The position numbers and the translations under genes were made by a program. From an uncultured virus (IMG/VR IMGVR_UViG_3300025168_000059) (taxonomy: Duplodnaviria > Heunggongvirae > Uroviricota > Caudoviricetes): a DNA stretch of 64,000 nucleotides. The notes below the pieces were generated by a model, which was given only the letters and a program-made list of their open reading frames with translations, made no database searches and had not been told where the DNA came from. The stretch lies in the IMG/VR virus record IMGVR_UViG_3300025168_000059, one strand, 5' to 3'. Position 1 is the first letter of the stretch, and each line of letters opens with the position of its first letter. Shown piece by piece: positions 1 to 64,000 of the stretch.

Positions 1-3000
1 TGTACAAGCTTCCTAGCTTTACCCCCAACAATTTTATTTCCTTCTTGATCAGTAAATTCTGTTAAAGCATCAAAATATTCTAGTGCTTTCCCAAGTTTAG
101 ATTGAGGATTAAACCTCCCTATATCTGAAACTGCTGCTCCCTCACTAAACCAATACTGTGTTTTAGCCCAAGCAAGATCAGATTTAGACATAAACTGACT
201 AGCAACTGCTTCTTGAGCCATAGTTAAATTATCAAGAATTAATTGATTTGCTCCTTGCAGTAAGTTAAACGATAACGTACTCATTGCAGTAAATGCATTT
301 AAACTTCCTACCGCTTTAGTTAAAGAAATTCCTCTCCACTCACTTTTTAATTCATTTTGACCAAACACTACCATATCAATCCATTCGTCAAGATGCTTAA
401 ATGTATTAGACTCTCCTTCTTTTAGTAAAGGCATTTTAAAGCCCATAGCTTCTGCAGTTTTTTGTACATACTCAATACCTGAAGAGTTTTCTTCTAATAC
501 TTTTCTATTTTTAAGAATATCTCTAAAAAGCATTATAGAACCTAAAGCTTCTGATTTAGCTTGATAATTGTGGGCCATATGTCTAAACTGATATAAACTA
601 CTAGCTATATCTCTAGACACATCGTTAGCAGAAACACTATTAGTATAGTATACTGGCACATTTTTATTTAACTCTCCACTATTTTGATCATAAGTACCAA
701 ACTGATCATCTGTTTCTACAAGAGAAAAACTTTCTTTAAGCATGTCTTTTGTACCTGCTACAGCTCCCTGTTGTCTTAGCCTATCAAAATCTTTTTTTCT
801 AATAGAAGGCATTAAATAAGAAAATTTATCCCAAGAGTTTTTATCCATACGTTTACCCCCAATTAACTGTTGGCCTTTTTGCATTTCTTCTAAAACAAAA
901 TCATAGTATTCTTTTAATCTAGGATCTCCTTGTATTTTAGTGTATTTTACATTAGTGTACTTAGATTTTTTAGGTCTTACCCAATCTCTTCTAGGACTAT
1001 TAGTAAAAGAATTATAGTTATTATCTTTAAATTTTTGAAGCTCTTTAATACGCCCTACTTGCATAGAATATGCATCACTATCTTCTTTACCTTCTTCTTT
1101 TAGTTTTACTCTAGATTTTTTAGCGTCAGCTATTTGTTTATTTATTACAATTAATTCTTCTTTCCAAGTGTCAATAGGTTCACTATTTTGTCTATCCCAA
1201 GTTGCCTCTTCTTGCCTAAGTTTTTTGTAGTTATTTGATAATTTCCACGCCGCATAATTAGCTTTAAAACTTGCCTCATCCTGCCCCTCTTCTTTTGTTG
1301 GTTGACCGTGTTTTACATTTAGCTTTTTAATAAATTCTGATTTATCATTATAATATTTATCTGCATCAATAGGGTTAACTAAGGATAATCTTTTTTTACC
1401 TTTAATTGTTACCTCTTCTAGTAAATCTTCATTTAATTTAGCAACATCAGACTCAGATCTTCCTTCAGCAAATTTATCATAAGCACTGCTTAACTCAGAT
1501 TTAAACTCACGAGTCATGTCATTCTTTTTTAAATCAGCTTCTTGTACAGATTTAACAAACAATTGTATAGTCTTATCGTTACTGTAAATTAATGGGTCTA
1601 ATAAATATGAAAATCTACTTTTATCTTTATGGGCAGCTCTTAACTGTTTAACTAATGACCCATAATTAGGAATCATTTCATTTTTAAGTTGCTCTACTTT
1701 TAATGCTACTTTTGAATCTAAAAATTCTAATTCAGTAATATCACCATTATTATAGCTTTTTTTAAGTTCTGCATATTCTAAAGACTCAGTGTCTAAACCT
1801 TGGGTTCTTTTATACTTAATAGTATTATCAATTTGTGCTTGCAGTTGTGAATCAATTGCTTTATTGTGGTAACCAGATAAAAACTGGGCCATTACAGGAA
1901 TTACATTATCATTAAATTTTTTGTCTAGTACTAAAGCTGTGTTTAATATAGAATCTACTTTATCTTCTAGAGCATTAAATTTACTTTCATCTAAAACTTT
2001 ATCTTCATCTTTTTTAACAAGCAAAACTCTTTTAATAGATTGCATTACATCTAGCCCGTCTAATTCAGATTTTAGAGTATACATTTTACTCATATTCTCT
2101 AAAGTAGCTCTTTCATTTAACGGTAACTCCATTATATTGTCATACTGATTAATAGCTGACAATAACGTTCTACCCATACTATTTACAGTATCTAACAAGT
2201 CTTCTACTTTATTAACTCTGTTTAAACCTTCCTTAAGATTTTGTAATTGATATACTCTTTTTTCTCTTTCTGTTGCGGGAAGCTGTTCTACTTCATAAAG
2301 TTCTGACGCTATTCTTACTTTTAAATTTTGTACAATTTCTGTAAAGTTTTGCTGATCTCTTGATTGCTGAGTATAAGGACTTAGAGGATTGATCATTCCT
2401 TCAGCTCGCAATTGTTTTGCAAACATTTCTTCAGCAATTACCGCTGCAGCATTAGGTTGTACACCAAAAAGTTTTCCAAACGCTCTTAATATTCTATTAA
2501 TAAGTTGTTGCAGTGGACTAGGGTCCTTTCTTACAATTCTAGCGCCTTCTAGGCCAATTGCTGTAGCTAGAACTTCTTTGTCTAACCTTTCACCGGTTAA
2601 TTCAGGGTATTGTTGTGCAACTCTATCATACAAAGGACTTGCTTTAAGATCTGCTATAGCCTTAGCTACAACAGGGTCGTTAATACCTAACATATCAATA
2701 TAGATATGACCAAACTCATGATATGCCGTGTCTTCTTTAACTTTATTTGGGTTAATAACAACAAGTGGATTAACTTCACCTGGCCTTACTTCCCCTAAAC
2801 TCTCTAGCTCTGTATCATACTGCACATCTACAATAACACCGGCCTTAGCAAATGCTTCTTTTAAATGTACAACTTTTGCTTCAAGTCTATCTATCTCTTC
2901 TTTTTCCATGTCAGAGAATTTACTCTGATCGCTGGTATTCTCTTGTCTTGCTTTTTCATCTAAATAATAATCATCTGTATTTTCTTTCCCCGCTATAAAT

Positions 3001-3395
3001 CTAGCATATTGATCTAATTCAGTTTGATCCTCATACGTAAATTCAGCTGTTTCAGGGCCTTCAGTAGGAATACTTTGCAAAATACTAGGATTTATATCTA
3101 AACTATGCAGCTCAGATTCTCTAGAATAGATAGTTTTTGGAGTTGTTTTTATAAACGTAGTTTTTAATAGACCAGGATATTTACTATTTATACGCTTAAT
3201 TTCTCTTAAACTAGGTTGTAAATTAGCTTGTATTAAATATGTAGAACCATTACGTCTTGTAGCAATGCCGTTACCTTTTAATATTTTATACACTGCTTCT
3301 GCACTTTTCTTTTCAGAGGCCGTGTTGTCCATATACCCATACAACTCTGTATATAATTTACTTTCTACTCCGTTTATATAATATTTACACGCCAT
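1..3395 (-). CDS. Giant virion/ejection protein with zincin-like HExxH metalloprotease motif (3' end runs off the window)
   Basis: Not in the ORF track because it is truncated. ATG at 3395 (MACKYYINGVESKLYTELYG...). In-frame TAYHEFGHIY (HEFGH at 2706-2720) with a downstream KEVLA glutamate. Lies next to the vRNAP, as the large zincin-containing proteins of crAss-like phages do. Confidence 0.8.
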   Translation of the reverse strand, partial: MACKYYINGVESKLYTELYGYMDNTASEKKSAEAVYKILKGNGIATRRNGSTYLIQANLQPSLREIKRINSKYPGLLKTTFIKTTPKTIYSRESELHSLDINPSILQSIPTEGPETAEFTYEDQTELDQYARFIAGKENTDDYYLDEKARQENTSDQSKFSDMEKEEIDRLEAKVVHLKEAFAKAGVIVDVQYDTELESLGEVRPGEVNPLVVINPNKVKEDTAYHEFGHIYIDMLGINDPVVAKAIADLKASPLYDRVAQQYPELTGERLDKEVLATAIGLEGARIVRKDPSPLQQLINRILRAFGKLFGVQPNAAAVIAEEMFAKQLRAEGMINPLSPYTQQSRDQQNFTEIVQNLKVRIASELYEVEQLPATEREKRVYQLQNLKEGLNRVNKVEDLLDTVNSMGRTLLSAINQYDNIMELPLNERATLENMSKMYTLKSELDGLDVMQSIKRVLLVKKDEDKVLDESKFNALEDKVDSILNTALVLDKKFNDNVIPVMAQFLSGYHNKAIDSQLQAQIDNTIKYKRTQGLDTESLEYAELKKSYNNGDITELEFLDSKVALKVEQLKNEMIPNYGSLVKQLRAAHKDKSRFSYLLDPLIYSNDKTIQLFVKSVQEADLKKNDMTREFKSELSSAYDKFAEGRSESDVAKLNEDLLEEVTIKGKKRLSLVNPIDADKYYNDKSEFIKKLNVKHGQPTKEEGQDEASFKANYAAWKLSNNYKKLRQEEATWDRQNSEPIDTWKEELIVINKQIADAKKSRVKLKEEGKEDSDAYSMQVGRIKELQKFKDNNYNSFTNSPRRDWVRPKKSKYTNVKYTKIQGDPRLKEYYDFVLEEMQKGQQLIGGKRMDKNSWDKFSYLMPSIRKKDFDRLRQQGAVAGTKDMLKESFSLVETDDQFGTYDQNSGELNKNVPVYYTNSVSANDVSRDIASSLYQFRHMAHNYQAKSEALGSIMLFRDILKNRKVLEENSSGIEYVQKTAEAMGFKMPLLKEGESNTFKHLDEWIDMVVFGQNELKSEWRGISLTKAVGSLNAFTAMSTLSFNLLQGANQLILDNLTMAQEAVASQFMSKSDLAWAKTQYWFSEGAAVSDIGRFNPQSKLGKALEYFDALTEFTDQEGNKIVGGKARKLV

Positions 3396-3400
3396 ATATT

Positions 3401-6400
3401 TTATGTTTTACAATACTTTTTAGCTTGATTATCTTCGTTTTCAGTTATAGGAGCTACAGGTTTATTATACCTAAATCCTCCTGGCTTTTCAATTGTAGTG
3501 TTAGGTGCAAAATTAACTAAACTTTCTGAATTACCGCTAGAAACTCCAGACTCATTTAATTTTCTAGATTTACCTAACAAAGATAGTTTTCTATATTTAA
3601 GTCCTTCTACTCTAACAAACACGTTAGCTTGACCTGTAGAATAAGAGATAAAATAGTCTACAGCTTCATTGCTATTACTATAAATACTTTCATTTCCTGA
3701 AGACGCAGTTACAAATCCTTGTGGATCCATTTTTACCCTTACCTTTTTTAGTAATGGGGCGCCCCCTGGTTTTTCTGTGCCGTACGTTCTTATAAACTCA
3801 TGTATAAAATTATCAAAGTAATCTGTTCTAGCTAACACATCTTGCTCTTGTCTAAAAAACTCTACAGGACTTTGTTTGCTTGGATTTAATATAGATGTTG
3901 TATAAACTTCTGTAGGAATTAAATCTATATAGCTTCCGTATGTTGGACTAAACCCACTAGTTAGTAATTGATTTGTAACTAATAGTTTTGCAAAATCACT
4001 TATTTCTGAGTTATTACTAGTAAGTAACGCACTAAAATCTTTTGTATAAGCATTTTTATCTGTAGTTGATATACCTACAGGAACATCTAGTCTTAGTAAA
4101 AATAAATTTGTTTCAATATTAGACGGGTCTTCTTGCAGGTTTTGCATTATTAAATTTGAATTTAACTCTGGATAAGTTGTTCTAAGATAGTCTAACTTAG
4201 TTATTAAGTTATCACTAGGGTTAACATACATATTTAGAAAAGTATCTTTAGAAAGTGGGCCTCCATCTACAAAAGGACTGTGTGGTTGAGTCATAATTTT
4301 TAAAAACAAAGCTCTATCTACTAACTTATGCTGATCAGCTGTAAGTTTATTAGCGCCTATTACATCAATAAGATTATCTTTAAAATATTTAAATGCTGGT
4401 GAATTGTTTATAAATCCTACCCTAGCGTTTTCTTTTAAAACTGTTGTAAATATATTTCTATAAGCAACTGCTATAGGATTTAAAGATGTATTTGTACCTT
4501 GATTATGAAGTATAACTTCTTCTGCGCCTTGTATTATACTATCTGGATTATTTAAATATTGTTGCTCTACATCAATCCACGCATTAATAGAAGAAGTTTC
4601 GTTTAAATTATCTAAATTATCAGGTGTAATTATTTTATTTACTGTTTGTAGTGCTCTACCAGCTATAAAGAATTTACTAAAATTAGATAAATATTCTTTT
4701 TGATTTTTAGGATTTGATTCTACTAAGTTATTTTCTAACTCCATGATATTCATAGGTACTACACTTCTTAATTTTAAATCAGAAATACCGTATTTTTTAG
4801 CTACTTTATCTATAGACTGATAAAACTCTCCTAAAGACTTTGAGTTGTTTGTGGCATCTTCAATTACTTCTCTAATAATAGGTTGATTTACAAAATATAA
4901 TGATGTTTCTATAGGAATTCCTACACTGTAAAATAATCCTAATACAGGATTAGTATATACACTATCATTTATATCTAATTGTATAGGCTCTTTAGCCGCA
5001 TCTACCGCTGCTGATAAATGCTCAGAAATATTAGAGTCTGTATAAATACCTAAATCGTCTTTAGTTTTACCTATTTCACTGTAAGTATTTTCTCCAATGC
5101 TAGGCATGTATTCAGACTTAAGTCTTAACACTCCAGATGCTTCTGCTACATTTCTACCTGCTAAATGATTAGACCACAAACCAATAAGTTTGCTCCCTTC
5201 TTTAGCTCTTTCTTCCATAGCTAATTCTGCCATAGGATTATTATAATCTATTGCAGTGTCTACACCTGTTTTATCTTCTAAAAACTCTTTAGTGTTTATT
5301 AAATTTTCAGTATCTAAAGGTTTAATAACTTCTTCTAAATGTTTATTATCTGTAAGTATAGATTTAAATGTGTCAAATACTACATTGTTTCTTTCTTTTC
5401 TAGACATTTCAGATGGCTGCTTACTATAATCCGGCTTTATTGCGTTTCCTTCTATATCTGTTTCAGATAAAATTATATATAGTTTATCAATATCAAAATC
5501 AGAACCTTGTTGTACTGTAATAGCTCCAGGTACCATAATTGCTTTTTCATGTGACTCTGGTAAGAAATCTACTACTTCCATAAATAAAGCAGAGTTTTTA
5601 CCTTGCTGAGGTATACGATACCCAATCATTTGTAATAACTCTACAGATACATCCGCTATTGGCGTTCCTGGTGTTATTCCTATAGCACTAGCCTTTATTC
5701 TGACTTGCGCTGCATTGATTCCATCATAAAATTTTAATTCACCACTTACTTCATGGCCCCCAAGCTCTGCAATTTGTACTAATTCTTTACCTTTTAGCTT
5801 TTGATTAAATAATTCATTATTATACATACTCATAAATATACCTTCAAACTTAGCTTGATAATTAGGAAAAGCTAATGGTATTTTAAAAGTCCAATCAAAT
5901 GCTCCGTTAGGAACTATAGATAACGCATCAAGATAGTTATTAGGTAAATCTCTCTCTTTAATTTGATCAACTATTCTGTCTCTAACTTTTATTAAGTAGT
6001 TTAACTTAGCATCTTTATATTCTTTTGTTCCCTGGTTATTCTTTAGTCTTTCCAGCTCTGTAATTCCTAACTCTTTGTCTAGATTTCTTGCGTCTTCTCT
6101 TATATTCTCAGCAACAGCTTCTCCATATATCTGATTTAAAGCTGATCCATCAACTTTACTATCTCCTAGACTATACTCTCCAGTAGGATCTATATTTGCA
6201 ATTAGATTTTTTCTTATTTGCCTGTTAAATGTAACTTCGTCTTTTATTGCTCTAGGCATAATTTGAGGAAACCTTAACATATTAGAATCCATTATAGTTG
6301 GGCTTGAAAAATCTAAAGCTTCAGAACTTTGAAAATCTTGTACATTTTTTCTGGCTCCTTTAGTTGCGCTCTCTGTATTTACTACGTCTATACCATTATT

Positions 6401-9400
6401 CATGGCTTCTAGCATATTATTTAAATATGGGTAAAACATAGCTAGTTCTGGCGTTACAACTGTATATGAATTTTTATCCATATATAATGCATTAACTCCA
6501 TTTTCTAAAGAAAGCTCTTCATGGAAGGGTTTTAATGGATATATAGGTCTTGTATTTCCATTATTATCTACATACTGACCTTTATTAGGATCTTGTGCAT
6601 TTCTAAATGCTTCTTCATCTAAAATCTCATTCCATTGCCCCATTCCTTGCATAATACCACGATACATAGGTAGACTAATAAATGATTGTGCATCTGATTT
6701 ATTTACACTACGATAATTATCTGCAAGTTCTTTTGCAACAGGATCTAGCATTGCTCCTTCAGGAGTCAAAGCTTTTTCTAAACTGTCTGCAACATCATTA
6801 GCTCTGTCTAAGTCTGTAAAATCAAAGTCTTTTATAGTTAAAGTATTATATGTAGGATTCATCCCATACTCAGGATTTGTTTCAGACATACCTTTAATAA
6901 ACAATTTGTTTCCAGGAGTTTTTAAAAGAGCCATACGTTTATAAAAATCTTCTGCATTTTTAGAAAAGCTAAATCCTCCTCTTAATACTTTAGTTATTTC
7001 TATTTTACCTATAAAGTTTTCAAATGTAAAATCTTTAATAAGTTTATTTTTTTCTGCCGTATTTATAAGATCTGTATTTACATCTGCTCCTAAATCTATT
7101 CCATATTTATCTATACGAGCTTTTAAATCTTGTTCGTACTCTAATAATTTTGCTTCAACTGCTGATATGTTGTCTCCTAACATTTGTTCAAACTCTTCTC
7201 GCTGTGCAAAATCTGCATCTAACACATAAGATTTCACATAGTCAGACATAAGCTTACCGTCCTTTAGAGTTAAGTTTTGTAGCCCAGATATTTGAGTCAT
7301 TGTAAAAGCTCCTCCATTCATTGCATAAGGACTAGATCCTTTTTTATAGTGATACCCCTCAATAAATGTACTTGGGTCATTTTCTTCTATAAACTCAATA
7401 GCTTGATTCATTCTAGCTAAATCTTGTAGTATTATATTTTCTATTAACTGGCTTTTATTAGTAGTCATTCCATACTTTGAGTATGTACTAATTCTAGGCA
7501 AAGTTAAAAAATCTAAAGATGATCTACCAGCTTGTACAGGAATTGCTATTTTAGTAAAATCTTTATTTCCTCTGTTTTCATATGCTAGTAGTCTTTCTAT
7601 TAAAGATATTTTACTAGATTGATTTCCATAATCAGAACTAGCAACAAACTCATCTGCCGCCTTATAAGAATCTAGTACTTCATGTACAAAATTTTCTCTA
7701 ACATTTTCACTAGCATGCAGCGCACTAATTAAAGGAGATGAATGTTTTACACTTGCAAATGGCCTGTTTAATGGATCATTTAACAATTGGTTTAAAATTC
7801 TTATTGCGTCATCTGATTCTTTAGGATTATTTATTTGACTTGTTAGTTCGTGCAGCCTAGTAGGCAAATTTACTGGGTAGTATTGTTTACCTGTCCCGCT
7901 TATAAAAGACCCAAAAGGATTGTTTTCAAATAAAGTAGAAAGTTCTGTAATCTTATCTATTAAACTACTTTGATCTTTATATATATCTTTACCTGCTTTA
8001 ACTGTCTCTAAAAGCTTTACAAAACTTTCTCCTGATTTAAATATAAACTGATTAAATAAGTTTCTACCTGTTAATCCTTCTTCATTACCTAGTATGTAGT
8101 AATCTAATAAATTGTCTTGTGTAGTTTCTAAAGTAGGGCCATATTGTATACCTAAAGTCCATAAGTATTCTCCTAAAACATTAATGTCTTCAGCATTAAA
8201 CTCTCCATTTTTTTTATTTCTAACATTATTTATAGCTTCCCATAACTCTGTTAGTTTTTCTACTTTACCTTCTTTTACAGTTAGTTTGTTGTCAACTCCT
8301 AATGAATATAAAGCTCTTGGTTTTGGTATTTGAGTTTCTGTAGAATTCTGCTTAAACCTTTCTTTAGCTTTTTTATTTACTTGACTTTGATTAGAGTTTA
8401 TTATTTTATTAGTAATACTAATCTGACCTGTTACTGGATCTGTAAAGCTTTCATTTTTAAATAAAATAAAATTATTATACGCAGTTTTAAAATTAGTAAA
8501 TAATGCAGCTTCTTCTTGAGCTGTTAAGTTTTCTACTTTATTTTTTAATACTTCAGCCCCAACATTATACTGTGCACGAAAATCTAAGTTACTTTTCATT
8601 TCTGCCCATGTAGGCTGACCTACGGCAGCTTCAGACATTATAGCATAAGCTTTATCCATAGATAAAATAGTAGGGTATCCAAAAACATTTAGTTCTCCTG
8701 TTTCAATATTTCCTATTACAGCTTTTGCTTCTGCAGATAATTTATCTTGAGGATTTTCTTCTAGTCTAGAGATATTATGTATTCTTTCTGGAGTGTCATC
8801 AAACTCTTCCATAGAACCTACTCTATCTTTTAGCTTTAACCCATAGGCAGATAGACTATCTTTAATTATTTCTCTAACGCCTACATTTTCTATATTTCCT
8901 GTAGTCTCATTAAAAGAAGAATTCCAATTATGATAAGCTGCTGTAAATACTTCCCATGCAATATGATCTTCAGTGCCCGCTTCGTTTAAGCCTACTCCTT
9001 CAGGTAAAGAGTTAAACATTGCCTCAGCCCCTTGCTCTATAAGAACATCATAAGCTTGTTGGGCCTGTTCAAAATCTGCCCCTGGAAACGCCTCCATTAA
9101 AATCTTATTTGCTAAAGCTCCTTTAGATATAGAATCTTTACCTATACCAAAGTATCTTTGAACTGCTTCAGAGCTATTAAATTGTCTTGGATTTTGTCTT
9201 CGCACTTTAGTTATAAATCCTACTAAAGTATTTATTAAAGCTTCTTGCACCTCTCTATCTAAGTTTAATGCATTGCTAGAATCTTTTATCTCTGCAGTTA
9301 TAGGAAAAGTTTCTCCTTTAAAGTTTTTAAAAGAATAAAATCCTTTTTCTGCAACTAATTTAGGTTCTCCATTTTCATCTGTAAGAAATAAGTCTGGAGT

Positions 9401-9574
9401 ATAAGTTTTTTCCCAATCTTTACCATACCAAGTTTTAAATTCTTTAGAATAAATTTGTTCATATAAAGTTGTAGCACTCTCTGTGCTTTGAGTAGCCCCA
9501 ATTAATTCTTTATATAATTTAGACTCTTTTCCGTTTGGCAATAAAGCTTTTCCGTTTTGTATTCTACAACTCAT
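3401..9574 (-). CDS. Virion-packaged single-chain two-barrel RNA polymerase (phi14:2 gp66-like)
   Basis: 2057 aa. Catalytic QQGSDFDIDK (DFDID at 5486-5500), upstream GYRIPQQG, plus KR..L..PG and SAAVDAAK motifs. Middle member of a trio of giant genes. Confidence 0.93.
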   Translation of the reverse strand: MSCRIQNGKALLPNGKESKLYKELIGATQSTESATTLYEQIYSKEFKTWYGKDWEKTYTPDLFLTDENGEPKLVAEKGFYSFKNFKGETFPITAEIKDSSNALNLDREVQEALINTLVGFITKVRRQNPRQFNSSEAVQRYFGIGKDSISKGALANKILMEAFPGADFEQAQQAYDVLIEQGAEAMFNSLPEGVGLNEAGTEDHIAWEVFTAAYHNWNSSFNETTGNIENVGVREIIKDSLSAYGLKLKDRVGSMEEFDDTPERIHNISRLEENPQDKLSAEAKAVIGNIETGELNVFGYPTILSMDKAYAIMSEAAVGQPTWAEMKSNLDFRAQYNVGAEVLKNKVENLTAQEEAALFTNFKTAYNNFILFKNESFTDPVTGQISITNKIINSNQSQVNKKAKERFKQNSTETQIPKPRALYSLGVDNKLTVKEGKVEKLTELWEAINNVRNKKNGEFNAEDINVLGEYLWTLGIQYGPTLETTQDNLLDYYILGNEEGLTGRNLFNQFIFKSGESFVKLLETVKAGKDIYKDQSSLIDKITELSTLFENNPFGSFISGTGKQYYPVNLPTRLHELTSQINNPKESDDAIRILNQLLNDPLNRPFASVKHSSPLISALHASENVRENFVHEVLDSYKAADEFVASSDYGNQSSKISLIERLLAYENRGNKDFTKIAIPVQAGRSSLDFLTLPRISTYSKYGMTTNKSQLIENIILQDLARMNQAIEFIEENDPSTFIEGYHYKKGSSPYAMNGGAFTMTQISGLQNLTLKDGKLMSDYVKSYVLDADFAQREEFEQMLGDNISAVEAKLLEYEQDLKARIDKYGIDLGADVNTDLINTAEKNKLIKDFTFENFIGKIEITKVLRGGFSFSKNAEDFYKRMALLKTPGNKLFIKGMSETNPEYGMNPTYNTLTIKDFDFTDLDRANDVADSLEKALTPEGAMLDPVAKELADNYRSVNKSDAQSFISLPMYRGIMQGMGQWNEILDEEAFRNAQDPNKGQYVDNNGNTRPIYPLKPFHEELSLENGVNALYMDKNSYTVVTPELAMFYPYLNNMLEAMNNGIDVVNTESATKGARKNVQDFQSSEALDFSSPTIMDSNMLRFPQIMPRAIKDEVTFNRQIRKNLIANIDPTGEYSLGDSKVDGSALNQIYGEAVAENIREDARNLDKELGITELERLKNNQGTKEYKDAKLNYLIKVRDRIVDQIKERDLPNNYLDALSIVPNGAFDWTFKIPLAFPNYQAKFEGIFMSMYNNELFNQKLKGKELVQIAELGGHEVSGELKFYDGINAAQVRIKASAIGITPGTPIADVSVELLQMIGYRIPQQGKNSALFMEVVDFLPESHEKAIMVPGAITVQQGSDFDIDKLYIILSETDIEGNAIKPDYSKQPSEMSRKERNNVVFDTFKSILTDNKHLEEVIKPLDTENLINTKEFLEDKTGVDTAIDYNNPMAELAMEERAKEGSKLIGLWSNHLAGRNVAEASGVLRLKSEYMPSIGENTYSEIGKTKDDLGIYTDSNISEHLSAAVDAAKEPIQLDINDSVYTNPVLGLFYSVGIPIETSLYFVNQPIIREVIEDATNNSKSLGEFYQSIDKVAKKYGISDLKLRSVVPMNIMELENNLVESNPKNQKEYLSNFSKFFIAGRALQTVNKIITPDNLDNLNETSSINAWIDVEQQYLNNPDSIIQGAEEVILHNQGTNTSLNPIAVAYRNIFTTVLKENARVGFINNSPAFKYFKDNLIDVIGANKLTADQHKLVDRALFLKIMTQPHSPFVDGGPLSKDTFLNMYVNPSDNLITKLDYLRTTYPELNSNLIMQNLQEDPSNIETNLFLLRLDVPVGISTTDKNAYTKDFSALLTSNNSEISDFAKLLVTNQLLTSGFSPTYGSYIDLIPTEVYTTSILNPSKQSPVEFFRQEQDVLARTDYFDNFIHEFIRTYGTEKPGGAPLLKKVRVKMDPQGFVTASSGNESIYSNSNEAVDYFISYSTGQANVFVRVEGLKYRKLSLLGKSRKLNESGVSSGNSESLVNFAPNTTIEKPGGFRYNKPVAPITENEDNQAKKYCKT

Positions 9575-9575
9575 A

Positions 9576-12500
9576 TTATTTACAATTATTGCTTAAGTTA
9601 TCAATTATTCCTTTACTCTTTTTACCTTGTTTAAACTTTTTCTTTTTAGCTGCTGGAGCTTCTGGACTAGTTTCTGCTATCTTAGTATTCTTAATAATCT
9701 CTGGCGCAGTCTCTCCTAGTATATTCCCTTTTTTAAAGGTTACTCTAGGACTGTTAAACATGCTTTCTCCTTTCTTAACTAGATCTGTAGATAGTATAGA
9801 GTTATAACCTGCATCCTGAAGTCTTGGGCCTTCTCCTAACTCTTTAGAGTCAAATAAGTAATCTTGATAAGTATCATGCTGTATTCCGGTCACGGGACTA
9901 AGATAAGGAGTTTTTGAATTCATTAATGCTTTGTCTACATTGTATTTTTTAGTTTCTAAAAAGTTTGATAAATCTTCAACTATATCAATTTTTTCTTTTG
10001 TAGTATCACTTCTACGTCCAGTAAATTCCCCATCTTTTTCAGTTACTAAACTAATTATAGCTTCATTATTATTTATAGCTTTTACAAACTCATCTTCGTT
10101 TATTCTAACTAACTTCCCTAGTTTAGGGCTTTTATATATTATATACTTTTGTCCACTTTTAAACGCATCAAATTTTAAATAACTATTATTAGTATTAGCA
10201 CTTTCTACGTTTGTACTATTAGCTACAATACTTGCAGCTGCTTCATAATTTTTTTCTCCTAAATATTTTATAACTGCTTCTTTAGCCGAAGCATTTAAAT
10301 TAGAAGTCATAGCAATAGATACTCTAGATTTACTTGCAGGATTATTCTCTTGTTTAATAATAATTCCTACTTGATTATTAAATTTATCAGTAACCTCTCT
10401 TGTAATGTCAGTGTTAATATTATCTAACTCATTGTTTTTATTTTTGTCAGGATCTACCTCTCCAAGAGTCCATTGTCCAGTTTTTGGATCTCCTGCAATT
10501 TCGGGCTGACTTATAGCAATTAAAATATCATCGTCTTTTCCAAATACCTCTTTAGGGTTATGAAAGTAAAACTCATTTGTTTCAGAATCTATAGAGTTAT
10601 TAAAATTAGTAGCTAAAATTTGACTTATCTGTGTAGTTACCTTGTCCCCTCTTAATAGTTTATCTACAATTGCTTTTCTATCTTCATTATTAGAAGCCTC
10701 TAACTTGCCTATATAAGCATTACCAATTTTATAGTATATAGGAATTTCAGTCCAAGACTCTTCTGCTTTATTTAGCCTGTCAGACGTATAGTAATCGTTT
10801 TCTATAATCTCAAACTCTATTTCTTCTTCTAATATATTGTCTTTTAACAATAAGTCTGGTTGTAGTAATATAGGTTTACCGTTTAGTTGATCAGGATCTT
10901 TTTCAATAGGAGTTCCTTGACTGTCTACAGGTATTTTATATATAGGATCTTCTGGAGTCCCTACATTAATTACTTCATCTGTGTTTGTTGCAGCTACAAC
11001 ATTAAGCTCTCCGGTAGAGGTAGTTACAGGGTCAGTTTTTACAGCAGGTGTACTAACAAAAGACTCTACTATTCTTTTCCCGGGTTTATTTTCTGCTATT
11101 TTATCATCATTTTCAGCTCTTACTATATTATCATTCATTGTAACCGCTTCTCCATCTTCTTCAGTTACTATAGGCTTAGTAGAGTTCTTTTTTATTTTAT
11201 TATCTAGCAATTTAATAGCATTTTCTAAACCTTTTCGTTCTGCAGGAGACAAATTAGTTACCCCTTGAGAGTCAGGAACTAAAGACTGTAATCTTTTAAG
11301 TTGCTCTTTAAAAGGTTTGTCTTTATGCAGTTTTAAATATTTTAATTCTGCAGCTTTTTCTTCTTTTTCTAACTCTTTAGCTTTCTTTCTAGCATTTACT
11401 TTAGTTTCATCACTTGCATTATCTGTAGCTGCTTTCCTAGCATCTTCTGAAGTTGTAGCGTTTTCTATATCTTCATTTACTTTTTGATCTTGAGCTACTT
11501 GTTTAGCTTCTTCTTGATTTGCTTTTACTGTATCTTCAAATAAATCTTGAAAGTATTTACTTGATGCTAATTTATTGTATCTATCTATAGCTATAGAGCT
11601 GTCTGCAAACAATTCTATGTAGTCTCTTGATAATTTATCAAAAGCAGCTACTTCTGCAGTAACTCCTTTATTTATCATTTTTTGTTTTATTTCATTAAGA
11701 CCTTTAAGTATTATATTAAGCTCAGTTTCTGCATCATACTTTCCATCTTCTACGTTTAATAAATCTTCCCCTGGATTAAGTATTAGATCTATATCAGACT
11801 CTATGTTTACACCATTAAGTTTAGAGCCTCTTTCAATAACATTTTTCATTTGTTTTTGAATGCTTTCTAATCTTTCACTTTTATTTTCTATAGTAGAAGC
11901 ACTTAGTATTAGTTCCGCACGTAAATTTTCTCTTTTATTGTGCACAGCATCTTCAGCTTTTTGCTCTGCCTCAGACTTTCTTAATCTAGTTAAGCCCTGT
12001 GATTTAGGTATTGAAGGAAACATTTCATTTACATTATCATAAACTTTTTCAAACTTGTCTAATTTTTCTTCAATATTTTTTATAACATCAGTTTTAGATT
12101 GGCCTTCTGCTTGTTCTTCTATAGTTAGGTTTGTGTTAAAACCAAACGCTTTTGCAAATTCTACATCACTTAATGATTTTGAATCTTTTAGTTTTTCTTT
12201 AAATACATTAAACGTTCCATTTTGTATAGCCGCAAATGCATTATATTGTATTAACTTAAACTGAGCGTCTTTAAAAGCTTTTATATTACCAACAGTTCCA
12301 TCTGGCATTACTTCTTTTAAAGCATTTTCCATAGCTGTAAGAGCTCTAGATTTAGCGTTATGACTAAGCATTTGATTATTAGCATTATCCATAAAACCTC
12401 CATCAAGTAGAGTTTTTGCATAATCAGCTGCAGTTTTTCTTTGTTTAAAAGGTTTATTTATAATACTACTTCCTCCTGACATACCGCCTCCTACTAAGGC

Positions 12501-13781
12501 ACCCACTAACATTGACTCTAATCCTTCTTGACTTCCTAAAGTTTCTGATAAACCTTTATATAAAGATTCAGTTAAACTTGCAGCTCCCCCATTAAAGTAT
12601 TTATCTGTGTGATAATCTGAAGATAGTATTCCAGATGCAAATTGCCACCCTTCTTGAAATGCTTCAGTTCCGGCACCTACAGCAGTAGGTTTTAGTCTAG
12701 ATACAGTATTTCTAAGTTTTCCGTATATTCCTTTTCTGTCTCCTACAGAGTTAGCTACTTTATTTAATGCGTTTTCAAATGATACATCTTTATTTTTAAT
12801 TCTAGAAGCAGGTTTAAATCCAGCAACTTGCTTACCAAACATTATTAAATTACTCCCCATTAATACTGGCAGCTGATACATAAAGTTTCTATTCCCAGAT
12901 GCATATGAAGCGTCTTCTATACCTTTTAAATCTTCTTCACTAAACTGAGAAGCATCTTCAAATCCTCTTTTTTCCATTTCTAACTCTAATAAAGAATCAT
13001 ATGTATTTTTTTGATTTTCTCTTGCCTCTACAGACGCTTCAGCTAAAGACATGTAAAGTCCCATCTCAGTCATATTAGCTGCATTAACAAATCCTTGTCT
13101 TGTAAATTTACTTCCTTTACCTACAGCACTAGCTACTTTAGTTCCCGTTGATAAAGCTTTAGCAGTATTATACATTTGCATAGCTTTTGCTCCTCTCCCA
13201 ACTAGTCCCACACCTCCAGTTAAAGCTATTGTAGCTATAGACCCTAAACTATACCCAAAACCGTTTGCTACTGTATCTGCCCAAAAGTTAGCGGTACCAA
13301 GCTTTTGCCCTATAGACATGTCTTGCTCTTCTTGAGTTCTATAATTAGGAAAAGATTCCCTCATAGCCTCATTCATTTTATCTATATTTTTCCCAATAAA
13401 ATTATCGTAATAAGCTCCTCCTGTAGCTAACTCTCCTAGACCCGCTACTATCCCTAGAGTATTTTCTGCTACAGCCCCTAATGTAGTAACACCGGCTTTA
13501 AGTAAACCATTCCCCCATTTATCTGCTGTAGATTGATTTTGAGATCGCTCTTCATCCCAGTTAAAAAATCTTGTTGTAGGTACTCCATACTTTTGATATT
13601 TACTTATATCATCTTTATAGATATTAGTAAAATTCATAGAGTCATACGGATGATAATCTTTTACATCTTTACCAGCATAACCTTCATATTTTCCTAATTC
13701 TATAGCTGCTCCACCTCCTCTAGGGCGTCCAGAGGCAGCCTCTTGTAAATTAGTTTGTGGGTTTAGACTAATCTTTACCAT
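9576..13781 (-). CDS. Giant virion/ejection protein with hydrophobic Gly/Ala-rich segments
   Basis: 1401 aa. Gly-rich hydrophobic helices in the N-terminal third (e.g. GFGYSLGSIATIALTGGVGLVG, MLVGALVGGGM). Sits directly before the vRNAP. Confidence 0.7.
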   Translation of the reverse strand: MVKISLNPQTNLQEAASGRPRGGGAAIELGKYEGYAGKDVKDYHPYDSMNFTNIYKDDISKYQKYGVPTTRFFNWDEERSQNQSTADKWGNGLLKAGVTTLGAVAENTLGIVAGLGELATGGAYYDNFIGKNIDKMNEAMRESFPNYRTQEEQDMSIGQKLGTANFWADTVANGFGYSLGSIATIALTGGVGLVGRGAKAMQMYNTAKALSTGTKVASAVGKGSKFTRQGFVNAANMTEMGLYMSLAEASVEARENQKNTYDSLLELEMEKRGFEDASQFSEEDLKGIEDASYASGNRNFMYQLPVLMGSNLIMFGKQVAGFKPASRIKNKDVSFENALNKVANSVGDRKGIYGKLRNTVSRLKPTAVGAGTEAFQEGWQFASGILSSDYHTDKYFNGGAASLTESLYKGLSETLGSQEGLESMLVGALVGGGMSGGSSIINKPFKQRKTAADYAKTLLDGGFMDNANNQMLSHNAKSRALTAMENALKEVMPDGTVGNIKAFKDAQFKLIQYNAFAAIQNGTFNVFKEKLKDSKSLSDVEFAKAFGFNTNLTIEEQAEGQSKTDVIKNIEEKLDKFEKVYDNVNEMFPSIPKSQGLTRLRKSEAEQKAEDAVHNKRENLRAELILSASTIENKSERLESIQKQMKNVIERGSKLNGVNIESDIDLILNPGEDLLNVEDGKYDAETELNIILKGLNEIKQKMINKGVTAEVAAFDKLSRDYIELFADSSIAIDRYNKLASSKYFQDLFEDTVKANQEEAKQVAQDQKVNEDIENATTSEDARKAATDNASDETKVNARKKAKELEKEEKAAELKYLKLHKDKPFKEQLKRLQSLVPDSQGVTNLSPAERKGLENAIKLLDNKIKKNSTKPIVTEEDGEAVTMNDNIVRAENDDKIAENKPGKRIVESFVSTPAVKTDPVTTSTGELNVVAATNTDEVINVGTPEDPIYKIPVDSQGTPIEKDPDQLNGKPILLQPDLLLKDNILEEEIEFEIIENDYYTSDRLNKAEESWTEIPIYYKIGNAYIGKLEASNNEDRKAIVDKLLRGDKVTTQISQILATNFNNSIDSETNEFYFHNPKEVFGKDDDILIAISQPEIAGDPKTGQWTLGEVDPDKNKNNELDNINTDITREVTDKFNNQVGIIIKQENNPASKSRVSIAMTSNLNASAKEAVIKYLGEKNYEAAASIVANSTNVESANTNNSYLKFDAFKSGQKYIIYKSPKLGKLVRINEDEFVKAINNNEAIISLVTEKDGEFTGRRSDTTKEKIDIVEDLSNFLETKKYNVDKALMNSKTPYLSPVTGIQHDTYQDYLFDSKELGEGPRLQDAGYNSILSTDLVKKGESMFNSPRVTFKKGNILGETAPEIIKNTKIAETSPEAPAAKKKKFKQGKKSKGIIDNLSNNCK

Positions 13782-13784
13782 ATG

Positions 13785-16178
13785 TTATATATCTTGATTA
13801 TTTCCTTTTAAAGAATCTTCTATTTTTATTAAACCTTCTTCTATTCCATGCGGAATATCATTAATTATAACTTTTTCTCGTGCATAATCAAATGTTACAG
13901 TTCCTTCAAAAATGTCTGGAGACCATTGTCCTGTTATATTCGAGTGTACACCAGATCTGTATAAAGTTCTAAGTCTGTATGACATAGAGTTAGTATACTC
14001 ATCTACAGAGTCTATACTAAATTGAGACGCATCTGCATAGTATGTTTCAATTTTTCCTTCTTCATTTTTAAATGGAATAGCTATTAATGCCATACCATCA
14101 GGCCTAGAAACATGAACTAGCCCTAATTGTTCTTTTACAATTGTAGGCGCTTTATCATCAGTCATTAGCCACACATCTTTTTCTGATTCTACTAGAGCTT
14201 TATAAGTAGTTGGGTTTCCGTTTTTATCCATTAATTGGAAGTTATCTGAATTAGGTAGACCTTCTTTAAGGAATGTTTGAATAGCTTTAGTTGTTTTTCC
14301 AGTTGGATCATTAAAACTAGTCATTACAACTGCATCTGTTTTAATTTCTTCATCTTTTAAAAACTTATTTATTTTAGCTTTTCCATCATCTACTATTGAC
14401 ATATGACTAGAAATCATCTTATCTATTCCTTGACTTGTTTCACCCGTAAAATCGTTTTTAATTCCTTCTGCAAGTTCAGGTGTTTCTAGTACTAGAGGAT
14501 CTACATCTTCCATATTTGCAGATTTAAAGTTTTGAGTTGCAATAATATTTACAACTTGTTCTTTTAATTCTCGATTATTATTTAACTCAGTAATCATTTC
14601 TCCAGGACCAAGACCGGATCTCCCTAATTGATCAAAAGCAGATTTTACAGAATTCATATCTAGATTAAATTTCTGATTTTCTAGATAGGTAATACCGTCA
14701 TAAGAAGCATTTAAATTAGAAGCTCCTTTTGCTATCATATCATTATATGCTTGAGAAGACATTTTATGCTCACTTATAAAAGCTTCTTCTAATTTAAGTT
14801 CTATTAACTCAGACATTCTTTGATGGTGTTGTATTTCTTTAGACATACGTCTAGCTTCACCATTACTTATTTTATAAGCAGAAGCTATTTCATCATATTG
14901 TTCTGCAGTTGTTGCGTTTAAAGCTATATCTACAAACTCTTGACCTTTTTCAGTAGCATATCCTTTAATAACATCTATTGAGTTACTATATGCTGCCTCT
15001 TTAGAAGTAATAGTATTTCCACCTAAAGGTTCTACTACTAAGCCATCAACTCCTACATTGTATTTAATATTAGGGAGATTTCCTCCTGTACCAGAGTTTG
15101 AAGCTTTAAGGCTAGATCCTTCTGTAATATCTCTAACTATTTTTTTAGATTTAACTCCTGCGTATTTTGTAATAGCAGCATCTGCGTAGCCGGCTCTTTT
15201 AGCGTCATAAGATAAAGTAGTTAGTATATCAACCTCACTTATGCCCGAATCTATAGCTTCTAGTATAGCTGATTCTTGCATTTCTAAATAGTCTAATTGT
15301 GCTTTTTCTGCTTTATTTTTTTTCTTACCTTCTAGTTTAGTTATTTCAGTATCTAGATTAGTTAAAGCTTTATCTAACTGCTCTGCAGCTAAGGATTTAT
15401 TTGTATCAGGATTAACATCTCCTTTAAAGTAATTTTCTAAATGTGCTTTTTGTTGAATAGAAGAGTTAACATTAGGCTGGTTTAATACACTAGTAACTAC
15501 ACTTTGTACTAATGCAGGATCTAAATATTTTGTATATTCTCCTTGTTTTATGTAATAAGCAGGAGATTGTGTTTGCTCGTTAAATCCTTGTACAATTTCC
15601 ATGTTAGAATCATATGGAGTTTCTACACCTGTAGTGTCCATTTCAGACATTACTACGTCTTTCATGTGTTTAATAATTTCTTCTTCTATATTTACATCAT
15701 GTACGTAAGAGGCCCCATTAAACAAAGAGTCTTCTTGTACACTGCCGTCTAAATTATATTGAACACCTTTATAGTTATATAGCGCTTCATTTAATTTACC
15801 ATCTTTTGTTTCAGAATCTATTTTACCTGATTGATAATCTTTTTGTACTGAAGCAGCATAAGAGTCATATCTTTCTTTACTTGTTTTAATAGGATTATAA
15901 TCATTCATAAAAGCTCTAGCATCTTTTTGGATGGCTGTACCTTTCATTTCATAATTACCTTGATCTGCTCTTTGCTTTAACTTAGCATTATATGTTTCTA
16001 TAAGAGATTTTTTAGTATCATCATCTTGATCTAAAGATTGCATTTCTAAAACAGCTTGTGCTATTGCATCATCAGCTGCTACATTTTGCAAATATCTATC
16101 TCTAAACATTTTTGTCATCTCAACTGCTCCAGTATCTCTATACATTGATTGTGGAGCGGGTAATTGGTATCTTGCCAT
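13785..16178 (-). CDS. Virion cargo/ejection protein
   Basis: 797 aa, helical. Lies between the muzzle gene and the vRNAP trio, the crAss-like cargo-gene position. Confidence 0.55.
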   Translation of the reverse strand: MARYQLPAPQSMYRDTGAVEMTKMFRDRYLQNVAADDAIAQAVLEMQSLDQDDDTKKSLIETYNAKLKQRADQGNYEMKGTAIQKDARAFMNDYNPIKTSKERYDSYAASVQKDYQSGKIDSETKDGKLNEALYNYKGVQYNLDGSVQEDSLFNGASYVHDVNIEEEIIKHMKDVVMSEMDTTGVETPYDSNMEIVQGFNEQTQSPAYYIKQGEYTKYLDPALVQSVVTSVLNQPNVNSSIQQKAHLENYFKGDVNPDTNKSLAAEQLDKALTNLDTEITKLEGKKKNKAEKAQLDYLEMQESAILEAIDSGISEVDILTTLSYDAKRAGYADAAITKYAGVKSKKIVRDITEGSSLKASNSGTGGNLPNIKYNVGVDGLVVEPLGGNTITSKEAAYSNSIDVIKGYATEKGQEFVDIALNATTAEQYDEIASAYKISNGEARRMSKEIQHHQRMSELIELKLEEAFISEHKMSSQAYNDMIAKGASNLNASYDGITYLENQKFNLDMNSVKSAFDQLGRSGLGPGEMITELNNNRELKEQVVNIIATQNFKSANMEDVDPLVLETPELAEGIKNDFTGETSQGIDKMISSHMSIVDDGKAKINKFLKDEEIKTDAVVMTSFNDPTGKTTKAIQTFLKEGLPNSDNFQLMDKNGNPTTYKALVESEKDVWLMTDDKAPTIVKEQLGLVHVSRPDGMALIAIPFKNEEGKIETYYADASQFSIDSVDEYTNSMSYRLRTLYRSGVHSNITGQWSPDIFEGTVTFDYAREKVIINDIPHGIEEGLIKIEDSLKGNNQDI

Positions 16179-16183
16179 ATTAA

Positions 16184-19100
16184 TTATTTTTTATAGTTTC
16201 TCATCCTTCTTAGTCCTCCAAACTTATTTGACTCTTTGTAGCTTTTAGTTTCTTCATCCCATACTAGATTACCTCTACCTCCATTATCTAAATAAGCTAA
16301 AGTAGATCTATTGTATACTCCTGTATCAGAGCCTATAGCATCTGCCATAGCCATATCTGCTTTATAGTCTAGTATATCACCAAACCCTGTTTGTAGACTT
16401 GAAGCAAAACTACTTACTCCTGCATACTTTTGGAATTCCATATCGTCTTGACGTTTTTGTCTTCTAGCTGTATTAGATTCATCTATTTGATCTTTTCTAG
16501 CAGCTTCTGATCTAATCATTTGAGCATTAAATATAGACGCTTGTTGAGATCGTCTCATATTATCTAAAGTCATTTGTTGTTTTAACTGAGCTTCAGTGTT
16601 TTGTACTCCAATATTAGCTCTAGTTTCTGCAGCTCTAATATTAGCTTTAGCATCTTGTCCTTTACTAAACGCCATCATTTTATTAATCATATTAGCCGGG
16701 CCTCCACCAGAAGTTTCAATGTATTTATTCATACCTCTTACTTCGGCGCCTACATTAGATATATCTAGATTATAATCATATCTTTCTAGTCTTGGGGACC
16801 TACCTTCTTTTGCTACAACAGGACTTTTAAATCCTGGCGTATATTCTGCTTGTTGTGCGGCTGGCTGCTTATGGAACAAAGAATAAGCTGCCGGTATTAT
16901 ACCTGCTGCCATACCTAAATAAGCTGCTCCAGGAATTCTAGCGCTTCTGTCTTTATTTTGCTTAACTTTAGTTAAATCTCCAGACTCACTAGGATCGTAA
17001 TCTAATTGTCTATCTCCTTCAAACCAATTATTATTAGCATCTAATGTATATTCAGTTCCCTCACTGTCTGTATATGTTGTTTGTTCTGTTAATGCTGGAT
17101 TAGTTATCATAGTATACTGTGGAGAAGGATCCCTTGTTTCTGTTACACCGTCGTCTAATACATCATCTTTAGTTATAGTAGAATCTGTTTGCGGACCTAT
17201 TTCACGATTTGTATCTAATGTAAAATTACTAAGTTGAGGTTTTAATTCCCACTGATCTGTATCATCATTATACTGTAAGTTGTCTTCAGCTTTTTCATAA
17301 TCTTCTACACTTTGAATATCTAAATTTAAAAGATCTTTAGCTGCTTCATCAAACCTGTCTGTATTTCCACCTACTGGCGCTGGGCCGGTATCTTGAATTA
17401 ACTCACCTTCATTTTCTGAAGGTAGTACTGTGTTTTGCATTGGTATCCTAGGAATTTCTTTTGTTTTATTTTCTTCAACTACAACTTCGTCTAGTGCTTG
17501 ACTTATAGTAGTATTTTTTTCTATTGCAGTTTCAGTAGTATCATTTCCAAAAATTCCATCCTCGCCTAATGGTTTTGGATTATCTGGTGTCCCGTATTTA
17601 GCATTATAAGCTTTTTGATAAGCTATAACAGTATCATAATTTGATTCTCCATCTTCATTAAACATAGCATCAAAGTCAGTAATACCAGCTGCATCAAGTA
17701 CTTCTTGATCTACTTTACCCATCCAGTAATCTGGAAAATTATCTCCCAAAGCATTTATTAATTTTTCTGTATCAGACCCTTTGTCTACTCTATAGTTTTT
17801 ACCTCCAATTGTTTCTTTTGTTTGCCCTTGTGTAGTACCTTCTCTTTCTGGATCTGGCTTAAGATCTGTAGTTTGCTTTAACTCTTCTTGTTTAATTGCA
17901 TTTTCAAGTTCTTTTACACTCATAGTTTTCATTTCAGAAACAGGTATATTAAGCTCTTTACCCCTTGCTACTAATTCGTCATTCTTTGCTTTTTGTTCCG
18001 CAGCCTTTTGTTCAACTTCTCTTTCTTGTTGATCTACTATCATTTGTTCTTGTTCTATAGCATCAGATAGTTCTGATTCTGTATTTTCCCATTCTGATAA
18101 CTCTGTTTGATAATTTGACATTGCTTGTTCATGCTCTGCTTTAGCATTATTATAAGATTCTAATTCTTTTTGAAAAGCTTCTTCTTTTTTCTTATCTGCT
18201 CTCATTTCAGCTGTTGTAGGTGTTCTACCAAAATAACTAGTTTTTTTAAACTTAGGTTCTTTTAAATTAAAAGTAGGGGGTGTAGGTTTAGTAGCTTCAT
18301 GTGTATTATAAGCATTTTCTGCGGTCTCTAACTCTCCACCTGTTTGATACTTCATTACTCCTCCTAGCTTAGCTGTTTGAACTTTGTTAGGATTTCTACC
18401 TGCAGCTTGCTCTTGCATTTTAGCAAGTAAGTTAATTTCGTTTTGATCTCCACCATCTCTTAGTATGTCTTTATGCATATCAGCAAATGATCTACCACCC
18501 TTCTTTAGGTAAGATGAAAAGAAATAATCTCTTTTACCTCCTTTCTTAGCCATACTTACTTTATCCATAGTCTCTCCATCTTCTACTTCTGTTTGACTAT
18601 CCATCATAATACCACCTTCATCATGTGTTTGCCCATTAAATTGTACTGCATCACTTCCTGGTATAGGCTGCATTTCTCCTCCTGGTAATGCCATTCCACC
18701 TTGTTGGTATTGTTGCATTTGATCATACATACCACCTGTTTGCATTTTATTAAGATTCAATCCAAAGTCAATGTTATTCTCTCCTGCGTTTAATGCTAAT
18801 AAAGGGCCTTTACCTAATCCTGGAGTTGGTAATTTAATGCTTTCAGCAAGACTAAAAGCTGCTTTACCTTTTTTTACTTTTTTAGCTACTTTTATTCCTT
18901 TCATAACTTTTGCGCCTCTTGTACCTAATTTAGCTATTCCCGCTGCTTGTCCAAGTCCTGGAATCATAGATCCAGCATTTAAAGCTAAATCTCCCATTTG
19001 ACTTTTAGCTCTGGCTTTATCTCCTGTTAAATAGTTATATCCTGATCTTATAGCAGATATACCTGTATTTACAGCATCAGGAATAATACCAATTCCTGGA

Positions 19101-19210
19101 GTTAACCCCCCAACAGTAAGAGTATCTTGGATTTTATCCATCGTATTATATTTTACTCCTCCTGATTGATACTTATCTCTTAGTTTATCTATGAATTTTT
19201 TTCTATACAT
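16184..19210 (-). CDS. Multi-module virion cargo protein (PT-TG-like N-terminus, GxxHxxGG/EVEDGE motif, PG-binding-like segment)
   Basis: 1008 aa. GLTPGIGIIPDAVN...ALNAGSMIPGLG resembles a pre-toxin TG domain. Also FNGQTHDEGGI..EVEDGE, VIAYQ...LGEDGIFGNDT and many xQxGG motifs. Confidence 0.6.
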   Translation of the reverse strand: MYRKKFIDKLRDKYQSGGVKYNTMDKIQDTLTVGGLTPGIGIIPDAVNTGISAIRSGYNYLTGDKARAKSQMGDLALNAGSMIPGLGQAAGIAKLGTRGAKVMKGIKVAKKVKKGKAAFSLAESIKLPTPGLGKGPLLALNAGENNIDFGLNLNKMQTGGMYDQMQQYQQGGMALPGGEMQPIPGSDAVQFNGQTHDEGGIMMDSQTEVEDGETMDKVSMAKKGGKRDYFFSSYLKKGGRSFADMHKDILRDGGDQNEINLLAKMQEQAAGRNPNKVQTAKLGGVMKYQTGGELETAENAYNTHEATKPTPPTFNLKEPKFKKTSYFGRTPTTAEMRADKKKEEAFQKELESYNNAKAEHEQAMSNYQTELSEWENTESELSDAIEQEQMIVDQQEREVEQKAAEQKAKNDELVARGKELNIPVSEMKTMSVKELENAIKQEELKQTTDLKPDPEREGTTQGQTKETIGGKNYRVDKGSDTEKLINALGDNFPDYWMGKVDQEVLDAAGITDFDAMFNEDGESNYDTVIAYQKAYNAKYGTPDNPKPLGEDGIFGNDTTETAIEKNTTISQALDEVVVEENKTKEIPRIPMQNTVLPSENEGELIQDTGPAPVGGNTDRFDEAAKDLLNLDIQSVEDYEKAEDNLQYNDDTDQWELKPQLSNFTLDTNREIGPQTDSTITKDDVLDDGVTETRDPSPQYTMITNPALTEQTTYTDSEGTEYTLDANNNWFEGDRQLDYDPSESGDLTKVKQNKDRSARIPGAAYLGMAAGIIPAAYSLFHKQPAAQQAEYTPGFKSPVVAKEGRSPRLERYDYNLDISNVGAEVRGMNKYIETSGGGPANMINKMMAFSKGQDAKANIRAAETRANIGVQNTEAQLKQQMTLDNMRRSQQASIFNAQMIRSEAARKDQIDESNTARRQKRQDDMEFQKYAGVSSFASSLQTGFGDILDYKADMAMADAIGSDTGVYNRSTLAYLDNGGRGNLVWDEETKSYKESNKFGGLRRMRNYKK

Positions 19211-19222
19211 AATTTTTAATTT

Positions 19223-20587
19223 TTAAGCGGCATACCCATATCTAGGCGTACCCATTCTCATACCCCCCATCTGCGCAATAACATTTCTACCTAAATCATA
19301 ACCTGAGTAAGTTTTTGCTTTTAACGCTCCTGCTCTAGATGCTACTAACTGTTCTCCAAATTTCTTACGTAATTTTTTATTACTTTTAGTTGCAAATGCT
19401 TTTCTTTCAGCCTCTAACTCTTCTTCTTCTTCTCTTGCTTTTTTCCTTCCTGTAAGTCCTTGGTATAGCCCTACACCTGTTCCAATTATAGCCCCTCCTA
19501 CAGCTCCAACTACATTTCCTACACCAGGGATAACAGAACCAAGCATAGCTCCGTATCCTGCATATTCTCCAGCTTTAGATAATGTATCTCCTGTCGCCTC
19601 ACCTGCAGTCCATGTTGTAGCGTCATCATCATCTGATAATTTTTTAATTCCCTTTCCTGCAACATTTGCTGCAGCTGCATAAACATTTACATTATTTAAA
19701 GCGCTTGCTGCTGATCCTACTGCTGAAGCAGATCCAGCTGTGCTAGCAAGATTTGTAGCAGTTCCTCCAAATTGAGTTGCTGTCCCTCCAAGTCCCGTTG
19801 CTGTTTTTCCTAATTGAAATCCTTGTGATAAAGTATTACCTGCCTGCAAACCTTGTTGCCCTATCTTAGCAACGTTTGCTGAACTTTTAGCAATATCAAA
19901 TCCGCTTTTAAGATTTTTAGCAGTTTGAAATCCAGCCATAGTAGTTTTAGCTGCTTGAAATCCTTTAGCTGCTTTATTAGCTGCTCGAACTGTCTTAAAA
20001 GATTTTACAGCATCTTTAATTGATGAGCCTGCACTTTTTTGACCTTTTATAAGACCAAGACTTTGTGCACCTTCTAGCCCAGTGCTTATTGTTCCCCCTA
20101 CCATCTGAGATTTTTGTTCTTGCTCTGCAGCTTTTTGTTCTAAAGTTAGTTTGTCTTCTTCTTGCTGAGCTTCCATTTCTTGTGAATCTATATCAGCCTG
20201 TCTAGTTAAACTTTCTTTTTCGCTTTCAAAATCAGATAATCTTTGTTCTTGAATTTGAGGATTGCTTTCTTGATATACAATATTAGCGGTAGTCCCTGCA
20301 TTACCTTGGCCAGCAGAAGCTACTGTATTATCAGCATACATTCCACCTCCTTGATACATGCGTTCCATATAACCACCCTTCTTCATATATCTAGACGAAT
20401 TTCGTTTAGCTTTTTTTATCTCTTCTAAACTTTTTTTAGCGTCTGTAAATCTATTAACCTCTGAATCATATCTAGAGCGCACACCTCCAGATTGCATCAT
20501 AGATTTAATTCGTTGTGCTTGGCCTTTATGCATAGCAGAAGCTTTTAAAAGTTCTTTTGATATTTTTTTAAGTTTTTTTGTTTTCAT
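19223..20587 (-). CDS. Virion cargo/ejection protein with glycine-zipper membrane segment
   Basis: GAMLGSVIPGVGNVVGAVGGAIIGTGVG glycine zipper. Start is more likely the ATG at 20587 (MKTKK), just after the upstream stop, than 20617. Confidence 0.6.
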   Translation of the reverse strand: MKTKKLKKISKELLKASAMHKGQAQRIKSMMQSGGVRSRYDSEVNRFTDAKKSLEEIKKAKRNSSRYMKKGGYMERMYQGGGMYADNTVASAGQGNAGTTANIVYQESNPQIQEQRLSDFESEKESLTRQADIDSQEMEAQQEEDKLTLEQKAAEQEQKSQMVGGTISTGLEGAQSLGLIKGQKSAGSSIKDAVKSFKTVRAANKAAKGFQAAKTTMAGFQTAKNLKSGFDIAKSSANVAKIGQQGLQAGNTLSQGFQLGKTATGLGGTATQFGGTATNLASTAGSASAVGSAASALNNVNVYAAAANVAGKGIKKLSDDDDATTWTAGEATGDTLSKAGEYAGYGAMLGSVIPGVGNVVGAVGGAIIGTGVGLYQGLTGRKKAREEEEELEAERKAFATKSNKKLRKKFGEQLVASRAGALKAKTYSGYDLGRNVIAQMGGMRMGTPRYGYAA

Positions 20588-20588
20588 A

Positions 20589-23500
20589 TTACCTGTGTAT
20601 TTTTCTTGCACCCACATTCGTGGAATACAAATTTAGTAAATTATTTGTAACATTGTCATAAATTAATCGGATTCCTACCCATTTATCTATAAATTTTCTC
20701 TTTTTATCCCAATTCTTAGCTAAATCTATATAAGCTGCGTTTACAATCTCATTCATACCGTCTATTATAAACATGTTATTTATAGAAGAAGTTGTTATAG
20801 TTCCAGTGTTAGCTCCCCCTACAACATTAGATCCTGTAGCTGTATAATAAGCTCCTGTATCTTTTGCTAAATTAGCTAAATCTCTAAATTGATTTATTTT
20901 CCACTCATTACCAACTCGTCTTGTATTAATTAAGTATTCTATTTTATCTATGTTAGAAGGAGTTAGTAGTGTACCATCAGCAGTAGTTTGTCCTACTCCC
21001 GCTAAATCTTGCCAGTAAGACCCAATGCCTGAAATCTGCATTGTATTATATATTAAGAAGCTAGTAAAGCCATGCTCTAAAACACTAATACCTGCTTGAT
21101 TAAATGTTTCTAAAGTATAACTTATATTAGCAGTTAATGAATCTATACTTTTAGTTTCATTATGTATAAACTCAAATTCAAAAGGGTAATAGTAAGTAAC
21201 AGCTTTAAACTCCGCATCTGTATAATACCCATTTTTATTTTCTTGATAAAGTATACCGTGATTATCTTCAGCATTATGTTCCCATATTCCTAAATTACAA
21301 AGTGTAGATCCAACCCAACTAGCTGCAGGAGTCATCGGTCCAAAATTCCATCCAGGTCTTGCATATTTATCTGTTGCTGAATAAAAATTTGTAGATGTAT
21401 TAAAATAAATATAAGGCACATAGTCATGAAAACTACACCACATACCCATTTCAGGGTAATAAGATATTGTCCACCCTCCTTTTGTAAAATATTTTTCGTC
21501 ATCAAATTCAATAACTATTGTTTCTTGTATATTTGTAATTTTATTTGACGATTCTAGTGTAAATTTACATAGACTTGAACTCCAGAAAATAGAGCCCAAA
21601 GGAGGAGGAGACACATTAGGATTTGAATTTGCTATAGCTATTCCATCAATAAAAAAGTGTGTAGGATCTAAATCTCTTTTAGTTAATATAATACGTTTAT
21701 ATTTAGGGTCATAAATACTATGGAAACCTAACCCTAATATTGGATTATCAATGCACAAGTTGCTGAAACCGTAAATTTCTAATTTTGATCTTAAATTATC
21801 TCTAAACCAATCTTCTAGCCCTAAACTACTTATTTCTGATAATTCTTGCTTCATCATAAAAACTTTTTTAGATGCTACATCTACAAAAAAGTAACCATAT
21901 CTAGTAGTTAATGCTGCGTATTGAGATTGAGTCCCCGCAAACCCATCACTTGTTTGGATTATTTCGTCTGGCTCTTGTTGGAATATATCACCACTTCCTA
22001 CAAAAGCTTCACTACCATCTTTCATCTGCATAGACTGTTTACCTTTAGCTGCAAATAAACTTTCTTCCATGTGGAAATACAATAAATTATTAAAAGTAGC
22101 TAGCTTCCATAAGTCACCTCTATTTTTAGGTAAGTCTTTAAATTGATTTGCTAAAAATATTCTATAGTTATCAATTAAACTAGTAGGATCATTCTTTGTG
22201 CTTCTGTGTGTTCTTGTAGGAAAATCAGTTTGATCAAGTTGTTTTATAGGTAAAGGTATAGCTGGTCTTATGTCATTATTTTCAGAGTAATTACTGTTAT
22301 ATTTTAAATTGTCAAAATGCATAAAATCTTTTGGTCCTGAATCTCTAAGAATAGATTTAGCTACTCCTTGAGGAAAATATTGACTATCACCATCTTCTTG
22401 ATGTCTAAAGTTAATATTATCTGTACTTTCGACTATGTGATAGTGTATACCTTTTTGAGGCTCTGAAGTTAATGTTGATTGATTATGCTTAATAGATGTA
22501 GTTAGTCCATATCTACATATAAAAGTGTCTCCTCCAAATATACCTGTTTGACTTGCGTCAATTGGATTTTCATTAAAATCTCTTTGTATTGTACTTTGTA
22601 AAGTAGTTACAGAAAAATCTGCATTATAAGTATAAGTTTGTCCAGTAGGACCTTCCCAATCAAAAAGTATAGGCGCTCCATTTTCAAATATAAAATTATT
22701 TAAATCTTGACCTAACACTTCAAACCCTGTCCAAATTAATTCTTGATCATCTATAGATTTATATACATCTGTTTTAAATGCTCTTAAATTTACAATAGCT
22801 GAATTACTTCTAACTCTTCCATTACCTGTTCCAGACCAATTACCAGTATTATCTAAAGTGTTAACAAGTATAGCATCATTTAAACCACCAATACCATACT
22901 CCCCTAATATAGTATTTTGACCATCAAAAAATCCTGCATTATCTCCCCCTGTTCCCCCACCATCACCAGTACTAGATTGAGTTTGTCCTGGATAACTTAT
23001 AAGATTATTTGTAGATGTTAGAGCGTGATCATTCATTAATTTAAATACTATACAACTTTCACCAAACTCATTAAATAATTTTCCTCCAAAACCTAAAGCT
23101 TTACCTTCAAATATACTGTCTCCTAATAAATATGTTTTAGCTTTTTGCCCAATTAATCTAGGCATAGTTAAAAATGTGGGAGTAGCATAAATAGCCCCAA
23201 TAAAAATAGCTGACTTCATAAATTGAGGGTAACAATTAAATTGTGCATCCCACCCCCAAGTTTCTTCTATTTCATCAATATTTGTAGCAGCATTAGTTTT
23301 AATCCTAGTAACCATTTTTTTATCTTGCTCTAAACCAGGACCATTCCAAACTAAATTTTGTGAGTAGTATTCAATACTTATATGTGTTGCTGACGCTAAA
23401 CTATTTTTAGTTCTTAATAAATAAAAATCATGAAATGAAAATACATCCATAGCAGGCTCATCTGAAGTTATTGGACCTACAGCTAAATTACCTTCATCAT

Positions 23501-26288
23501 AAAAAGGTAGATTTGGATAATCTTGCCAATCCCTCATCCAAGGATCTAAGTTATAAAATACTTCAGGTTGATCTTGAAGTGTTGCTAAAATCTGATTAGA
23601 TTCTGCAACCTGACCTGCGGTACCAGCAGCAGCTTCTTGACACAATCCTATTTGATCTTTATGCATTAAACCTGGAATTATAGGAGACTGCCCTAATACA
23701 GTTCTATCTGCGTGTGTTCTTTTTGCATAGTATACTCTAAATCCTTGAACTTTGTCAGCTATTGATCTAGGTATTTGTACATCTTCTAGTGTAAAACCTA
23801 ATCTTTGAACTTGGTGATTAATGTCTGCATCATTATAGTCAGCTAAAGTTGAAGCCCCCGCTCCTGATGTAATTACAAATTCTATAAAACTATAATTATA
23901 ACCAAAGTCTATACAATTATGACAATATTTATCATAACCTGCTTGAAACATAGAACTCCCATTACCAGTTGTTTTTTGAGATTCTAAATAAATAGTATCA
24001 CCAGGACCTAAAGCAATTGTTTGTGCTCCACTGTTTCTCCAACTATTATAACCAACCCAATTTTGACCTGTAGTCCCACAACCACAGTCCGCATTTGCAT
24101 GCCCACAAGGACCACTAAAAGCACCACCTGTAGCATTAGAACCGTTAGTCCAATTAATATTAGGAGCATCTGTATCTGACGCTTCATTTACCCAGCCACT
24201 AGCAGCTGTGTTAGATATAAGTCTAGTAACTATATCACCATTAGGATCATTAGAACTTTTTTGTCTATGCACTACCTGCCACCTAACTGTAACAGTCATA
24301 GTTTGATCAGCTTTAAAATAGTTATTATTAAAATCCCATAGAGCCGCCTCCATAGCTGGATCATTTTGAGATCCCGCATTCGAAGGGTTACTACAGCTAG
24401 CAGGACCATTATTCCCCATATTAAATATATTCCTACTCCAATTACTACTGTTATTATACCACTCAGGATGAGCTGTGTTAGTAGTTTGTCTTTTTCCATA
24501 AATCATAACTAAAGTTCCATTCCAAGCTGGCTGTCCAGCTGTAGTTCCTATAGATCCTGTAGTTCTACACTTTCTTTCATCTGTTATAGTTTTATATTCT
24601 TCATGTCTATTTGAAGGAAAATGATGGTGTCTTACGTGATTCCCCTGTATATTATTTCCTGTATACCCAGATAAATCCCATATTTCAAAATTACTATTGT
24701 TAGGGTAAAATTCTGTATTGTTTTGCCAGTAGTTCATATTTCTATAAAGAGCTAAACTCCAATTACCAGCATTAGCGCCGGGATGACTCTTTGAATCTAA
24801 GTAGTGAAATCTTTTAGCTTGTCCTGTAGATAACAGCTCAAAGTCTGTCCATAATCCTCCATAAAGATTACCAGCTAAACTAGTTACATCTGCTAACTCA
24901 TCATCTTGAGGCTCTCTTCCCGGTATATGATAAGCATAACTCATAGAGCCATCTTTCATAATAAAAGCGATATAAAATGCATACACTTCACCCCTCATAT
25001 ATCCTTTCCGTTGAAAAGCATTAGGAGCGTATCTATATGATTCTGCAGGTTTAACAGTAATTACTCCTCCCCCAAAATTATCTACAGGAGTACTTCCCCA
25101 TCCTGTTTGAAAATTATCTACTGATGCAATGTACCTATCAAAATCATTAAATTTCCTAACTTCAGGAAGTAATTTAATATTGTTTGCATATTTTTGATAC
25201 CCTAAATCTGGTGAGCTAGTTAAATTACCTAAATACAAAACACCATCTAATTGACTAATAGTTTTTGCAGTTTCATACGATACAGTATCTATAATTATAT
25301 CTTTAACAGAGCCTGGTGTAAACCCCTCTAATCCTGTAAAAGTTATTTTTTGCTCTCCAAATACACTAGGGTTTATTTCTATATCATTTATTCTTAATGC
25401 TTCTGTAGCATCCCCCATTTTTCTAATCACAACAGGACGAATATATTTATAATTTGTATTAAAATTATTAACTTTCCAAGCAATACATTTTGTAGTTTGA
25501 CTACCATGCCTCATACCATCTTTTTTAGTGGTAGGTTTAGTAGAGTCAAATTCTTCTACAATTGATACAGGATTACTAACAGTTAAAAAATTAGTAGCTA
25601 CGTTATCTTCATCTACATATGCTAAAGCTAAATAATACACTCCAGTTAATAAACCTCCTCCAGAATTAACTGATTTTTGGAAAGGATTAAATGCCCAATA
25701 AATATCATGCAAAAATGTATGAGGCACTGGACCAGAATAAGGAAATAAATTTAATATATTTATATTGTCAATATTTGGAGATGTTATACCATACAGATCA
25801 CTAGTAGCCAAACTAGTTCTTCGCTGTCTATCTATATTAAATGCTCTAGGAGGATTTAAATCATCTGTCCAATAAACTACTAAATCTCCTTTAGAGTCTA
25901 TTTTAAAAGTACCTTCTATAGGGTGTAATTCTTGAAAATTTAAATCATTTGTTAATTTACTAGGAGGAGAAAGAAGAGGATTAAAAATTCTTTTATAGAG
26001 ACCATCTTCCCATATACCTATTTCGCTTCTAGGATTAGGAGTAGTTACAACATCTTTAAGAAAAAGAACAACCTTATCTTCATTAACTTCTATAGCTCCA
26101 ATAATTTTTTCTGTTTGCCCAGACGACTCAAAGTTTAACTGTGCATTAAGTTTTGTTCCTCCTTCATTAGAAACAGAACCTTTTTTTTCATTAATGATAG
26201 TATTCTTAGCATATCTCCAACTTCCTTCAGGTTGGTCAATATTCCCTGTATCTTTAAATAATCCTTTTATAAATCTTTTTTCTGCCAT
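20589..26288 (-). CDS. Tail stabilisation / muzzle protein (P22 gp10-like)
   Basis: 1899 aa. N-terminal FIKGLFKD..QPEGSWRYAKN...NEGG, VYWTDDLNPPR, GYMRGEVYAFYI, RHHHFPS, WTISY...WCSFHDY. Typical crAss-like position. Confidence 0.85.
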   Translation of the reverse strand: MAEKRFIKGLFKDTGNIDQPEGSWRYAKNTIINEKKGSVSNEGGTKLNAQLNFESSGQTEKIIGAIEVNEDKVVLFLKDVVTTPNPRSEIGIWEDGLYKRIFNPLLSPPSKLTNDLNFQELHPIEGTFKIDSKGDLVVYWTDDLNPPRAFNIDRQRRTSLATSDLYGITSPNIDNINILNLFPYSGPVPHTFLHDIYWAFNPFQKSVNSGGGLLTGVYYLALAYVDEDNVATNFLTVSNPVSIVEEFDSTKPTTKKDGMRHGSQTTKCIAWKVNNFNTNYKYIRPVVIRKMGDATEALRINDIEINPSVFGEQKITFTGLEGFTPGSVKDIIIDTVSYETAKTISQLDGVLYLGNLTSSPDLGYQKYANNIKLLPEVRKFNDFDRYIASVDNFQTGWGSTPVDNFGGGVITVKPAESYRYAPNAFQRKGYMRGEVYAFYIAFIMKDGSMSYAYHIPGREPQDDELADVTSLAGNLYGGLWTDFELLSTGQAKRFHYLDSKSHPGANAGNWSLALYRNMNYWQNNTEFYPNNSNFEIWDLSGYTGNNIQGNHVRHHHFPSNRHEEYKTITDERKCRTTGSIGTTAGQPAWNGTLVMIYGKRQTTNTAHPEWYNNSSNWSRNIFNMGNNGPASCSNPSNAGSQNDPAMEAALWDFNNNYFKADQTMTVTVRWQVVHRQKSSNDPNGDIVTRLISNTAASGWVNEASDTDAPNINWTNGSNATGGAFSGPCGHANADCGCGTTGQNWVGYNSWRNSGAQTIALGPGDTIYLESQKTTGNGSSMFQAGYDKYCHNCIDFGYNYSFIEFVITSGAGASTLADYNDADINHQVQRLGFTLEDVQIPRSIADKVQGFRVYYAKRTHADRTVLGQSPIIPGLMHKDQIGLCQEAAAGTAGQVAESNQILATLQDQPEVFYNLDPWMRDWQDYPNLPFYDEGNLAVGPITSDEPAMDVFSFHDFYLLRTKNSLASATHISIEYYSQNLVWNGPGLEQDKKMVTRIKTNAATNIDEIEETWGWDAQFNCYPQFMKSAIFIGAIYATPTFLTMPRLIGQKAKTYLLGDSIFEGKALGFGGKLFNEFGESCIVFKLMNDHALTSTNNLISYPGQTQSSTGDGGGTGGDNAGFFDGQNTILGEYGIGGLNDAILVNTLDNTGNWSGTGNGRVRSNSAIVNLRAFKTDVYKSIDDQELIWTGFEVLGQDLNNFIFENGAPILFDWEGPTGQTYTYNADFSVTTLQSTIQRDFNENPIDASQTGIFGGDTFICRYGLTTSIKHNQSTLTSEPQKGIHYHIVESTDNINFRHQEDGDSQYFPQGVAKSILRDSGPKDFMHFDNLKYNSNYSENNDIRPAIPLPIKQLDQTDFPTRTHRSTKNDPTSLIDNYRIFLANQFKDLPKNRGDLWKLATFNNLLYFHMEESLFAAKGKQSMQMKDGSEAFVGSGDIFQQEPDEIIQTSDGFAGTQSQYAALTTRYGYFFVDVASKKVFMMKQELSEISSLGLEDWFRDNLRSKLEIYGFSNLCIDNPILGLGFHSIYDPKYKRIILTKRDLDPTHFFIDGIAIANSNPNVSPPPLGSIFWSSSLCKFTLESSNKITNIQETIVIEFDDEKYFTKGGWTISYYPEMGMWCSFHDYVPYIYFNTSTNFYSATDKYARPGWNFGPMTPAASWVGSTLCNLGIWEHNAEDNHGILYQENKNGYYTDAEFKAVTYYYPFEFEFIHNETKSIDSLTANISYTLETFNQAGISVLEHGFTSFLIYNTMQISGIGSYWQDLAGVGQTTADGTLLTPSNIDKIEYLINTRRVGNEWKINQFRDLANLAKDTGAYYTATGSNVVGGANTGTITTSSINNMFIIDGMNEIVNAAYIDLAKNWDKKRKFIDKWVGIRLIYDNVTNNLLNLYSTNVGARKIHR

Positions 26289-27172
26289 TAGCTTCTATAT
26301 AAATCTTCTCTTGTGTTTAAATTTTCAAATCCTACATCGTGTTTATTTATGTCTGGAATTAACCTAACCCATTGATTCATAAATGATTCGTATCTATCTA
26401 TGTCTGGATAGTTAGCTGCATTTCTAGCTTGTGTACAATAATATTTCCATTGTTGTTCTGCAAAACTATAATCTATACCATTATTTTTAAAATCTGGTTT
26501 AGCCAATAATATTTTTTTGTATATGTACCAAAACATAGCTTCTGAAAAACTAATATCATCTGGTACTAAAGGATAACAATCTTCATCAATTGGAAACGCC
26601 ATGTAACTTATACATATTTTTCCACTAGAAAAAGAAGTTTTTATATAATCACAATCTACAATATATGTATCTTCAGAACTTGCGTTTTCATTAACACATC
26701 CTTCACAATGCATACTTTTATGAAAATTACTTGCTCCGTATTGTAGTGGTTGTAGTTGATTACTATTATTAAAATAAGCATTTTCAAGTACAACTATTCT
26801 ATTATTTATTTGATGCAGTATAGCTGTTGTACTATCATAAGATACACCACTATCTTTAGCACTTTTAATCTCATCTTTTAATTCAGTTACTTTAGTTATT
26901 AAACTATCTAACTCATTAGAATCTACAGCAGCAACACTGTTATTAATTGATACTTGATTAATATAATATAAGTCTGACGGCATTAATGTTTTGTGATTAC
27001 TAATATCTAAAACACATTGTTTTTGACACAGCTGTGAAGCTGCTCCAATATGCTCTAAAGCTTCTCCTATCCACTCAATAGCATCATCAATCCAATCATC
27101 ATTCTTAGGTCTTAAATCTCTAAAAATCTTCCTTATTATTGTTTTACTTGATTTTGTTTTATATACTGCCAT
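26288..27172 (-). CDS. Tail ring / tubular protein
   Basis: 294 aa. IEWIGEAL, ISYMAFPIDEDCYPLVPD and WxxYCxQA motifs. Adjacent to the muzzle gene. Confidence 0.7.
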   Translation of the reverse strand: MAVYKTKSSKTIIRKIFRDLRPKNDDWIDDAIEWIGEALEHIGAASQLCQKQCVLDISNHKTLMPSDLYYINQVSINNSVAAVDSNELDSLITKVTELKDEIKSAKDSGVSYDSTTAILHQINNRIVVLENAYFNNSNQLQPLQYGASNFHKSMHCEGCVNENASSEDTYIVDCDYIKTSFSSGKICISYMAFPIDEDCYPLVPDDISFSEAMFWYIYKKILLAKPDFKNNGIDYSFAEQQWKYYCTQARNAANYPDIDRYESFMNQWVRLIPDINKHDVGFENLNTREDLYRS

Positions 27173-27173
27173 A

Positions 27174-27650
27174 TTAATGTTTTTTAAATTTTAAATATGC
27201 TAAGTCGTCTTCTCTTAATAAATATATTAATCTTTCTTTATTTCCCTTTAATCCTCTTGTAGCGTCAAATCTATATACTGATTTATTTGGAATTTTACAT
27301 TTACCTTTTCTCCAATAGTATTTACAATAATATTCATCAGTATGATATATATGCCATTTTACTCCTTCTCCAGTTTTTATATTATATAAAGATTTTCCTT
27401 CATCTAGTAACTCTTTCTTATACTTATTACTTTCTCCCCAATCTAATCTAGGAGACCTTGGATCTCTATCTCTCCTAATTATAGATAGCGTTGAAAGATT
27501 ATTCCCCATATTAAACTCTTTACCTTCTAAGATGTAGTCAATTATCATTATATTAAATTCTTGTACTATATTATTGTAAATACTTTTATCTACATAATTT
27601 TTAGATTCTTTAATATAATCTTGATATATATCTTTTAAAGTGTAAAGCAT
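27174..27650 (-). CDS. Conserved crAss-like IHF/HU-like protein
   Basis: 158 aa. IVQEFNIMIIDYILEGKEFNMGNNLSTLSI helix-strand pattern and DWGES..K motif. Located between tail ring genes. Confidence 0.55.
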   Translation of the reverse strand: MLYTLKDIYQDYIKESKNYVDKSIYNNIVQEFNIMIIDYILEGKEFNMGNNLSTLSIIRRDRDPRSPRLDWGESNKYKKELLDEGKSLYNIKTGEGVKWHIYHTDEYYCKYYWRKGKCKIPNKSVYRFDATRGLKGNKERLIYLLREDDLAYLKFKKH

Positions 27651-27651
27651 T

Positions 27652-28056
27652 TTACAAGTCGTCTATATTAGCAATAGGCGGCTCTATAAATCCACCTGAT
27701 TTATACATCATTTTTTTCATTCCTCCCCCCATCATCTTTTTCTTACCACCATCTTTGTACATAGACATTTTCTTTTTCTTTTTTTTATGTACACCTCCGT
27801 GTTTTTTTATAGTACCTGTTTTTTTCTTTTGTAAGAAAATATCAGCTTGAGTAATTTCACCGTCTTTATTATTATCAGGAAATCCTCCTTTCTTTTTCTT
27901 TTTTAATCCTCCCATTTTATTTTTGTTTTTAATTTTACGTTCTTGTTCTAACATTTCTTTTGTTGGCGCTTTGCCACTACCTTTATTTGCTCTAATATTA
28001 TCCCAAAGACCTCGTTTTGAGTAAGAACCATCTTTTCTTTTTATCATTTTTGCCAT
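27652..28056 (-). CDS. Small Lys/Met/Gly-rich basic protein
   Basis: 134 aa. Poly-Lys runs, several xxGG motifs and an EF-hand/dockerin-like loop DNNKDGEITQAD. Confidence 0.6.
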   Translation of the reverse strand: MAKMIKRKDGSYSKRGLWDNIRANKGSGKAPTKEMLEQERKIKNKNKMGGLKKKKKGGFPDNNKDGEITQADIFLQKKKTGTIKKHGGVHKKKKKKMSMYKDGGKKKMMGGGMKKMMYKSGGFIEPPIANIDDL

Positions 28057-28058
28057 AA

Positions 28059-28751
28059 TTATTTACTTTTTTTAGCTGCTATTGTTTTATTATCTTGCAT
28101 TCTATCATTTGCTGTATCACTAAATGTCCCTGACAATAACCCTAGCTCTCCGTTTATTAATCCACTATTAATCATATTTAACATATCTAAAGGAAGTGGG
28201 TACTCTGTGTCATGATTATAACACCCCCCTTCTTCACACCCATCAAATCTAGCTATATCTTCTGGGTCTTCAAACACTCCTCGTATGTTAATTGCTTCTA
28301 ATCCTTCAGCGTTGTAAATATATATATAATCTTCAATCATATATGCTTTTAAGTTTTCAGTTGTATATTTATCATAAGGCAACCATTGAATAGTATTAGA
28401 AGGAACAAATGGAATAGTTTTTGTTCCAGTAATATCTCCAACATAAGAAATTGCTTCTTCAAAATTATACCTTATAGTTTTTGGTATGCGTTTTTTACTT
28501 CTATACACAGAACATGTTGTTGGTAAAGAGCAGCACTTAGAAGCATCTACAGGCTCTAAGTGGACACACCCTAAATCTTGCTCAAGATGCCTACTATTAA
28601 ATCCGTTTCTAGAATAATCTCTTCTAACAAACATAGCTCTATAATGCTTAATGTTAAATTTAAGCTGCTCTAAAGATATATGCTCATCTGTGGTAGATCT
28701 TCCTCCTCTAACTAAGTTTAGTAGATTATATGCAATTTCGTTTAATGTCAT
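28059..28751 (-). CDS. Tail ring / tubular protein
   Basis: 230 aa. MTLNEIAYNLLN start, YIYIYN...IRGVFEDP and YPLP motifs. Confidence 0.7.
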   Translation of the reverse strand: MTLNEIAYNLLNLVRGGRSTTDEHISLEQLKFNIKHYRAMFVRRDYSRNGFNSRHLEQDLGCVHLEPVDASKCCSLPTTCSVYRSKKRIPKTIRYNFEEAISYVGDITGTKTIPFVPSNTIQWLPYDKYTTENLKAYMIEDYIYIYNAEGLEAINIRGVFEDPEDIARFDGCEEGGCYNHDTEYPLPLDMLNMINSGLINGELGLLSGTFSDTANDRMQDNKTIAAKKSK

Positions 28752-29143
28752 TATTTTTTTCTTTTTTCAATAGACCGCCCTCCAAAATAAGCTCCTATAA
28801 CAGTAATAAGAACTAATTGTAACAAGTCTGTCCATTTAGGTTCAACTTCAAAATTTATTGTACCTGCGTCTATAAATATCATTAATACAGTACTAACAAC
28901 TAAAAATACTAGTACCATTGGTCTTACATTTTTACTAAGCCATGAATCACTGTTCATATCAGCTTTCCATCTATCGCTAATTTGTTTTTCCATTTCTATT
29001 TCATAACTAGCTACAAGTTCTTTTATTTTTCTTTCTGCTTCTAGTTTTTCTTCTTTACTTGTATGTAAATTATCTATAACTCCCCCAACACCTTTTACAA
29101 GATCGGCTGCTCCACCTGAAAATAATTTTGTTAATATACTCAT
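28751..29143 (-). CDS. Holin (3TM, GTA-holin-like)
   Basis: RWKADMNSDSWLSKNVRP and GAYFGGRSIEK signatures with two hydrophobic helices. Confidence 0.8.
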   Translation of the reverse strand: MSILTKLFSGGAADLVKGVGGVIDNLHTSKEEKLEAERKIKELVASYEIEMEKQISDRWKADMNSDSWLSKNVRPMVLVFLVVSTVLMIFIDAGTINFEVEPKWTDLLQLVLITVIGAYFGGRSIEKRKK

Positions 29144-29146
29144 AAT

Positions 29147-29359
29147 TTATTTTTTTGCAAATTTTTCTATACCACTTATACCAAAGCACCCAAGTACTAC
29201 AAATACAAAGGAATCATATACAAACTCGTTAATCATTAGATCTCTTCCTATCCAACCAGTTATAAGATCTACTATCATAATTACACACATTATTGCAAAT
29301 GCAATAAAACCTATGATAGATTTTTCATTCCAATTGTTATTGTCTTTAAATATTTCCAT
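29147..29359 (-). CDS. Small 2-TM membrane protein (holin/antiholin-like)
   Basis: 70 aa. Two TM helices and a basic C-terminus. Adjacent to the holin. Confidence 0.5.
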   Translation of the reverse strand: MEIFKDNNNWNEKSIIGFIAFAIMCVIMIVDLITGWIGRDLMINEFVYDSFVFVVLGCFGISGIEKFAKK

Positions 29360-29360
29360 T

Positions 29361-29834
29361 TTATTTTATTATTATATCTACAGCACTATCGCTGTTATTT
29401 AATTTAATTTTTAAAATATATTTGTCTCTGTTAAACTCTAAATCGCTATAATCGTATTTTAAAGTAACACCTTTTGGTATAACTAAATTTTTTATATAGT
29501 AATAAGTTTCTACAATACTAGTAGCACTTTGACTATATTGTGCTGCAGAAGTCTGTGTATAATCATTTGTGTTTTGTGCAGGAGTAATCTCATTCCTATA
29601 ATAATTTTGTACTCTAGATTCTGTTTCATCTATTATGTCATCACCATTTTCATCTTGACCTAATCCAAAAGAAACTAAGTCGTTTTGTCTTGTTATATAT
29701 AAATCTATACTTACAGCATCTGTACTATGTACATTAGTAAAACACACATATTTAGGATTTTCAGAGCTACTATAAAGTTCTTTTAACTCTAAACGTTGTG
29801 CTGTATTATTTGTTATATTATAATATAAACTCAT
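29361..29834 (-). CDS. Hypothetical tail-fibre-associated beta protein
   Basis: 157 aa. TNVHSTDAVSIDLY...IKNLVIPKGVTL beta-strand pattern. Confidence 0.4.
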   Translation of the reverse strand: MSLYYNITNNTAQRLELKELYSSSENPKYVCFTNVHSTDAVSIDLYITRQNDLVSFGLGQDENGDDIIDETESRVQNYYRNEITPAQNTNDYTQTSAAQYSQSATSIVETYYYIKNLVIPKGVTLKYDYSDLEFNRDKYILKIKLNNSDSAVDIIIK

Positions 29835-29836
29835 AA

Positions 29837-31384
29837 TTAATAACTATTAAAATCTAATTCAAAAACTAAAGTTACAACATATTTTGCAGTAAGTCCTAAA
29901 TCTACAGAATTTTTCATACTAACACCTATTAAATCTCCGGCTGCAAAAATATTCGTACCAGATGTAATAGATGTTGTAAAATCAGCTGTTCCTTCGTCAA
30001 CTCTATTAACTCCTGCAATAGCTTTTGTTCCTAGTGTGGCCGTGTTACCAGTAGTCCAATTACTACCAGCTGGAACTCTATCAAGAGCAAATGTTATTTG
30101 ATTACTACTAGTGTGATGATGTTGATTTGATTTATAATGAACTTTTAATAATTTACCAGCTGTAGGAGCTATCATAGGTGTTACTACGTTTGTAAATGAA
30201 GGACTTTCACTTGTTGTAACAAAAGGTATGTAATGAGCTGTTACATCTATATCATCAGTAAAATTAGCTGTTTCCATATAGATTACTTTATTTTTTGTTT
30301 GTACTATATTACTTTCTATAGTAACTACGCCAGAAGCACTTCTAGCTATAGTAGTGTCATTAACATGGCCTAATTCTATAGATCCTATACCTAAAGCATT
30401 AGAAGTAGACGCTGTAATATTAGAACTGTCTAGACCAGTTAAACCACCTCCAGCACCCACAAAACCACCAGCTGTTAAAAGATTTGTGTGAGGTACGTAT
30501 GATAAAGCTGTGTCTGTTTCTAAACCTTGAGTTCCTGTTGCTCCATCAACAAACGTCATGTAGTGACTACCAGCAGTACTATTGGCTGCTACTACAGTTG
30601 AGGCTGTTGCTATAGCAGCTGTTCCACTAGTATTTTGATTACCAGCAGTATTTACACCAGGTAAATTAATATTAGCTGAACCATTAAATGCAATACCACC
30701 TATTGTCCTTGAGTCTTCTAAGATTGTTGCTGAGGCCGCTATACCACTTGTATCTTGATTAAGCGTTCCTATGTTACTAGAATGTATTGTGCCAGCACTA
30801 GCTCCTGCCCAATCAACATGCTCAGCCGCTACAAAGTTAGATAGTGAATCGTGATCTATTTCACTAGGAACAGCTGTTGCCGTAATAGTACCACTACTAT
30901 TTGTAACCCCTACTCCAGTTGCTCCTAAAATTGAAATACTAGGTGTGGTACCAGACGTATATCTAGCTGCAGAACCAGAATCTGTTGTTACAGTAAAATT
31001 TGTTACTGTACCTACTTGAGAATCAGTATCTACAGCAGAAGTAATACCAGTCACATGCCCAAAATCATCTAGAGTTAAATCTTGAACAAACGTTCTCCCA
31101 CTATTATTTACACTAGATTGTGATGATGTATTGCCATGACCTACTGTTGCTGAATAATCACCAGCATCTGTATTTAGCTCATCTAATATAGTAATGCCTT
31201 CTCCTGCAGTTAAATCTACTCCAGTTATATCTCCACTACTAACAGTTGCTTTAACTACTTTATTATTAGAATCTAAACCTAAATTACTTCCACTAGCTAT
31301 CGTGCCAGTAGATATATCATCTAAATAAACATCAGATCTAAATCTAGCTATAAAATCTACAATATGTTGACCAATCCACTTCAA
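29837..31384 (-). CDS. Tail fibre protein
   Basis: 515 aa, T/S/G/A-rich. LDDFGHVTG and SRTIGGIAFNGSANINLPGVN fibre motifs. Confidence 0.75.
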   Translation of the reverse strand: MKWIGQHIVDFIARFRSDVYLDDISTGTIASGSNLGLDSNNKVVKATVSSGDITGVDLTAGEGITILDELNTDAGDYSATVGHGNTSSQSSVNNSGRTFVQDLTLDDFGHVTGITSAVDTDSQVGTVTNFTVTTDSGSAARYTSGTTPSISILGATGVGVTNSSGTITATAVPSEIDHDSLSNFVAAEHVDWAGASAGTIHSSNIGTLNQDTSGIAASATILEDSRTIGGIAFNGSANINLPGVNTAGNQNTSGTAAIATASTVVAANSTAGSHYMTFVDGATGTQGLETDTALSYVPHTNLLTAGGFVGAGGGLTGLDSSNITASTSNALGIGSIELGHVNDTTIARSASGVVTIESNIVQTKNKVIYMETANFTDDIDVTAHYIPFVTTSESPSFTNVVTPMIAPTAGKLLKVHYKSNQHHHTSSNQITFALDRVPAGSNWTTGNTATLGTKAIAGVNRVDEGTADFTTSITSGTNIFAAGDLIGVSMKNSVDLGLTAKYVVTLVFELDFNSY

Positions 31385-31385
31385 T

Positions 31386-31844
31386 CTATATTACTTTATA
31401 TTTTGTTTTATTACTTTCATTTTTATATGCAAGTAAGCATCTATTTCTATTTTTTTCTTCAGAAACATAACTTACGTGTATCCATGCAGGATTTTTTTCA
31501 TTTCCAAATTCCCATATAAGCTGATCAAAATTTAAATTTTCTTTTATAAACTTATACATTTCTGCATTTGTTTTATGCCCAAAAGTATCATCTATATCTA
31601 TAGCCTGACCTTTACAATGTTGTGAACTTTTTGACCCTCCTATAGCTGTATTTAATTCTTCAGACCTAAAAAAACTATTAATTTTTACAGGACCGCTAAC
31701 CCAATTTCTTACCGGCTCAAATATTTGTTTAGCTATAATTTTCATATTATACAGCTGCTTTTCACCCGGTCTATTATTAATACCCCTTCTAATAGCAGTA
31801 TTACTATAAACTCCTTCTTTATCACTTATATGCTTACTTATCAT
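31386..31844 (-). CDS. Endolysin, peptidase M15 family
   Basis: SFFRSEELN..IGG..SSQHCKGQAIDI and WIHVSY Zn-ligand motifs. Likely start is ATG 31844 (MISKH). Confidence 0.88.
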   Translation of the reverse strand: MISKHISDKEGVYSNTAIRRGINNRPGEKQLYNMKIIAKQIFEPVRNWVSGPVKINSFFRSEELNTAIGGSKSSQHCKGQAIDIDDTFGHKTNAEMYKFIKENLNFDQLIWEFGNEKNPAWIHVSYVSEEKNRNRCLLAYKNESNKTKYKVI

Positions 31845-31846
31845 AA

Positions 31847-32209
31847 TTATGCTATTGACCAATATCCATACTCAAGTACACATGCTGCTGTATAAGCTTC
31901 CGCAGCAATTGCTAAAGAATTATATATAGGCATATATGCAAACTCTCCTACTCGTAATTTTAATATGTGATTTCCCCCAAATTTTACCTGCACAAATGAT
32001 GCATTGTTCTCAGAAGAAATTACTTTTAAATATACATAAGAAAAAGCTGAGTTACTTGCTACTACATCCTGCGCTGAACCTGTAGCTATAGACTTTCTAG
32101 ATAATTCTGTTGGGTTTGTTGTTGCTAAGCTATCGTTTACTGTTACGCCTAATACATCGGTCATAGCATCGTTGCTAGATAGTGTTAAGCCTACTTTTAG
32201 TGTTGCCAT
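31847..32209 (-). CDS. Small beta-rich virion protein (paralog of 32239-32604)
   Basis: Shares MxTLxVxLxLxS, YVYLK and GEF/QEF motifs with its neighbour. Confidence 0.55.
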   Translation of the reverse strand: MATLKVGLTLSSNDAMTDVLGVTVNDSLATTNPTELSRKSIATGSAQDVVASNSAFSYVYLKVISSENNASFVQVKFGGNHILKLRVGEFAYMPIYNSLAIAAEAYTAACVLEYGYWSIA

Positions 32210-32238
32210 ATTATTTTATTTTATTTTAATTATTATTA

Positions 32239-32604
32239 TTATACTTCAAATAGAAGCAATTCCATAACAGGTGTACCAGCGTCTGCATCATAACACAAAT
32301 CCTCATCTCCAGACCATGAAAAGAATATAAATTCTTGTGCTCCTATATCATGAATATTTGCAGAATCAGTTGCTCCAGTTCTGATATGAATCTTTTCTGT
32401 TGTTTTTATACTTAAGTTTTTTAGATACACATAACATTTACCATAATCATCTGCTTCTAAAAATTTAGCAGCATTTGTTGAAGTAGCAAATCTTTTTTGA
32501 ACCACATCTTTAGTAAAAGCTACAGTATCTGATTGATTCAAAGTTAGACTGTCACTAGTAGCATTAGTACTAGTTAAACCTAATTTTACTGTTAATGTTC
32601 CCAT
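32239..32604 (-). CDS. Small beta-rich virion protein (paralog of 31847-32209)
   Basis: Same shared motifs as 31847-32209. Confidence 0.55.
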   Translation of the reverse strand: MGTLTVKLGLTSTNATSDSLTLNQSDTVAFTKDVVQKRFATSTNAAKFLEADDYGKCYVYLKNLSIKTTEKIHIRTGATDSANIHDIGAQEFIFFSWSGDEDLCYDADAGTPVMELLLFEV

Positions 32605-32615
32605 AATTTTTAATT

Positions 32616-35378
32616 TTATTTATTAATTTTTATTTTTCTAATTACACTTCCGTCGTCATATATAAACAACAAAAGTGTATTGTCTCTAATTGTATTTACT
32701 GGTCTTCCTAATAAATCTGTAATCATTATTAAAGTTTTAGCTCCTCTTTTAAGTAAAGGCCCAGACCAAGTACCTTGACAATAATCATATGTAGCTTGAC
32801 ATATAGTATCCCATTCATTTTCACAACAATATTCATCTACATCTATTACCCAGGCGTAACAAGGGTCATTGAGCCAATAAGGACTACCCGGACCAGTGAT
32901 ACAATCAGCGCTATATAAGCAAGAAGCAGAGTCATTAACATTAGCTTCAATATTATAATTCCACGCATTGACATCCATACAGCCTTGCACCACAGTAATA
33001 CACGAACCGTTATCAGTATTAGCTGTTGAATCATAATTAAGAGCAGTATTATCCATACACCCATAAACATAAGGAACGCAGCTAAAATCTTCAGTATTAG
33101 CGGATGAGTTGTAATTAAGCATACTAGGATCAGTACAACCATAAATAAAAGATATACAAGAATTATTGTCAACATTGGCTAAAGGGTTAAAATTAAACAT
33201 TATTGAATCTGTACAACCATAAACAAATGGAATACAGTTTCCATTATCTGTATTTGCTAATGGGTCATAATTAAACATAGTAGCATCCATACAACCATAG
33301 ACTACAGGAATACAACTTTCATCAGTAATATTTGCAAGAGGATTATAGTTAAAAGCATCCGGATCCATACAACCATATGTTACTCCTATACAACTACCGT
33401 CATCTGTATTAGCACTAATATTGTAATTAAAAGCTATAGGAGAAGTACATCCATAAATAATTGGAGTACAAGAACCAGGTGTATTTGCTTGTGGATTGTA
33501 ATTAAAAGAACCAACTACCATACACCCAACTACAACAGGAACACACCCTCCATTATCTACATTAGCAGAAAGATTAAAATTAAATGCATTTGGGTCAGTA
33601 CATCCAAAAACAGCTAAATTATTACAACTACCATTATCTATATCAGCTACAAAACCTTGAGTATAGTATTGTAAATACCCAGGATTTGTACATCCAGGAT
33701 TGTAGTAGCATGTATCTGCTGTATTAGCTGTATCATTATAGTTATACGCAGATTGATCTAAACATCCATAAATTATATCTATACACTCATTTCCACAGTA
33801 AGGTAAAGCAGTATAAATATCTTCTGGATTTTTAAAGTTTTTTAATTTATTTTCATTAGGTCCAGGCCAAGGGTTGTCACCTTCATAGAGTATAACTCCA
33901 TACGTATTTTCTAACTTAAATGAATTTTGTATTGTTTGTATATCTAATTGTTGTGCATTTTGTTGAGGAGTAGGTATTTCAAAATAATAAAGATATACTT
34001 CTTCATATGCACTTAGTGATAAATTAAATGTATCAGAATATACACCATTTGAATTAATTCTAAATTGCCATAAATTAGTGCCTTGTCTTACTCCTAACCA
34101 ACAATTACCCCAACTGTCACCTCCAGCATCATATAATATTAAATCGTAAGTGCATGGAGATGTTAATTCCATTCTATGTGCTGCTGGATCATAATTAAAA
34201 GCACTTGAATCTATACACCCATATAATGCTATTGTACTACAACTACCGTCATCAATTGTAGCTAACTCATTGTACTCTAAGTAATCTTCATCAATGCAGC
34301 CATATATAGTAGTATCATTACTACATGAATCTGAAGCATAAGGATTTGATGAAGCACTGTACCCAAAGTTAGGTGGATTTAAAATAAACACTGTATCTTC
34401 ACAGTCTAAGTTTTTTACAATACAGCTACCAACTACAGAACCACCTCCAATACCATCACCGTAGGTATCGTTTATAGTAAATACAATAGTATCACTAATA
34501 GGCACACAAACTTCAGTAAATACTGTTTGTCCTGTTTGTGTATAGTCATATGTCCCAGCTGGCACAGTATATATTATATTACCACCAGATGTTATTTCCC
34601 AAGAAGTTTCGCCAGGCCAATTGTCTAATAGTATTGCAACTTCTATTAATGATTGTCCAGAACTACAACTGACTTCCATTACACAAGTGCCATCGTCTAC
34701 ATTTGCCCACGGATTATAATTTTCTGCTAAAGAGTTCATACAGCCATTAATATAAATACAACCAATATTTATAGTAGCTGTAGAATCATAATTAGGTGCT
34801 ACAGTATCTGTACACCCATAAATTATAGAATATGGATTACTAATCATTATATCATCTATACATATATCGCTAGTAAAACTAGTCCCAGTATTTCCTACAA
34901 ATGCTATTTTAAAGTTATTTTGTAGATTAAAACTGTCTAATGGATAATAACCTAATTTCCATGCCATACCTTGATCTCCGTTGTATGCATCTATAAAAAT
35001 ATAATTACCAAAGCTATCTACTATAGCTACTTCAAGCTCTCCCATTGCTGGTCCAAACATGTGATACCAAAAAGATAATACCTTGCCAGGAGTAACAGAT
35101 ACGTCAAATGTTGGTGTATATGTTATAAACTGTTTACTAGGATAATTAGGAGATGATGATTCTACATAAAAATAAACACCATTACTAGTTGTGTGATCTC
35201 CTTGTGGGCCTGTATTAAATGAGGATGTTTCACCTATTTTTAACAACCAATCACCATCATCATTTTGATCTTGTTGTAATGGTAAATTATTTTCAAAATT
35301 ATGTACCCAAGGAAAAGTATTAACTTGCCCAATCCCTATAAAAGGTAATAGTAATAATAATAATAATAGTTTTTTCAT
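32616..35378 (-). CDS. Secreted MAM-domain protein with Cys repeats and T9SS-like C-terminal sorting domain
   Basis: Signal peptide MKKLLLLLLLLPFIGIG|Q. MAM motifs TGPQGDHT, YFYVESS, LSFWYHMFG, DICIDDI. About 15 GCxDxxAxNYxxxAxxDDGSC repeats. C-terminus ITDLLGR...LFIYDDGSVIRKIK. Confidence 0.8.
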   Translation of the reverse strand: MKKLLLLLLLLPFIGIGQVNTFPWVHNFENNLPLQQDQNDDGDWLLKIGETSSFNTGPQGDHTTSNGVYFYVESSSPNYPSKQFITYTPTFDVSVTPGKVLSFWYHMFGPAMGELEVAIVDSFGNYIFIDAYNGDQGMAWKLGYYPLDSFNLQNNFKIAFVGNTGTSFTSDICIDDIMISNPYSIIYGCTDTVAPNYDSTATINIGCIYINGCMNSLAENYNPWANVDDGTCVMEVSCSSGQSLIEVAILLDNWPGETSWEITSGGNIIYTVPAGTYDYTQTGQTVFTEVCVPISDTIVFTINDTYGDGIGGGSVVGSCIVKNLDCEDTVFILNPPNFGYSASSNPYASDSCSNDTTIYGCIDEDYLEYNELATIDDGSCSTIALYGCIDSSAFNYDPAAHRMELTSPCTYDLILYDAGGDSWGNCWLGVRQGTNLWQFRINSNGVYSDTFNLSLSAYEEVYLYYFEIPTPQQNAQQLDIQTIQNSFKLENTYGVILYEGDNPWPGPNENKLKNFKNPEDIYTALPYCGNECIDIIYGCLDQSAYNYNDTANTADTCYYNPGCTNPGYLQYYTQGFVADIDNGSCNNLAVFGCTDPNAFNFNLSANVDNGGCVPVVVGCMVVGSFNYNPQANTPGSCTPIIYGCTSPIAFNYNISANTDDGSCIGVTYGCMDPDAFNYNPLANITDESCIPVVYGCMDATMFNYDPLANTDNGNCIPFVYGCTDSIMFNFNPLANVDNNSCISFIYGCTDPSMLNYNSSANTEDFSCVPYVYGCMDNTALNYDSTANTDNGSCITVVQGCMDVNAWNYNIEANVNDSASCLYSADCITGPGSPYWLNDPCYAWVIDVDEYCCENEWDTICQATYDYCQGTWSGPLLKRGAKTLIMITDLLGRPVNTIRDNTLLLFIYDDGSVIRKIKINK

Positions 35379-35379
35379 T

Positions 35380-35709
35380 TTAAAAATCGCTCATTAATAA
35401 TTCATCTATTTCTTCTTGTACTTCTTTTTTTGTTGATACCATTTTAAAAGACAAGTCAGCTTGAAACCTAAGTGCTTCTTCTCCATCTTTAAATATTATA
35501 ATAGTAGGTACAACTGCTATTTTATATTTTTTTGCATCATCAGAACTCTTACCTATATCTATGTAGCCTTTTGTTTGACACTCAGATAACCCCATAAACC
35601 ATTCAACATCATTAGCTTTATTCCACTCAGCATTAAAATGCTTTGCTGTAATCTGCGCAAAAGCTCCTCCTCCTGTAAAAAATATTATTAAGATAAGTAT
35701 ATATCTCAT
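35380..35709 (-). CDS. Exported thioredoxin-fold protein lacking CxxC
   Basis: Signal peptide ending AFA|Q. HFNAEWN in place of F.A.WC..C, and KYKIAVVPTIIIFKDGEE cis-Pro motif. Confidence 0.7.
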   Translation of the reverse strand: MRYILILIIFFTGGGAFAQITAKHFNAEWNKANDVEWFMGLSECQTKGYIDIGKSSDDAKKYKIAVVPTIIIFKDGEEALRFQADLSFKMVSTKKEVQEEIDELLMSDF

Positions 35710-35987
35710 CGGTTATATAATTTATCTTCTATTTTTTCCATAGATTTTTTAATTTCTTCTACATCTTTTTGAGTTGTTATAATAGTGTTACGAATCATTT
35801 GATCTTTCATGTCAAACTCCATTCTAGTAACTTCTGGATCTGGAGGTGCCGGCAACTCTTTAGCTTCTTCTATATCAGCTTGTAAAGCAAACCACATGCC
35901 TATTATAGTTGCCATTGCAAAACTTATAGCTATAAGTGTTTTAACACTTATATTAAATCCAGTATCTTCATTTAACTCTTTAGCCAT
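35706..35987 (-). CDS. Single-TM coiled-coil membrane protein
   Basis: TM LIAISFAMATIIGMWFAL, Pro linker, then a coiled coil. Confidence 0.6.
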   Translation of the reverse strand: MAKELNEDTGFNISVKTLIAISFAMATIIGMWFALQADIEEAKELPAPPDPEVTRMEFDMKDQMIRNTIITTQKDVEEIKKSMEKIEDKLYNR

Positions 35988-35988
35988 T

Positions 35989-36198
35989 TTAATTCCAAAA
36001 TATTAATTTACCTAATATACCTATTAAAACTAACCAAATAGACCAAAGGGTTTTTTGAGTAGCTTTTCTAAAACTAGTATTTCTATTAACTCGTGAGATA
36101 GTTCCATCGTCTGGATCTAACAATCTTTTTTTAATAAATCTCACATCTTCTTTTAAATCTCTTAACTCTTCGTGTATTTGTTTATTAGTAATAGGCAT
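35989..36198 (-). CDS. Small coiled-coil protein with C-terminal TM
   Basis: 69 aa. C-terminal LWSIWLVLIGILGKLIFW. Confidence 0.55.
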   Translation of the reverse strand: MPITNKQIHEELRDLKEDVRFIKKRLLDPDDGTISRVNRNTSFRKATQKTLWSIWLVLIGILGKLIFWN

Positions 36199-36201
36199 AG
36201 C

Positions 36202-36372
36202 TTATAATTCAAATCCAAAATTCAATACTATAATTCTAAATCTATTAGAAGTACAATCTTTTGTGCAGAATAAACATACCTTCATTTCTAATACTGTTAT
36301 TCTACCTAATCTAAAAGTAATTTCATACTTTTCTTTTTTATTTCCTTTAGCCCAACTATTAATCCAATTCAT
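36202..36372 (-). CDS. Small hypothetical protein (56 aa)
   Basis: Not in the ORF track. MNWINSWAKGNKKEKYEITFRLGRITVLEMKVCLFCTKDCTSNRFRIIVLNFGFEL. Has an ATGA overlap with the upstream stop and fills the gap exactly. Confidence 0.65.
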   Translation of the reverse strand: MNWINSWAKGNKKEKYEITFRLGRITVLEMKVCLFCTKDCTSNRFRIIVLNFGFEL

Positions 36373-36458
36373 TTCGTTTCAGTTTTAGTTGTTTTTTCGT
36401 GAGAACCATCGCAGCTCCCATCTTCAGATTTTGTCTTACCACATGCACATTTTGCCAT
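36369..36458 (-). CDS. 29-aa CDGSH-type [2Fe-2S]-binding peptide
   Basis: Not in the ORF track. MAKCACGKTKSEDGSCDGSHEKTTKTETK with an A-rich leader. Translationally coupled to the next ORF. Confidence 0.7.
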   Translation of the reverse strand: MAKCACGKTKSEDGSCDGSHEKTTKTETK

Positions 36459-36470
36459 AATTTTATTGTT

Positions 36471-37616
36471 TTAAAATATTATATAATTAACTCCTAATTT
36501 AAAGTCGTACCACTCTCTGTTCCAGTATTTGTTATACTTACCCTCAACAAAATATCCTAGATTTTTATTTACTTTTATCCCATATATTAAACCTGCAGAA
36601 TAGTCGTACCACTGGTCGTCTTCTATATAGTTATGATATGAAAACTCACTACCATCATTGTAATGCCAAGGTAATAAATTACCCCATGCGTGTAACCATG
36701 TTTTTTTAGTGTACTTATAATAATCAAATCCTATAATTAAAGAGTGTTGAATTTGTTTTTCTAATTCATTTCTTTTTCTTTCAGAATAGTCAGATAAAAC
36801 TTGAGGAACAACAACTTCTTTCCATACCTCAGCATTTGTAGCAACTATATTTCCAGTAGGATCACTATATTCATTTGCATATACATTCACGTTATAACCC
36901 TCTTGTATAGCTAAATACGTATAATGTAAATTTCCATTGTTTAGCATCCATTCTTCTAAAGGATTATACCCATAAGGTTCAGCTAATCTATGCGCAGCAC
37001 CTATACTAAAAGATAAATCTGCATTTTTTTTCCATCTATATCTTTCTGACAATTCAAAATATTCTATGTCAGCAAAACCGTCTTTTAAATACTCTACTTT
37101 TGCAGCAAAATGATCAACACATAAAGGACCATCACAATTATCATCTGAGCTATATCTAATAAAATGATGCTGATCTATATAATCTACTCCTTGTTGTCTA
37201 GCATAATCTACTTCAAAAAGATATTCAAACCCTTGCACCTTACCTACTGTAGCTGCGTCTGTATAGTTTGACTCTGTACCATCATAAAAAGTATTTGCTC
37301 TGTTTTCATAACCAAATCTGGCAATCTTTCTTATACCTACAGTTAAAGAATAGTCATAAGGAGTTGATATAATTCCTTCTTGTAGTTGTCCTGATGTTAC
37401 TGAAAATGTTTTTGCATCAGATACAGAAGTACCCCCATTTACTGCTCCATAAACTGTCGAAAATTTTAAATGTTTTTTTAAAGTTTTCTTTATATCAAAA
37501 TTTTGTAAATATGATTTTATATCAGTATTAGTTTCTTGCGAACAACATTTTTTAGGTGTTAAGCACGAAACTAGTATTATCTTAAAAATTATACAAACTA
37601 AAATTATTTTTTTCAT
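36471..37616 (-). CDS. Putative outer-membrane beta-barrel protein
   Basis: Signal peptide (possible ..CCS|Q or lipobox LVSC). Aromatic amphipathic strands (LGYFVEGKY, FKLGVNYIIF) and a terminal Phe beta-signal. Confidence 0.7.
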   Translation of the reverse strand: MKKIILVCIIFKIILVSCLTPKKCCSQETNTDIKSYLQNFDIKKTLKKHLKFSTVYGAVNGGTSVSDAKTFSVTSGQLQEGIISTPYDYSLTVGIRKIARFGYENRANTFYDGTESNYTDAATVGKVQGFEYLFEVDYARQQGVDYIDQHHFIRYSSDDNCDGPLCVDHFAAKVEYLKDGFADIEYFELSERYRWKKNADLSFSIGAAHRLAEPYGYNPLEEWMLNNGNLHYTYLAIQEGYNVNVYANEYSDPTGNIVATNAEVWKEVVVPQVLSDYSERKRNELEKQIQHSLIIGFDYYKYTKKTWLHAWGNLLPWHYNDGSEFSYHNYIEDDQWYDYSAGLIYGIKVNKNLGYFVEGKYNKYWNREWYDFKLGVNYIIF

Positions 37617-37626
37617 ATTACTTAAA

Positions 37627-38382
37627 TTAAGATATTGGTGTTGTTAAGCTAAAAGTTGCATTACCACTTAATGTTCCAGTTAAATTTAAAAATCCAAAAT
37701 CAGCTATTGAAGTTCCTTCTCCTTCATTAAATTTCCATAAATTTAGTAAGTTAAGAGAAGATATATAATTACCTGCATTACCGTCTACTGGAATTGGTAC
37801 TCCGCTATTATATAAATTTAGTATTTCTGCACCAGCTAATAATTTGTTGTGTATAGCAACTTGATATAGTAACCCTTTAAATGCTTGATTGCCAGCAGCG
37901 TTATCATCACCAATTCTATTGAAAGTAATATTTCTAGATTCAGATGCGCCAAAATTTGTATTAGATACAACAACAGCACTTCCATCTTCAAATGCGGCAA
38001 CAGTTGCGGCATCTCCGGTTTTCCCTGTAATAGTTATAGCATAATGATGCCAATTAGTATCAGCAGTAACAGCAGCATAAGCTTCTTGACCATTTAAATC
38101 ACTTTCTATATAAAGTTTATCGCCAGCAGAATCAAAATAAAGACGTTTAAATGATCCTGATCCTGAATGCCCTAGTACAACAGCTTCATCATTATTGTCA
38201 GTTCTTTTAGCCCAAAAAGATATAGTAAGATTATTTCCTCCAGCATTTATTTCATATGTCTGATCTTCAAAAGTAACAAAGTCAGTTGTTCCGTCAAGTG
38301 CTAGTGAATGCAAAGATACTTTTGGTGCATCTAAATACTGAGGTTTAGCCATGCTTACTCCTAATCCTAACATTGGTGCCAT
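37627..38382 (-). CDS. LamG/concanavalin A-like virion protein
   Basis: SLALDGTTDFV, TISFWAK, WHHYAIT, FKGLLYQVAI, WKFNEGEG. Confidence 0.8.
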   Translation of the reverse strand: MAPMLGLGVSMAKPQYLDAPKVSLHSLALDGTTDFVTFEDQTYEINAGGNNLTISFWAKRTDNNDEAVVLGHSGSGSFKRLYFDSAGDKLYIESDLNGQEAYAAVTADTNWHHYAITITGKTGDAATVAAFEDGSAVVVSNTNFGASESRNITFNRIGDDNAAGNQAFKGLLYQVAIHNKLLAGAEILNLYNSGVPIPVDGNAGNYISSLNLLNLWKFNEGEGTSIADFGFLNLTGTLSGNATFSLTTPIS

Positions 38383-38394
38383 AGTTTATATTTT

Positions 38395-38748
38395 TTAAGA
38401 TTCGTCTGCTGTTGGTTCTTTAGCTTCTCCAGCAATTCCTTTAGAGTATGCTAATATTTTACCACTGTCTAGTTCTATACATTGAAAATCAGAGTATATT
38501 GTCATACCTTTAGGTACTGATATATTATTTGCTACAGGTCTTTTTGTTCCTGCATCAAACTCAATAATTCCTGTAAGACCTTCACTAACATCAATTACAG
38601 TATCTTCTGTTGCAGATATTGCATAAAAAGGTCCACAATGTTTTGTAGTATTAGTTATATAAGTTGTATATGATTGATAAACCGCTATTTGATTATGCTT
38701 TTTATTTTCTTCACAACAACATAAGTCTTGCGTACGTGATTTTGCCAT
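38395..38748 (-). CDS. Small virion beta protein
   Basis: VPKGMTIY...IELDSGKILAY motif common in phage structural proteins. Confidence 0.45.
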   Translation of the reverse strand: MAKSRTQDLCCCEENKKHNQIAVYQSYTTYITNTTKHCGPFYAISATEDTVIDVSEGLTGIIEFDAGTKRPVANNISVPKGMTIYSDFQCIELDSGKILAYSKGIAGEAKEPTADES

Positions 38749-39161
38749 TATTTTATTATTTTTATTAAATTATTAATTTGTTTAGCTGTAATCTCTTCAG
38801 GTAAATTTTCTTCTTCAAAAATATTAAGTTCTATTTCTACTTCTTCTTCCATCATTTTTTGAACTTCTTCCATTTGATTTTGTCTACTTTCTACTAATTC
38901 TTTATTCTCTTCTTCTAATTTATTTATCTTTTCTTTAGAATCTTCTGAATTAAGATTAGCAAGTTGATTTACTTCTGCTGCTAATTTCATAAATTCTTCA
39001 GAAGGTTTACCTGCCTCTTCTAACTCTTTAAGGGCTTTTTGAAGAATAACAATATTTTTACTTACTGTTAAACTAAATTTTTTCCCTTTTAATTCTTGAA
39101 CTGAAAACAATCCGTTTATAATAGTTACGAATTCTCCTTTTTTTGCTTTAATTGTTGTCAT
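38748..39161 (-). CDS. Coiled-coil protein, possible tail-fibre assembly chaperone
   Basis: 137 aa, E/K-rich helical. Immediately downstream of a fibre gene. Confidence 0.4.
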   Translation of the reverse strand: MTTIKAKKGEFVTIINGLFSVQELKGKKFSLTVSKNIVILQKALKELEEAGKPSEEFMKLAAEVNQLANLNSEDSKEKINKLEEENKELVESRQNQMEEVQKMMEEEVEIELNIFEEENLPEEITAKQINNLIKIIK

Positions 39162-39185
39162 TTTATATATTGGTTTTTGTTAATA

Positions 39186-40634
39186 TTAACTATTGTTTAT
39201 CACTAAAAAGTGAATTTTACTTGCTGTTGTAGAGGTAGAACTAGCAGAATGTGGATTTACAATACTAATTTTAAAACTGCCTCCAGCTATTGTGTGAATT
39301 GCACAAGCAAGTTGTTTATTATTTACAGTATTTTCATCTTGCATAGTAACAAGAATTACTGAATCTGCTTGTACAGTACTATTAGTTACTGTAAATTCTG
39401 CATTTGTTGTAGCAGCTAAAGCTACTGCTGCTAGTGTAATTACTCCTGAAGTTGCATTAATTGTAACTGCAGTTGTATGATCTGTTGCTTGAGTAACCGT
39501 TCCACTGCCAGCATGTATAATTCCTTTAGTTGCTGCAGTTATCTGTAAATTACCTACTTCAATTTGAAGATCTGGAGCAGCTGAACCTCCAGTTAAAGTT
39601 GTACCAGCAACAGCACTTCCAGATCCATCATATGTATAGCTTCTAATACTACCTGCAGTTCCCCCAGCTTCATTACCTCCAAATAAACTAAGATTTCCTC
39701 CATTACCACCTCCAGATGCAGCACTACCAGCTTTTAATTCTAAGTCTGCTGCATTTCCAGAAGCACTACTTCCTCCTTCAATTGTAAGTTTTTGACCTGC
39801 TGTAGAGCTTGCTGTAGCAGTTGGTTTAATTGTAGGTGCAGTGTCATTAGTAAACCTAATACTACCTTTTACATTTAAACTTTCAGCAAAAGCTGCTGTA
39901 GGTCCAGATTGCCCTATAAATACTTTACCGTCATTATCTACTGCAATTCCTTCATCTGTTCCATCTCCAGAAAGCCATCCAGCCCCATTATTAGTATCTA
40001 TATTATAAGTAGTTGCAGTACCATCATATAAATCTATATTTGCTGTTGCATTTGCAATAGTTGCAGCTATTGACACACTTCCTGCACCGTTTGTAATTGT
40101 TACCCCTGTGCCTGCTGTAAGTGTTGCTAAAGTAGGAATTCCAGTTGTTGAATTACCTATAAGTAATTGTCCATTTGTAGACAATGGAGAAGTAGCTTTA
40201 ATTACATCGTCTGCACTAGCATAAAGCAATGAGCCTTTTGCTATTGTTTCTAAACCTGTACCTCCATTTACTACAGGACATTGCCCTGTAATAATTTGTG
40301 CAAAATTCATAGATGTTAAAAATCCAGAAGTTTCATTACTACACTTAGATAAATCTATACCAGATTCTACTAAAGTTAATAATATATTATTAGTATCTGT
40401 AGTTGCTGTTAATTTAGCTGTGTCTGCAGACTTTATACCCTTAAAGTTTAATTGATTTTTATTTGTAGCACTTATAAATAAATCTTGTCCTCCAGTACCT
40501 GTAGTTGACATTGTAGGAAATAAACCTGCAACTAGTAATTTTTTTAAAGCTCCAGTACTTTGATTTTGAACTTCAATAAAATCATATATATTGTCTACAC
40601 TAGTTTTTGCTAAAGTTTGTAAATTTTGTATCAT
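39186..40634 (-). CDS. Tail fibre/spike protein
   Basis: 482 aa. PVVNGGTG, LTAGTGVTITNGAGSVSI and Gly-rich repeats. Confidence 0.7.
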   Translation of the reverse strand: MIQNLQTLAKTSVDNIYDFIEVQNQSTGALKKLLVAGLFPTMSTTGTGGQDLFISATNKNQLNFKGIKSADTAKLTATTDTNNILLTLVESGIDLSKCSNETSGFLTSMNFAQIITGQCPVVNGGTGLETIAKGSLLYASADDVIKATSPLSTNGQLLIGNSTTGIPTLATLTAGTGVTITNGAGSVSIAATIANATANIDLYDGTATTYNIDTNNGAGWLSGDGTDEGIAVDNDGKVFIGQSGPTAAFAESLNVKGSIRFTNDTAPTIKPTATASSTAGQKLTIEGGSSASGNAADLELKAGSAASGGGNGGNLSLFGGNEAGGTAGSIRSYTYDGSGSAVAGTTLTGGSAAPDLQIEVGNLQITAATKGIIHAGSGTVTQATDHTTAVTINATSGVITLAAVALAATTNAEFTVTNSTVQADSVILVTMQDENTVNNKQLACAIHTIAGGSFKISIVNPHSASSTSTTASKIHFLVINNS

Positions 40635-40660
40635 TTTTTAATTATTTATATTATTTTTTA

Positions 40661-43600
40661 TTATTGTTGCCAAGCAGGTGGTATGTTACAGTCTTTACAA
40701 TATTTATTTACAAATTTAAGAAAATTATCGTAATAATTGATATTTGTAGTTATATCTACAAAATTATTATCTGAACACTGTGCATAATTTCCACTAGCAA
40801 TTCCAGTTGCTGTTTCTGGATTTAAACCATTTAAAGCAAATGCAAATGGACTTCCTTGATTAGTAGTTATACTTATTACTTTCCAAATTAATCCGCTAGG
40901 CATTTTAATAACATCTCCTAAACCAAGTTTATGACTAGCTACAAAAAATAATGCAGGATCAGTAATTGTAGTTCCTTCTCCAGATGTCCACGAAGTTCCT
41001 AAAACAGGAGACCCACTTGTTGCAGCATCATTTAAACCTGTATATTTACTGCCTTGCACCCAAAGGTCATTACAATTATTAATAATAGTATTTATGTCAG
41101 GTGTTCCTTTATCTGCACAATTAAATAAACATCCTAATCCAAATCCATTTTCACTTTTAGCAGCTTTTAACACATATCCTAATAGTATTAGTTTCCACTT
41201 ATTCATTGTAGAGCAATCTACATTTGTACCTATTTTATATTCATCAAGCCAATTACTACCTTTTTGAGCTAAACAAGCTTTTAGTGTTAATATAGCTTTT
41301 TTTAAATGTTTAGGTATGCATCTATTTTTTTCATTTATGTACTCACAACTACCATCATCTGTTATTGCATTAGGATTATAATTTGCTGCGTTAGGATCTG
41401 TACAACCTCCATAGATACAACTTCCATCATCACAAGTTGCTGTTGGATCATAATTAACTGCTAAAGGATCTGTACATCCAGCTCCTGGAGCGCTAGAGCT
41501 TATAGAAAAAGTTGTTTCTACAATACAAGAAAGATTATCTATTGTACGTAATACATATACTCCTGGAGGTAGTCCTGTAACTATAACTGTAGCACCGTCA
41601 AGCGCTAAAGTTCCGTAAAATGCAAAGTGGTCCCAAATTTGATTTGCAGAACTACAACATACTCCAGTAAAAATAGCTGCTTGGAAAGCTGTAGATCCAT
41701 TTGTAGAATTATATGTAAATGTTAGTTGTCCATCTGAATTTGGACCCGTACAAGTACCAGTAGCATCTGTAGTTGTAATAAGTATATTAGGTGGATCTGC
41801 ACAAGGTAAGTTACAACATGGCGGATCACTAACAGTTGCTGTAGGAATATATATTCCACAATCACAACTGTATTCAAAATTAGTAGCTGCAGGATCTAAA
41901 CATGCTTTATACTCACAAGTACCATCATCTACTGTTGCGGCAGGATCATAATTTATTGCACAAGAATCTGTACACCCATCTGAACCAGAAGGTAAGCAGT
42001 TAACTTGACAATCTATTACAGTTGCATAAGTACCTGTACCATCACCTGGATCAACACATCCAAGCACAGGATCGCAATTATAAGATTCAAATATACAAGG
42101 TCCTGGACACTGAGCAACCGGATTATAATTTAGTGCCAGTGGATCTAAACACCCATCACTAGGTTGTGTCCAATAAATACTAACACTATAAATACACGGA
42201 GTACCATCTGCTAAAAGTCTATGTAATTCAAAAGTATATGTACCTGTCCCATATTGATTCATAAGAGAAGTAGAGGTTGAATCTATTAGTAGACTATTAG
42301 TCCCCATTTGCCCACCATTACTTTCCGGACCTGTTACTCCTAGCCCATAGCCAGAAACATCATTAGCCGCTCCTTGTGTAAATTGATTAGCAACAGGAAC
42401 GCCATTAAATAACCAAACCTGAGTACGAAATCCTCCATCTGCACCTGTCATAAATGTACCAGCAGCAAATCCAGTACCATTACAACCAGCTCCTCCATAT
42501 CCAACCATAAAAGCTCCCCACACGGTTGGATTACACAAACTTGCATTAAGTAAATTATTAGTGCAATTTGGTACGCAATCACAAAAGTTATAATTAGGGT
42601 CATCACTTATTTCTATTGCAGGAATTGCAACTGGACAATTAGGGTTAGAAACACTAGAGCATAGTGAAGCATCAGGTATTCTAAAGTCACTTGGCACTGT
42701 TGTGTTATAATCTGGATTTAATGGGTCATCGCAAACCGGAACTTTTACTGTAATATATATCCAAGTAAAACACTCTTCAACTTCTAAAACATGATTTGAA
42801 TCAACAAATTGTACTTTAACCGCATAGTGCCCATAAGCTAAACCTGTAAAAGAATTCTGAGGATTGTAACTAAAAGTAGTAGAAGCTATCCCTGTTTGTG
42901 TTGAAATTACTGATCCTATAGTAGTAGGATCTCCAGGTATTGTAACAGGATAAATAGCCATTGTATAAGTCTCAGTAGACCCAAGACTTACATATGATTG
43001 TAAAGCAGGATCTAAAATTGTTCCTATAGCGGCAATACCGTCAGATTGTGGAACATTACTTGCATTTACAGTTGCATCAGTAATAACAGCTGTATGATTA
43101 GTAAATAGATCTCCTAGATCATTTCCATTTGTATCTTCTAATTTTCCTGTAGTAGCATCACATAAAAGACAACTTCCATCGTCATTAACTGCAGAAGCGT
43201 CATAATTTATTGCAGTATTATCAGTACAGCCATCAGGAGGTGGACATTGCGTAAGAGTTACATTTGTTGTAATTACACATCCCGAGTCATCTGTAACTGT
43301 TAAAATATAATGTGTTCCTGCTAAAGCGCCTTCATTAGGAGCAAGACTTCCAAAATAAAATCTAAATCCAGCTGCAAAAGTTAAAGTTACTGTAGCAGCT
43401 GCTGTTGCTTGAACAGTATTTCCTACTGCATCTTGAAGTGAAAACCTTGTTACATTAGTACCCGCTGTTCCAGTCAAAATAGTATCAACATAAGTTCCAG
43501 CTGGTATCCCCGCCCCACTTACTTCCATCCAAGGTACAATAGTACTACTAGATGGGCAAGTAACTTGATGTTCTGTTCCACCTGTTGTGTTTGTTACACA

Positions 43601-45187
43601 ACTAGCTTGAGTAACTGTATTTCCTCCTGTTGGAGGCGTTGTTTGAGTTAACGATGTTCCATTACTTAAAGCTAAAGTATATGTAAATTTACTACCACTA
43701 GCAAAAGGGTCTCCTGTTGGAACTATACTAGTCCACGGAGGATCAGTAGTTGTAACTTCTATATATCCATCACTTCGGCCAAAACCTACACACTGCGTAA
43801 TTGCTTCAACTTGCAGTAAACATCCTGAACAACAAACGTTATTAGGAACAAACGTAGTAATATTATGGTTTACTCCTCCAGGTAAATTATCTGTCGGAAT
43901 AGTTGCTCCAGTACAATCTTGACTAGTTGTTAAATAATATAAAGGGTCACCAAAATTATCACACACATTAAAAACATGAAGAGGATTAGGGGGAACAGGA
44001 GCTGTTAAATTTTCTGCATAAAATATTTTATATGTATAATAATAGTGAGGGTTAACACCAACACCATCAAGTCCTCTAGTAGCTAATTCATATGCTGCAC
44101 TCCAAGTCATAACATTGTCACCTAAAGAGTCCCATATATCAGCAGTTATATATCTTGATCCAATTTCAACTAGTGGGTCTATAGGGGAATAAGTAGCTTG
44201 TGGAAAAGATGCGGGAGTATAAGTTCCTTGCATAAAACCAATGTTTGCATTCATTGTAGCTTTTATTCCTGCAAGATCCATAAGAGTACCATTTTGTGTC
44301 TCTAAATCACCGTGCCATTGAGGATTATTTTCTTGTAAAATAAAATCTATTTTGTGCCATTCTTGCCTATTACTATTAAACGCATCAGGAGTAGTAAGTC
44401 CATTTAATCCATACATATGAGCCAATCTATCGTTATGACTTGTCATAGTAGTACCATCTAAAAAACAAGTAGTTAAATTAGATTGAGGATGTGCTGGTAT
44501 TTCTACAAGTTGTTCAGAAGATGTAAAAGATGGATTAGTATTTATTCCTCCAAGTGTTGTAGCATTAATCCCACCCCATTTACTAAATATATGATAAGGC
44601 GTATTTACAAGCGGACTACCAGGAGCACCTCCTTTCTCAAATGATGCTTGTCGAGTAACTGAATAAAAATTATTTATAGGAACACCCATACCATCAACAG
44701 CTGCCTGACTATGAGCACTATAATAACCACTTGAAGCATTAAAACCTGCACCATACGTATTACCAGCCAATGTTAAATTTGGCATATCTAACATAAATTT
44801 TGTGTTATATGCGCCACTAAAATGCTTAAATATAACTAAAGGAACGTTAAAAACTTCAATATGCCCAGTTGTAAAAGTAACTTGAATGTTTCTTATTGAA
44901 ACAAGTTGTGTACTAGCAATAGGAAACGGAAACACGTACCTAATTGCTATAGTACCACCAGAATATCCCGCAGTAGGAAGAAGTACCCCAGGCTGTATAG
45001 TCCCACCTAAAGCACCATCTCCAGTTACATCTTGTGCATCAACTATATAATCCCATCCACTACCACTATTTTTTTGATCCGAAATTAAAATTTCTGGTCT
45101 TGGAGAAGAATATCCGCCATTACTACCAGGAATAACTCCAAAAAATATAGGAGGATTTGATGTTATAGTAATTAATCTTTTATTCAC
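40661..45187 (-). CDS. Large Cys-rich structural/adhesin protein with GCTD and SprB-like repeats
   Basis: 1508 aa, no signal peptide. Repeats GCTDPxAxNYDPxAxxDDGSC and segments like VTGLPPGVYVLRTIDNLSC and YILTVTDDSGC. Confidence 0.65.
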   Translation of the reverse strand: MNKRLITITSNPPIFFGVIPGSNGGYSSPRPEILISDQKNSGSGWDYIVDAQDVTGDGALGGTIQPGVLLPTAGYSGGTIAIRYVFPFPIASTQLVSIRNIQVTFTTGHIEVFNVPLVIFKHFSGAYNTKFMLDMPNLTLAGNTYGAGFNASSGYYSAHSQAAVDGMGVPINNFYSVTRQASFEKGGAPGSPLVNTPYHIFSKWGGINATTLGGINTNPSFTSSEQLVEIPAHPQSNLTTCFLDGTTMTSHNDRLAHMYGLNGLTTPDAFNSNRQEWHKIDFILQENNPQWHGDLETQNGTLMDLAGIKATMNANIGFMQGTYTPASFPQATYSPIDPLVEIGSRYITADIWDSLGDNVMTWSAAYELATRGLDGVGVNPHYYYTYKIFYAENLTAPVPPNPLHVFNVCDNFGDPLYYLTTSQDCTGATIPTDNLPGGVNHNITTFVPNNVCCSGCLLQVEAITQCVGFGRSDGYIEVTTTDPPWTSIVPTGDPFASGSKFTYTLALSNGTSLTQTTPPTGGNTVTQASCVTNTTGGTEHQVTCPSSSTIVPWMEVSGAGIPAGTYVDTILTGTAGTNVTRFSLQDAVGNTVQATAAATVTLTFAAGFRFYFGSLAPNEGALAGTHYILTVTDDSGCVITTNVTLTQCPPPDGCTDNTAINYDASAVNDDGSCLLCDATTGKLEDTNGNDLGDLFTNHTAVITDATVNASNVPQSDGIAAIGTILDPALQSYVSLGSTETYTMAIYPVTIPGDPTTIGSVISTQTGIASTTFSYNPQNSFTGLAYGHYAVKVQFVDSNHVLEVEECFTWIYITVKVPVCDDPLNPDYNTTVPSDFRIPDASLCSSVSNPNCPVAIPAIEISDDPNYNFCDCVPNCTNNLLNASLCNPTVWGAFMVGYGGAGCNGTGFAAGTFMTGADGGFRTQVWLFNGVPVANQFTQGAANDVSGYGLGVTGPESNGGQMGTNSLLIDSTSTSLMNQYGTGTYTFELHRLLADGTPCIYSVSIYWTQPSDGCLDPLALNYNPVAQCPGPCIFESYNCDPVLGCVDPGDGTGTYATVIDCQVNCLPSGSDGCTDSCAINYDPAATVDDGTCEYKACLDPAATNFEYSCDCGIYIPTATVSDPPCCNLPCADPPNILITTTDATGTCTGPNSDGQLTFTYNSTNGSTAFQAAIFTGVCCSSANQIWDHFAFYGTLALDGATVIVTGLPPGVYVLRTIDNLSCIVETTFSISSSAPGAGCTDPLAVNYDPTATCDDGSCIYGGCTDPNAANYNPNAITDDGSCEYINEKNRCIPKHLKKAILTLKACLAQKGSNWLDEYKIGTNVDCSTMNKWKLILLGYVLKAAKSENGFGLGCLFNCADKGTPDINTIINNCNDLWVQGSKYTGLNDAATSGSPVLGTSWTSGEGTTITDPALFFVASHKLGLGDVIKMPSGLIWKVISITTNQGSPFAFALNGLNPETATGIASGNYAQCSDNNFVDITTNINYYDNFLKFVNKYCKDCNIPPAWQQ

Positions 45188-45206
45188 GTATAATTATTTT
45201 TTTAAA

Positions 45207-45722
45207 TTAACATTCGCAACCACAACTTCCGTCACAAAGCTCTTTTGCTTTTTTATACTTATCAACTATATCTTCATATTCTCCCATTACTGTACTTCCT
45301 CCAGGATTAGAATTTATTTCTTCTACTTTAGCTATAGCTGATTGTAATAATAAATATACTTTCTGAGCTTTTGCTAAAGCACTAGAACATTTAGGACAAT
45401 CACATTCGCAGGCTAATAATTCATTAGTTAATTTTGTTAAACAACAATCTATATCACAATGCACTAAAACTGCTTTAGAAATAGTAGGGGTAGTTAACGA
45501 TCCTTCTGTTACTGAAATTATAAAAACTCCTGTACTAGAAGATAAAGTGTTAAGAGGTATACGTAATTTAGTAACTAGACTACTAAATGTCAAATTATAA
45601 GACGCTGGAGATCCTCCCGGTAGGCTCGTTACTGTAAGTGTTCCGGACGAAGAGGTTGTTATAGGTCTATAGCTAACATCTATGCTTTTACAAAAATTAA
45701 CGGATTTTATATTTAATGCCAT
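45207..45722 (-). CDS. Cys-rich structural protein (tail hub-like)
   Basis: 171 aa. CDIDCC, CECDCPKC and terminal CDGSCGCEC. Confidence 0.45.
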   Translation of the reverse strand: MALNIKSVNFCKSIDVSYRPITTSSSGTLTVTSLPGGSPASYNLTFSSLVTKLRIPLNTLSSSTGVFIISVTEGSLTTPTISKAVLVHCDIDCCLTKLTNELLACECDCPKCSSALAKAQKVYLLLQSAIAKVEEINSNPGGSTVMGEYEDIVDKYKKAKELCDGSCGCEC

Positions 45723-45742
45723 AGCTTAAATTTATTTGTATT

Positions 45743-45784
45743 AAAAAAAAGACCAATAGGGGGACAATGCCCCCTATAAGTCTT
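45743..45784 (-). terminator. Rho-independent terminator after the capsid operon
   Basis: Minus strand reads ATAGGGGGC-ATT-GTCCCCCTAT with a further GAC/GTC pairing, then T8. Confidence 0.85.
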
Positions 45785-45798
45785 ATTAAAGTTAACGA

Positions 45799-46311
45799 TT
45801 ATGAGAAATCGCCAGTTTGTACGTAATGTACAAAAAGTGAAAGTTTACCTACTGAAACAGCTACATCGTCTGCTAATGTAAGTACAAGTTCTTTGTTAGC
45901 TGTTAAGTGTGTCATAGTTGCTGCATTTAAAGCGATTACTTCTAGTGCGGCGTCATGAGCTCCATCAGCACCTAATGCTGCACCCATACCAACTAAAGTA
46001 CCGTGAATACCTGCATCCCACTGTCCGCCAGCTACACCGTTTGTACCAGTTGCACTAATTGCAATATTAGCTACAAATGCTCCAGTAGCGCCTACGTATC
46101 CTAAAGATAAGCCTGCTGAGTCATCACCACCATCTGCAAACGTTGTTGCTACGTGATAGTATGCCTTAGTAATTAAAGCGCCATCTGGAATAATAACACT
46201 TCCAGCAGTACAAGAAGCAGAAGCATTATTTGCTAATGTTGTTGATGCTGCATCCCATGTAGCAATTGCTATTTGTTCGCCTCCGTAAAGAGGATTATTT
46301 CCTTGATTCAT
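45799..46311 (-). CDS. Capsid decoration / head fibre-like protein
   Basis: 170 aa, Ala/Gly-rich beta protein. IPDGALIT...V.TTF and GKLSLFVHY motifs. Confidence 0.5.
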   Translation of the reverse strand: MNQGNNPLYGGEQIAIATWDAASTTLANNASASCTAGSVIIPDGALITKAYYHVATTFADGGDDSAGLSLGYVGATGAFVANIAISATGTNGVAGGQWDAGIHGTLVGMGAALGADGAHDAALEVIALNAATMTHLTANKELVLTLADDVAVSVGKLSLFVHYVQTGDFS

Positions 46312-46346
46312 TTTTTTATATTTTAAAAGTTATTAAATTTAGATTA

Positions 46347-47294
46347 TTATATGTTTACATTTGCAAATCCACAATCATTCATGTAAGGATTAAGTCTTGA
46401 TTCTAATCCTGCTCCTTGACCATCAACAATTGCAATTGAAATATGCATAATGTTATCTACTCCGTGAACTTGAGATTGAGAACTTCCATCTTTTGTTGCT
46501 GCAATAGAATACATATCATAATTAGATCCTACTACTGAATAGTTTGCTGGAGGTTTTGGTAATTGAACTCTGTCATAGTAACCATATTGATTACCCCACC
46601 ACTGCTCTTCAATTTTTCTAACTAAATACCCGTTACCAGCACCTGCATCTGCAGATTGAGTTGGAGTTGTTGTAGTCCATGTTGCAGTTATACCTGCTGG
46701 TACATCCGTACATGATACAACAAATGTTGAAGGATTTTCATCCCAAATTGTTCCGTCATCGTTTGTGTTTCCTGCTATACTTCCTTCAAATACGTTAGCT
46801 GTACCAGTATCAGTAGCTAGTGCATCTAACCATTGTGGAGCATTTGCTGCATTATACGCAGCTGTAACTAAAGCATCAACTGCTGTAGCCGCTGTTCCTG
46901 TAGGAACATCAGTATCGAAACTAAAAGAGTCAAATCCAGGTACATCAGTTCTAACTAGTTTAATTGAAACAGTTCCAGCTGCTGTAGAAGTTCCTCCTAA
47001 AGTTACTGTATGTTTGTGAGAAGTTGGAGCCGCATAAGTTTGTCCATCCCAGTTAATAACATCAGAACCGTAAATCCAAGGACTTACAATGTTTACTGTA
47101 CCAGTACCTTGTACAATTCTAAACTGTTCAGTGTTTGTTCTTAAATCACCTGGACTCATTGATGTCGGTCCACTAATATTAGAAACTTTCTGCACGTCAA
47201 TTGCACCAGCTCCTAATAATCCACTTGTATAAGCCGCTCCTCCAGCTGCAGAAATTCCAGCTGTTTCAGTCCCTATATAAATATGTCTTGCCAT
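46347..47294 (-). CDS. Auxiliary capsid / structural protein
   Basis: 315 aa. GAGNGYLVRKIEEQWWG.YG motif. Position three genes downstream of the MCP. Confidence 0.55.
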   Translation of the reverse strand: MARHIYIGTETAGISAAGGAAYTSGLLGAGAIDVQKVSNISGPTSMSPGDLRTNTEQFRIVQGTGTVNIVSPWIYGSDVINWDGQTYAAPTSHKHTVTLGGTSTAAGTVSIKLVRTDVPGFDSFSFDTDVPTGTAATAVDALVTAAYNAANAPQWLDALATDTGTANVFEGSIAGNTNDDGTIWDENPSTFVVSCTDVPAGITATWTTTTPTQSADAGAGNGYLVRKIEEQWWGNQYGYYDRVQLPKPPANYSVVGSNYDMYSIAATKDGSSQSQVHGVDNIMHISIAIVDGQGAGLESRLNPYMNDCGFANVNI

Positions 47295-47317
47295 TTTTTT
47301 AAATTTTTATTTATTAA

Positions 47318-48487
47318 TTATTCATTTTTGTTTGCTTCATTTGAAGCTGATTTATATCGAGGGTCACCAAATCCCTCTAAAATACTGCTTACAGCCGTGT
47401 CAACAATTTCTTGGTGACAATGTTCTGGAAGTTCGCAGTCAATCCCCAAAGATAGTGAAATTTTTTGAGGTTTTCTTATGTATGTAATTTTTACTCTGTC
47501 TATTATAAATATATCACTAGTATACAAATCAATGTTGTTACCACGTATAGTTGTAAGCGGAGCAGTGTATTTTGTAGTATTAAAAGGATCATCTAAAACT
47601 TTAGATATATCATCGTGTTGTACAAACTTATTTAAAGAGTATTCTCTATCTCCATTAATCAAAGTTCTAGTTTGAACTGCGTTTAAATCATCATATAATA
47701 AATCTGATTTAGGATTTATAGGATCTTCATAAGATACTCCACTAGGATGTATAGCAACAGCTTGAGTTATAAGATTACTCCCTGAAATAGCATTTGTAAC
47801 AGAAGCGTCATAATTAGCCCAAGGATGCTGATTAGTGTCTACTACAACTATATAATGTCCTGGAAAATTTAAATGAGCATAACTATCTAAATACCATTGA
47901 AACCCAACTCCCCAACTTAAAGGATCTAAAAGAGCTGTTTGTAAAGCTACATCATCAGCAGGATAATTATAAAGAGCATCAGGATTAAAATTTATCATAG
48001 GTATGTCTCCTAATAATAAATTAGTCACATCTGCAATCATATTTACACTTCTCATATATGTAGTTGCACCATCATTAAGATTATTAACAGGTATTTTAAA
48101 ATATGTAATATCACCACTAACTGCTTCTAATCCAAAATTAATTGGATCACAGTTCTCAATAAGTACTTCAGATCTTTGATTAACTAAATATAAATAATCT
48201 ACAGGTAGTTGAAAAGTATCTACAAAAATTTTAGTGTCATACTGTTCTTTATAGATTACCGTATTAGAGTATTCTACAACTAAAGTTCTAAGATCATCAA
48301 TTCTTTTTTGAGACTCTTCAAATCCTTTATTATATTTATTATTAATACCATATTTAGAATTAATAAATCTAGACATTGTTTTATTTAATTCAATATCTAC
48401 TTCTTCAGACAAAAGCAAATCAGCTTGGAGTGAATTAATTTTATCCACTCCTTGCTGAATTGCCAAATGCATTTGATTTACATTCAT
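47318..48487 (-). CDS. Tail ring / head-tail adaptor (P22 gp4-like)
   Basis: GFEESQKRIDDLRTLV, ITYIRKP and CELPEHCHQEIVD.AV motifs. Confidence 0.75.
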   Translation of the reverse strand: MNVNQMHLAIQQGVDKINSLQADLLLSEEVDIELNKTMSRFINSKYGINNKYNKGFEESQKRIDDLRTLVVEYSNTVIYKEQYDTKIFVDTFQLPVDYLYLVNQRSEVLIENCDPINFGLEAVSGDITYFKIPVNNLNDGATTYMRSVNMIADVTNLLLGDIPMINFNPDALYNYPADDVALQTALLDPLSWGVGFQWYLDSYAHLNFPGHYIVVVDTNQHPWANYDASVTNAISGSNLITQAVAIHPSGVSYEDPINPKSDLLYDDLNAVQTRTLINGDREYSLNKFVQHDDISKVLDDPFNTTKYTAPLTTIRGNNIDLYTSDIFIIDRVKITYIRKPQKISLSLGIDCELPEHCHQEIVDTAVSSILEGFGDPRYKSASNEANKNE

Positions 48488-48488
48488 A

Positions 48489-49301
48489 TTATATTAAGGA
48501 TACTTCCTTAAGTTTTGCTCGTAAAGTTATTAATTTACCAGAGTTCTTCTTATCTTTTAAATGAATAATAGTATCTTCAAGTGTATCTCCTAAAATCTCA
48601 TCCATAAATACTACCTGGTTTCCAATTCGTCTAATAACACTTGCACTAATCATTTCTTCAATTTCAGCTTTTAACTCTAAATTTTTATCTGTAGCTATTT
48701 TAAAGAATTTTTTAGGGTCTTTATTTTTAAGTTCATATAAAGAATTTTCAACTTGCTCTGAAGTTAATCTATCAGGATTAATGTTAGAAATAATTCTTAG
48801 TATTCGTTTCATTGATTTTAAATCACTAGAAACTTTAATAAATTCTTTATCTGCATCTTTTCTAAGTTGAATATCGTTATTCCTAACTTTATCATCTCTA
48901 GTAAGATCCTGAATATAAAATCTTTTATTTTGATCTCTATTCATTTCTTCTTTAGTTAATGCTACTTGTGGGTGCTTTAAAGCAAAATTATATTTAATGT
49001 AATCCATTATTTGTAATGGTTCATCACTATCATTTAATCCTACTTCAAGTTCAACACCAGTCCATCCTACAGGAATTGTTAGATTTGTCCAAAACTCTTT
49101 TGTATGCTTTGGCCATTCTACATGCCCAGGAGCTACATCTACTTGATTGCTCAAGTATTTTTTTTCTTCTTCTCCTGTAAATCCTCTTAGTGGTTGCCTA
49201 TCTACAAAGACACTACTCAGTTTATAAACTGCTTCAGCTCTTACTTCTTTAGGCAAGTGATTTAACACTTCTTTTTGTCTTAATGTTACTTTTTTACTCA
49301 T
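48489..49301 (-). CDS. Conserved crAss-like protein downstream of the MCP
   Basis: 270 aa. FW, YNFALKHPQVA and KDPKKF motifs. Syntenic position. Confidence 0.6.
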   Translation of the reverse strand: MSKKVTLRQKEVLNHLPKEVRAEAVYKLSSVFVDRQPLRGFTGEEEKKYLSNQVDVAPGHVEWPKHTKEFWTNLTIPVGWTGVELEVGLNDSDEPLQIMDYIKYNFALKHPQVALTKEEMNRDQNKRFYIQDLTRDDKVRNNDIQLRKDADKEFIKVSSDLKSMKRILRIISNINPDRLTSEQVENSLYELKNKDPKKFFKIATDKNLELKAEIEEMISASVIRRIGNQVVFMDEILGDTLEDTIIHLKDKKNSGKLITLRAKLKEVSLI

Positions 49302-49375
49302 AATAATAGTTCTTTTAAAGTTTAAATTAGGTGGATGTAAAGAATAACTCTCCGGATATATAATTAATTAAAGCA

Positions 49376-49395
49376 GTGGGGGATTGCTCCCCCAC
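49376..49395 (-). terminator. GNRA-capped hairpin after the MCP (weak terminator or mRNA stabiliser)
   Basis: Minus strand GTGGGGGA-GCAA-TCCCCCAC, followed by only TGCTTTAATT. Confidence 0.6.
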
Positions 49396-49469
49396 AACCT
49401 TAATCAAAAACCAATATATAGACGCACGTTAATGCCAATATTATACTACTACTGTTTTAAACCTGTGTA

Positions 49470-50945
49470 TTATACACAACTTGAAGCAGCGGCAGTAGAT
49501 GCTACACATGTAATATCAATTGAAGTATCAAATCTCTTAAGAGCAATACCTGCAGTTTTTAACATGTGTACGCTAGCCCCGTCAACGTCAGAAGCTCTAG
49601 AAGAAGTGGAATCAAATCCTCTAGGTACAACTGATCCTGCTACGCACCATCTCATAGATTCACGACCTTTTTTCGAGATCATTTGTAAATTGTTTTGACC
49701 ATCATAATTTGATTGGTCAACAAATACCATTCTATAAGACTCTAGTGAATATCCAGTGTCAGGGTGTTTCGCACGAGCTTGAGCAACAGCACCATGATCA
49801 AATAATGGTAATTTTACCACATTAACCATGTGTCCATCAACATGCTCATACGAGTTAAAGTATCCAGTTAATCCTAATGATCTACCAGATCCAGTTACAA
49901 ATTTACTTTGGTCAATTACTTTCCAAGTATTACCTGAGAAATGATTTTTAAGTGCTTCATCAAATTCACGAGCTCCTCCAGTACCAGTGTACAGAGTTAC
50001 TTGTTTTTGAGTTGCATCAGTCATTCCATAAAATAAATCACCAATAATGTTTTTTAATTTACACTCAGTCATTGTAGAGTAAGTGTCTTTGTTTACTATT
50101 TGCTGTAGAAGTCCAGGACCTATAATTACTGGTTGACCATTTTCGTCTTTCATAAAAGTCAATCCATTTGCATCATAAGTTTTTTCTCCGTACCAGTAGT
50201 ACATTTCACACTCTTCTTTAAAGTCAAGCATGTGTAAATACTCCTCATAGTCCATCCAAAGTTTAGTCGTAGACCCACCTTTAGTTGGTAAAGAAAATTC
50301 TGCTACAAATTCTTTTGCATTTCCAGACATGTGGTAAGATTTTCTTACAGTTGTAAGTTTGTTTCTTACTAAGCCTGGAGCTTGCCAGTTTGAAGCATTA
50401 CCTCTAGAGAAGTCTGTTCCAACCGGTGCATATAATTGTCCCCAAATAGCTCCTGGTAAACAATCAGTTGCTGCAACTACTGCTGCTGCATTTGGGTCTA
50501 CTATTTGAACTGTGTATTCCCAGTCTGTACCTCCCGCAACCATTTCTGGTTCTTTCATAATACGTACTTGAGTACCTGATTGAGATACTAAAACGTATGG
50601 GAAAATAAAATATTTGTCAGGAAAAGTCAATAAAAAAGTTGCTCCCCCTATACCTATTGCTGCCCCTGTTGGGCCTACTGCTGATAACGGTCTCGTTCTT
50701 AAACGTTGTGTTGCCACACGATACTCATACTCTAACCTGTCAATAGATTTTACATTCCCAACACCTTCTGTTAAGAAAGATAGTGGAAATCTTTTATCAT
50801 CTTTACCTGCTAAGTGAGTTATAATTGGAGACAGTTCAGCTGGTTTTGATAACATAGCGTTAGCTAAGCTATTCATATCAGTCATTTGCGAGTCATTATA
50901 GAATGTCTTTTGAACGCTGATATTTGATCCTGTTGTTACTGCCAT
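49470..50945 (-). CDS. Major capsid protein
   Basis: 491 aa. MTDMNSLANA, N.LTTVRKS, GPGLLQQI, LYTGTGG...FD, LPLFD motifs typical of crAss-like MCPs. Follows the scaffold gene. Confidence 0.9.
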   Translation of the reverse strand: MAVTTGSNISVQKTFYNDSQMTDMNSLANAMLSKPAELSPIITHLAGKDDKRFPLSFLTEGVGNVKSIDRLEYEYRVATQRLRTRPLSAVGPTGAAIGIGGATFLLTFPDKYFIFPYVLVSQSGTQVRIMKEPEMVAGGTDWEYTVQIVDPNAAAVVAATDCLPGAIWGQLYAPVGTDFSRGNASNWQAPGLVRNKLTTVRKSYHMSGNAKEFVAEFSLPTKGGSTTKLWMDYEEYLHMLDFKEECEMYYWYGEKTYDANGLTFMKDENGQPVIIGPGLLQQIVNKDTYSTMTECKLKNIIGDLFYGMTDATQKQVTLYTGTGGAREFDEALKNHFSGNTWKVIDQSKFVTGSGRSLGLTGYFNSYEHVDGHMVNVVKLPLFDHGAVAQARAKHPDTGYSLESYRMVFVDQSNYDGQNNLQMISKKGRESMRWCVAGSVVPRGFDSTSSRASDVDGASVHMLKTAGIALKRFDTSIDITCVASTAAASSCV

Positions 50946-50993
50946 TTTAAATTTAGTTTTGTAGGGTACCTATTTCCCTGTTCAGGTATATTT

Positions 50994-52064
50994 TTAAATT
51001 GTAAGATCTAAATTTTCTAAATCTACATTTTTACTTCTTCTTGTTGCTTTACGAGCGCTTTTAACTCCTTCTTCATTTTTAGAAATTTTATCTCTTAATG
51101 ATTTAGTAGCTTTTGTTTTAGCTTTCGTATTAATAATATCTTTTAAGTTAAATCCTTTATACATTAAATAGTCTATAGCTAATTTAACTTCCATATTTGC
51201 TTCTGAATGGTCTACATCACGTTGTGTGTACCCATTATTATCTACAGGTTTAGAAAGATAATTAAAAAATTTTGATTTTTCTCTTTCAGGAACTTGAAGT
51301 CCCGCAAACTCTTTTGAGTCTTGAATAGTAGTAGCTACATTGTCCCAAAAATTTTGTTGCTCTTTTTGTTGGTCAGCTAATTCAGCTCTTTGTTTTGATA
51401 CTAATTTTTCTTTTTGTTGAGCTTGTACTTTACCTAAAGCATTTTTTGCTTGCTCTGCTTTAGAGTGTAATTTACCTGCATCTTCATAATCTTCTAACAT
51501 TTCTTTTATAAATGTTTTATCATGTCCTTTTTGAGAAAAGTAGTCTGATAAAATAGATTTTTGACTACGAATATCATCTTGAGCTAAATCCATTTTATTA
51601 TAATCTAAATTAGGATCATAAGCTTGCATAAAATTTTCTGATTGTCCTCCAGCTAAAACATATTCTAAATGTTTTTTAACTAGTGGGAAACTTTCCATAA
51701 CTTCGTCAATTCTATCATCAGCCATTTGAGATGCTATATCTTTTGTCATATCAGCTAAGCCTTCTGAAGTATCTTCATACTCAGAGCTTGGTTCATAGCC
51801 TAGTTTAGATAAAACTTCTGATACTACTGTAGAATCTTCTTCTACACCATCTTCTACGTCTTCGTTTTGAGATTCCCGAGCTTCTACTTCAGGTTGCTCT
51901 ACTTCTTCTTCAATATCTTCTAATTCATCAGATACCTCTTCTTTTACTTCTTCTTGTACCGGTAAATCTAATTCTTCAACTGGAGAAGTCGTAGCTACTC
52001 CATCACCTGCGATTACATCATCGAAAGTAATATCATCTAACTGTATTTTTTCGTTTGGGTCCAT
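50994..52064 (-). CDS. Capsid scaffolding/assembly protein
   Basis: Very acidic N-terminus and coiled coil. Lies between portal and MCP. Confidence 0.7.
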   Translation of the reverse strand: MDPNEKIQLDDITFDDVIAGDGVATTSPVEELDLPVQEEVKEEVSDELEDIEEEVEQPEVEARESQNEDVEDGVEEDSTVVSEVLSKLGYEPSSEYEDTSEGLADMTKDIASQMADDRIDEVMESFPLVKKHLEYVLAGGQSENFMQAYDPNLDYNKMDLAQDDIRSQKSILSDYFSQKGHDKTFIKEMLEDYEDAGKLHSKAEQAKNALGKVQAQQKEKLVSKQRAELADQQKEQQNFWDNVATTIQDSKEFAGLQVPEREKSKFFNYLSKPVDNNGYTQRDVDHSEANMEVKLAIDYLMYKGFNLKDIINTKAKTKATKSLRDKISKNEEGVKSARKATRRSKNVDLENLDLTI

Positions 52065-52091
52065 ATATATATTTTTATTGGTTTTAGGTTA

Positions 52092-52162
52092 CAAATTTAC
52101 TAATTATATTGATATTTTTTATAAAATTTTTATTTTTTGGCTTTCTATTATTATATAACACT
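52092..52162 (-). promoter_or_regulatory. Late promoter: Bacteroidota -7 box TAAATTTG plus upstream AGTGTTATA motif
   Basis: TAnnTTTG at 52092-52099 in the intergenic gap before the scaffold/MCP genes. Confidence 0.6.
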
Positions 52163-53175
52163 TACCATTCAAATCTTGCTTTAAAGCCCCCTGTTTTAAA
52201 TAAATTTTTAGTTCTAGAGTTCCATTTTTTTCTTTCTACTTCAATTTCATCATCAGTTAACTTATGTATAGGTTTTCCATTAACTTTACCTTTATGATTT
52301 TTAAGCCAGTATTTAAACACTTCTTCTTGCGATGGAGGTGTAGTTCTATTTTTAGTAACTGCATCAAAAGCAACTTTTCTGTCATCTCCCCCATAAATTT
52401 TATCCCCAATAAATAAAGCATCTTGCTCTTTACTATTTAAGTTTTTAAAATCAAGAGATTTATTTTTATGTAGAGCTTTAAGTTTTGGATAATCTGACAA
52501 AGTTTTATCTGTAAAGTTGTCTAAAAAAAGTTTTGTTCTATTAATAGCTGTATTACCCCCTCCTTTTTCCCCTACCTCATATTGATACTTACCTCTTCCA
52601 GGACCATCGTACAAAGTCCCATCTTTTTTTTGTGATATTTGAATTTGGTTAGGATTGTTTTTAGATTCATGATGACTTATAGCATTCATTACAGTATTTA
52701 CATAGGTAGTATCTCTACCAGTAGTATGTAAATAATTCATCATATTATCTCTTATCCCACCTTTTTGATAAGCAGCCGGTGACTCTATTACCGTTCCTTT
52801 TGACGGACCAGTTGGTAAATCTTGTATTCCTGGGGGTACATTTTTATAGGATTCTACTAAATGCCCTTGATCATCTATCTTTTGTATGTCAATAGGTGCT
52901 TGCATCCCTACAGTATTAAAAGACTGATTAGGTTGTACGTCTGGGAAAGCCATACTAGCTTGAGTATTCCCCATAGCATGTTGTTCTCTTAACCCTACCT
53001 CTTGTTCTTGTGGTGTGTTAGCAACTTGCATCTGTTGTTGCTCTTGTTCTATTTGATATTGATCAACTAAATCTATACCTTGAGCTGCAGCTTGAAATAC
53101 TTCAGCAATACCCCCTGGGTATCCTGTACTCCTAACTCTATTTAATAATTCTCTCCTAGTTTCGTTTGTTAGCAT
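52162..53175 (-). CDS. Virion protein with C-terminal lysozyme/SLT-like domain
   Basis: AISHHESKNNP...GRGKYQY resembles the catalytic ES and GxxQ motifs of lysozyme-fold muralytic enzymes. Confidence 0.5.
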   Translation of the reverse strand: MLTNETRRELLNRVRSTGYPGGIAEVFQAAAQGIDLVDQYQIEQEQQQMQVANTPQEQEVGLREQHAMGNTQASMAFPDVQPNQSFNTVGMQAPIDIQKIDDQGHLVESYKNVPPGIQDLPTGPSKGTVIESPAAYQKGGIRDNMMNYLHTTGRDTTYVNTVMNAISHHESKNNPNQIQISQKKDGTLYDGPGRGKYQYEVGEKGGGNTAINRTKLFLDNFTDKTLSDYPKLKALHKNKSLDFKNLNSKEQDALFIGDKIYGGDDRKVAFDAVTKNRTTPPSQEEVFKYWLKNHKGKVNGKPIHKLTDDEIEVERKKWNSRTKNLFKTGGFKARFEW

Positions 53176-55462
53176 TTTTAGAAGCTATTTCTTTTTTATT
53201 TTCACTGTCATCTCTTTTAACTTGATTAGTTTCCCTAGATATATTTTCATTTACTTGATTACCCCTAGTTTTTTCATCTAACTCTTTTTGTCTTAACTCA
53301 AGTTCTCTTTCTTTCACTTCAAAGTCTCTAACCATTTTTTCAAGATTTAAAGTGTGCCCTTCAGTGTCTTTTTTAGACTCCGCTGATATTAATGCAATCT
53401 CAATATCTTTTTGCCTGTCTTTTTCTCTTTCAAGATTTTCAGCTTCTTGTTGCATTTGAGCTGCTTCTAATTGTTGCTGCCCTTGTTCTTGTTGAGCTTG
53501 TTGTTGTGCTGCTTCTAATTCTTCTGTAGCTCTATCTGCTTTTTTAAGATTCTTTTTAATCTCTACAAAACTATCAGAGTCTAACATTTCTGCTACATCC
53601 CCCATCTTAGCTCCATTTTGAACCATAGCTTGAGTTAACCCTTTAATATTTTGTAATTTTTCTTGATCTTTACCAGCATCTGAAACAAATATCCCATAAT
53701 TAGATTCCATATGCCTCATACTATCTACATCTAAAAAGTCTGTAGTTCCGTCAGGCATAACATACATTGTTTTCTTACCTGTTAACCATGCTTCTTTAGA
53801 GTAGTCAAGTAACGCTTGAAGATCTCTTTGTTCCATTCTTTCAAACTTTCTAAATAAGTCTTCAGTAATATGAGATGATTGTAGTATAGCTTGTTGTGAA
53901 GATGCTTTACCTTCATAAGCTCCAATTTCTCCTTGTCTTTGTCTACTTACCCCAGATATTTTTTCCCACTCCTGTAAGATAGATTCTAATAACTGGATAT
54001 ACTGCCCAATAGTTTTAATAGACATATCCATAACAGATTGGTGTTGCGGATTTAATTGTATCCCCTCTTTATTATAATCTACCCAAGCAATACCCGTACC
54101 CTCAACATAGTACATAAACTTATCCATATCCCACTTCTTAGGTATCATATTAATATCAAAAGAAGCAATAATATCTTTACTTTTTGCGATTGCAAGCTCT
54201 AATCTATATTTATAGATATTATAATTTAATTGATATGGTATCCCTAATTTAACAAGAGATATATTTGTAGCGTTTGTATCTGAGTATCTTCTCCCGTTAA
54301 TAGGTAGTTTACATTTAGATGGATTTTCTAAAGACAGTCTTTGATTTATTATAGGGTTCATATTTATATAAAATCTCCCATCAATTCTTGTTCCCTCCCA
54401 AACTTCATTAACCCACCTCCAAGTTAACTTAGCTCCTTGCTCTTTCATTTCTTTAGATAGTCTAAAGCCATCTGCAACTTCTTGCTCTTCTACCATTCCG
54501 GTTTGAGGATCTACATAGGTTAAAAATCCTATTCTTTTTCTAGATTTCCAATAAACATTAACAACTTCGATTAATCTATTTCTAAAAGAATTTGGATCTT
54601 TACCAGATGCGTTAGTATATAAAAAAGAAACATCATTTTCTGAGTGCTGAGGGTCTTCTAATTCTAAAACTTGTGCTTCCGATAAACTTTCATAGTACGC
54701 ATCAATAACACTAGAAGCATGTACATACTTTCTAACTAATGCCCAATCCCCATCTTCTACAAATTCTAAATCTGGATCAAGATCAAAATCTACATCAATA
54801 GGATTTAATACATCATAAAAAGGCTCTCCATTTCTTACCCCCCTGTGTGTGTATACTTCCCCAGCAACTAAATAATGAAACCAAGCTTTTTGCATTTTAT
54901 CATAAACTTCTTGTTCTGTCATTATATAGTTCATAGATTTTTGCCCTAACACAGCTCTAGTGTCTACATAACTTTCTTCAAACATTTCTGCAATGTGTTG
55001 AGGTAATTCAATCTCTTGTTCTGGATCCATCCCTACATCTTGACCTTGTTGCTGCAAAGACTGTAAGAAATGCTGTTGTAAATTTTTATAAATTAATTCT
55101 TTTTTACTTTCTTCTTTAATAGAAACACTATCTTGATTTTGTACTGTTACAGTGTAATTGAGAGGTCGTTTGGATTTTTCTCCCAAGAGAAGATCAATAA
55201 TAGGCTTGATAATAGGGTAATTACGCATTTCGGAAGGGAAGTTCTTACGACTTTTGCCATAAGGCTTTAATACATAATTATAATCTCCCTCACCAATTAC
55301 ACCGTTATAATAATCATATAAAGTCTTAATCCCATCTTTTTTTTGAGAGTATCCTGACCCTGAATTAGAAAGATTTATAAATGCTTCTACGCATTCTTCT
55401 CCCCATTTTTTATCTTTTCTTGTTATTGAAAGTTTTTGTCTTGGTATTTTATTGTATCCCAT
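53156..55462 (-). CDS. Portal protein
   Basis: 768 aa. NYPIIKPIIDLLLGE, W.NEVWEG, ISGVSRQRQG and a Gln-rich coiled tail. Near the terminase. Confidence 0.92.
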   Translation of the reverse strand: MGYNKIPRQKLSITRKDKKWGEECVEAFINLSNSGSGYSQKKDGIKTLYDYYNGVIGEGDYNYVLKPYGKSRKNFPSEMRNYPIIKPIIDLLLGEKSKRPLNYTVTVQNQDSVSIKEESKKELIYKNLQQHFLQSLQQQGQDVGMDPEQEIELPQHIAEMFEESYVDTRAVLGQKSMNYIMTEQEVYDKMQKAWFHYLVAGEVYTHRGVRNGEPFYDVLNPIDVDFDLDPDLEFVEDGDWALVRKYVHASSVIDAYYESLSEAQVLELEDPQHSENDVSFLYTNASGKDPNSFRNRLIEVVNVYWKSRKRIGFLTYVDPQTGMVEEQEVADGFRLSKEMKEQGAKLTWRWVNEVWEGTRIDGRFYINMNPIINQRLSLENPSKCKLPINGRRYSDTNATNISLVKLGIPYQLNYNIYKYRLELAIAKSKDIIASFDINMIPKKWDMDKFMYYVEGTGIAWVDYNKEGIQLNPQHQSVMDMSIKTIGQYIQLLESILQEWEKISGVSRQRQGEIGAYEGKASSQQAILQSSHITEDLFRKFERMEQRDLQALLDYSKEAWLTGKKTMYVMPDGTTDFLDVDSMRHMESNYGIFVSDAGKDQEKLQNIKGLTQAMVQNGAKMGDVAEMLDSDSFVEIKKNLKKADRATEELEAAQQQAQQEQGQQQLEAAQMQQEAENLEREKDRQKDIEIALISAESKKDTEGHTLNLEKMVRDFEVKERELELRQKELDEKTRGNQVNENISRETNQVKRDDSENKKEIASKNANKRN

Positions 55463-55469
55463 AATCTTA

Positions 55470-55541
55470 CAAAAATAGTAATATTATCTAAAGATATTAC
55501 TTTAGTTTATATTTTTAATTGTTTATTATAAATATATCACT
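55470..55541 (-). promoter_or_regulatory. Late promoter: -7 box TATTTTTG plus upstream AGTGATATA motif
   Basis: TAnnTTTG at 55470-55477 just upstream of the portal ATG. Confidence 0.55.
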
Positions 55542-55872
55542 ACAAATAATTACAAATGTCATATAAATCATATTTTAACGTAAGCTCATCCCCTTCTTTT
55601 ATTTTCTTTAACGTTTTTAATCTTTTATAATCATCGTTTTCATCTTCTACTAACTCGCAGTTAGCATCTTTAGAGTGATTAATAAATCCCCCTAAAGGAG
55701 TTCTTATATAATCATGTTGAAAGTTTGGATCATACACATGACTTATACCTATAACCACCTCACCAGGAATATCTTCTTTAGCTAGAATCCCTGCTCCATG
55801 AATGTCTGACGGACCTATCATTAAGTATTCTGGTAGAGGGGTATAAGGTTCTTTATTTTTACATTTTTCCAT
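55540..55872 (-). CDS. SET-domain protein-lysine methyltransferase
   Basis: SDIHGAGILAKEDI (GxG), GFINHS...NC and IKEGDELTLKY (ELxxxY) motifs. Likely start is ATG 55872. Confidence 0.85.
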   Translation of the reverse strand: MEKCKNKEPYTPLPEYLMIGPSDIHGAGILAKEDIPGEVVIGISHVYDPNFQHDYIRTPLGGFINHSKDANCELVEDENDDYKRLKTLKKIKEGDELTLKYDLYDICNYL

Positions 55873-55873
55873 A

Positions 55874-57844
55874 TTAATAATAATTTTGATCAAACCATTT
55901 GTCAGCTGACCTGTCTTCTAATATATCTTTAACTTCTGCATTATATAATTCTCTAGTATGGTACATCCCAATCATAAATGCCATTACACGGTCAAAGTTA
56001 CCTTTATGATTAAACTTAATTAACTCCATTAACAATGCAGGATCATATATTTTATGCAAATTTAATAATTGTTTTCCATCTTCTTGTGTTCTCCTTACAG
56101 TATTTAACCAATCTCTAATATATATTTCTCCTTGACGTTTTCTAGCCTCAGTCATGTGCATACCATATTGTCTCTTTACTGTTTTGCTTCTTAGCTCTCT
56201 TTTGTCTAACATTTCAAATTCTTCTTGAAGTTTATGCAACTTCCTAAAACGCTTAGCGTAAGGTATAACTTCACCACGATCATTTTCAAATCCTATCTTA
56301 CATCCGTAGTAATCCGCAAGTAAAAATAAATTTCTATTATAGTCATCTTGTGTTTTAGGTCTCCCTACATAAGAGGCTACTATAATATCATCAGGTTGTG
56401 ATAAATTATTAGGTCTTTTTAAAACATAAGCTGCCCCTAAAGATGTAGAGTCAGCAGACTGATTCTGCCCATAAGGGTCATGGCAGATTACATACATATT
56501 TATAGGAACTTGACCTTTTGAATTTTTATACGGTGTTTCATATATAACTACAGCCCCTGTTTTATCATCATCTTTTCTGTGTGGAAATTTTATAATTTGT
56601 TTTAGATCTCCATCAAGAGTAAACTTTGCGTTACCGTCAACACTTTGACTTAATCGCCCTATTGTACCAGTTGCTTGCAATCCCCTTGCTTTAACTATAT
56701 TATATTGTTCTTGCAAAGCTGCTATATCAAATAAATTAGAAGTAACTTGCAATGTAGCTTCTTGAGGTGAAAAAGGATGCTCTGCTATATATTGATCTAA
56801 TGATTTTGCATCTGCAGCGCCTTTTTTCTTTTCCCTCATTTCTTCTTCGTACTCTACAGCTACTTGTTCTTGAGAGTTTCCTTCATCATCTATAAAACCA
56901 TCTAAATTTCTTTGTATTGGGATAAAATACCCGCAAGTAGTTCCAATTGCTCCTTCATCCCATTTATTTTCATATCCCATACAATCATATGCTTCAGGAT
57001 TATAAAATATTTCTTCCATTGCTTCAAAGTCTGATCCTTCCGTACCACCTGTACCAAAAGCAATCATCATCCCTAAAGTTTTACTACCTTGTCTCATTGT
57101 TGGCATTGTTACCTCCCAAGCTTTTAATAGTCCTGGGAAAGATCCTGCCTCTTCAAAAAATACTAACTCACCTGCTTTACCCCTTACTTTATCTGGGTTA
57201 TCTTTTAAACTTACCCCTAGTATTTGTGACTTCATCCCCATCTCAATTTCTAGTCCGTTTACTTTCTTTTTATAGCCAGACATTTTATGCATTTCTCGGT
57301 CTCTTAATCTTGGTTGAGACCATGCTGTGTGGTCATCTATAAAAGATAAAAACTCCCAAGCTTTAGACAAAAGTCCATCACCAATTAAGTATTCTTTTTG
57401 TCCAGCAAATACAAAATTCTTAGAGTTTTTTACAAAAAAGTAGTTACGTGCAAGCATAGACCCCGCCTTATAAGAATACCCCTTACGTCTCGCTTTTAAA
57501 ACAATCATGTGCTTATTATCTGACCTAGCTTTATCTATTTCTTGATAATATTCCCAATCACCGTCATAAAATCTAGGGAACGTTCTTTCACGTCTAGCTT
57601 GTATACTGCCATCAGGCATTTCTTCGTCTACAGCTCTATCAATAGGACAATAATTTAAATAAAAATAATGAAAACCTGTAATATATAATTCGTCTACAGT
57701 ATACCCATATAAACATCTTTTTTTCTCTTCATCCCAAAAATCATAGTACTCTTTAGTACCCGGTAAAGACGGTGTGTAGTATCCATTAGCTAAAAAAGAT
57801 ACAGCTGATGGTCTAATTCTATTTATATCTTTAAACTTTGGCAT
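55874..57844 (-). CDS. terL: Terminase large subunit
   Basis: Walker A LKARRKGYS, Walker B VFFEEAG, FGTGG, nuclease DPY and NFDRVMA motifs. Confidence 0.95.
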   Translation of the reverse strand: MPKFKDINRIRPSAVSFLANGYYTPSLPGTKEYYDFWDEEKKRCLYGYTVDELYITGFHYFYLNYCPIDRAVDEEMPDGSIQARRERTFPRFYDGDWEYYQEIDKARSDNKHMIVLKARRKGYSYKAGSMLARNYFFVKNSKNFVFAGQKEYLIGDGLLSKAWEFLSFIDDHTAWSQPRLRDREMHKMSGYKKKVNGLEIEMGMKSQILGVSLKDNPDKVRGKAGELVFFEEAGSFPGLLKAWEVTMPTMRQGSKTLGMMIAFGTGGTEGSDFEAMEEIFYNPEAYDCMGYENKWDEGAIGTTCGYFIPIQRNLDGFIDDEGNSQEQVAVEYEEEMREKKKGAADAKSLDQYIAEHPFSPQEATLQVTSNLFDIAALQEQYNIVKARGLQATGTIGRLSQSVDGNAKFTLDGDLKQIIKFPHRKDDDKTGAVVIYETPYKNSKGQVPINMYVICHDPYGQNQSADSTSLGAAYVLKRPNNLSQPDDIIVASYVGRPKTQDDYNRNLFLLADYYGCKIGFENDRGEVIPYAKRFRKLHKLQEEFEMLDKRELRSKTVKRQYGMHMTEARKRQGEIYIRDWLNTVRRTQEDGKQLLNLHKIYDPALLMELIKFNHKGNFDRVMAFMIGMYHTRELYNAEVKDILEDRSADKWFDQNYY

Positions 57845-58094
57845 TTTCTTTTATCTCAACTAACTCTGCACACTTTTCATATTCTTCTATACTTATAAAA
57901 TACTCAATGACAATATCTATTGTTGAAGAGTTTCTACCATCTTCTGCAATAGGATCAAATGGTAAAGGAAACTCAGATATTGTATCATCTTCTAAAGCAT
58001 AGTAAATATCATCTAAAGTTTTCTTTTTAGTTATAAGATCATAAGCATTTACCATTGCTCTATTATAAAGTTCTAAGTCTTCTAAAAAATCCAT
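57831..58094 (-). CDS. Small acidic protein with UvrB/C-like motif
   Basis: EEYEKCAEL near the C-terminus. Confidence 0.5.
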   Translation of the reverse strand: MDFLEDLELYNRAMVNAYDLITKKKTLDDIYYALEDDTISEFPLPFDPIAEDGRNSSTIDIVIEYFISIEEYEKCAELVEIKENAKV

Positions 58095-58609
58095 TACATA
58101 CTATATTTGTTTACTTCAATTCCACCTCTATTTGTATTTGAGGCTTGTTCTTCTTTTTTAACTATTTCTTCTAACCTAGATAACCCATCAACTACTTTCC
58201 CCATATTAGATAAGTTAGCTATTAAGTCTTTAGCGTGAAATATAGGTTTACCATTATCATCCATTAAATGTAAATCTACTTGTCTAAAATACTTTTCTAA
58301 TTTTACTATTGATTCTCTAGCAGCTTTTAATAATCTTACCGCTGACGTTTCTATTAAATTTTCGTATTTTTTACATCCTCCTAATACTTCTGCAGAAGGT
58401 TTCCACTTATTTTTTTCCCCAAATATACTATTTTTTACTTCAATAATACGTTGCGCTCTTTCATAAACTGAAAAAGGACTCTTATGATCTTCTATAAAAT
58501 ATATAAAAGCTAATTCTTCAACTGTTAAATTTTTAAACTCTATTATAGTTTTAGCATATCCACTAGGAACCGCTTTATTATCTTGGATGTGTATTAAATC
58601 TTCTCTCAT
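58094..58609 (-). CDS. Conserved helical protein, possible terminase small subunit
   Basis: 171 aa, two genes upstream of terL. C-terminal NRGG. Function inferred from position only. Confidence 0.4.
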   Translation of the reverse strand: MREDLIHIQDNKAVPSGYAKTIIEFKNLTVEELAFIYFIEDHKSPFSVYERAQRIIEVKNSIFGEKNKWKPSAEVLGGCKKYENLIETSAVRLLKAARESIVKLEKYFRQVDLHLMDDNGKPIFHAKDLIANLSNMGKVVDGLSRLEEIVKKEEQASNTNRGGIEVNKYSM

Positions 58610-58964
58610 GTTTTTTTACAAGTATTAGTACATTTTTATATTTTTCTTCGTCTTTTACTAGTTCTACAGTAATCTTTTCTTTATCTAGTTTCTTATCATT
58701 TTCTATTGCAATGTCTTTTAAAATTCTTAACCTGTGATTTCCATTGCAAGCATAATATCTATACTCTAAATTTTCTTCTTTATAATCTAAAACCTCAATA
58801 TTATTTTGTATTCCATTTTCTTCAATATCTTTTTTTAACTGCCTATTCGACCAATAGCAATTATTTTTAATTGTATGTTTAACTCCATATTTTCCATAAA
58901 AACCACCAGCATTACAAAAACACCCTTTAATTTCACTTAAAAATAAATTTTTAGTTAGGCTCAT
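58578..58964 (-). CDS. ParB/Srx-like domain protein
   Basis: LKKDIEENGIQNNIEV...NGNHRL. Confidence 0.65.
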   Translation of the reverse strand: MSLTKNLFLSEIKGCFCNAGGFYGKYGVKHTIKNNCYWSNRQLKKDIEENGIQNNIEVLDYKEENLEYRYYACNGNHRLRILKDIAIENDKKLDKEKITVELVKDEEKYKNVLILVKKHERRFNTHPR

Positions 58965-59217
58965 CTACTTTTTCTTTGTGTAAAGCTAATAACTGTTTTA
59001 TAGTTTCAAGTTGCATACAGTAATCATATAATATTATCTCATCGTCTGTATGAGTTTCTTTAGTATTATGAATTAAAGTATACTTAAATAAAGCCATTTC
59101 ATACTGTTGTATCTGAGCCTCTCTATCACGTATTATCATATAAGCTTCATAGTCAATCTTTTTTTGCTCTCCATTAATAAATACTTTTTTCTTACTTTTC
59201 TTTTTTTCTTTTTTCAT
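58951..59217 (-). CDS. Hypothetical protein
   Basis: 88-aa ORF overlapping its neighbours in a tight operon. Confidence 0.5.
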   Translation of the reverse strand: MKKEKKKSKKKVFINGEQKKIDYEAYMIIRDREAQIQQYEMALFKYTLIHNTKETHTDDEIILYDYCMQLETIKQLLALHKEKVDEPN

Positions 59218-59419
59218 TTAATTTATTAATATGTTTTACTCTATTAGGATTAACAGAAAATTTACCAAAGTATGGGAGTCTTACCCCATCAAAGTTTCCT
59301 TTCTTCATTATTTTATCTACAAATTTAAATTGAGAGTTTATAATATTTTCCACTTCTTTAAGGGGTAAATTATATTTAGTTGCTAGAATCTGTATTATTA
59401 TTTTTTTGTCTTTTAACAT
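59192..59419 (-). CDS. HU/IHF-like DNA-binding protein
   Basis: IQILATKYNLPLKEVENIINSQF...VRLPYFGKF. Confidence 0.75.
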   Translation of the reverse strand: MLKDKKIIIQILATKYNLPLKEVENIINSQFKFVDKIMKKGNFDGVRLPYFGKFSVNPNRVKHINKLNEKRKKEK

Positions 59420-59906
59420 TTTTTACTTTATCTAATGGTACTGTTCTAACATTTACTTGACCTAGTGTAGGTTCAATAGGAGGACTTGTAAATATTTGAA
59501 CTCCATCTTCAGTATAATAAAAATTAGATTTATTATCTATTTGGGGTGGAGTTTCAATTTCTTTTTCTTTTTTTTCTTTTTCAGCTCTATCTACCTCTTC
59601 TTGTTCTTTTTTTGATAGTTCTTGCTTTTCCCATTTCTCTTTAGGGCAATCTGCTGTTTTCCATTTTGCTTTATGCTCTAGCAAACACCCGCAAGAACCA
59701 CACCTCATACTTTTTTCAATTAAAAATTCACATGACTTGCAGGTATCTAATCTTTTTTCATACTCTTCAGGAGTTACATTAGGGGCACCTTCTTTTACAT
59801 ATTTAGCTAAATCTTTTGTAAAACTTTTAGCCATCTGAAAAAAAGATGGGGGTTTTACATAGTTATCATTTTTAGAATTATCGTTCTTCTGTGTAGGTTT
59901 TTCCAT
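59376..59906 (-). CDS. Zn-binding protein (RxxxCxxC...CxxCGC...CPxxKW)
   Basis: RLDTCKSC, RCGSCGC, DCPKEKW. Confidence 0.65.
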   Translation of the reverse strand: MEKPTQKNDNSKNDNYVKPPSFFQMAKSFTKDLAKYVKEGAPNVTPEEYEKRLDTCKSCEFLIEKSMRCGSCGCLLEHKAKWKTADCPKEKWEKQELSKKEQEEVDRAEKEKKEKEIETPPQIDNKSNFYYTEDGVQIFTSPPIEPTLGQVNVRTVPLDKVKNVKRQKNNNTDSSN

Positions 59907-60018
59907 ATGTACTTATTTTCAATGTTATTAAATCTCCTTGTGGGTTTTGAAGTATAATTATCTCATAATCTCCTACTTCAAAGTATGTTGGTACGAATAT
60001 ATCAAGTATTCTTTCCAT
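59878..60018 (-). CDS. Small hypothetical protein (46 aa)
   Basis: Not in the ORF track. MERILDIFVPTYFEVGDYEIIILQNPQGDLITLKISTYGKTYTEER. TAATG overlap with the upstream stop. Confidence 0.55.
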   Translation of the reverse strand: MERILDIFVPTYFEVGDYEIIILQNPQGDLITLKISTYGKTYTEER

Positions 60019-60350
60019 TATTTTCTATTTATAGTTACTTCTACTTTATTTGTATTAGGATTTAAAAAAGGATTAAGTTTATAAGCATTTTCTTTTTTTA
60101 ACATTGCACCTTTATCTTTAAATCTTTTAATATAATTATTTAACGTATTATGATCTTCAATTTCTACTAATTTAGCAACTTTTTTCTTATTATTTATTGA
60201 ACAAAGATTTACACTCTCTTTATTATTGTATACATCTATAAATGCAGATAAAATTTGCAATTCTTTATTAGTTAAATTAAATATACCGTTCCATATTTGT
60301 AAATACTTATAAGTACTATTTATGCTAACTGTTATTTTTTTTGTTTTCAT
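60018..60350 (-). CDS. Winged-helix (RepL/MarR-like) DNA-binding protein
   Basis: LTNKELQIL...LNNYIKRFKDKG...YKLNP. Confidence 0.6.
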   Translation of the reverse strand: MKTKKITVSINSTYKYLQIWNGIFNLTNKELQILSAFIDVYNNKESVNLCSINNKKKVAKLVEIEDHNTLNNYIKRFKDKGAMLKKENAYKLNPFLNPNTNKVEVTINRK

Positions 60351-60628
60351 TTTTTACCTAATTTTTTATTTATTTCATACTGGTCTTTTTCTCTATACCC
60401 TTCAGAATTGTTTGTCCCGTAATATTCGTCAGACGAAACTTCTCTAACTCGCTTTGCTTCTGGTTTTACCCCAACTGTAGGAAATCCTTTAAATGATTTA
60501 TCTGCTTCTTCCATATATTCCCCACATTCACATAAAGCTTCTTTAGTAACTACCTTTCCCTCTACAACTCCAATAGTCATTTTACTAATATCTCTAGTTT
60601 CGTTACATTTATAGCAGATATACTCCAT
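60347..60628 (-). CDS. Zn-ribbon protein (paralog of 60633-60824)
   Basis: CYKC...GKVVTKEALCECGEYMEE...FKGFP. Confidence 0.6.
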   Translation of the reverse strand: MEYICYKCNETRDISKMTIGVVEGKVVTKEALCECGEYMEEADKSFKGFPTVGVKPEAKRVREVSSDEYYGTNNSEGYREKDQYEINKKLGKK

Positions 60629-60632
60629 TAAA

Positions 60633-60824
60633 CTATTTTTTCTTTAAAGTTGGTTCAGTTCTTATAAGACTAGGAAAACCATCAAACTTTTTTTCTACTT
60701 CTTGCATATACTTACCACATCCACAAATTGCTTCTGCAGTTATAACCTTGCCATCTATTACTTTTAGTGTAGCTTTTTGCAATTCTTTAGTTTCTTCCCC
60801 ACACTTACATATAAACTTAATCAT
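60633..60824 (-). CDS. Zn-ribbon protein (paralog of 60347-60628)
   Basis: CKC...GKVITAEAICGCGKYMQE...FDGFP. Confidence 0.6.
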   Translation of the reverse strand: MIKFICKCGEETKELQKATLKVIDGKVITAEAICGCGKYMQEVEKKFDGFPSLIRTEPTLKKK

Positions 60825-60963
60825 TTTTTACACGTATTTCTAATTCATAGTGTAATCTTGTTAATGCTTCTCTTATTAACATTATATCGTTAGCTGAATC
60901 TTTATTTTTTATTTTATTTAAGCAATTAATTGCTTGTTTTAAATGTTCACTTTGTGTTATCAT
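60817..60963 (-). CDS. Small hypothetical helical protein (48 aa)
   Basis: Not in the ORF track. MITQSEHLKQAINCLNKIKNKDSANDIMLIREALTRLHYELEIRVKND. Fills the gap between neighbours. Confidence 0.5.
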   Translation of the reverse strand: MITQSEHLKQAINCLNKIKNKDSANDIMLIREALTRLHYELEIRVKND

Positions 60964-60965
60964 GT

Positions 60966-61205
60966 TTATATTTTTAATTCTATTTTAGCTATACCCCCAT
61001 TAATATTAATTTCAGATGTTTTAGATTGCCTGTTAAATTCTGACACATACTTATCAATATCTTCTCTTGTACACAGAAAAGATAAAAATACTTGCAGTTC
61101 TTTAACAGCTAACTCTAAGTCTTTCCTTGTATCTACAGATTTAGAGTTTGCCTCTAAAAATTTATGGTAATCTTCAGTAGATATAGTGACAGTGCCTTTT
61201 ACCAC
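60966..61205 (-). CDS. Hypothetical protein
   Basis: 79 aa. TVTISTEDY start. Overlaps the groES stop. Confidence 0.55.
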   Translation of the reverse strand: MVKGTVTISTEDYHKFLEANSKSVDTRKDLELAVKELQVFLSFLCTREDIDKYVSEFNRQSKTSEININGGIAKIELKI

Positions 61206-61468
61206 TTACCTAATAACTGATGTTCTCCAACTAACAGTAAATCTTTTTCGTCTATTCTAGCTTTTATAGCTTCTGTTCTGGGATCTATCATAACAGTATT
61301 CCCTTTTTTAGCAAAAGTGCACATAGGTCCTACTGCTAATACCTCTAATATGTTAGATCTCTTAGCATTTGATTCTGCTGTATCATCTCCTACAAAGATA
61401 CCTGACTCTGTTTGTGTAATTGTTGGGTCTGGAAGGACGACCCATGATCCATTTGGTGTAAATTTCAT
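61199..61468 (-). CDS. groES: GroES-like co-chaperonin
   Basis: FTPNGSWVVL, TESGIFV mobile loop, VLAVGP, KKGNTV, LLVGEHQLLG. Confidence 0.8.
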   Translation of the reverse strand: MKFTPNGSWVVLPDPTITQTESGIFVGDDTAESNAKRSNILEVLAVGPMCTFAKKGNTVMIDPRTEAIKARIDEKDLLLVGEHQLLGKW

Positions 61469-61486
61469 AATCTATATATTTTTAGG

Positions 61487-61519
61487 CAAAGATATAAATT
61501 ATTTTTTTATAAATCCAAA
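61487..61519 (-). promoter_or_regulatory. Bacteroidota primary-sigma promoter for the late operon
   Basis: Minus strand TTTG (61516-61519), 21-nt spacer, TATCTTTG (61487-61494). Matches TTTG-N19-21-TAnnTTTG. Confidence 0.75.
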
Positions 61520-61544
61520 TGTTTTTTAAGAAAAGTTTTTTTAC

Positions 61545-61803
61545 TAGAGGTAACTAGACGCAGTTATCCCCCTTGAGGTTTGATTTCAAACTTGGATTTC
61601 ACTTTAGCAGTGCTTCTCTTTTAAGAGACCAAAGGATAGTAATATTGATGTTAATTCACCGCACTTACCTATGTGCAATCTATCCTAACTAAAGTTTATA
61701 CACTCGTTCTTTTGCAACTACCGGAGAAAACTCTAATCCTATTTGGATCTACAATCCGATGTCTTTTCCCTTGTATGGTTACCGAGGGATGATATTGTTG
61801 CGG
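61545..61803 (-). ncRNA. Candidate structured non-coding RNA (~260 nt)
   Basis: No ORF, GC higher than flanks, many nested helices, and an upstream promoter. See findings. Confidence 0.55.
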
Positions 61804-61805
61804 TG

Positions 61806-61835
61806 CAAAAGTAATAAAAATATATTACAATGCAA
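61806..61835 (-). promoter_or_regulatory. Bacteroidota promoter upstream of the ncRNA candidate
   Basis: Minus strand TTG (61833-61835), 19-nt spacer, TACTTTTG (61806-61813). Confidence 0.65.
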
Positions 61836-62099
61836 GTAAAAATACAAAAATCATAAGTAATAAATATATTACAGGGGTTAAATCTCTTGTTTTCATACTA
61901 CAAATATATTGTTACTTTTTTAGACCTATGTTAAGGTAATGTTAAATTTTAGAATAAAAAAAATTTTTTTTGGAGGGTTAATGAACGTGTGAACCAGCAC
62001 AATCATCGACCCCCACTATATTACGGAGTTCAAAGTACCCGTGCTTTAATCTCCAATTCAGAACTATTTTCTGAATTAATTCAAAAACATAAATGCCTT

Positions 62100-62357
62100 A
62101 TGTCAGCAGAACTAACACAAATCAGCATGCAAGAGTATGCTCAATCTATTAACGCAGTCAGCGGAGAAATCATAGCAGGTCCTAACGGAGACTTCATCTC
62201 ATTTAAACATGCTGATGATACCAAATCTACTTTACCAATAGGTAATAGGAGTCAAGGTATGAACAAGCCATCTCAACTTGATGTATTGATGCTACCTGAC
62301 GGTGGTAAAGTAGCTACTGTTAATCAATATGTAGGACAAGGTGTGGAAAGCTTCTAG
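62100..62357 (+). CDS. First plus-strand (early) hypothetical protein
   Basis: ATG at 62100 after an A-rich leader (MSAELTQISMQEYA...). Preferred over the GTG at 61989. Confidence 0.6.
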   Translation: MSAELTQISMQEYAQSINAVSGEIIAGPNGDFISFKHADDTKSTLPIGNRSQGMNKPSQLDVLMLPDGGKVATVNQYVGQGVESF

Positions 62358-62611
62358 TAGTTAAGGGAGTTTCTCCCTTACTCTCCATCTAATTAAATGA
62401 TTACGGTGTGTGAGTGTGGCAATCAGGTCACATTCACCACTTTTCCCCACAATTTAGCAATCAATCTAATTACTAATATAAGATAATATAACACAAAGGA
62501 TAGAATGTTAGGGGTTGTGCTAATCTATTATTGTCGTAATACTTGTTGCTTAACATTCATAAAAGGTAAGGGCTTAGCACAGCTCTTACTTTATTTAACT
62601 TAAACATAACT

Positions 62612-62748
62612 TAATAACAGGTTTAACAATAAGCCTAGTGGTTAGTGATAACCTTCTAGAACTAGTGTCGAACAGTAGAGATGCCTCTAAGAGGATGTGA
62701 CATCTAGAGCATTAAGCTTGAAACAAAAACCCTGCTGACCTGTTATTA
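62612..62748 (+). ncRNA. Candidate structured RNA element
   Basis: 11-bp closing stem TAATAACAGGT/ACCTGTTATTA enclosing several hairpins. Confidence 0.4.
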
Positions 62749-62852
62749 TTAACATAAACTATTATAAGGTAGGCTAATGGACCAAAAGCTTTAGTATAAG
62801 TGTACATAATACTACTAACAACTCCTAACTTATAATAGTTTTTAACCTAAAC

Positions 62853-63114
62853 ATTAACTAAACACAAATAAAGAGATGACACAAAATGAATTAATAAGAT
62901 TAAAAACAATAAGAGACTTTTTAGATACACCTTTTCAAGGAGATATGGCATCACAAATGTTTGATGATGCAATGAACTGGCAAATGACAGGAGAATGTGA
63001 ATGTCAACAAAGATGTGACTGTGAGTATCATTATGGTGAAGTAACAGGTGAAAATCCTAATCAAAAAGAAATAGATATAATAGATAAAATATTAACTAAA
63101 CATAAATAAAGAGA
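62853..63114 (+). repeat. 24-nt direct repeat ATTAACTAAACAYAAATAAAGAGA (62853-62876 and 63091-63114)
   Basis: Two copies with one mismatch, each directly before an ATG. Confidence 0.8.
62876..63109 (+). CDS. Small early protein with CxCxxxCxC motif
   Basis: 77 aa. CECQQRCDC. Confidence 0.55.
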   Translation: MTQNELIRLKTIRDFLDTPFQGDMASQMFDDAMNWQMTGECECQQRCDCEYHYGEVTGENPNQKEIDIIDKILTKHK

Positions 63115-63115
63115 C

Positions 63116-63319
63116 ATGAGATTAAAATTTAGAAAGTTTGTACTTTATCCTATAATGGATAAACTATTTAACTATAAAACAAAACCTAGTAATATAAAGC
63201 CAATGCAAATAGAATGCGCTGCACATCCAGCAACTAGTAAGAAATTACAAAGCTTAGATGTACGAAATATAACTTATGATGATTGGCTAAAATATATTAA
63301 ATATGAATTCACAAGATAA
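63116..63319 (+). CDS. Small early hypothetical protein
   Basis: 67 aa, preceded by the repeat leader. Confidence 0.5.
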   Translation: MRLKFRKFVLYPIMDKLFNYKTKPSNIKPMQIECAAHPATSKKLQSLDVRNITYDDWLKYIKYEFTR

Positions 63320-63465
63320 ATATAAACAATCAATGCAACAGTTAACCTATGCTTATGTAGGTATAATTGTTGTGTTGGTCTACACAATGATAACACAGTA
63401 AACACAAGGTTGATGATATACCTTTTTTAAATCATCACAATAATCCATTAAAAATCAATTAAACA

Positions 63466-64000
63466 ATGGCAAATCAATTAAATGAAGGTGGTAAAGAAAG
63501 AGCACAAGCGCTTATTTCTTCACTAAAAGTAGGTCAAACACTACTAACAAAAGTAATCAGAACCAGTAATCCTAATCTAGTAAGAGCAGAATTAGTGGAG
63601 AGAATTACAAAAAAGAGTAACAACAGTAAATCAACTGATGAAGGAATTATCAGTATGTATGAAATGTCAATGGGTGCTTCAAGCTCATTACAGTATTTCT
63701 GGTCACCTGTTGACTTAGATCACGTAGAAGCGTGGTTAAATATCGATGAATTAGACTTAAGAGGAGTAGAATTTACTACTGAGTATGATTCAAAAGGAGT
63801 AGCAAGAGAAGTTTATTACTTAAATGTACCTCAACCAACAGCTTATGTTAATCCTACAACAGGAGAAGCAGTAGAATACAGAATTAGAGGTAGAATTATA
63901 GAAACTGTTGAAGGTAAAGAGTGGGACATGGATAATGGTAAGTATAAAATCAATCCTTCTACTAAAGAGGCAGTATTACATAATGGACAGTATATTTACT
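63466..64000 (+). CDS. Early hypothetical protein (runs off the window)
   Basis: Not in the ORF track. ATG at 63466 (MANQLNEGGKERAQALISSLKVGQ...), open to 64000. Confidence 0.7.
   Translation, partial: MANQLNEGGKERAQALISSLKVGQTLLTKVIRTSNPNLVRAELVERITKKSNNSKSTDEGIISMYEMSMGASSSLQYFWSPVDLDHVEAWLNIDELDLRGVEFTTEYDSKGVAREVYYLNVPQPTAYVNPTTGEAVEYRIRGRIIETVEGKEWDMDNGKYKINPSTKEAVLHNGQYIY

Follow-up and report, generated by a model that had tools for sequence, protein, structure and literature searches.

The cargo genes and their cysteines

The window, by which we mean the whole 64,000-nucleotide stretch of an uncultured virus (IMGVR_UViG_3300025168_000059) analysed here, carries on its minus strand three large adjacent genes, denoted A, B and C from upstream to downstream. 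The features on which the analysis turns are the following:

20589-26288: muzzle gene (PF25731 crAss_MUZ, E 2e-39)
13785..20617, minus strand: three genes without cysteine (797, 1008 and 464 aa) that separate A from the muzzle gene
9576..13781, minus strand: gene A, 1401 aa, putative first link of the chain; sole cysteine is residue 1400
9582..9584, minus strand: TGT encoding Cys1400, the penultimate residue of A
3401..9574, minus strand: gene B, virion RNA polymerase (vRNAP), 2057 aa; only cysteines are residues 3 and 2055
9566..9568, minus strand: TGT codon of B Cys3 (MSC...)
9440..9574, minus strand: residues 1-45 of B, its N-terminal module, in which Cys3 is followed by a hairpin, the sequence NGKESKLYKEL and a helix pair
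3410..3412, minus strand: TGT encoding Cys2055, the antepenultimate residue of B (tail ...NEDNQAKKYCKT)
3..3395, minus strand: gene C, zincin-type cargo protein and putative last link, at least 1131 aa, running off the window
3387..3389, minus strand: TGT codon of C Cys3 (MAC...)
2946..3395, minus strand: N-terminal module of C, residues 1-150
2706..2720, minus strand: HEFGH zincin motif of C, residues 226-230

Gene A is homologous to crAss001 gp47 (BLASTP E 3e-11) and phi14:2 gp67/g067 (E 1e-7), and matches a PHROG of unknown function (PHROG 32390, E 5e-18), the sole PHROG match among the cargo proteins searched. B matches the phi14:2 gp66 structure (6vr4_A, E 2.4e-19) and, by BLASTP, phi14:2 g066 (E 6e-21) and crAss001 gp50 (E 3e-28); its catalytic motif DFDID occupies residues 1359-1363, of which D1359, F1360, D1361 and D1363 are invariant in 45 sequences. 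C matches phi14:2 g065 (E 7e-16) and crAss001 gp49 (E 7e-15) by BLASTP, and is called a zincin on the strength of its HEFGH motif and the literature, with H226, E227 and H230 invariant in alignments of 67 and 26 sequences. A Pfam search of A, B, C and the three upstream proteins gave no match. The three upstream genes may correspond, by position only, to the crAss001 cargo genes gp45/gp46, BLASTP against which returned nothing at E 1e-3 or better. The window also encodes crassvirus structural proteins (PF23898 Crass_capsid, E 8e-81; a P22-like portal; PHROG terminase and portal), and its gp66-type polymerase with DFDxD, flanked by gp67/gp47- and gp65/gp49-type genes next to a structural module, marks A, B and C as a Crassvirales RNA-polymerase cargo block. 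A, B and C are most likely the proteins that this crAss-like phage packs and injects.

The starts and ends of the three proteins quoted in the preliminary description, together with a shared N-terminal motif, were all recovered from the window translations: A ends in ...NLSNNCK (more fully ...GIIDNLSNNCK), B begins MSCRIQNGKALLPNGKESKLYKELIG and ends ...KKYCKT, and C begins MACKYYINGVESKLYTELYG. The claim that A and the vRNAP carry cysteine only at their termini is likewise borne out, with Cys1400 in A, Cys3 and Cys2055 in B, and none elsewhere. Residue 3 is the sole cysteine within the visible 1131 aa of C. A full-length relative that is 97% identical (P0064, 1452 aa) carries no other cysteine and ends without one, from which the C protein of the window is taken to have a cysteine-free C-end as well. 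Across the six neighbouring cargo genes there are 4 cysteines in 6858 aa (0.058%), as against 210 in 12896 aa (1.63%) for the other minus-strand ORFs of the window, a depletion with a binomial P of about 1e-42. All four lie within 3 residues of a terminus that faces the next protein, for which random placement of four cysteines gives a chance of about 1e-11. The cysteine pattern of the cargo block is not a product of chance. The three upstream cysteine-free genes stand outside the chain of cysteines. Fusion of A with B or of B with C by read-through or frameshifting was considered for the window and rejected, the genes being out of frame with gaps of 1 and 5 nt and nothing in the data favouring such an event.

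Conservation of the terminal cysteines

The terminal cysteines recur across Crassvirales homologues. Exactly one cysteine, 0-4 residues from the C-end, is present in 43/45 homologues of A. Among B homologues of at least 34% identity, Cys3 is found in 46/46 (and is invariant in alignment A1) and a cysteine within the last 0-5 residues in 45/46; nine distant B homologues (22-28% identity) retain the N-terminal cysteine in 8 cases and the C-terminal one in all 9. For C, a cysteine falls within the first 10 residues of 116/120 homologues, in 107 of which it is the sole one, and within the last 10 residues of only 2/120, both short forms with aberrant ends. Cultured phi14:2, crAss001 and crAss002, along with four ICTV families, conform to the pairing of facing cysteines; in crAss002 gp33 as annotated the first cysteine is residue 35, and a start at M33 would give MSC. 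The exclusion of cysteine elsewhere is not absolute, as gut phages tolerate internal cysteines in B, an example being the BC protein of cr8_1 with 14.

Cysteine pairs at gene breaks

The preliminary description had proposed that A, the vRNAP and the zincin form, in this order, a disulfide or metal-linked chain in which each C-terminal cysteine pairs with the N-terminal cysteine of the following protein, the chain being ejected in order and released in the reducing cytoplasm. We scored junctions between consecutive large ORFs of the same genome, in the window and its IMG/VR relatives, taking the first ATG as start, a 10-residue terminal window and ORFs of at least 400 aa, rules on which the count depends. 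Of 74 unique junctions, 59 carry cysteine on both sides, 15 on neither and none on one side only, a both-or-neither pattern with a Fisher p of 5e-16 when genomes that are related to one another, hence not independent, are counted as independent. In all 59 cysteine-bearing junctions the upstream cysteine is near the C-end and the downstream cysteine at position 3-6.

The pairs follow the position of the break. Phages with the three genes separate have the expected pairs (phi14:2, crAss001, cr106_1, cr112_1, L013, L014, L016, L020), those with A and B fused have a pair at the remaining break before C (cr118_1, cr4_1, cr53_1, cr1_1, cr109_1, L012, L017), and those with B and C fused have it after A (cr8_1, cr3_1, cr127_1). 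Where an extra break exists an extra pair accompanies it: in L021 a protein of 1167 aa is inserted between a fused AB and C, and in the four-piece form of L064, which includes a 585-aa piece, a cysteine pair sits at each break. Gene A of crAss001, cr106_1 and cr112_1 is encoded on the other strand from B and C and nevertheless keeps its C-terminal cysteine; the signal is therefore in the protein and not in a nucleotide motif of the junction. One break inside C (L044, 968 and 521 aa with a 19-nt overlap) has no cysteine on either side and looks like a frameshift.

Fused proteins, conversely, lack the pairs. Among 69 tabulated of 150 representative matches, 24 proteins are of at least 4378 aa, 17 of them with no cysteine, 2 with an N-terminal cysteine only and 5 with 1-10 internal ones; a further 12 of 3168-4041 aa comprise 6 with an N-terminal cysteine, 5 with none and 1 with a single internal cysteine. 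A C-terminal cysteine occurs in 0/24 and 0/12 of these tabulated proteins, respectively. Fused A-B-C proteins (4500-5900 aa) mostly have no cysteine at all, as in L010 (5329 aa); five 5′-open ORFs of at least 3998-4624 aa (L054-56, L069, L074) likewise have none. In the P0051 fusion, the equivalent of B residue 2046 directly abuts that of C residue 152.

A tree built for the C region from 89 redundancy-filtered rows has at least 12 switches between the fused and the split state. Among 11 independent split/fused pairs drawn from this tree the N-terminal cysteine tracks the split state in 8, opposes it in none and shows no difference in 3 (sign test p 0.0078). Only 3/58 'split' rows have no N-terminal cysteine (P0170, P0263, P0335), and these are probably fragments, judging from their colinearity from the first residue with the interior of fused relatives. 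Taken with the junction counts, the absence of pairs in fusions and their addition at extra breaks, these contrasts support the pairing in every comparative test run; the chemistry of the proposed chain is a separate matter, to which we return below.

An N-terminal module specific to breaks

The shared ESKLY motif, noted previously as a possible docking element, belongs to a real module that is found only after breaks, as judged from profile comparisons. Translation of the window in all six frames yields just two instances of NG.ES.L[YF], one at the N-terminus of B and one at that of C, and the two modules align by hhalign with a probability of 91% (E 9.6e-7). The B module profile matches the N-termini of phi14:2 gp66, crAss001 gp49 and phi17:2 gp036, and the same cysteine and module also mark proteins without a zincin domain, namely B and some inserted proteins. 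The C module profile is detected in 0/39 proteins of at least 3000 aa, whereas the adjacent zincin profile is detected in 37/39 of the same proteins. Some module-like segments inside fusions were noted and set aside as weak and unconvincing (E 0.002-0.18).

An AF2 model of C residues 1-340 (mean pLDDT 70) predicts a compact alpha/beta domain at residues 11-110 (pLDDT 74-92), followed by a disordered linker at residues 114-164 (pLDDT <50), while the N-terminal tip that bears Cys3 (residues 1-10) has a pLDDT of 58. No fold match to this model was significant: the top PDB match by Foldseek had an E of 0.22, with weak zinc-peptidase rows only, the highest Z from VIA-align wide (5.4) did not rise above noise, and neither 6VR4 nor the A4 structure discussed below was among the fold matches. 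A phmmer search of PDB sequences with the 60-aa B module gave spurious repeats only.

As a side observation, acidic EEDDNC tails go with one module type in closely related phages, which is anecdotal. Charge complementarity between tails and heads was dropped as evidence.

Comparison with known systems

The closest parallel is in the cyanopodophage A4 (Anabaena phage A-4L, Saffermanviridae), in which, as in the window, adjacent same-strand genes encode packaged ejection proteins whose sole cysteines face each other at the termini: in the A-4L record gp27 has 1717 aa and a sole Cys1715, and gp26 has 1114 aa and a sole Cys5. The cryo-EM structure of the A4 pre-ejectosome, as described in the accessible text of the report (PNAS 2025, PMC12002296), contains a disulfide between gp27 Cys1715 and gp26 Cys5 that stabilises the gp27 C-terminal helix in a cleft of gp26. 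A4 differs in having two linked proteins rather than three or more, no RNA polymerase, and, as described in the same text, a pentameric ring rather than a thread; that text formulates no wider rule and makes no link between the bond and the fusion or splitting of genes. BLASTP of gp27 and gp26 against A, B and C detected no homology (best E 0.09-0.2), so that the window system appears to be an analogue of the A4 pair and not a member of its family.

True homologues of A, B and C are phi14:2 gp67-gp66-gp65 (gp66 being PDB 6VR4) and crAss001 gp47/gp50/gp49, about 22-26% identical to the window proteins. The cysteines of phi14:2 are confined to the last residue of g067, residues 3 and 2179 of g066 and residue 3 of g065; those of crAss001, where gene A is on the opposite strand unlike in the window, are residue 2339 of gp47, residues 5, 1334 and 2404 of gp50 and residue 5 of gp49. 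Mass spectrometry found both trios in virions, as stated in the available text of the Drobysheva preprint and of PMC10172136. The available text of the preprint also notes a fused crassvirus cargo polyprotein, citing Yutin et al., and proposes proteolytic cleavage, with no discussion there of how split forms stay together. The fused polyprotein has the same domains in the same A-B-C order as the split set, but is a single chain without cysteine tails or N-terminal modules. The words cysteine and disulfide have 0 occurrences in the preprint text, and in the Bayfield 2023 text 'cysteine' likewise has 0 occurrences, with disulfides mentioned only for gp57, the tail hub and ring proteins. Terminal-cysteine pairing in crassviruses had no prior description in the open-access main texts searched.

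The N4-like phages (Schitoviridae: N4 gp50, DEV gp71-gp73) share a giant packaged polymerase with companion proteins and a near-total exclusion of cysteine, which in the sections available of PMC11445570 is attributed to envelope passage and disulfide-forming enzymes; the window cargo block shows suppression of this kind (0.058% versus 1.63%). The N4-like polymerase is, however, a single chain that unlike the window's B retains no terminal cysteine, and its fold is described as unrelated to the crassvirus one in the text available of PMC13434306.

Nature of the probable tie

Because relatives keep a cysteine pair at gene breaks and lose it in fusions, A, B and C are probably tied end to end, and by analogy with A4 the tie is most likely made of disulfide bonds. 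We lean clearly towards the reading that the three proteins are a split form of the crassvirus cargo polyprotein in which a two-cysteine covalent tie replaces the peptide bond at each break. It counts against this reading that B and C of the window carry the same module type, so that a bar to an A-C link or to self-closure of B is not evident.

The terminal cysteines might instead bridge consecutive proteins through a shared metal, another cross-link or mainly non-covalent docking of the tail on the N-terminal module, in which the thiols would only assist, which we consider unlikely, though less so than the readings that follow. The comparative evidence speaks for pairing and not for chemistry, and lysine or arginine flanks both cysteines at most junctions. 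Many crassviruses inhabit the anoxic gut, where spontaneous oxidation is not assured; that gut crassviruses retain their cysteine pairs in this habitat leaves room for a metal or another bridge. A single cysteine per partner, however, offers two ligands, too few for the usual structural metal site, the sole solved case with the same signature (A4) is a disulfide, and disulfides are present elsewhere in the crAss001 virion, both in its tail and at its portal vertex, in the portions available of PMC10172136.

It is distinctly improbable that each cysteine ties to some other partner, be it the portal, the inside of the capsid or another copy of its own protein, or that B closes on itself as a ring with A linked to C. 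Cysteine counts alone cannot distinguish partners, and the crAss001 cargo proteins adjoin the portal and capsid wall (in the same portions of PMC10172136). Anchoring or homodimer models nonetheless do not predict the strict both-or-neither rule (0 one-sided of 74 junctions), the cysteine-free outer ends of the set (the N-end of A and the C-end of C) or the loss of all cysteines in A-B-C fusions, and a B ring needs a switch of partner between phages with three separate genes and those with A and B fused.

A still slighter chance attaches to C Cys3 acting as a 'cysteine switch' on its own zincin zinc, as in matrix metalloproteinase propeptides, with the other terminal cysteines unrelated. C does have a HEFGH motif, and its module precedes the zincin domain across a flexible linker, but this reading is disfavoured: the cysteine does not accompany the zincin domain in every gene architecture, since B and the inserted proteins bear the same cysteine and module with no zincin, long and fused proteins keep the zincin region (37/39) and not the module (0/39) and mostly have no cysteine, and BC fusions place the N-terminal cysteine about 2000 to 3000 residues from the zincin region. 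Least probable, and disfavoured by the tree test, is that the cysteines have no function and reflect ancestry or nucleotide signals at tight junctions (TGT beside a stop or start), for although many of the genomes are mutually related and genes only 1 and 5 nt apart could have a constrained junction sequence, the cysteine remains while the tails and heads around it diverge freely, it can lie anywhere from 0 to 6 residues from the end, and it persists in gene A on the other strand far from B. Pairs moreover arise where breaks are new (L021, L064) and are lost on fusion, across no fewer than 12 switches of state.

Proposed mechanism and implications

In the preferred reading of a split polyprotein tied at its breaks, the upstream cysteine, 0-6 residues from the C-end, would sit on a flexible low-complexity tail and the downstream cysteine, at position 3-5, just ahead of the small N-terminal module; the low predicted confidence of the first ten residues of C agrees with such an arrangement. 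Module and tail would dock non-covalently first, in the reducing host cytoplasm, and the bond, most likely a disulfide as between the A4 proteins, would close later inside the assembled particle. The outcome would be a linear thread of A, B and C with nearly the same topology as the fused polyprotein. Such a thread may hold the three proteins together during partial unfolding and passage through the tail, until reduction of the bond in the new host frees the polymerase. Selection would remove all other cysteines, much as in N4-like ejection proteins, leaving no pairs but these to form.

The proposed thread bears on how crassviruses, the most abundant phages of the human gut, accommodate RNA-polymerase cargo of about 0.7 MDa and move it down a narrow tail. 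In the sections available of a 2026 paper on N4, structures of crassvirus ejection proteins are described as still needed. A conserved end-to-end tie would explain the 1:1:1 ratio and fixed order of three separately made proteins, the absence of cysteine elsewhere in A, B and C, and the evolutionary interchange of fused and split gene forms. The signature itself, a sole cysteine at the C-tail followed by a sole cysteine at position 3-5 of the next protein, offers a simple means of flagging chained cargo proteins, and also mis-called starts or frameshifts, in genomes of uncultured phages.

A tentative extension, which we hold at rather less than even likelihood, is that this clasp is a general and evolvable grammar by which crassviruses, together with at least two other lineages of podophages whose cargo is related, build a disulfide string of proteins, each with a module and a tail. 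The string would be packed and threaded into the host as one and separated by cytoplasmic reduction; fusion, fission and the insertion of cargo, as with the additions in L021 (1167 aa) and L064 (585 aa) and with phi17:2 gp038, would be interchangeable routes to the same string, and the module would serve as an address label that sets what is loaded and in which order.

Cysteines of the cargo proteins are confined to the termini

Every large gene of the cargo region is carried on the minus strand, arranged as follows.

20589–26288, minus strand, crassvirus muzzle gene (PF25731)
Downstream of the muzzle gene and before A, minus strand, three genes for proteins of 464, 1008 and 797 aa
9576–13781, minus strand, A, 1401 aa, matching crAss001 gp47 and phi14:2 gp67
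3401–9574, minus strand, B, 2057 aa, matching PDB 6VR4 and carrying DFDID
3–3395, minus strand, C, at least 1131 aa and extending past the window edge, matching gp49 and gp65

B is the predicted virion RNA polymerase, with a match to phi14:2 gp66 (PDB 6VR4) at E 2e-19, and the HEFGH motif of C, a zincin-type protein, is invariant. A crass-type capsid gene, portal and terminase are present elsewhere in the window, and cultured crassviruses share only about 22–26% identity with its proteins. The preliminary description had placed the cysteines of A and B at the termini alone, and this is borne out. The sole Cys of A is its next-to-last residue (1400), the 2057-aa B has Cys only at positions 3 and 2055, and in the 1131 aa of C within the window residue 3 is the sole Cys. 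The N-terminal strings quoted for B and C likewise match the window translation exactly. The 464-, 1008- and 797-aa proteins upstream of A have no Cys, so that the cargo block holds 4 Cys in 6858 aa (0.058%); the remaining minus-strand ORFs of the window hold 210 in 12896 aa (1.63%). The available text of a study of N4-like phages describes Cys exclusion from their ejected proteins (PMC11445570), a trait in which the window's cargo is alike. The same structural module encodes very Cys-rich proteins, quite unlike the Cys-free cargo, that probably serve as external fibres or in receptor binding.

40661–45187, minus strand, 1508-aa protein with 58 Cys
32616–35378, minus strand, 920-aa MAM-domain protein (PF00629, E 5e-20) with 45 Cys
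45207–45722, minus strand, 171-aa protein with 12 Cys (7%)

Terminal cysteines are conserved in the A, B and C families

A check of terminal-Cys conservation, foreseen in the preliminary description and run on homologues of A, B and C, found these residues kept in nearly all. The B family search returned 59 proteins. At 34% identity or more, Cys is at position 3 in 46/46 homologues and in the last 0–5 residues in 45/46, the lone exception (P0014) departing from the family only in its final few residues, and internal Cys are absent from 45/46. The nine distant homologues (22–28% identity) have Cys at position 3–5 in eight cases and 0–4 residues from the end in all nine, together with 2–15 internal Cys. 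Exactly one Cys, 0–4 residues from the C-end, is found in 43 of 45 A homologues, the remaining two being truncated. For C, Cys lies within the first 10 residues in 116 of 120 homologues and is the sole Cys in 107; of the four others, P0077 and P0130 are N-truncated calls, P0150 is called from an upstream start and the last is P0170, and the only two proteins with a Cys near the C-end are short, with aberrant ends. The Cys is constant while the flanking residues of the tails and heads at the junctions diverge widely.

In the N-terminal third of A (window 9576–13781, minus strand), the region conserved in gp47 and gp67, moderately hydrophobic stretches rich in Gly (residues 176–194 and 423–441; Kyte-Doolittle 1.3–1.4 over 19 residues) may contact membrane, as would suit a chain-leading protein. 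Precomputed Pfam labels (PF18760, PF08719, PF12694 and PF25176) on some giant A and B homologues (P0025, P0049, P0060–P0062, P0187, P0199, P0209, P0210 and P0219) suggest candidate inserted, variable effector-like domains.

Cysteines occur in pairs across gene junctions

The pairing of a C-terminal Cys with an N-terminal Cys of the next protein, as proposed earlier, was scored within genomes. Two consecutive same-strand ORFs, each at least 400 aa long and spaced −60 to 200 nt apart, were taken as a junction, and Cys was scored within 10 residues of the C-end of the upstream member and of the N-end of the downstream one. Across the window and 67 IMG/VR loci this yielded 89 junctions. Of the 74 unique ones, 59 have Cys on both sides, 15 on neither and 0 on one side only (Fisher p 5e-16, kinship among genomes ignored). 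The Cys-less junctions all lie upstream of A save two, one between two unrelated ORFs (L074) and one inside C (L044; 968 and 521 aa, 19-nt overlap) that looks like a frameshift. Extra breaks bring extra Cys pairs. In L021, an AB fusion (3890 aa, next-to-last Cys) is followed by a 1167-aa protein (14584–18084) that resembles none of the A, B and C references and has Cys at position 4 and at the next-to-last position, and then by C (Cys 4); L064 has four pieces and three Cys pairs, with Cys at both ends of a 585-aa ORF inserted between 564-aa and 2177-aa ORFs. Cultured and classified phages follow the terminal-Cys rule in each of their gene architectures.

A, B and C separate: phi14:2, crAss001, cr106_1 and cr112_1 (Steigviridae)
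A and B fused, C separate: cr118_1, cr4_1, cr53_1, cr1_1 and cr109_1 (Suoliviridae)
A separate, B and C fused: cr8_1 and cr3_1 (Intestiviridae), cr127_1 (Crevaviridae)

crAss002 (NC_055828, 7270–7400) conforms only with M33 of annotated gp33 as the true start (MSCTPSNP...); the annotated start lies 32 codons upstream of the family-consensus M-S-C, the gap to gp32 is 170 nt, and the start is probably mis-annotated. A nucleotide-level junction signal as the source of the terminal Cys is ruled out, since gene A is on the strand opposite B and C in crAss001, cr106_1 and cr112_1 and keeps its Cys end.

Cargo genes of the Suoliviridae cr4_1, cr53_1 and cr109_1 contain 18–70 in-frame stops (table 11) that represent stop-codon reassignment in late genes and do not obscure the terminal Cys pattern. 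In cr8_1, an annotated thioredoxin gene (25704–25973) follows the cargo block at a distance of ~1.3 kb, on the other strand. The signature also occurs outside Crassvirales.

Cellulophaga phage phi17:2 (NC_021798), 3303–16807: gp039 (1957 aa, sole Cys the final residue), gp038 (517 aa, Cys 4 and next-to-last Cys), a 119-aa ORF, and gp036 (1914 aa, sole Cys 3)
Leptolyngbya phage Lbo-JY46 (PP438436), 4723–17629: a 1552-aa protein (sole Cys the final residue), then a 2748-aa protein (sole Cys 4)

The N-terminal Cys and its module are tied to gene breaks

With C as query against 1.84 billion representatives, 1002 relatives were found and 150 listed, 69 of which, chosen as long or near-full-length, were tabulated for fusion. 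Among these listed matches, the N-terminal Cys is present on stand-alone C proteins, and the 24 proteins of at least 4378 aa comprise 17 without Cys, 2 with an N-terminal Cys only, 2 with one internal Cys and 3 with 4–10 internal Cys, none having a C-terminal Cys. The 12 listed proteins of 3168–4041 aa comprise 6 with an N-terminal Cys (the sole Cys in 4), 5 without Cys and 1 with a single internal Cys. In the fusion P0051, C residue 152 adjoins B residue 2046; the A-B fusion P0052 has its sole Cys at 3176, beyond the part that matches B and well clear of the junction. On a FastTree phylogeny of the region homologous to C (922 columns; 89 of 203 rows left after a redundancy filter), the B-C junction changed between fused and split at least 12 times, 11 on well-supported branches. 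The 11 independent pairs comprise 8 in which the N-terminal Cys tracks the split state, 0 in which it runs counter and 3 that show no difference (sign test, p 0.0078). The split rows without Cys (P0170, P0263 and P0335) are most likely fragments, as their first residue already aligns with the interior of fused relatives.

The N-terminal motif said to be common to B and C was recovered at the profile level: family profiles of the first 45 residues align with a probability of 91% (E 9.6e-7), and those over 150 residues align in 50 columns (E 2e-5). The module core is C-[KR], a variable-length hairpin, G-x-x-S-x-L-[FY]-x-x-L and a second helix; in a six-frame translation of the window, NG.ES.L[YF] is found solely at the B and C N-termini. 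In a 16-sequence set, the B profile also matches the N-termini of phi14:2 gp66 (residues 1–54), crAss001 gp49, cr106_1 C and phi17:2 gp036; elsewhere it matches C-type proteins of further phages at their N-termini, so the module shifts between chain positions. Suoliviridae C proteins give two tandem B-profile matches.

cr1_1, 13972–14230, tandem modules, C-P-N variant then NG..S.LF copy
cr118_1, 20501–20760, tandem modules, C-P-N variant then NG..S.LF copy

The C-P-N...E-F-x-E-L variant thus belongs to the same module. A C module profile (residues 1–150) matched 0/39 proteins of at least 3000 aa and 55/187 shorter ones, and the adjoining zincin profile matched 37/39 of the former; the module is tied to breaks. 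In an AF2 model of C residues 1–340 (mean pLDDT 70, from 26 sequences), residues 11–110 are predicted to form a compact alpha/beta domain (pLDDT 74–92) whose helix 13–24 begins with the ESKLY stretch; Cys3 sits on a tip of lower confidence (pLDDT 58), and residues 114–164 are a disordered linker ahead of the zincin region. No known fold was matched by this model (Foldseek against the PDB; VIA-align).

Proposed mechanism and relation to known systems

Taken from gene sequences, the pairing of terminal Cys between consecutive cargo proteins is strongly supported. A bond, whose nature and time of formation we infer, would join them; the linked cargo would be ejected in order and released by reduction, and the N-terminal module would serve in docking. 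The anoxic habitat of gut crassviruses is a difficulty for this mechanism, as is partner specificity, both window junctions (A-B and B-C) using the same module type.

In the available text of the crAss001 atlas (PMC10172136), gp47, gp49 and gp50 are placed in the capsid cargo zone and must partly unfold for tail passage, and disulfides are reported only elsewhere in the particle. The gp66 preprint notes the fusion of the three crassvirus proteins into one polyprotein; neither 'cysteine' nor 'disulfide' occurs in its text. Our literature search, mainly of freely accessible papers, returned no account of paired terminal cysteines in the cargo proteins of crassviruses. For cyanopodophage A4 (Anabaena phage A-4L), the available text of PMC12002296 describes a gp27 Cys1715–gp26 Cys5 disulfide that stabilises the C-terminal helix of gp27 where it is inserted into gp26, and in the A-4L record these are the sole Cys of each protein. 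The window's system would work alike. As A4 gp27 and gp26 have no detectable sequence similarity to A, B and C, the window's system would be an analogue of the A4 pair rather than a member of its family.

Follow-up and report, generated by a model that had tools for sequence, protein, structure and literature searches.

The stretch of DNA analysed here, a window of 64 kb (64,000 nt), comes from an uncultured marine crAss-like phage. The phage is divergent: its major capsid protein shares ~32% identity with crAss capsid proteins. Ring proteins 1, 2 and 3/4 of the crAss type are encoded in the same window. A preliminary description of the sequence had taken the host to be Bacteroidota-like, which is borne out, and had singled out seven tightly coupled genes. 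All seven ORFs are present on the minus strand (Table 1), with -4 to +12 nt between neighbours. Across 80 related viral loci, however, this cassette shrinks to a conserved set of four: the barrel gene g381 (80 loci), g93 (76), g109 (71) and genes resembling g920 (71). The 56-aa ORF (28 loci), the 69-aa protein (21) and the 29-aa CDGSH ORF (1) fall outside this set. We refer to g381, g93 and g109 as the trio and to g920 as the cargo.

Table 1. Coordinates of the cassette and of nearby lysis-related genes in the window.
Feature	Position	Strand	Description
g381, 381 aa	36471..37616	-	Sec-exported predicted outer-membrane beta-barrel, ~14 strands; trio member 1
29-aa ORF with CDGSH	36369..36458	-	doubtful gene; 1/80 related loci, no family match
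56-aa ORF	36202..36372	-	variable accessory; 28/80 related loci by tblastn
69-aa protein	35989..36198	-	C-terminal membrane helix; variable accessory
g93, 93 aa	35706..35987	-	inner-membrane, periplasmic coiled-coil helix; trio member 2
g109, 109 aa	35380..35709	-	Sec-exported thioredoxin fold without catalytic cysteines; trio member 3
g920, 920 aa	32616..35378	-	Sec-exported MAM/Cys-repeat cargo, conserved C-terminal module
Conserved C-terminal 110 aa of g920	32619..32948	-	Cys-rich segment, then ~40-aa short tail (alignments)
M15 endolysin	31386..31862	-	Peptidase_M15_3 (Pfam) 6e-14; PHROG endolysin 3e-28; downstream of g920
tm70, 70 aa, two membrane helices	29147..29359	-	two hydrophobic segments; adjoins holin in the window
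Holin	28751..29143	-	PHROG phrog_3427 6e-32; Pfam GTA_holin_3TM 2e-5

The letters of the CDGSH peptide are indeed there (...SCDGSH...), but its standing as a gene is not upheld: the one locus that keeps it is the window's own near-identical record, and it has no match in Pfam, NCBIfam or PHROG. The 56-aa ORF likewise matches no family in these three collections; jackhmmer finds relatives of it in 40 loci of a second phage clade as well. The 69-aa protein is confined to the window's clade and, with a hydrophobic segment at residues 50-68, is one of the two transmembrane proteins described previously, the other being g93.

Folds and export signals of the trio

The 381-aa protein had been called beta-barrel-like with a final Phe, and it does end in ...NYIIF. 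Its AF2 model (pLDDT 77.7, pTM 0.72) has 14 long strands, every Foldseek match in the PDB is an outer-membrane barrel (top match NanC, 7e-6), and the highest VIA scores go to the EstA autotransporter barrel and Tsx (Z 11.4) and to KdgM (10.8). Judged by model and fold searches, the prediction of an outer-membrane beta-barrel holds. In overall fold g381 resembles known 12-14-strand barrels (autotransporter translocators, Tsx, NanC/KdgM, OmpG; VIA Z 9-11.4), but it has no sequence similarity to them, lacks a passenger domain, and adds a long, strongly conserved 31-residue turn between strands 4 and 5 (residues 98-128) as well as a 75-residue insert with helices (residues 213-287). The family, known from viral sequence only, is large (3660 homologues at E<=0.001; relatives encoded in 545 viral stretches). 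Identity to the window's copy is 55-83% over 79 related loci and about 33-37% between clades, and none of 34 family members matches a Pfam family, PorP_SprF included. Conserved positions fall on both inferred faces of the barrel (34 periplasmic, 25 external), and its strands contain conserved polar residues.

The second member, g93, begins with a membrane helix (residues 13-36), which a short Pro-rich linker joins to a coiled-coil helix in the periplasm. It is 54-90% identical across the loci that keep it, and its matches in the PDB are weak GCN4 coiled-coil matches only (E 0.37). The third, g109, had been described as an exported, CxxC-less thioredoxin fold, in agreement with our profile comparison: of the 202 PDB sequences that match the family profile at E<=0.01 (best 2.3e-13), the best 60 are all thioredoxin-type or thioredoxin-derived chains. 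The cis-Pro (P68) of the characteristic loop is invariant, whereas the WCGPC of the Thioredoxin family (PF00085; 5e-4 only, under the cutoff) is replaced by WN[KS]xN (WNKAN in the window), so that both active-site cysteines are gone. Being without cysteines, g109 cannot catalyse disulfide exchange. It further differs from PF00085 in being exported and, in the window's clade, in lacking the first strand and helix of the fold.

As reported before, each of the window's three exported proteins has Gln directly after its hydrophobic N-terminus (GIG/Q, AFA/Q and CCS/Q), and the pattern recurs in homologues from three clades. With signal peptides and Gln called by eye and with a crude regular expression, it is seen, clade by clade, in 79/80, 77/79 and 76/77 homologues of the barrel, in 71/71, 65/65 and 80/84 of the thioredoxin, and, as [AGS]Q, in 58/58 homologues of the cargo. 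The N-terminus of the window's barrel can also be read as a lipobox (LVS/C); its relatives begin with SC..PKKCCAQ or plain ..AQ.

A phage-only family this conserved and abundant might mean that the trio remodels the envelope for neither lysis nor display, serving instead superinfection exclusion, the masking of receptors on cells or debris against loss of progeny, the timing of lysis, or an enzymatic or pore function that the barrel has in the outer membrane. Llp of phage T5 and Lom and Bor of lambda are examples of outer-membrane proteins that phages encode and that have roles of this kind. The polar strand residues and the 31-residue turn would also suit this explanation, as would the barrel enzymes LpxR (Z 9.1) and OMPLA (Z 8.1) among the fold matches. 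Yet the enzymes match no better than plain porins, PADLOC gives zero matches among the cassette proteins, and the trio is a well-conserved core, unlike exclusion genes, which are usually variable accessory genes. We regard such remodelling as unlikely.

The cargo protein and its tail

The cargo answers to its first description as a 920-aa MAM/Cys-repeat protein. A MAM domain occupies residues 34-180 (Pfam, 5e-20), and the C-terminus reads as originally quoted, ITDLLGR...IYDDGSVIRKIKINK; the protein has 45 Cys and 12 copies of the 21-aa repeat GCxDxxAxNYxxxAxxDDGSC. A positional homologue is found at 36/36 full-flank loci of the window's clade. Among homologues the N-terminal and middle parts are variable and the last ~105 aa conserved.

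Is this end a type IX (T9SS) sorting domain, as had been claimed? Neither profile nor fold says so: no T9SS HMM matches the tail, even at E<=10, and in the AF2 model the last 40 aa form three strands (pLDDT ~81; the remainder is of low confidence) instead of a seven-strand CTD. Homology to such a CTD does stand, however. The tail aligns to the canonical type-A CTD of its homologues apart from two segments, of 20 and 13 columns, that it lacks; Por_Secre_tail is matched by 4 of 16 positional homologues tested (33.7-43.9 bits, cutoff 27), and by jackhmmer such homologues occur at five loci of the window's clade plus two MAG loci. Outside the window's clade, the C-terminal domain of g920 itself turns up in mis-binned MAG contigs only. 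According to one review (PMC10202324), GFP is secreted when given no more than the final 22 aa of one CTD, and the short tail could therefore still work. From its sequence, T9SS surface display of g920 is possible, and the protein would be a clade-specific, adhesin-like one, exported by Sec and probably by T9SS.

Phage-encoded T9SS cargo has one precedent, the type-A cargo of 'Cryophage' (Bellas et al. 2020, PMC7468147), where, as here, variable phage genes carry a host type-A sorting domain and secretion by the host is presumed. The Cryophage cargo is a glycoside hydrolase or PA14 protein, whereas g920 is MAM/Cys-repeat and adhesin-like, keeps a ~40-aa remnant that fails the HMMs, and has a fixed place beside the conserved envelope trio of a crAss-like phage.

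Alternatively, g920 might belong to the virion, as a fibre or decoration whose folding takes place in the oxidising periplasm and which joins particles only at lysis, or its signal-like N-terminus might go unused. Its gene sits amid tail-fibre genes, and the 21-aa Cys repeat occurs five times in a neighbouring 1508-aa fibre-like protein and again in an ORF of Synechococcus phage S-CAM3 annotated 'virion structural protein'. Likeness to the 1508-aa protein is, however, confined to this generic repeat. Homologues without exception retain the signal peptide followed by Gln, and five of them have a genuine T9SS sorting domain at the C-terminus. Moreover, the conserved end of g920 is the C-terminus, whereas fibres usually attach to the particle by the N-terminus. 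Taken together, we consider a place in the virion very unlikely.

The trio in three clades and its neighbours

The trio recurs in two further phage clades without g920-type cargo. All three genes, including g93 by search and alignment, occur together at every full-flank locus of the window's clade (36/36) and of the third (36/36), and at 38-39/42 in the second. Neither the cargo tail domain nor Por_Secre_tail-like ORFs were found at second- and third-clade loci, so that the trio is independent of g920-type cargo. A search of the literature found nothing in print on it.

Lysis genes lie close by. Searching for three endolysin families and one holin family, we recognised an endolysin or holin within the locus at 28/36 full-flank loci in the window's clade, 33/42 in the second and 27/36 in the third (none at 8/36, 9/42 and 9/36), at median distances from the trio of 2992, 3 and 340 nt. 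One 164-kb phage genome has an unbroken run of a tm70-like gene, barrel, g93, g109, endolysin (PG_binding_1 + Amidase_2) and holin (Phage_holin_4_1), with ribonucleotide reductase genes flanking the run's other side. No candidate for a classical spanin, a pair of lipoprotein and membrane protein, was found within the 64-kb window. In the survey of Kongari et al. (2018, PMC6139136), 91 of 677 phages of Gram-negative hosts had no spanin found, and undiscovered outer-membrane breakers are therefore to be expected.

Might the four conserved genes nevertheless be a single surface-display system, with the adhesin shown for exclusion, aggregation or attachment? The barrel would then be its outer-membrane anchor or shuttle, as PorP/SprF is for type-B T9SS cargo, g109 a periplasmic folding helper and g93 a tether to the inner membrane. 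In the window's clade the four genes do stand together at all 36 full-flank loci. Their order is barrel-g93-g109-cargo (43), g93-g109-cargo-barrel (13) or cargo-barrel-g93-g109 (1), and at 42/57 loci the cargo follows g109 within 700 nt, often overlapping it. A variable body with a conserved C-terminal module is what docking on conserved partners would lead one to expect, and the 45 Cys of g920 imply a need for oxidative folding outside the cytoplasm. The other clades often have another exported protein by the barrel: in the second a small secreted Cys-rich protein of its own (75 loci), in the third a lipoprotein between barrel and g93 (13 loci). Since a variable exported 'fourth gene' so often accompanies the trio, a display or anchor role fits as well. 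Type-B cargo genes, too, usually cluster with cognate PorP/SprF barrel genes according to two accounts (PMC10202324; PMC9143113), which amounts, as here, to a secreted protein gene beside a dedicated barrel in Bacteroidota.

Several observations argue against a single display system. None of the 34 g381 family members compared matches PorP_SprF, the barrel also occurs without cargo, and the tail of g920 is of type-A, not type-B, descent. At 50/75 third-clade loci the barrel directly abuts g93 with nothing between, a helper without cysteines could not exchange disulfides, and nearness to lysis genes would go unexplained. The earlier proposal of a barrel partner and folding helper private to the adhesin is thus weakened by the two clades without cargo, although the trio's company with the cargo in the window's own clade is confirmed. 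We find display by all four genes doubtful.

A tentative two-unit reading

Tentatively, we favour two units, a lysis-linked envelope-spanning trio and, specific to the window's clade, an adhesin-like protein that would be exported through Sec and probably through T9SS, the products of both being sent into the host envelope. Among marine Bacteroidota phages, at least three divergent clades inherit the trio as a phage-only block. We infer that g381, g93 and g109 assemble into a complex that bridges the inner and outer membranes, and it is their gene neighbourhood that suggests a role in lysis: acting late in infection at the outer membrane, the last barrier, they would do the job of spanins with unrelated parts. 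In such a complex g93 would be an i-spanin-like anchor, the barrel would replace the o-spanin lipoprotein, and the redox-dead thioredoxin fold of g109 would serve as periplasmic adaptor. We know of no spanin with a barrel or a thioredoxin fold. Against a role in lysis, these phages have their lysis genes clustered with late and structural ones in any case.

The cargo, for its part, would combine a Sec signal with binding domains that vary (in this case MAM and the 12 Cys repeats) and with a C-terminal module that is conserved and ends in a type-A T9SS sorting domain, full-length in a few relatives and ~40 aa here. It most likely goes to the periplasm and then, the short tail presumably still depending on T9SS, probably through the host's system to the cell surface or medium.

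Spanins of the lambda Rz/Rz1 type, as outlined by Kongari et al. (2018, PMC6139136), share with the trio that they are phage inner- and outer-membrane proteins encoded beside holin and endolysin genes, and g93 is built like an i-spanin, with a single membrane helix at the N-terminus and a helical or coiled-coil part in the periplasm. In sequence the two are unrelated, however. The trio's outer-membrane part is a predicted ~14-strand barrel rather than a small Pro-rich lipoprotein, a periplasmic thioredoxin-fold third member is always present, and g93 has no more than ~55 aa in the periplasm, short for crossing it, which speaks against a spanin-like reading.

Predicted membrane or exported proteins within the 64-kb window are confined to the cassette, the holin and tm70. 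Homologues of tm70 adjoin the barrel in the third clade, at a median of 15 nt.

Genes of the cassette and the phage that carries them

By sequence comparison, the window is a divergent crAss-like phage. PHROGs recognises its terminase, portal and major capsid protein, the last of these sharing ~32% identity with the capsid proteins of crAss phages; tail ring proteins 1, 2 and 3/4 of crAss type are also present, and fibre-like genes, lysis genes and the cassette of seven ORFs form a block between the ring genes. The seven ORFs exist as the preliminary description had them, with a spacing of -4 to +12 nt between neighbours, and the only predicted membrane or exported proteins of the window are those of the cassette, the holin and tm70, a 70-aa protein with two membrane helices. 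Neither promoter-like sites (68 against 70.9 ± 7.2 in shuffles) nor terminator-like sites (3 against 3.5 ± 1.6, none of them on the coding strand) are in excess, so that the cassette seems to belong to a single long late transcription unit, within which no transcription signal sets it apart as a separate one. All data sets listed with window 31386-38382 are marine DNA metagenomes. Coordinates of the features discussed here are collected in the following table.

Coordinates of features in the window, where all genes lie on the minus strand, and in related loci (L-numbers)
Feature	Locus	Position	Details
Cassette	window	32616..37616	seven ORFs
Cargo (g920)	window	32616..35378	920-aa MAM/Cys-repeat protein
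M15 endolysin	window	31386-31862	
Holin	window	28751-29143	
tm70	window	29147..29359	70 aa, two membrane helices
Fibre-like protein	window	40661-45187	1508 aa, GTG start, without signal peptide, 58 Cys
Tandem ~120-aa paralogues	window	32239-32604; 31847-32209	between cargo and endolysin
Secreted Cys-rich protein	L107	8056-8772	second clade
Secreted Cys-rich protein	L123	8028-8795	second clade
Secreted Cys-rich protein	L095	8702-9430	second clade
Secreted Cys-rich protein	L087	9539-10453	second clade
Signal-peptide protein	L185	11534-11956	141 aa, beyond holin
GH16 glycoside hydrolase	L095	8047-8751	directly after barrel
Staphylococcal-nuclease homologue	L095	11802-12155	directly after thioredoxin gene
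Staphylococcal-nuclease homologue	L205	9762-10163	directly after thioredoxin gene
Lipoprotein between barrel and g93	L168-L170, L179, L223, L227, L230, L231, L235, L241		third clade

To establish which of the seven ORFs belong together, their presence was scored by tblastn in 80 fetched loci. The 381-aa barrel (g381) was present in all 80, the 93-aa membrane protein (g93) in 76, and both the 109-aa thioredoxin-fold protein (g109) and a protein like the 920-aa cargo in 71, with most absences due to truncation of loci by contig ends. The 56-aa ORF was found in 28/80 loci, the 69-aa ORF in 21/80 and the CDGSH ORF in one, namely the window's own near-identical record. Four genes of the proposed seven-gene set are therefore conserved and three are variable. 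Least of all can we uphold the CDGSH peptide: across the 80 related loci the motif occurs nowhere but in that near-identical record, and its 29-aa ORF has no zf-CDGSH or other Pfam match at E<=0.1 and no other family match. This ORF is unsupported, and we leave it out of the system. Neither PADLOC, with 11 proteins tested, nor PHROGs, with the barrel, g93 and g109 from two clades, returned a match.

Predicted products of the barrel, g93 and g109 genes

Metagenome protein sets contain 3660 homologues of the barrel at E<=0.001, the best 120 of which, all of marine origin, share 70-84% identity with it, and IMG/VR viral contigs contain 227 matching stretches. The record nearest to the window (G001) encodes an identical barrel, and the nearest ESM Atlas clusters consist of viral 'hypothetical proteins'. 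A search for cultured relatives found none, either for the barrel among 50,697 phage records or by megablast of the region, and a PDB sequence search with the barrel returned no match. When 34 family members were compared with Pfam at E<=0.1, five single-member chance matches emerged, none of them to PorP_SprF (PF11751) and none relevant, which distinguishes the g381 family from PorP/SprF proteins as far as that HMM is concerned.

Structure prediction, in turn, agrees with the claim that g381 is an outer-membrane beta-barrel. An AF2 model, built on an alignment that took in relatives down to 24% identity, has 14 long strands (pLDDT 77.7, pTM 0.72). All six Foldseek matches at E<=0.001 are outer-membrane barrels (best NanC, 7e-6), and a VIA search, which is independent of Foldseek, found 14 chains with Z>=8, headed again by outer-membrane barrels only. 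The highest ranks in VIA go to barrels of 12 to 14 strands, namely the EstA autotransporter barrel (Z 11.4; rmsd 4.8 over 180 aligned residues), Tsx (Z 11.4) and KdgM (Z 10.8), and a chain of T9SS translocon entry 6h3i reaches Z 7.6. Together with the signal peptide, the predicted strands and the similarity to solved barrels support the assignment. Of named outer-membrane barrel families, ESM Atlas listed Phage_OMP, DUF6850, Autotransporter and OmpG (score 0.93, <170 shared features), which we treat as leads only.

The N-terminus of the window's barrel fits both a lipobox (LVS|C) and a signal-peptidase-I site before Gln; relatives read SC..PKKCCAQ or plain ..AQ at this place, the Gln being nearly invariant. 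At the other end, the last residue is F in the window and F, R or K across the family, and Y378 and N377 are conserved. Conserved positions are found on both faces of the barrel (34 versus 25), and the best-conserved long segment, across 238 clade-weighted homologues, is a 31-residue turn between strands 4 and 5 that would be periplasmic if the usual barrel topology applies.

The best-conserved member of the trio across clades is g93. Its predicted topology comprises one membrane helix (residues 13-36), before which stands the invariant K16, then a short linker rich in Pro, and lastly a C-terminal helix. The C-terminal 45 aa have a heptad-like pattern; the PDB offers weak GCN4 coiled-coil matches (E 0.37) and no solved relative beyond these.

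The third product, g109, had been described as an exported thioredoxin fold that lacks CxxC, and this proves correct. As a single sequence it scores 20.4 bits against Pfam Thioredoxin, under the cutoff of 23.5, while a profile (A4) built from 27 homologues retrieves 202 PDB sequences at E<=0.01, the lowest E being 2.3e-13; the best 60 of the 202 are all thioredoxin-type or thioredoxin-derived chains. The signal peptide ends AFA|Q, the cis-Pro P68 is invariant and T69 nearly so, and FNAEWNKAN stands at the place of the thioredoxin WCGPC motif, so that the protein lacks the CxxC active site of redox-active thioredoxins. A CxxC anywhere in the protein is found in only 7/223 homologues. Because CxxC is absent, g109 cannot be a disulfide catalyst.

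As predicted, the three products would be distributed over the inner membrane (g93), the periplasm (g109) and the outer membrane (g381), as action across the envelope requires. Joint prediction of a complex of barrel residues 45-381, g93 residues 40-93 and g109 residues 19-109 scored 0.00, which is no verdict either way.

The trio in three phage clades and its lysis neighbours

Two further clades were reached through distant barrel relatives in a 50%-cluster library. The second clade (the set of barrel representative P0137) comprises 96 stretches encoding relatives and the third (the set of P0166) 222, on contigs of up to 167 kb; the most distant representative, P0221, yielded no viral locus. 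ORFs were called on all loci, jackhmmer was started from the window's proteins, and three endolysin families and one holin family were surveyed.

Trio members and lysis genes in full-flank loci of three clades
Clade	Loci with g93	Loci with g109	Loci with endolysin or holin	Median distance of lysis gene from trio
Window's clade	36 of 36	36 of 36	28 of 36	2992 nt
Second clade (P0137)	39 of 42	38 of 42	33 of 42	3 nt
Third clade (P0166)	36 of 36	36 of 36	27 of 36	340 nt

The larger distance in the window's clade arises because the cargo gene stands between trio and lysis genes; in the window itself the lysis gene is 3.5 kb from the trio. In L185, a locus from a 164-kb phage genome, the order is tm70-like gene, barrel, g93, g109, endolysin (PG_binding_1 + Amidase_2) and holin (Phage_holin_4_1), with the endolysin directly adjoining the trio and ribonucleotide reductase genes on the other side. 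The tm70 gene, which adjoins the holin in the window, adjoins the barrel in the third clade (median 15 nt). Two more genes lie beyond the L185 holin, one for a signal-peptide protein that weakly matches OMP_b-brl (E 0.0018) and one for a coiled-coil membrane protein of 370 aa, so that this lysis region holds further envelope proteins.

These neighbourhoods bear on the proposal that the barrel is the adhesin's own partner and g109 its folding helper. No Por_Secre_tail-like ORF was found with jackhmmer in second- or third-clade loci, and the recurrence of the trio in two clades without this cargo weakens that part of the interpretation, whereas the fold assignments, the export signals and the descent of the cargo tail from a T9SS domain stand. 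Barrel and thioredoxin do not serve the adhesin alone; they belong, with g93, to an older and wider unit, whose steady company is the lysis machinery. Bacterial matches (five loci to the barrel, three to the cargo tail) are all on MAG contigs (L082-L086, L247 and L248), labelled Parvibaculum, Nitrosopelagicus, Rickettsiales (a 120-kb contig) and Maricaulis. Given that these labels are mutually inconsistent, the contigs are probably phage contigs that were wrongly binned.

What, then, might such a unit do? Gene neighbourhood, taken alone, suggests that the trio may help to disrupt the outer membrane or may act in a lysis step close to that, and we propose this tentatively, keeping in mind that late genes cluster in these phages anyway and that g93 has only a short periplasmic part. 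The final step of lysis is known to be carried out by spanins, which were defined in Proteobacteria phages; we know of no established account of how Bacteroidota phages breach the outer membrane. The trio resembles a two-component spanin in that g93 has the predicted layout of an i-spanin (N-terminal membrane helix, periplasmic helical or coiled-coil part). However, its outer-membrane partner is a barrel where the o-spanin is a small lipoprotein, and it has an obligatory third member; on these two grounds the trio is not a spanin by membership, going by the definitions in PMC6139136, a survey that found no spanin in 91/677 phages. The window contains no ORF for an o-spanin-type lipoprotein, the neighbour of g93 being a thioredoxin of signal-peptidase-I type.

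The trio was not found in the literature searched, which does not cover most subscription journals and therefore does not establish absence from print. No described system matches it, and should a role in lysis hold, it would constitute a new class. Occurring in phage sequence only, beside lysis genes and in hundreds of ocean viral contigs, it is a concrete candidate for the outer-membrane breach; even with no part in lysis, it would remain a core envelope system in a phage group that is among the most abundant in the sea.

The cargo and other variable exported genes

The cargo, g920, starts MKKLLLLLLLLPFIGIG|Q, its signal peptide being judged from hydrophobicity, and contains a MAM domain (PF00629) over residues 34-180, which scores 72.4 bits where the cutoff is 26.4, as well as 45 Cys and a 21-aa repeat in 12 copies. 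Its homologues vary in body, with MAM in 4/16 of those tested and other domains elsewhere, and are conserved over the C-terminal ~105 aa, a domain found only in the window's clade (58 ORFs) and on MAG contigs (3). In every one of 42 related loci, the large ORF that lies downstream of g109 opens with a signal peptide, and Gln comes next. That the cargo is a virion part strikes us as very improbable. The notion that g920 is a copy of the phage's receptor-binding protein was rejected: it has only the generic 21-aa repeat in common with the 1508-aa fibre-like protein, which carries five copies. The same repeat also occurs in an ORF of Synechococcus phage S-CAM3 annotated 'virion structural protein'.

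Is the cargo of T9SS type? Neither the whole protein nor its last 50, 80 or 160 aa matches a T9SS HMM (PF18962/TIGR04183) in Pfam or NCBIfam at E<=10. Por_Secre_tail is nonetheless above the Pfam cutoff in 4/16 homologues tested (L018, L020, L059 and L079; 33.7-43.9 bits against 27), and jackhmmer finds it in five loci of the window's clade and on two MAG contigs. These homologues are positional, their tails align with that of g920, and T9SS ancestry of the g920 tail holds. In the alignment (A3), the tail corresponds to a canonical CTD from which two segments are missing, one of 20 columns (the ..YPNP.. part) and one of 13, and the Lys-rich end (...SVIRKIKINK) aligns with the last strand (motif E) of canonical homologues. 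The AF2 model of the last 110 aa (overall pLDDT 60.6) has a three-strand sheet only, which lies in the last 40 aa (pLDDT ~81), the remainder being of low confidence. A type-A CTD is a seven-strand Ig-like beta-sandwich, according to the review PMC10202324; with three predicted strands and two segments missing, the g920 tail does not appear to be one. Its sequence indicates descent from a type-A CTD, yet by the defining tests it is no member. The same review reports that for one CTD the last 22 aa are enough to have GFP secreted and that the final 13 residues, lysines included, are indispensable, so that, by analogy, the short tail of g920 is possibly a working T9SS signal.

As a variant of phage T9SS cargo, g920 is of a kind already known: one precedent is in print, the 'Cryophage' (PMC7468147), phage proteins obeying the Bacteroidetes Q-rule are described for Porphyromonas gingivalis phages (PMC10367356), and the rule itself is treated in PMC5837995 and PMC10653852. 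It extends to crAss-like phages the carriage of variable proteins addressed to the host Sec and T9SS routes, and the series from full to truncated sorting domains among its homologues could define the minimal T9SS signal. More doubtful is the fullest reading, in which the trio would be a third, undescribed class of phage outer-membrane disruption (barrel-based, envelope-spanning, spanin-replacing, specific to Bacteroidota phages and ocean-wide) and the ~40-aa cargo tail a natural minimal T9SS signal by which a lytic phage displays a variable adhesin on the host it infects.

A variable exported gene often accompanies the trio, which counts against a role in lysis and keeps alive both a display or anchor role and other kinds of envelope remodelling. 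For display or anchoring speaks that an exported variable gene stands beside the trio in all three clades, and that the cargo is present in 36/36 full-flank loci of the window's clade; we consider this role unlikely, and envelope remodelling of other kinds improbable. In the window's clade, the gene orders are barrel-g93-g109-cargo (43), g93-g109-cargo-barrel (13) and cargo-barrel-g93-g109 (1), with the cargo <=700 nt after g109 in 42/57 loci. In the second clade, a small secreted Cys-rich protein adjoins the barrel in 75 loci; it has 240-305 aa, a signal peptide, a Cys-rich start, no Pfam match and a tail (..YNLNGQAI....GLYIE.GKIKY) that is possibly another type of shortened sorting tail. In 13 third-clade loci a lipoprotein lies between barrel and g93, just upstream of g93. 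One such family starts ..GC[TED]K[DE]E, which we take to resemble the Bacteroidota signal for surface lipoproteins; another, of 127-140 aa, has an Asn/Ser/Pro-rich end reminiscent of o-spanins.

Other genes also occur around the trio. The tandem ~120-aa paralogues of the window match no family and have homologues in 48/79 loci of its clade and 23/78 of the second. The L095 hydrolase matches GH16 at 8e-16, and nuclease homologues follow the thioredoxin gene in two loci. In L042, L072, L073 and L075 that gene is followed by an ORF of 175-177 aa whose C-terminal region reads ..AHY[KR]SDS..G.., presumably a PAP2-type phosphatase motif.

Follow-up and report, generated by a model that had tools for sequence, protein, structure and literature searches.

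A conserved structured RNA candidate with its own predicted promoter at the head of the late genes of marine crAss-like phages

The window, that is, the whole 64-kb stretch of viral DNA analysed here, carries on one strand and in this order genes for the large terminase subunit (TerL), the portal, and the major head protein, all of the crAss type (phrog_6681, phrog_6547, and phrog_11589). For its TerL, identity peaks at 42%, with Crassvirales phage cr114_1, and 159 phage records match, mostly those of phages of Bacteroides, Flavobacterium, and Cellulophaga. Shine-Dalgarno-like motifs were found upstream of only 2 of the 53 window genes, and this scarcity, together with the promoters of the Bacteroidota type described below, fits a Bacteroidota host. 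One of the two motifs, GGAGGG at 61972-61991 on the plus strand, precedes the GTG start codon of the first plus-strand gene by 11 nt and a three-codon ATG mini-ORF by 3 nt. GC skew tracks gene direction in the window.

The minus-strand late array opens with a GroES-like gene, and a 520-nt spacer separates this gene from a divergent 122-aa ORF on the plus strand. The features of the locus are as follows.

61989 to 62357, plus strand: 122-aa ORF, first gene of the opposite, divergent module; no family matched.
61806 to 61835, minus strand: predicted RNA promoter of the Bacteroidota -33/-7 type, with TTG (61835-61833), a 19-nt spacer, and TACTTTTG (61813-61806).
61546 to 61805, minus strand: predicted structured RNA of ~255 nt (alignments and a match to covariance model R1 at 61803-61552, 287 bits).
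61487 to 61518, minus strand: predicted late-operon promoter, TTG-N21-TATCTTTG (pattern scan).
61199 to 61468, minus strand: GroES-like gene, first of the late array (phrog_3188, E 2.3e-08).

The GroES-like protein also matched Pfam Cpn10 (E 0.0011), a match too weak to reach the curated cut-off. A sequence-only reading of this DNA had proposed that the spacer encodes a multi-stem non-coding RNA of ~260 nt, lying upstream of the late operon in an ORF-free and relatively GC-rich tract. All of the elements that it named, pairings included, are present where it placed them. The minus strand of the tract holds no ORF of at least 30 aa and the plus strand only two of 39 aa each, the GC content is 0.34 to 0.40 versus 0.18 to 0.25 in the flanking spacer, and the RNA does head the GroES/TerL module in Crassvirales-like phages. 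An element of about the proposed size exists as well, its length being closer to 255 nt; its 5' end was inferred from the promoter and its 3' end from the last conserved hairpin. A covariance model search found a single R1 copy in the window (287 bits), and ARAGORN found 0 tRNA or tmRNA genes there. The 484-nt apparent gap at 35988-36470 holds small ORFs and no further RNA candidate.

Homologues were identified in both viral contigs and marine metagenomes. Seven viral contigs were reached through a search with the GroES-like protein; six of them carry the spacer element at 75% to 100% identity (in one of these, L004, a distance of 1.7 kb separates it from the GroES-like gene downstream), and a further copy (L009) was reached through the 122-aa ORF. 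A search pattern made of the two invariant blocks of the first alignment matched 118 stretches in viral contigs, of which 114 are homologues; the other four matches (L012, L067, L077, and L091) were dropped by eye as GC-rich chance matches. The remaining viral matches comprise 90 distinct 270-nt sequences, including six divergent ones. The core pattern was also present in at least 120 marine metagenome contigs, and all 80 of the metagenome loci examined from these matches fit R1 at an E value of ≤0.001, 75 of them with scores of at least 93 bits and the 5 others, which are divergent, with 25 to 53 bits. Since the viral-contig and metagenome collections may share samples, the two sets are not independent in origin. 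R1 detected one copy per record in five of five family records, including a complete 93.9-kb genome. One typical family member (L154) is situated 3 to 6 kb from the end of a 303,891-base metagenome contig.

Outside these collections, the three exact-core matches in bacterial and archaeal genomes (one per species) were all rejected as chance, falling in unrelated, mostly coding sequence. A blastn 'distant' search of 50,697 phage records with the 520-nt spacer as query gave no match, and R1 at an E value of ≤1 found nothing in cr114_1, Fpv1, crAss001, phi14:2, or crAssphage ZA, a search in which the full-length model may miss very distant forms.

The fold was assessed by covariation. RNAalifold predicted 44 base pairs from 84 sequences, 20 of them with compensatory changes. 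A 47-pair structure of our own, counted on a MAFFT alignment of 50 diverse sequences, was 95.9% paired, versus 34% to 53% when the partners were slid by 1 to 3 columns, and changes on both sides were seen in 23 of the 47 pairs, versus 3 to 7 in the slid controls; the observed value was reached by 0 of 500 shuffles on four of five measures and by 20 of 500 on the fifth. The second data set (77 distinct metagenome sequences) gave 98.2% pairing, double changes in 25 of 44 pairs, and 0 of 500 shuffles on all five measures, in an alignment that was made on the model and leans toward the structure to which it was fitted. Compensatory change among the collected relatives, which the sequence-only reading had named as a check, thus lies well above both slid controls and shuffles. 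The folding energy, also named there, is weak when taken alone and is not strand specific (minus strand, z of -1.75, with 10 of 200 shuffles folding as well; plus strand, z of -1.84). Standard pairs make up 98.2% on the minus strand versus 88.7% on the opposite strand, and the excess of G-U cells (235) over A-C cells (25) identifies the minus strand as the RNA strand.

The helices supported are P1, P2, P3, the long-range P5, P6, P7, P8, and the outer part of P9. From the 5' end, the predicted parts of the RNA, all on the minus strand, are as follows.

61714 to 61801, minus strand: domain 1, closed by P1 (61801-61797 with 61718-61714); covariation.
61767 to 61789, minus strand: P2 (61789-61786 with 61770-61767), with a conserved GGUAACCA loop; covariation.
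61752 to 61764, minus strand: invariant core strand AGACAUCGGAUUG, unchanged across 84 of 84 aligned sequences and also across the six divergent members.
61735 to 61749, minus strand: hairpin P3 (61749-61745 with 61739-61735), loop AAAUA; covariation.
61719 to 61730, minus strand: core strand UUUUCUCCGGUA, invariant in the 84 sequences and in the six divergent members.
61603 to 61693, minus strand: domain 2, enclosed by long-range P5 (61693-61688 with 61608-61603); RNAalifold.
61633 to 61686, minus strand: P6 (61686-61680 with 61639-61633), containing P7 and P8; covariation.
61676-61673 with 61664-61661, minus strand: P7, inside P6.
61660-61657 with 61650-61647, minus strand: P8, inside P6.
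61615 to 61628, minus strand: P9, a variable hairpin; alignment.
61567 to 61574, minus strand: conserved, Shine-Dalgarno-like purine run AAGGGGGA, its GGGGG invariant in 84 of 84 sequences.
61546 to 61572, minus strand: 3' hairpin beginning within the G run, -9.3 kcal/mol in the window.

Eight of the stems first proposed from the window hold in the alignments of its relatives. In domain 1, GCAAC/GUUGC (P1) is 100% paired with compensatory changes in five of five pairs, a result repeated in the second data set; UCCCU/AGGGA is conserved as UCCC/GGGA (P2), 100% paired, with compensation in two of four pairs (four of four in the second data set); and GGAU/AUCC is conserved as GAUCC/GGAUU (P3), 99.2% paired, with compensation in four of five pairs. 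In domain 2, AGGAUAG/CUAUCCU, GCAC/GUGC, and GGUG/CAUC (P6, P7, and P8) are 99% to 100% paired, with three, one, and one compensatory pairs, respectively. The UCUCU/AGAGA hairpin (P9) survives in its outer three pairs (80.4% paired, one C-G/U-A switch) and not in the rest, and the 3' stem recurs as a hairpin, its register varying between homologues. Two proposed hairpins did not stand: GUUUG/CAAAC is confined to this window, and GAG-UUUU-CUC is 76.7% paired with zero compensation and rivals an invariant pairing, in which UCCGGU of the UUUUCUCCGGUA strand can form a six-pair helix with AUCGGA (61760-61755). As that pairing never varies, it lies beyond the reach of covariation. P5, a helix absent from the sequence-only reading, shows compensation in four of six pairs and is 98.0% paired in the second data set.

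A further helix in the inter-domain linker (61710-61706 with 61695-61691) is 80.6% paired with three compensatory pairs, and it appears in relatives as AGAGU/ACUCU or AGAAC/GUUCU. Three of its bases belong also to the 5' strand of P5, which makes the two mutually exclusive; the linker helix may represent a switch or an intermediate in folding. No covarying tertiary pairs or pseudoknots beyond the nested helices emerged when every pair of columns was scanned.

The six divergent viral members score 40 to 57 bits against R1. Their domain 1 and 3' tail align with those of the other members, domain 2 is replaced, an extra hairpin is inserted between P1 and P2, and the tip of P2 carries a GAAA or UAA loop; AGACAUCGGAUUG and UUUCUCCGGUA are invariant here too. 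Their records encode a crAss-type TerL that is 34% to 43% identical to that of the window and lies 7 to 9 kb downstream on the same strand; in every record checked, the RNA is 4 to 9 kb upstream of TerL. Domain 1 is a predicted multi-helix junction with 24 invariant bases (AGACAUCGGAUUG and UUUCUCCGGUA), and domain 2 a predicted junction that the long-range P5 closes. The invariant junction bases, together with the tertiary-type loops, point to a putative compact fold that binds something.

At the 3' end, the divergent members keep GGGG, GGGA, or GGGAGG at the purine run. Among 71 distinct homologues, 38 have a 3' hairpin at or below -4 kcal/mol and none has one followed by at least five U residues outside the stem, and an E. 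coli-type scan of 61300-62100 in the window found no canonical terminator. Hairpins with a U run were seen in some members (e.g., L030, L042, and L014). As a terminator, the hairpin is therefore a weak candidate, with only 38 of 71 folding well and with the U runs, where present, forming part of the stem. A mini-ORF after the G run was considered and rejected, since the triplet concerned reads AUA in the majority of members and in the remainder AUG, GUG, GCG, or ACG.

No known RNA family was recognised, in agreement with the earlier statement that the family was unfamiliar: the Rfam scan proposed there (Rfam 15, 4227 models) gave 0 matches at the gathering threshold in the window, a permissive scan of 61300-62100 gave four chance-level matches, none reaching its gathering score, and eight homologous loci, scanned likewise, yielded no relevant match. 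A full-text literature search, judged from listings and abstracts, turned up no description of a comparable RNA, and passages of PMC9226505 proved irrelevant to it. By these comparisons, the predicted RNA is a new family, which does not imply a new mechanism.

Sequence matches were present in two RNA runs, both from one study of oligo-dT marine metatranscriptomes available as contigs and both containing 0.10 to 0.11 of the sampled words. The matching contigs are 90% to 95% alike and so derive from relatives. Their summed depth is ~30 over 61746-61807 versus mostly 2 to 5 in the flanks, and one contig enters the promoter region; as the libraries may hold DNA, this was given no weight either way. 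High summed depth from many tiny contigs of these runs over an A8T8 tract (61957-61972) was taken as a low-complexity artefact.

The sigma-A promoters of Bacteroidota have the consensus TTTG at -33 and TAnnTTTG at -7. The promoter that had been proposed for the RNA, TTG-N19-TACTTTTG, is present and fits the pattern of TTG, 17 to 21 nt, and TAnnTTTG. The TAnnTTTG box occurs in 147 of 161 distinct homologues and the full motif including TTG in 58 of 161; in 143 homologues the box ends 43 to 45 nt before the ACAUCGG core, which is 4 to 5 nt before P1. The second promoter, predicted to serve the coding genes, also lies downstream of the RNA as proposed, at 61518-61487 ahead of the GroES-like gene. 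Of 18 loci examined further, 15 have a GroES-like match, and in 13 of these 15 a full TTG-N17-21-TAnnTTTG motif stands ~50 nt before it, the other two having the -7 box only. In the window itself, the RNA promoter and the late promoter are the only intergenic host-type promoters predicted on the minus strand; the four other matches of the pattern scan fall inside ORFs, and ~8 matches are expected by chance on both strands together. An E. coli-type promoter scan of 61300-62100 found 0 promoters, as expected for a Bacteroidota-type host. In a divergent subfamily that lacks TAnnTTTG (L056 at ~1600-1625, minus strand; L082 at ~1415-1440, plus strand; and L124), ACCTTTT-N9-11-CGTTATA stands just upstream of P1. 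As a general promoter class, this motif was rejected, since the complete 93.9-kb genome and a 45.8-kb record each contain it only once.

The genes that follow the RNA vary. Among 86 loci (not deduplicated), the first downstream ORF is GroES-like in at least 53 and a cysteine-rich ORF of 62 to 64 aa in 13; the first ORF called is not GroES-like in 33, and apart from the cysteine-rich ones these ORFs are of various kinds, small or of middling size. Such cargo includes DUF5522, Laminin_G_3, and ORFs without a family, and in the loci checked further any extra genes invariably sit after the RNA and ahead of the late promoter, with no promoter of this type in front of them. The predicted order of the unit is thus promoter, RNA, zero to two cargo genes, second promoter, and late array. 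Because the cargo genes of those loci have no promoter, the RNA would there also be a 5' leader, and the 3' hairpin would be no tight terminator.

Five distinct metagenome sequences (L147, L162, L170, L186, and L235) have no promoter box. In these, where enough upstream sequence is available, the RNA directly follows, in the same direction, the genes for a tyrosine integrase (matching Pfam Phage_integrase at E 3.4e-18) and for an excisionase-like protein of the HTH_17 type. In the three that extend far enough, neither a GroES-like ORF nor a late-promoter motif was found past the RNA. P1 of the integrase-linked copies differs by compensatory changes, which suggests diverged copies and not fresh insertions. 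The contigs are only ~2 to 2.6 kb long and could belong to a satellite, an island, or the end of a prophage. The ORF that follows the RNA in L170 starts with an apparent signal peptide, and its Protein Atlas matches (Bacteroidota hypothetical proteins), all below 0.9, serve as a lead only.

The conservation of 24 invariant bases while TerL drifts to 34% identity, the occurrence in well over a hundred marine contigs, and the absence from Rfam and from the literature searched mark this as a functional RNA of an unfamiliar kind. Our preferred reading, to which we give roughly an even chance, is that the locus is a self-contained gene for a folded non-coding RNA that serves as a trans-acting scaffold in marine crAss-like phages of Bacteroidota. 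The host RNA polymerase would make the RNA as a separate unit from the host-type promoter, and the RNA would act in trans as a folded scaffold that binds some macromolecule, protein or otherwise, of either host or phage. It would not primarily be the leader of the late operon, and the small cargo genes that have no promoter would probably be cotranscribed behind it. An independent RNA gene is favored over a late leader by (i) its own promoter and 3' hairpin, (ii) the separate, conserved late promoter, (iii) the unrelated cargo, and (iv) the copies outside the late setting. Against this stand the loci in which promoterless cargo genes follow the RNA and the lack of a canonical terminator in the window. 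Moreover, even deeply diverged members keep the RNA at the head of the late array and in the same orientation, as a cis role would also explain. A bolder form of the proposal, which we put forward only tentatively, is that the family represents a new class of compact trans-acting phage RNA, a ribozyme or ribonucleoprotein scaffold, that would seize the Bacteroidota ribosome (via the Shine-Dalgarno-like AAGGGGGA tail, although host and phage make little other use of such motifs, as the 2 of 53 genes indicate) or RNA polymerase, and whose value would be such that integrase-bearing mobile elements keep a diverged copy.

The RNA might instead be a cis-acting leader for processive antitermination, its transcripts running through the 3' hairpin, the cargo, and a late array of at least 61 kb; this we consider unlikely, though worth weighing seriously. 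The RNA always heads the TerL array and points in the same direction, even where TerL is 34% to 43% identical, no intergenic minus-strand host-type promoter other than the two at the array head was found along the 61 kb, and the promoterless cargo genes imply read-through into them. However, in 13 of 15 loci the late genes have a conserved promoter of their own past the RNA, so that the RNA need not be part of most late transcripts, and the integrase-linked copies that can be traced have no late operon behind them. The known cis-acting processive antitermination RNAs, put of phage HK022 (~70 nt) and EAR of Bacillus (~120 nt), are also much smaller. They resemble the present RNA in being structured, in lying just past the promoter that opens a long operon (a phage operon in the case of put), and in needing no particular downstream gene, whereas the RNA described here is ~255 nt long, has nine supported helices in two domains, shows no sequence or model similarity to them, and is separated from the operon by another promoter.

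Lambda 6S RNA, a short terminated transcript from the late promoter PR', is a comparable case in that a short transcript with a hairpin end (the 3' hairpin being predicted here) starts at a promoter immediately preceding the late genes. The lambda late genes, however, need read-through from PR', whereas the late genes here have their own predicted promoter, and the present RNA has a covarying, tertiary-style fold kept down to 34% TerL identity.

It is quite improbable that the transcript is a replication primer or origin transcript, whose G run would seed an RNA-DNA hybrid at the divergent junction and which would be processed to prime DNA synthesis. The location at the divergent switch between two gene modules, the invariant G5 run within an AT-rich genome, and the tandem promoters followed by an AT-rich spacer agree with such a role, and carriage by integrase-bearing elements would suit a shared origin. 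Yet the GC skew follows gene direction and places no origin here, the fold is far more elaborate than priming requires, and the invariant bases are located in domain 1 and not at the 3' end alone.

The position 4 to 9 kb upstream of TerL in every record checked, together with the integrase-excisionase-RNA arrangement of five distinct metagenome sequences, would also accommodate a role in packaging or in helper-satellite interplay, the RNA being either a partner of TerL or the portal or a handle copied by integrase-bearing elements to exploit the phage. The pRNA of phi29 is likewise a phage-encoded multi-helix RNA with its own promoter near packaging genes. Here, however, there is no match to the Rfam pRNA or to any other Rfam model, the alignments as judged by eye hold no complementary loop pair for ring formation, the crAss-like phage has an ordinary TerL and portal, and the integrase-bearing contigs extend for just 2 to 2.6 kb, and we regard this role as highly unlikely.

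Still less credible is a riboswitch-like cis-regulator of the following gene. The succession of promoter, complex fold, and, in some members (L030, L042, and L014), a hairpin with a U run is what such a regulator would show, and ORFs follow directly in part of the family; but there is no relationship among the downstream genes, and most loci lack any gene ahead of the next promoter. The 3' G run is invariant and so carries no information on alternative pairing at the 3' end.

A DNA-level element with no functional RNA (a binding array, a pac site, or an origin), which would fit a control region between divergent modules and a folding energy no better on either strand, is barely conceivable given the ratio of G-U to A-C (235 to 25), the 23 to 25 helix pairs kept by compensatory changes, and a promoter abutting the first helix.

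ROOL and GOLLD are large orphan structured RNAs of >500 nt that are common in phages and prophages. The present RNA is like them in being complex, conserved, phage associated, of unexplained function, and equipped with tertiary-contact loops (here, the GAAA or UAA loops in P2 of the divergent members). It differs from them in its length of ~255 nt and in its distribution, which, as far as seen, is restricted to marine crAss-like contigs; neither of the two models matched.

The crAss-like group ranks among the most abundant phages infecting Bacteroidota, and the timing of its late gene expression is poorly understood. An RNA of ~255 nt offers a defined target for structure work, pull-downs, and reporter assays, and if it does modify the polymerase or ribosome, it would represent a phage takeover route specific to Bacteroidota. 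A separate observation concerns TerL itself: in two relatives (G002:C1:2161-5160 and G003:C1:19423-22473), the TerL matches fall in two pieces within a single open frame (1037 and 1073 aa, respectively), which suggests an in-frame insertion, possibly intein-like.
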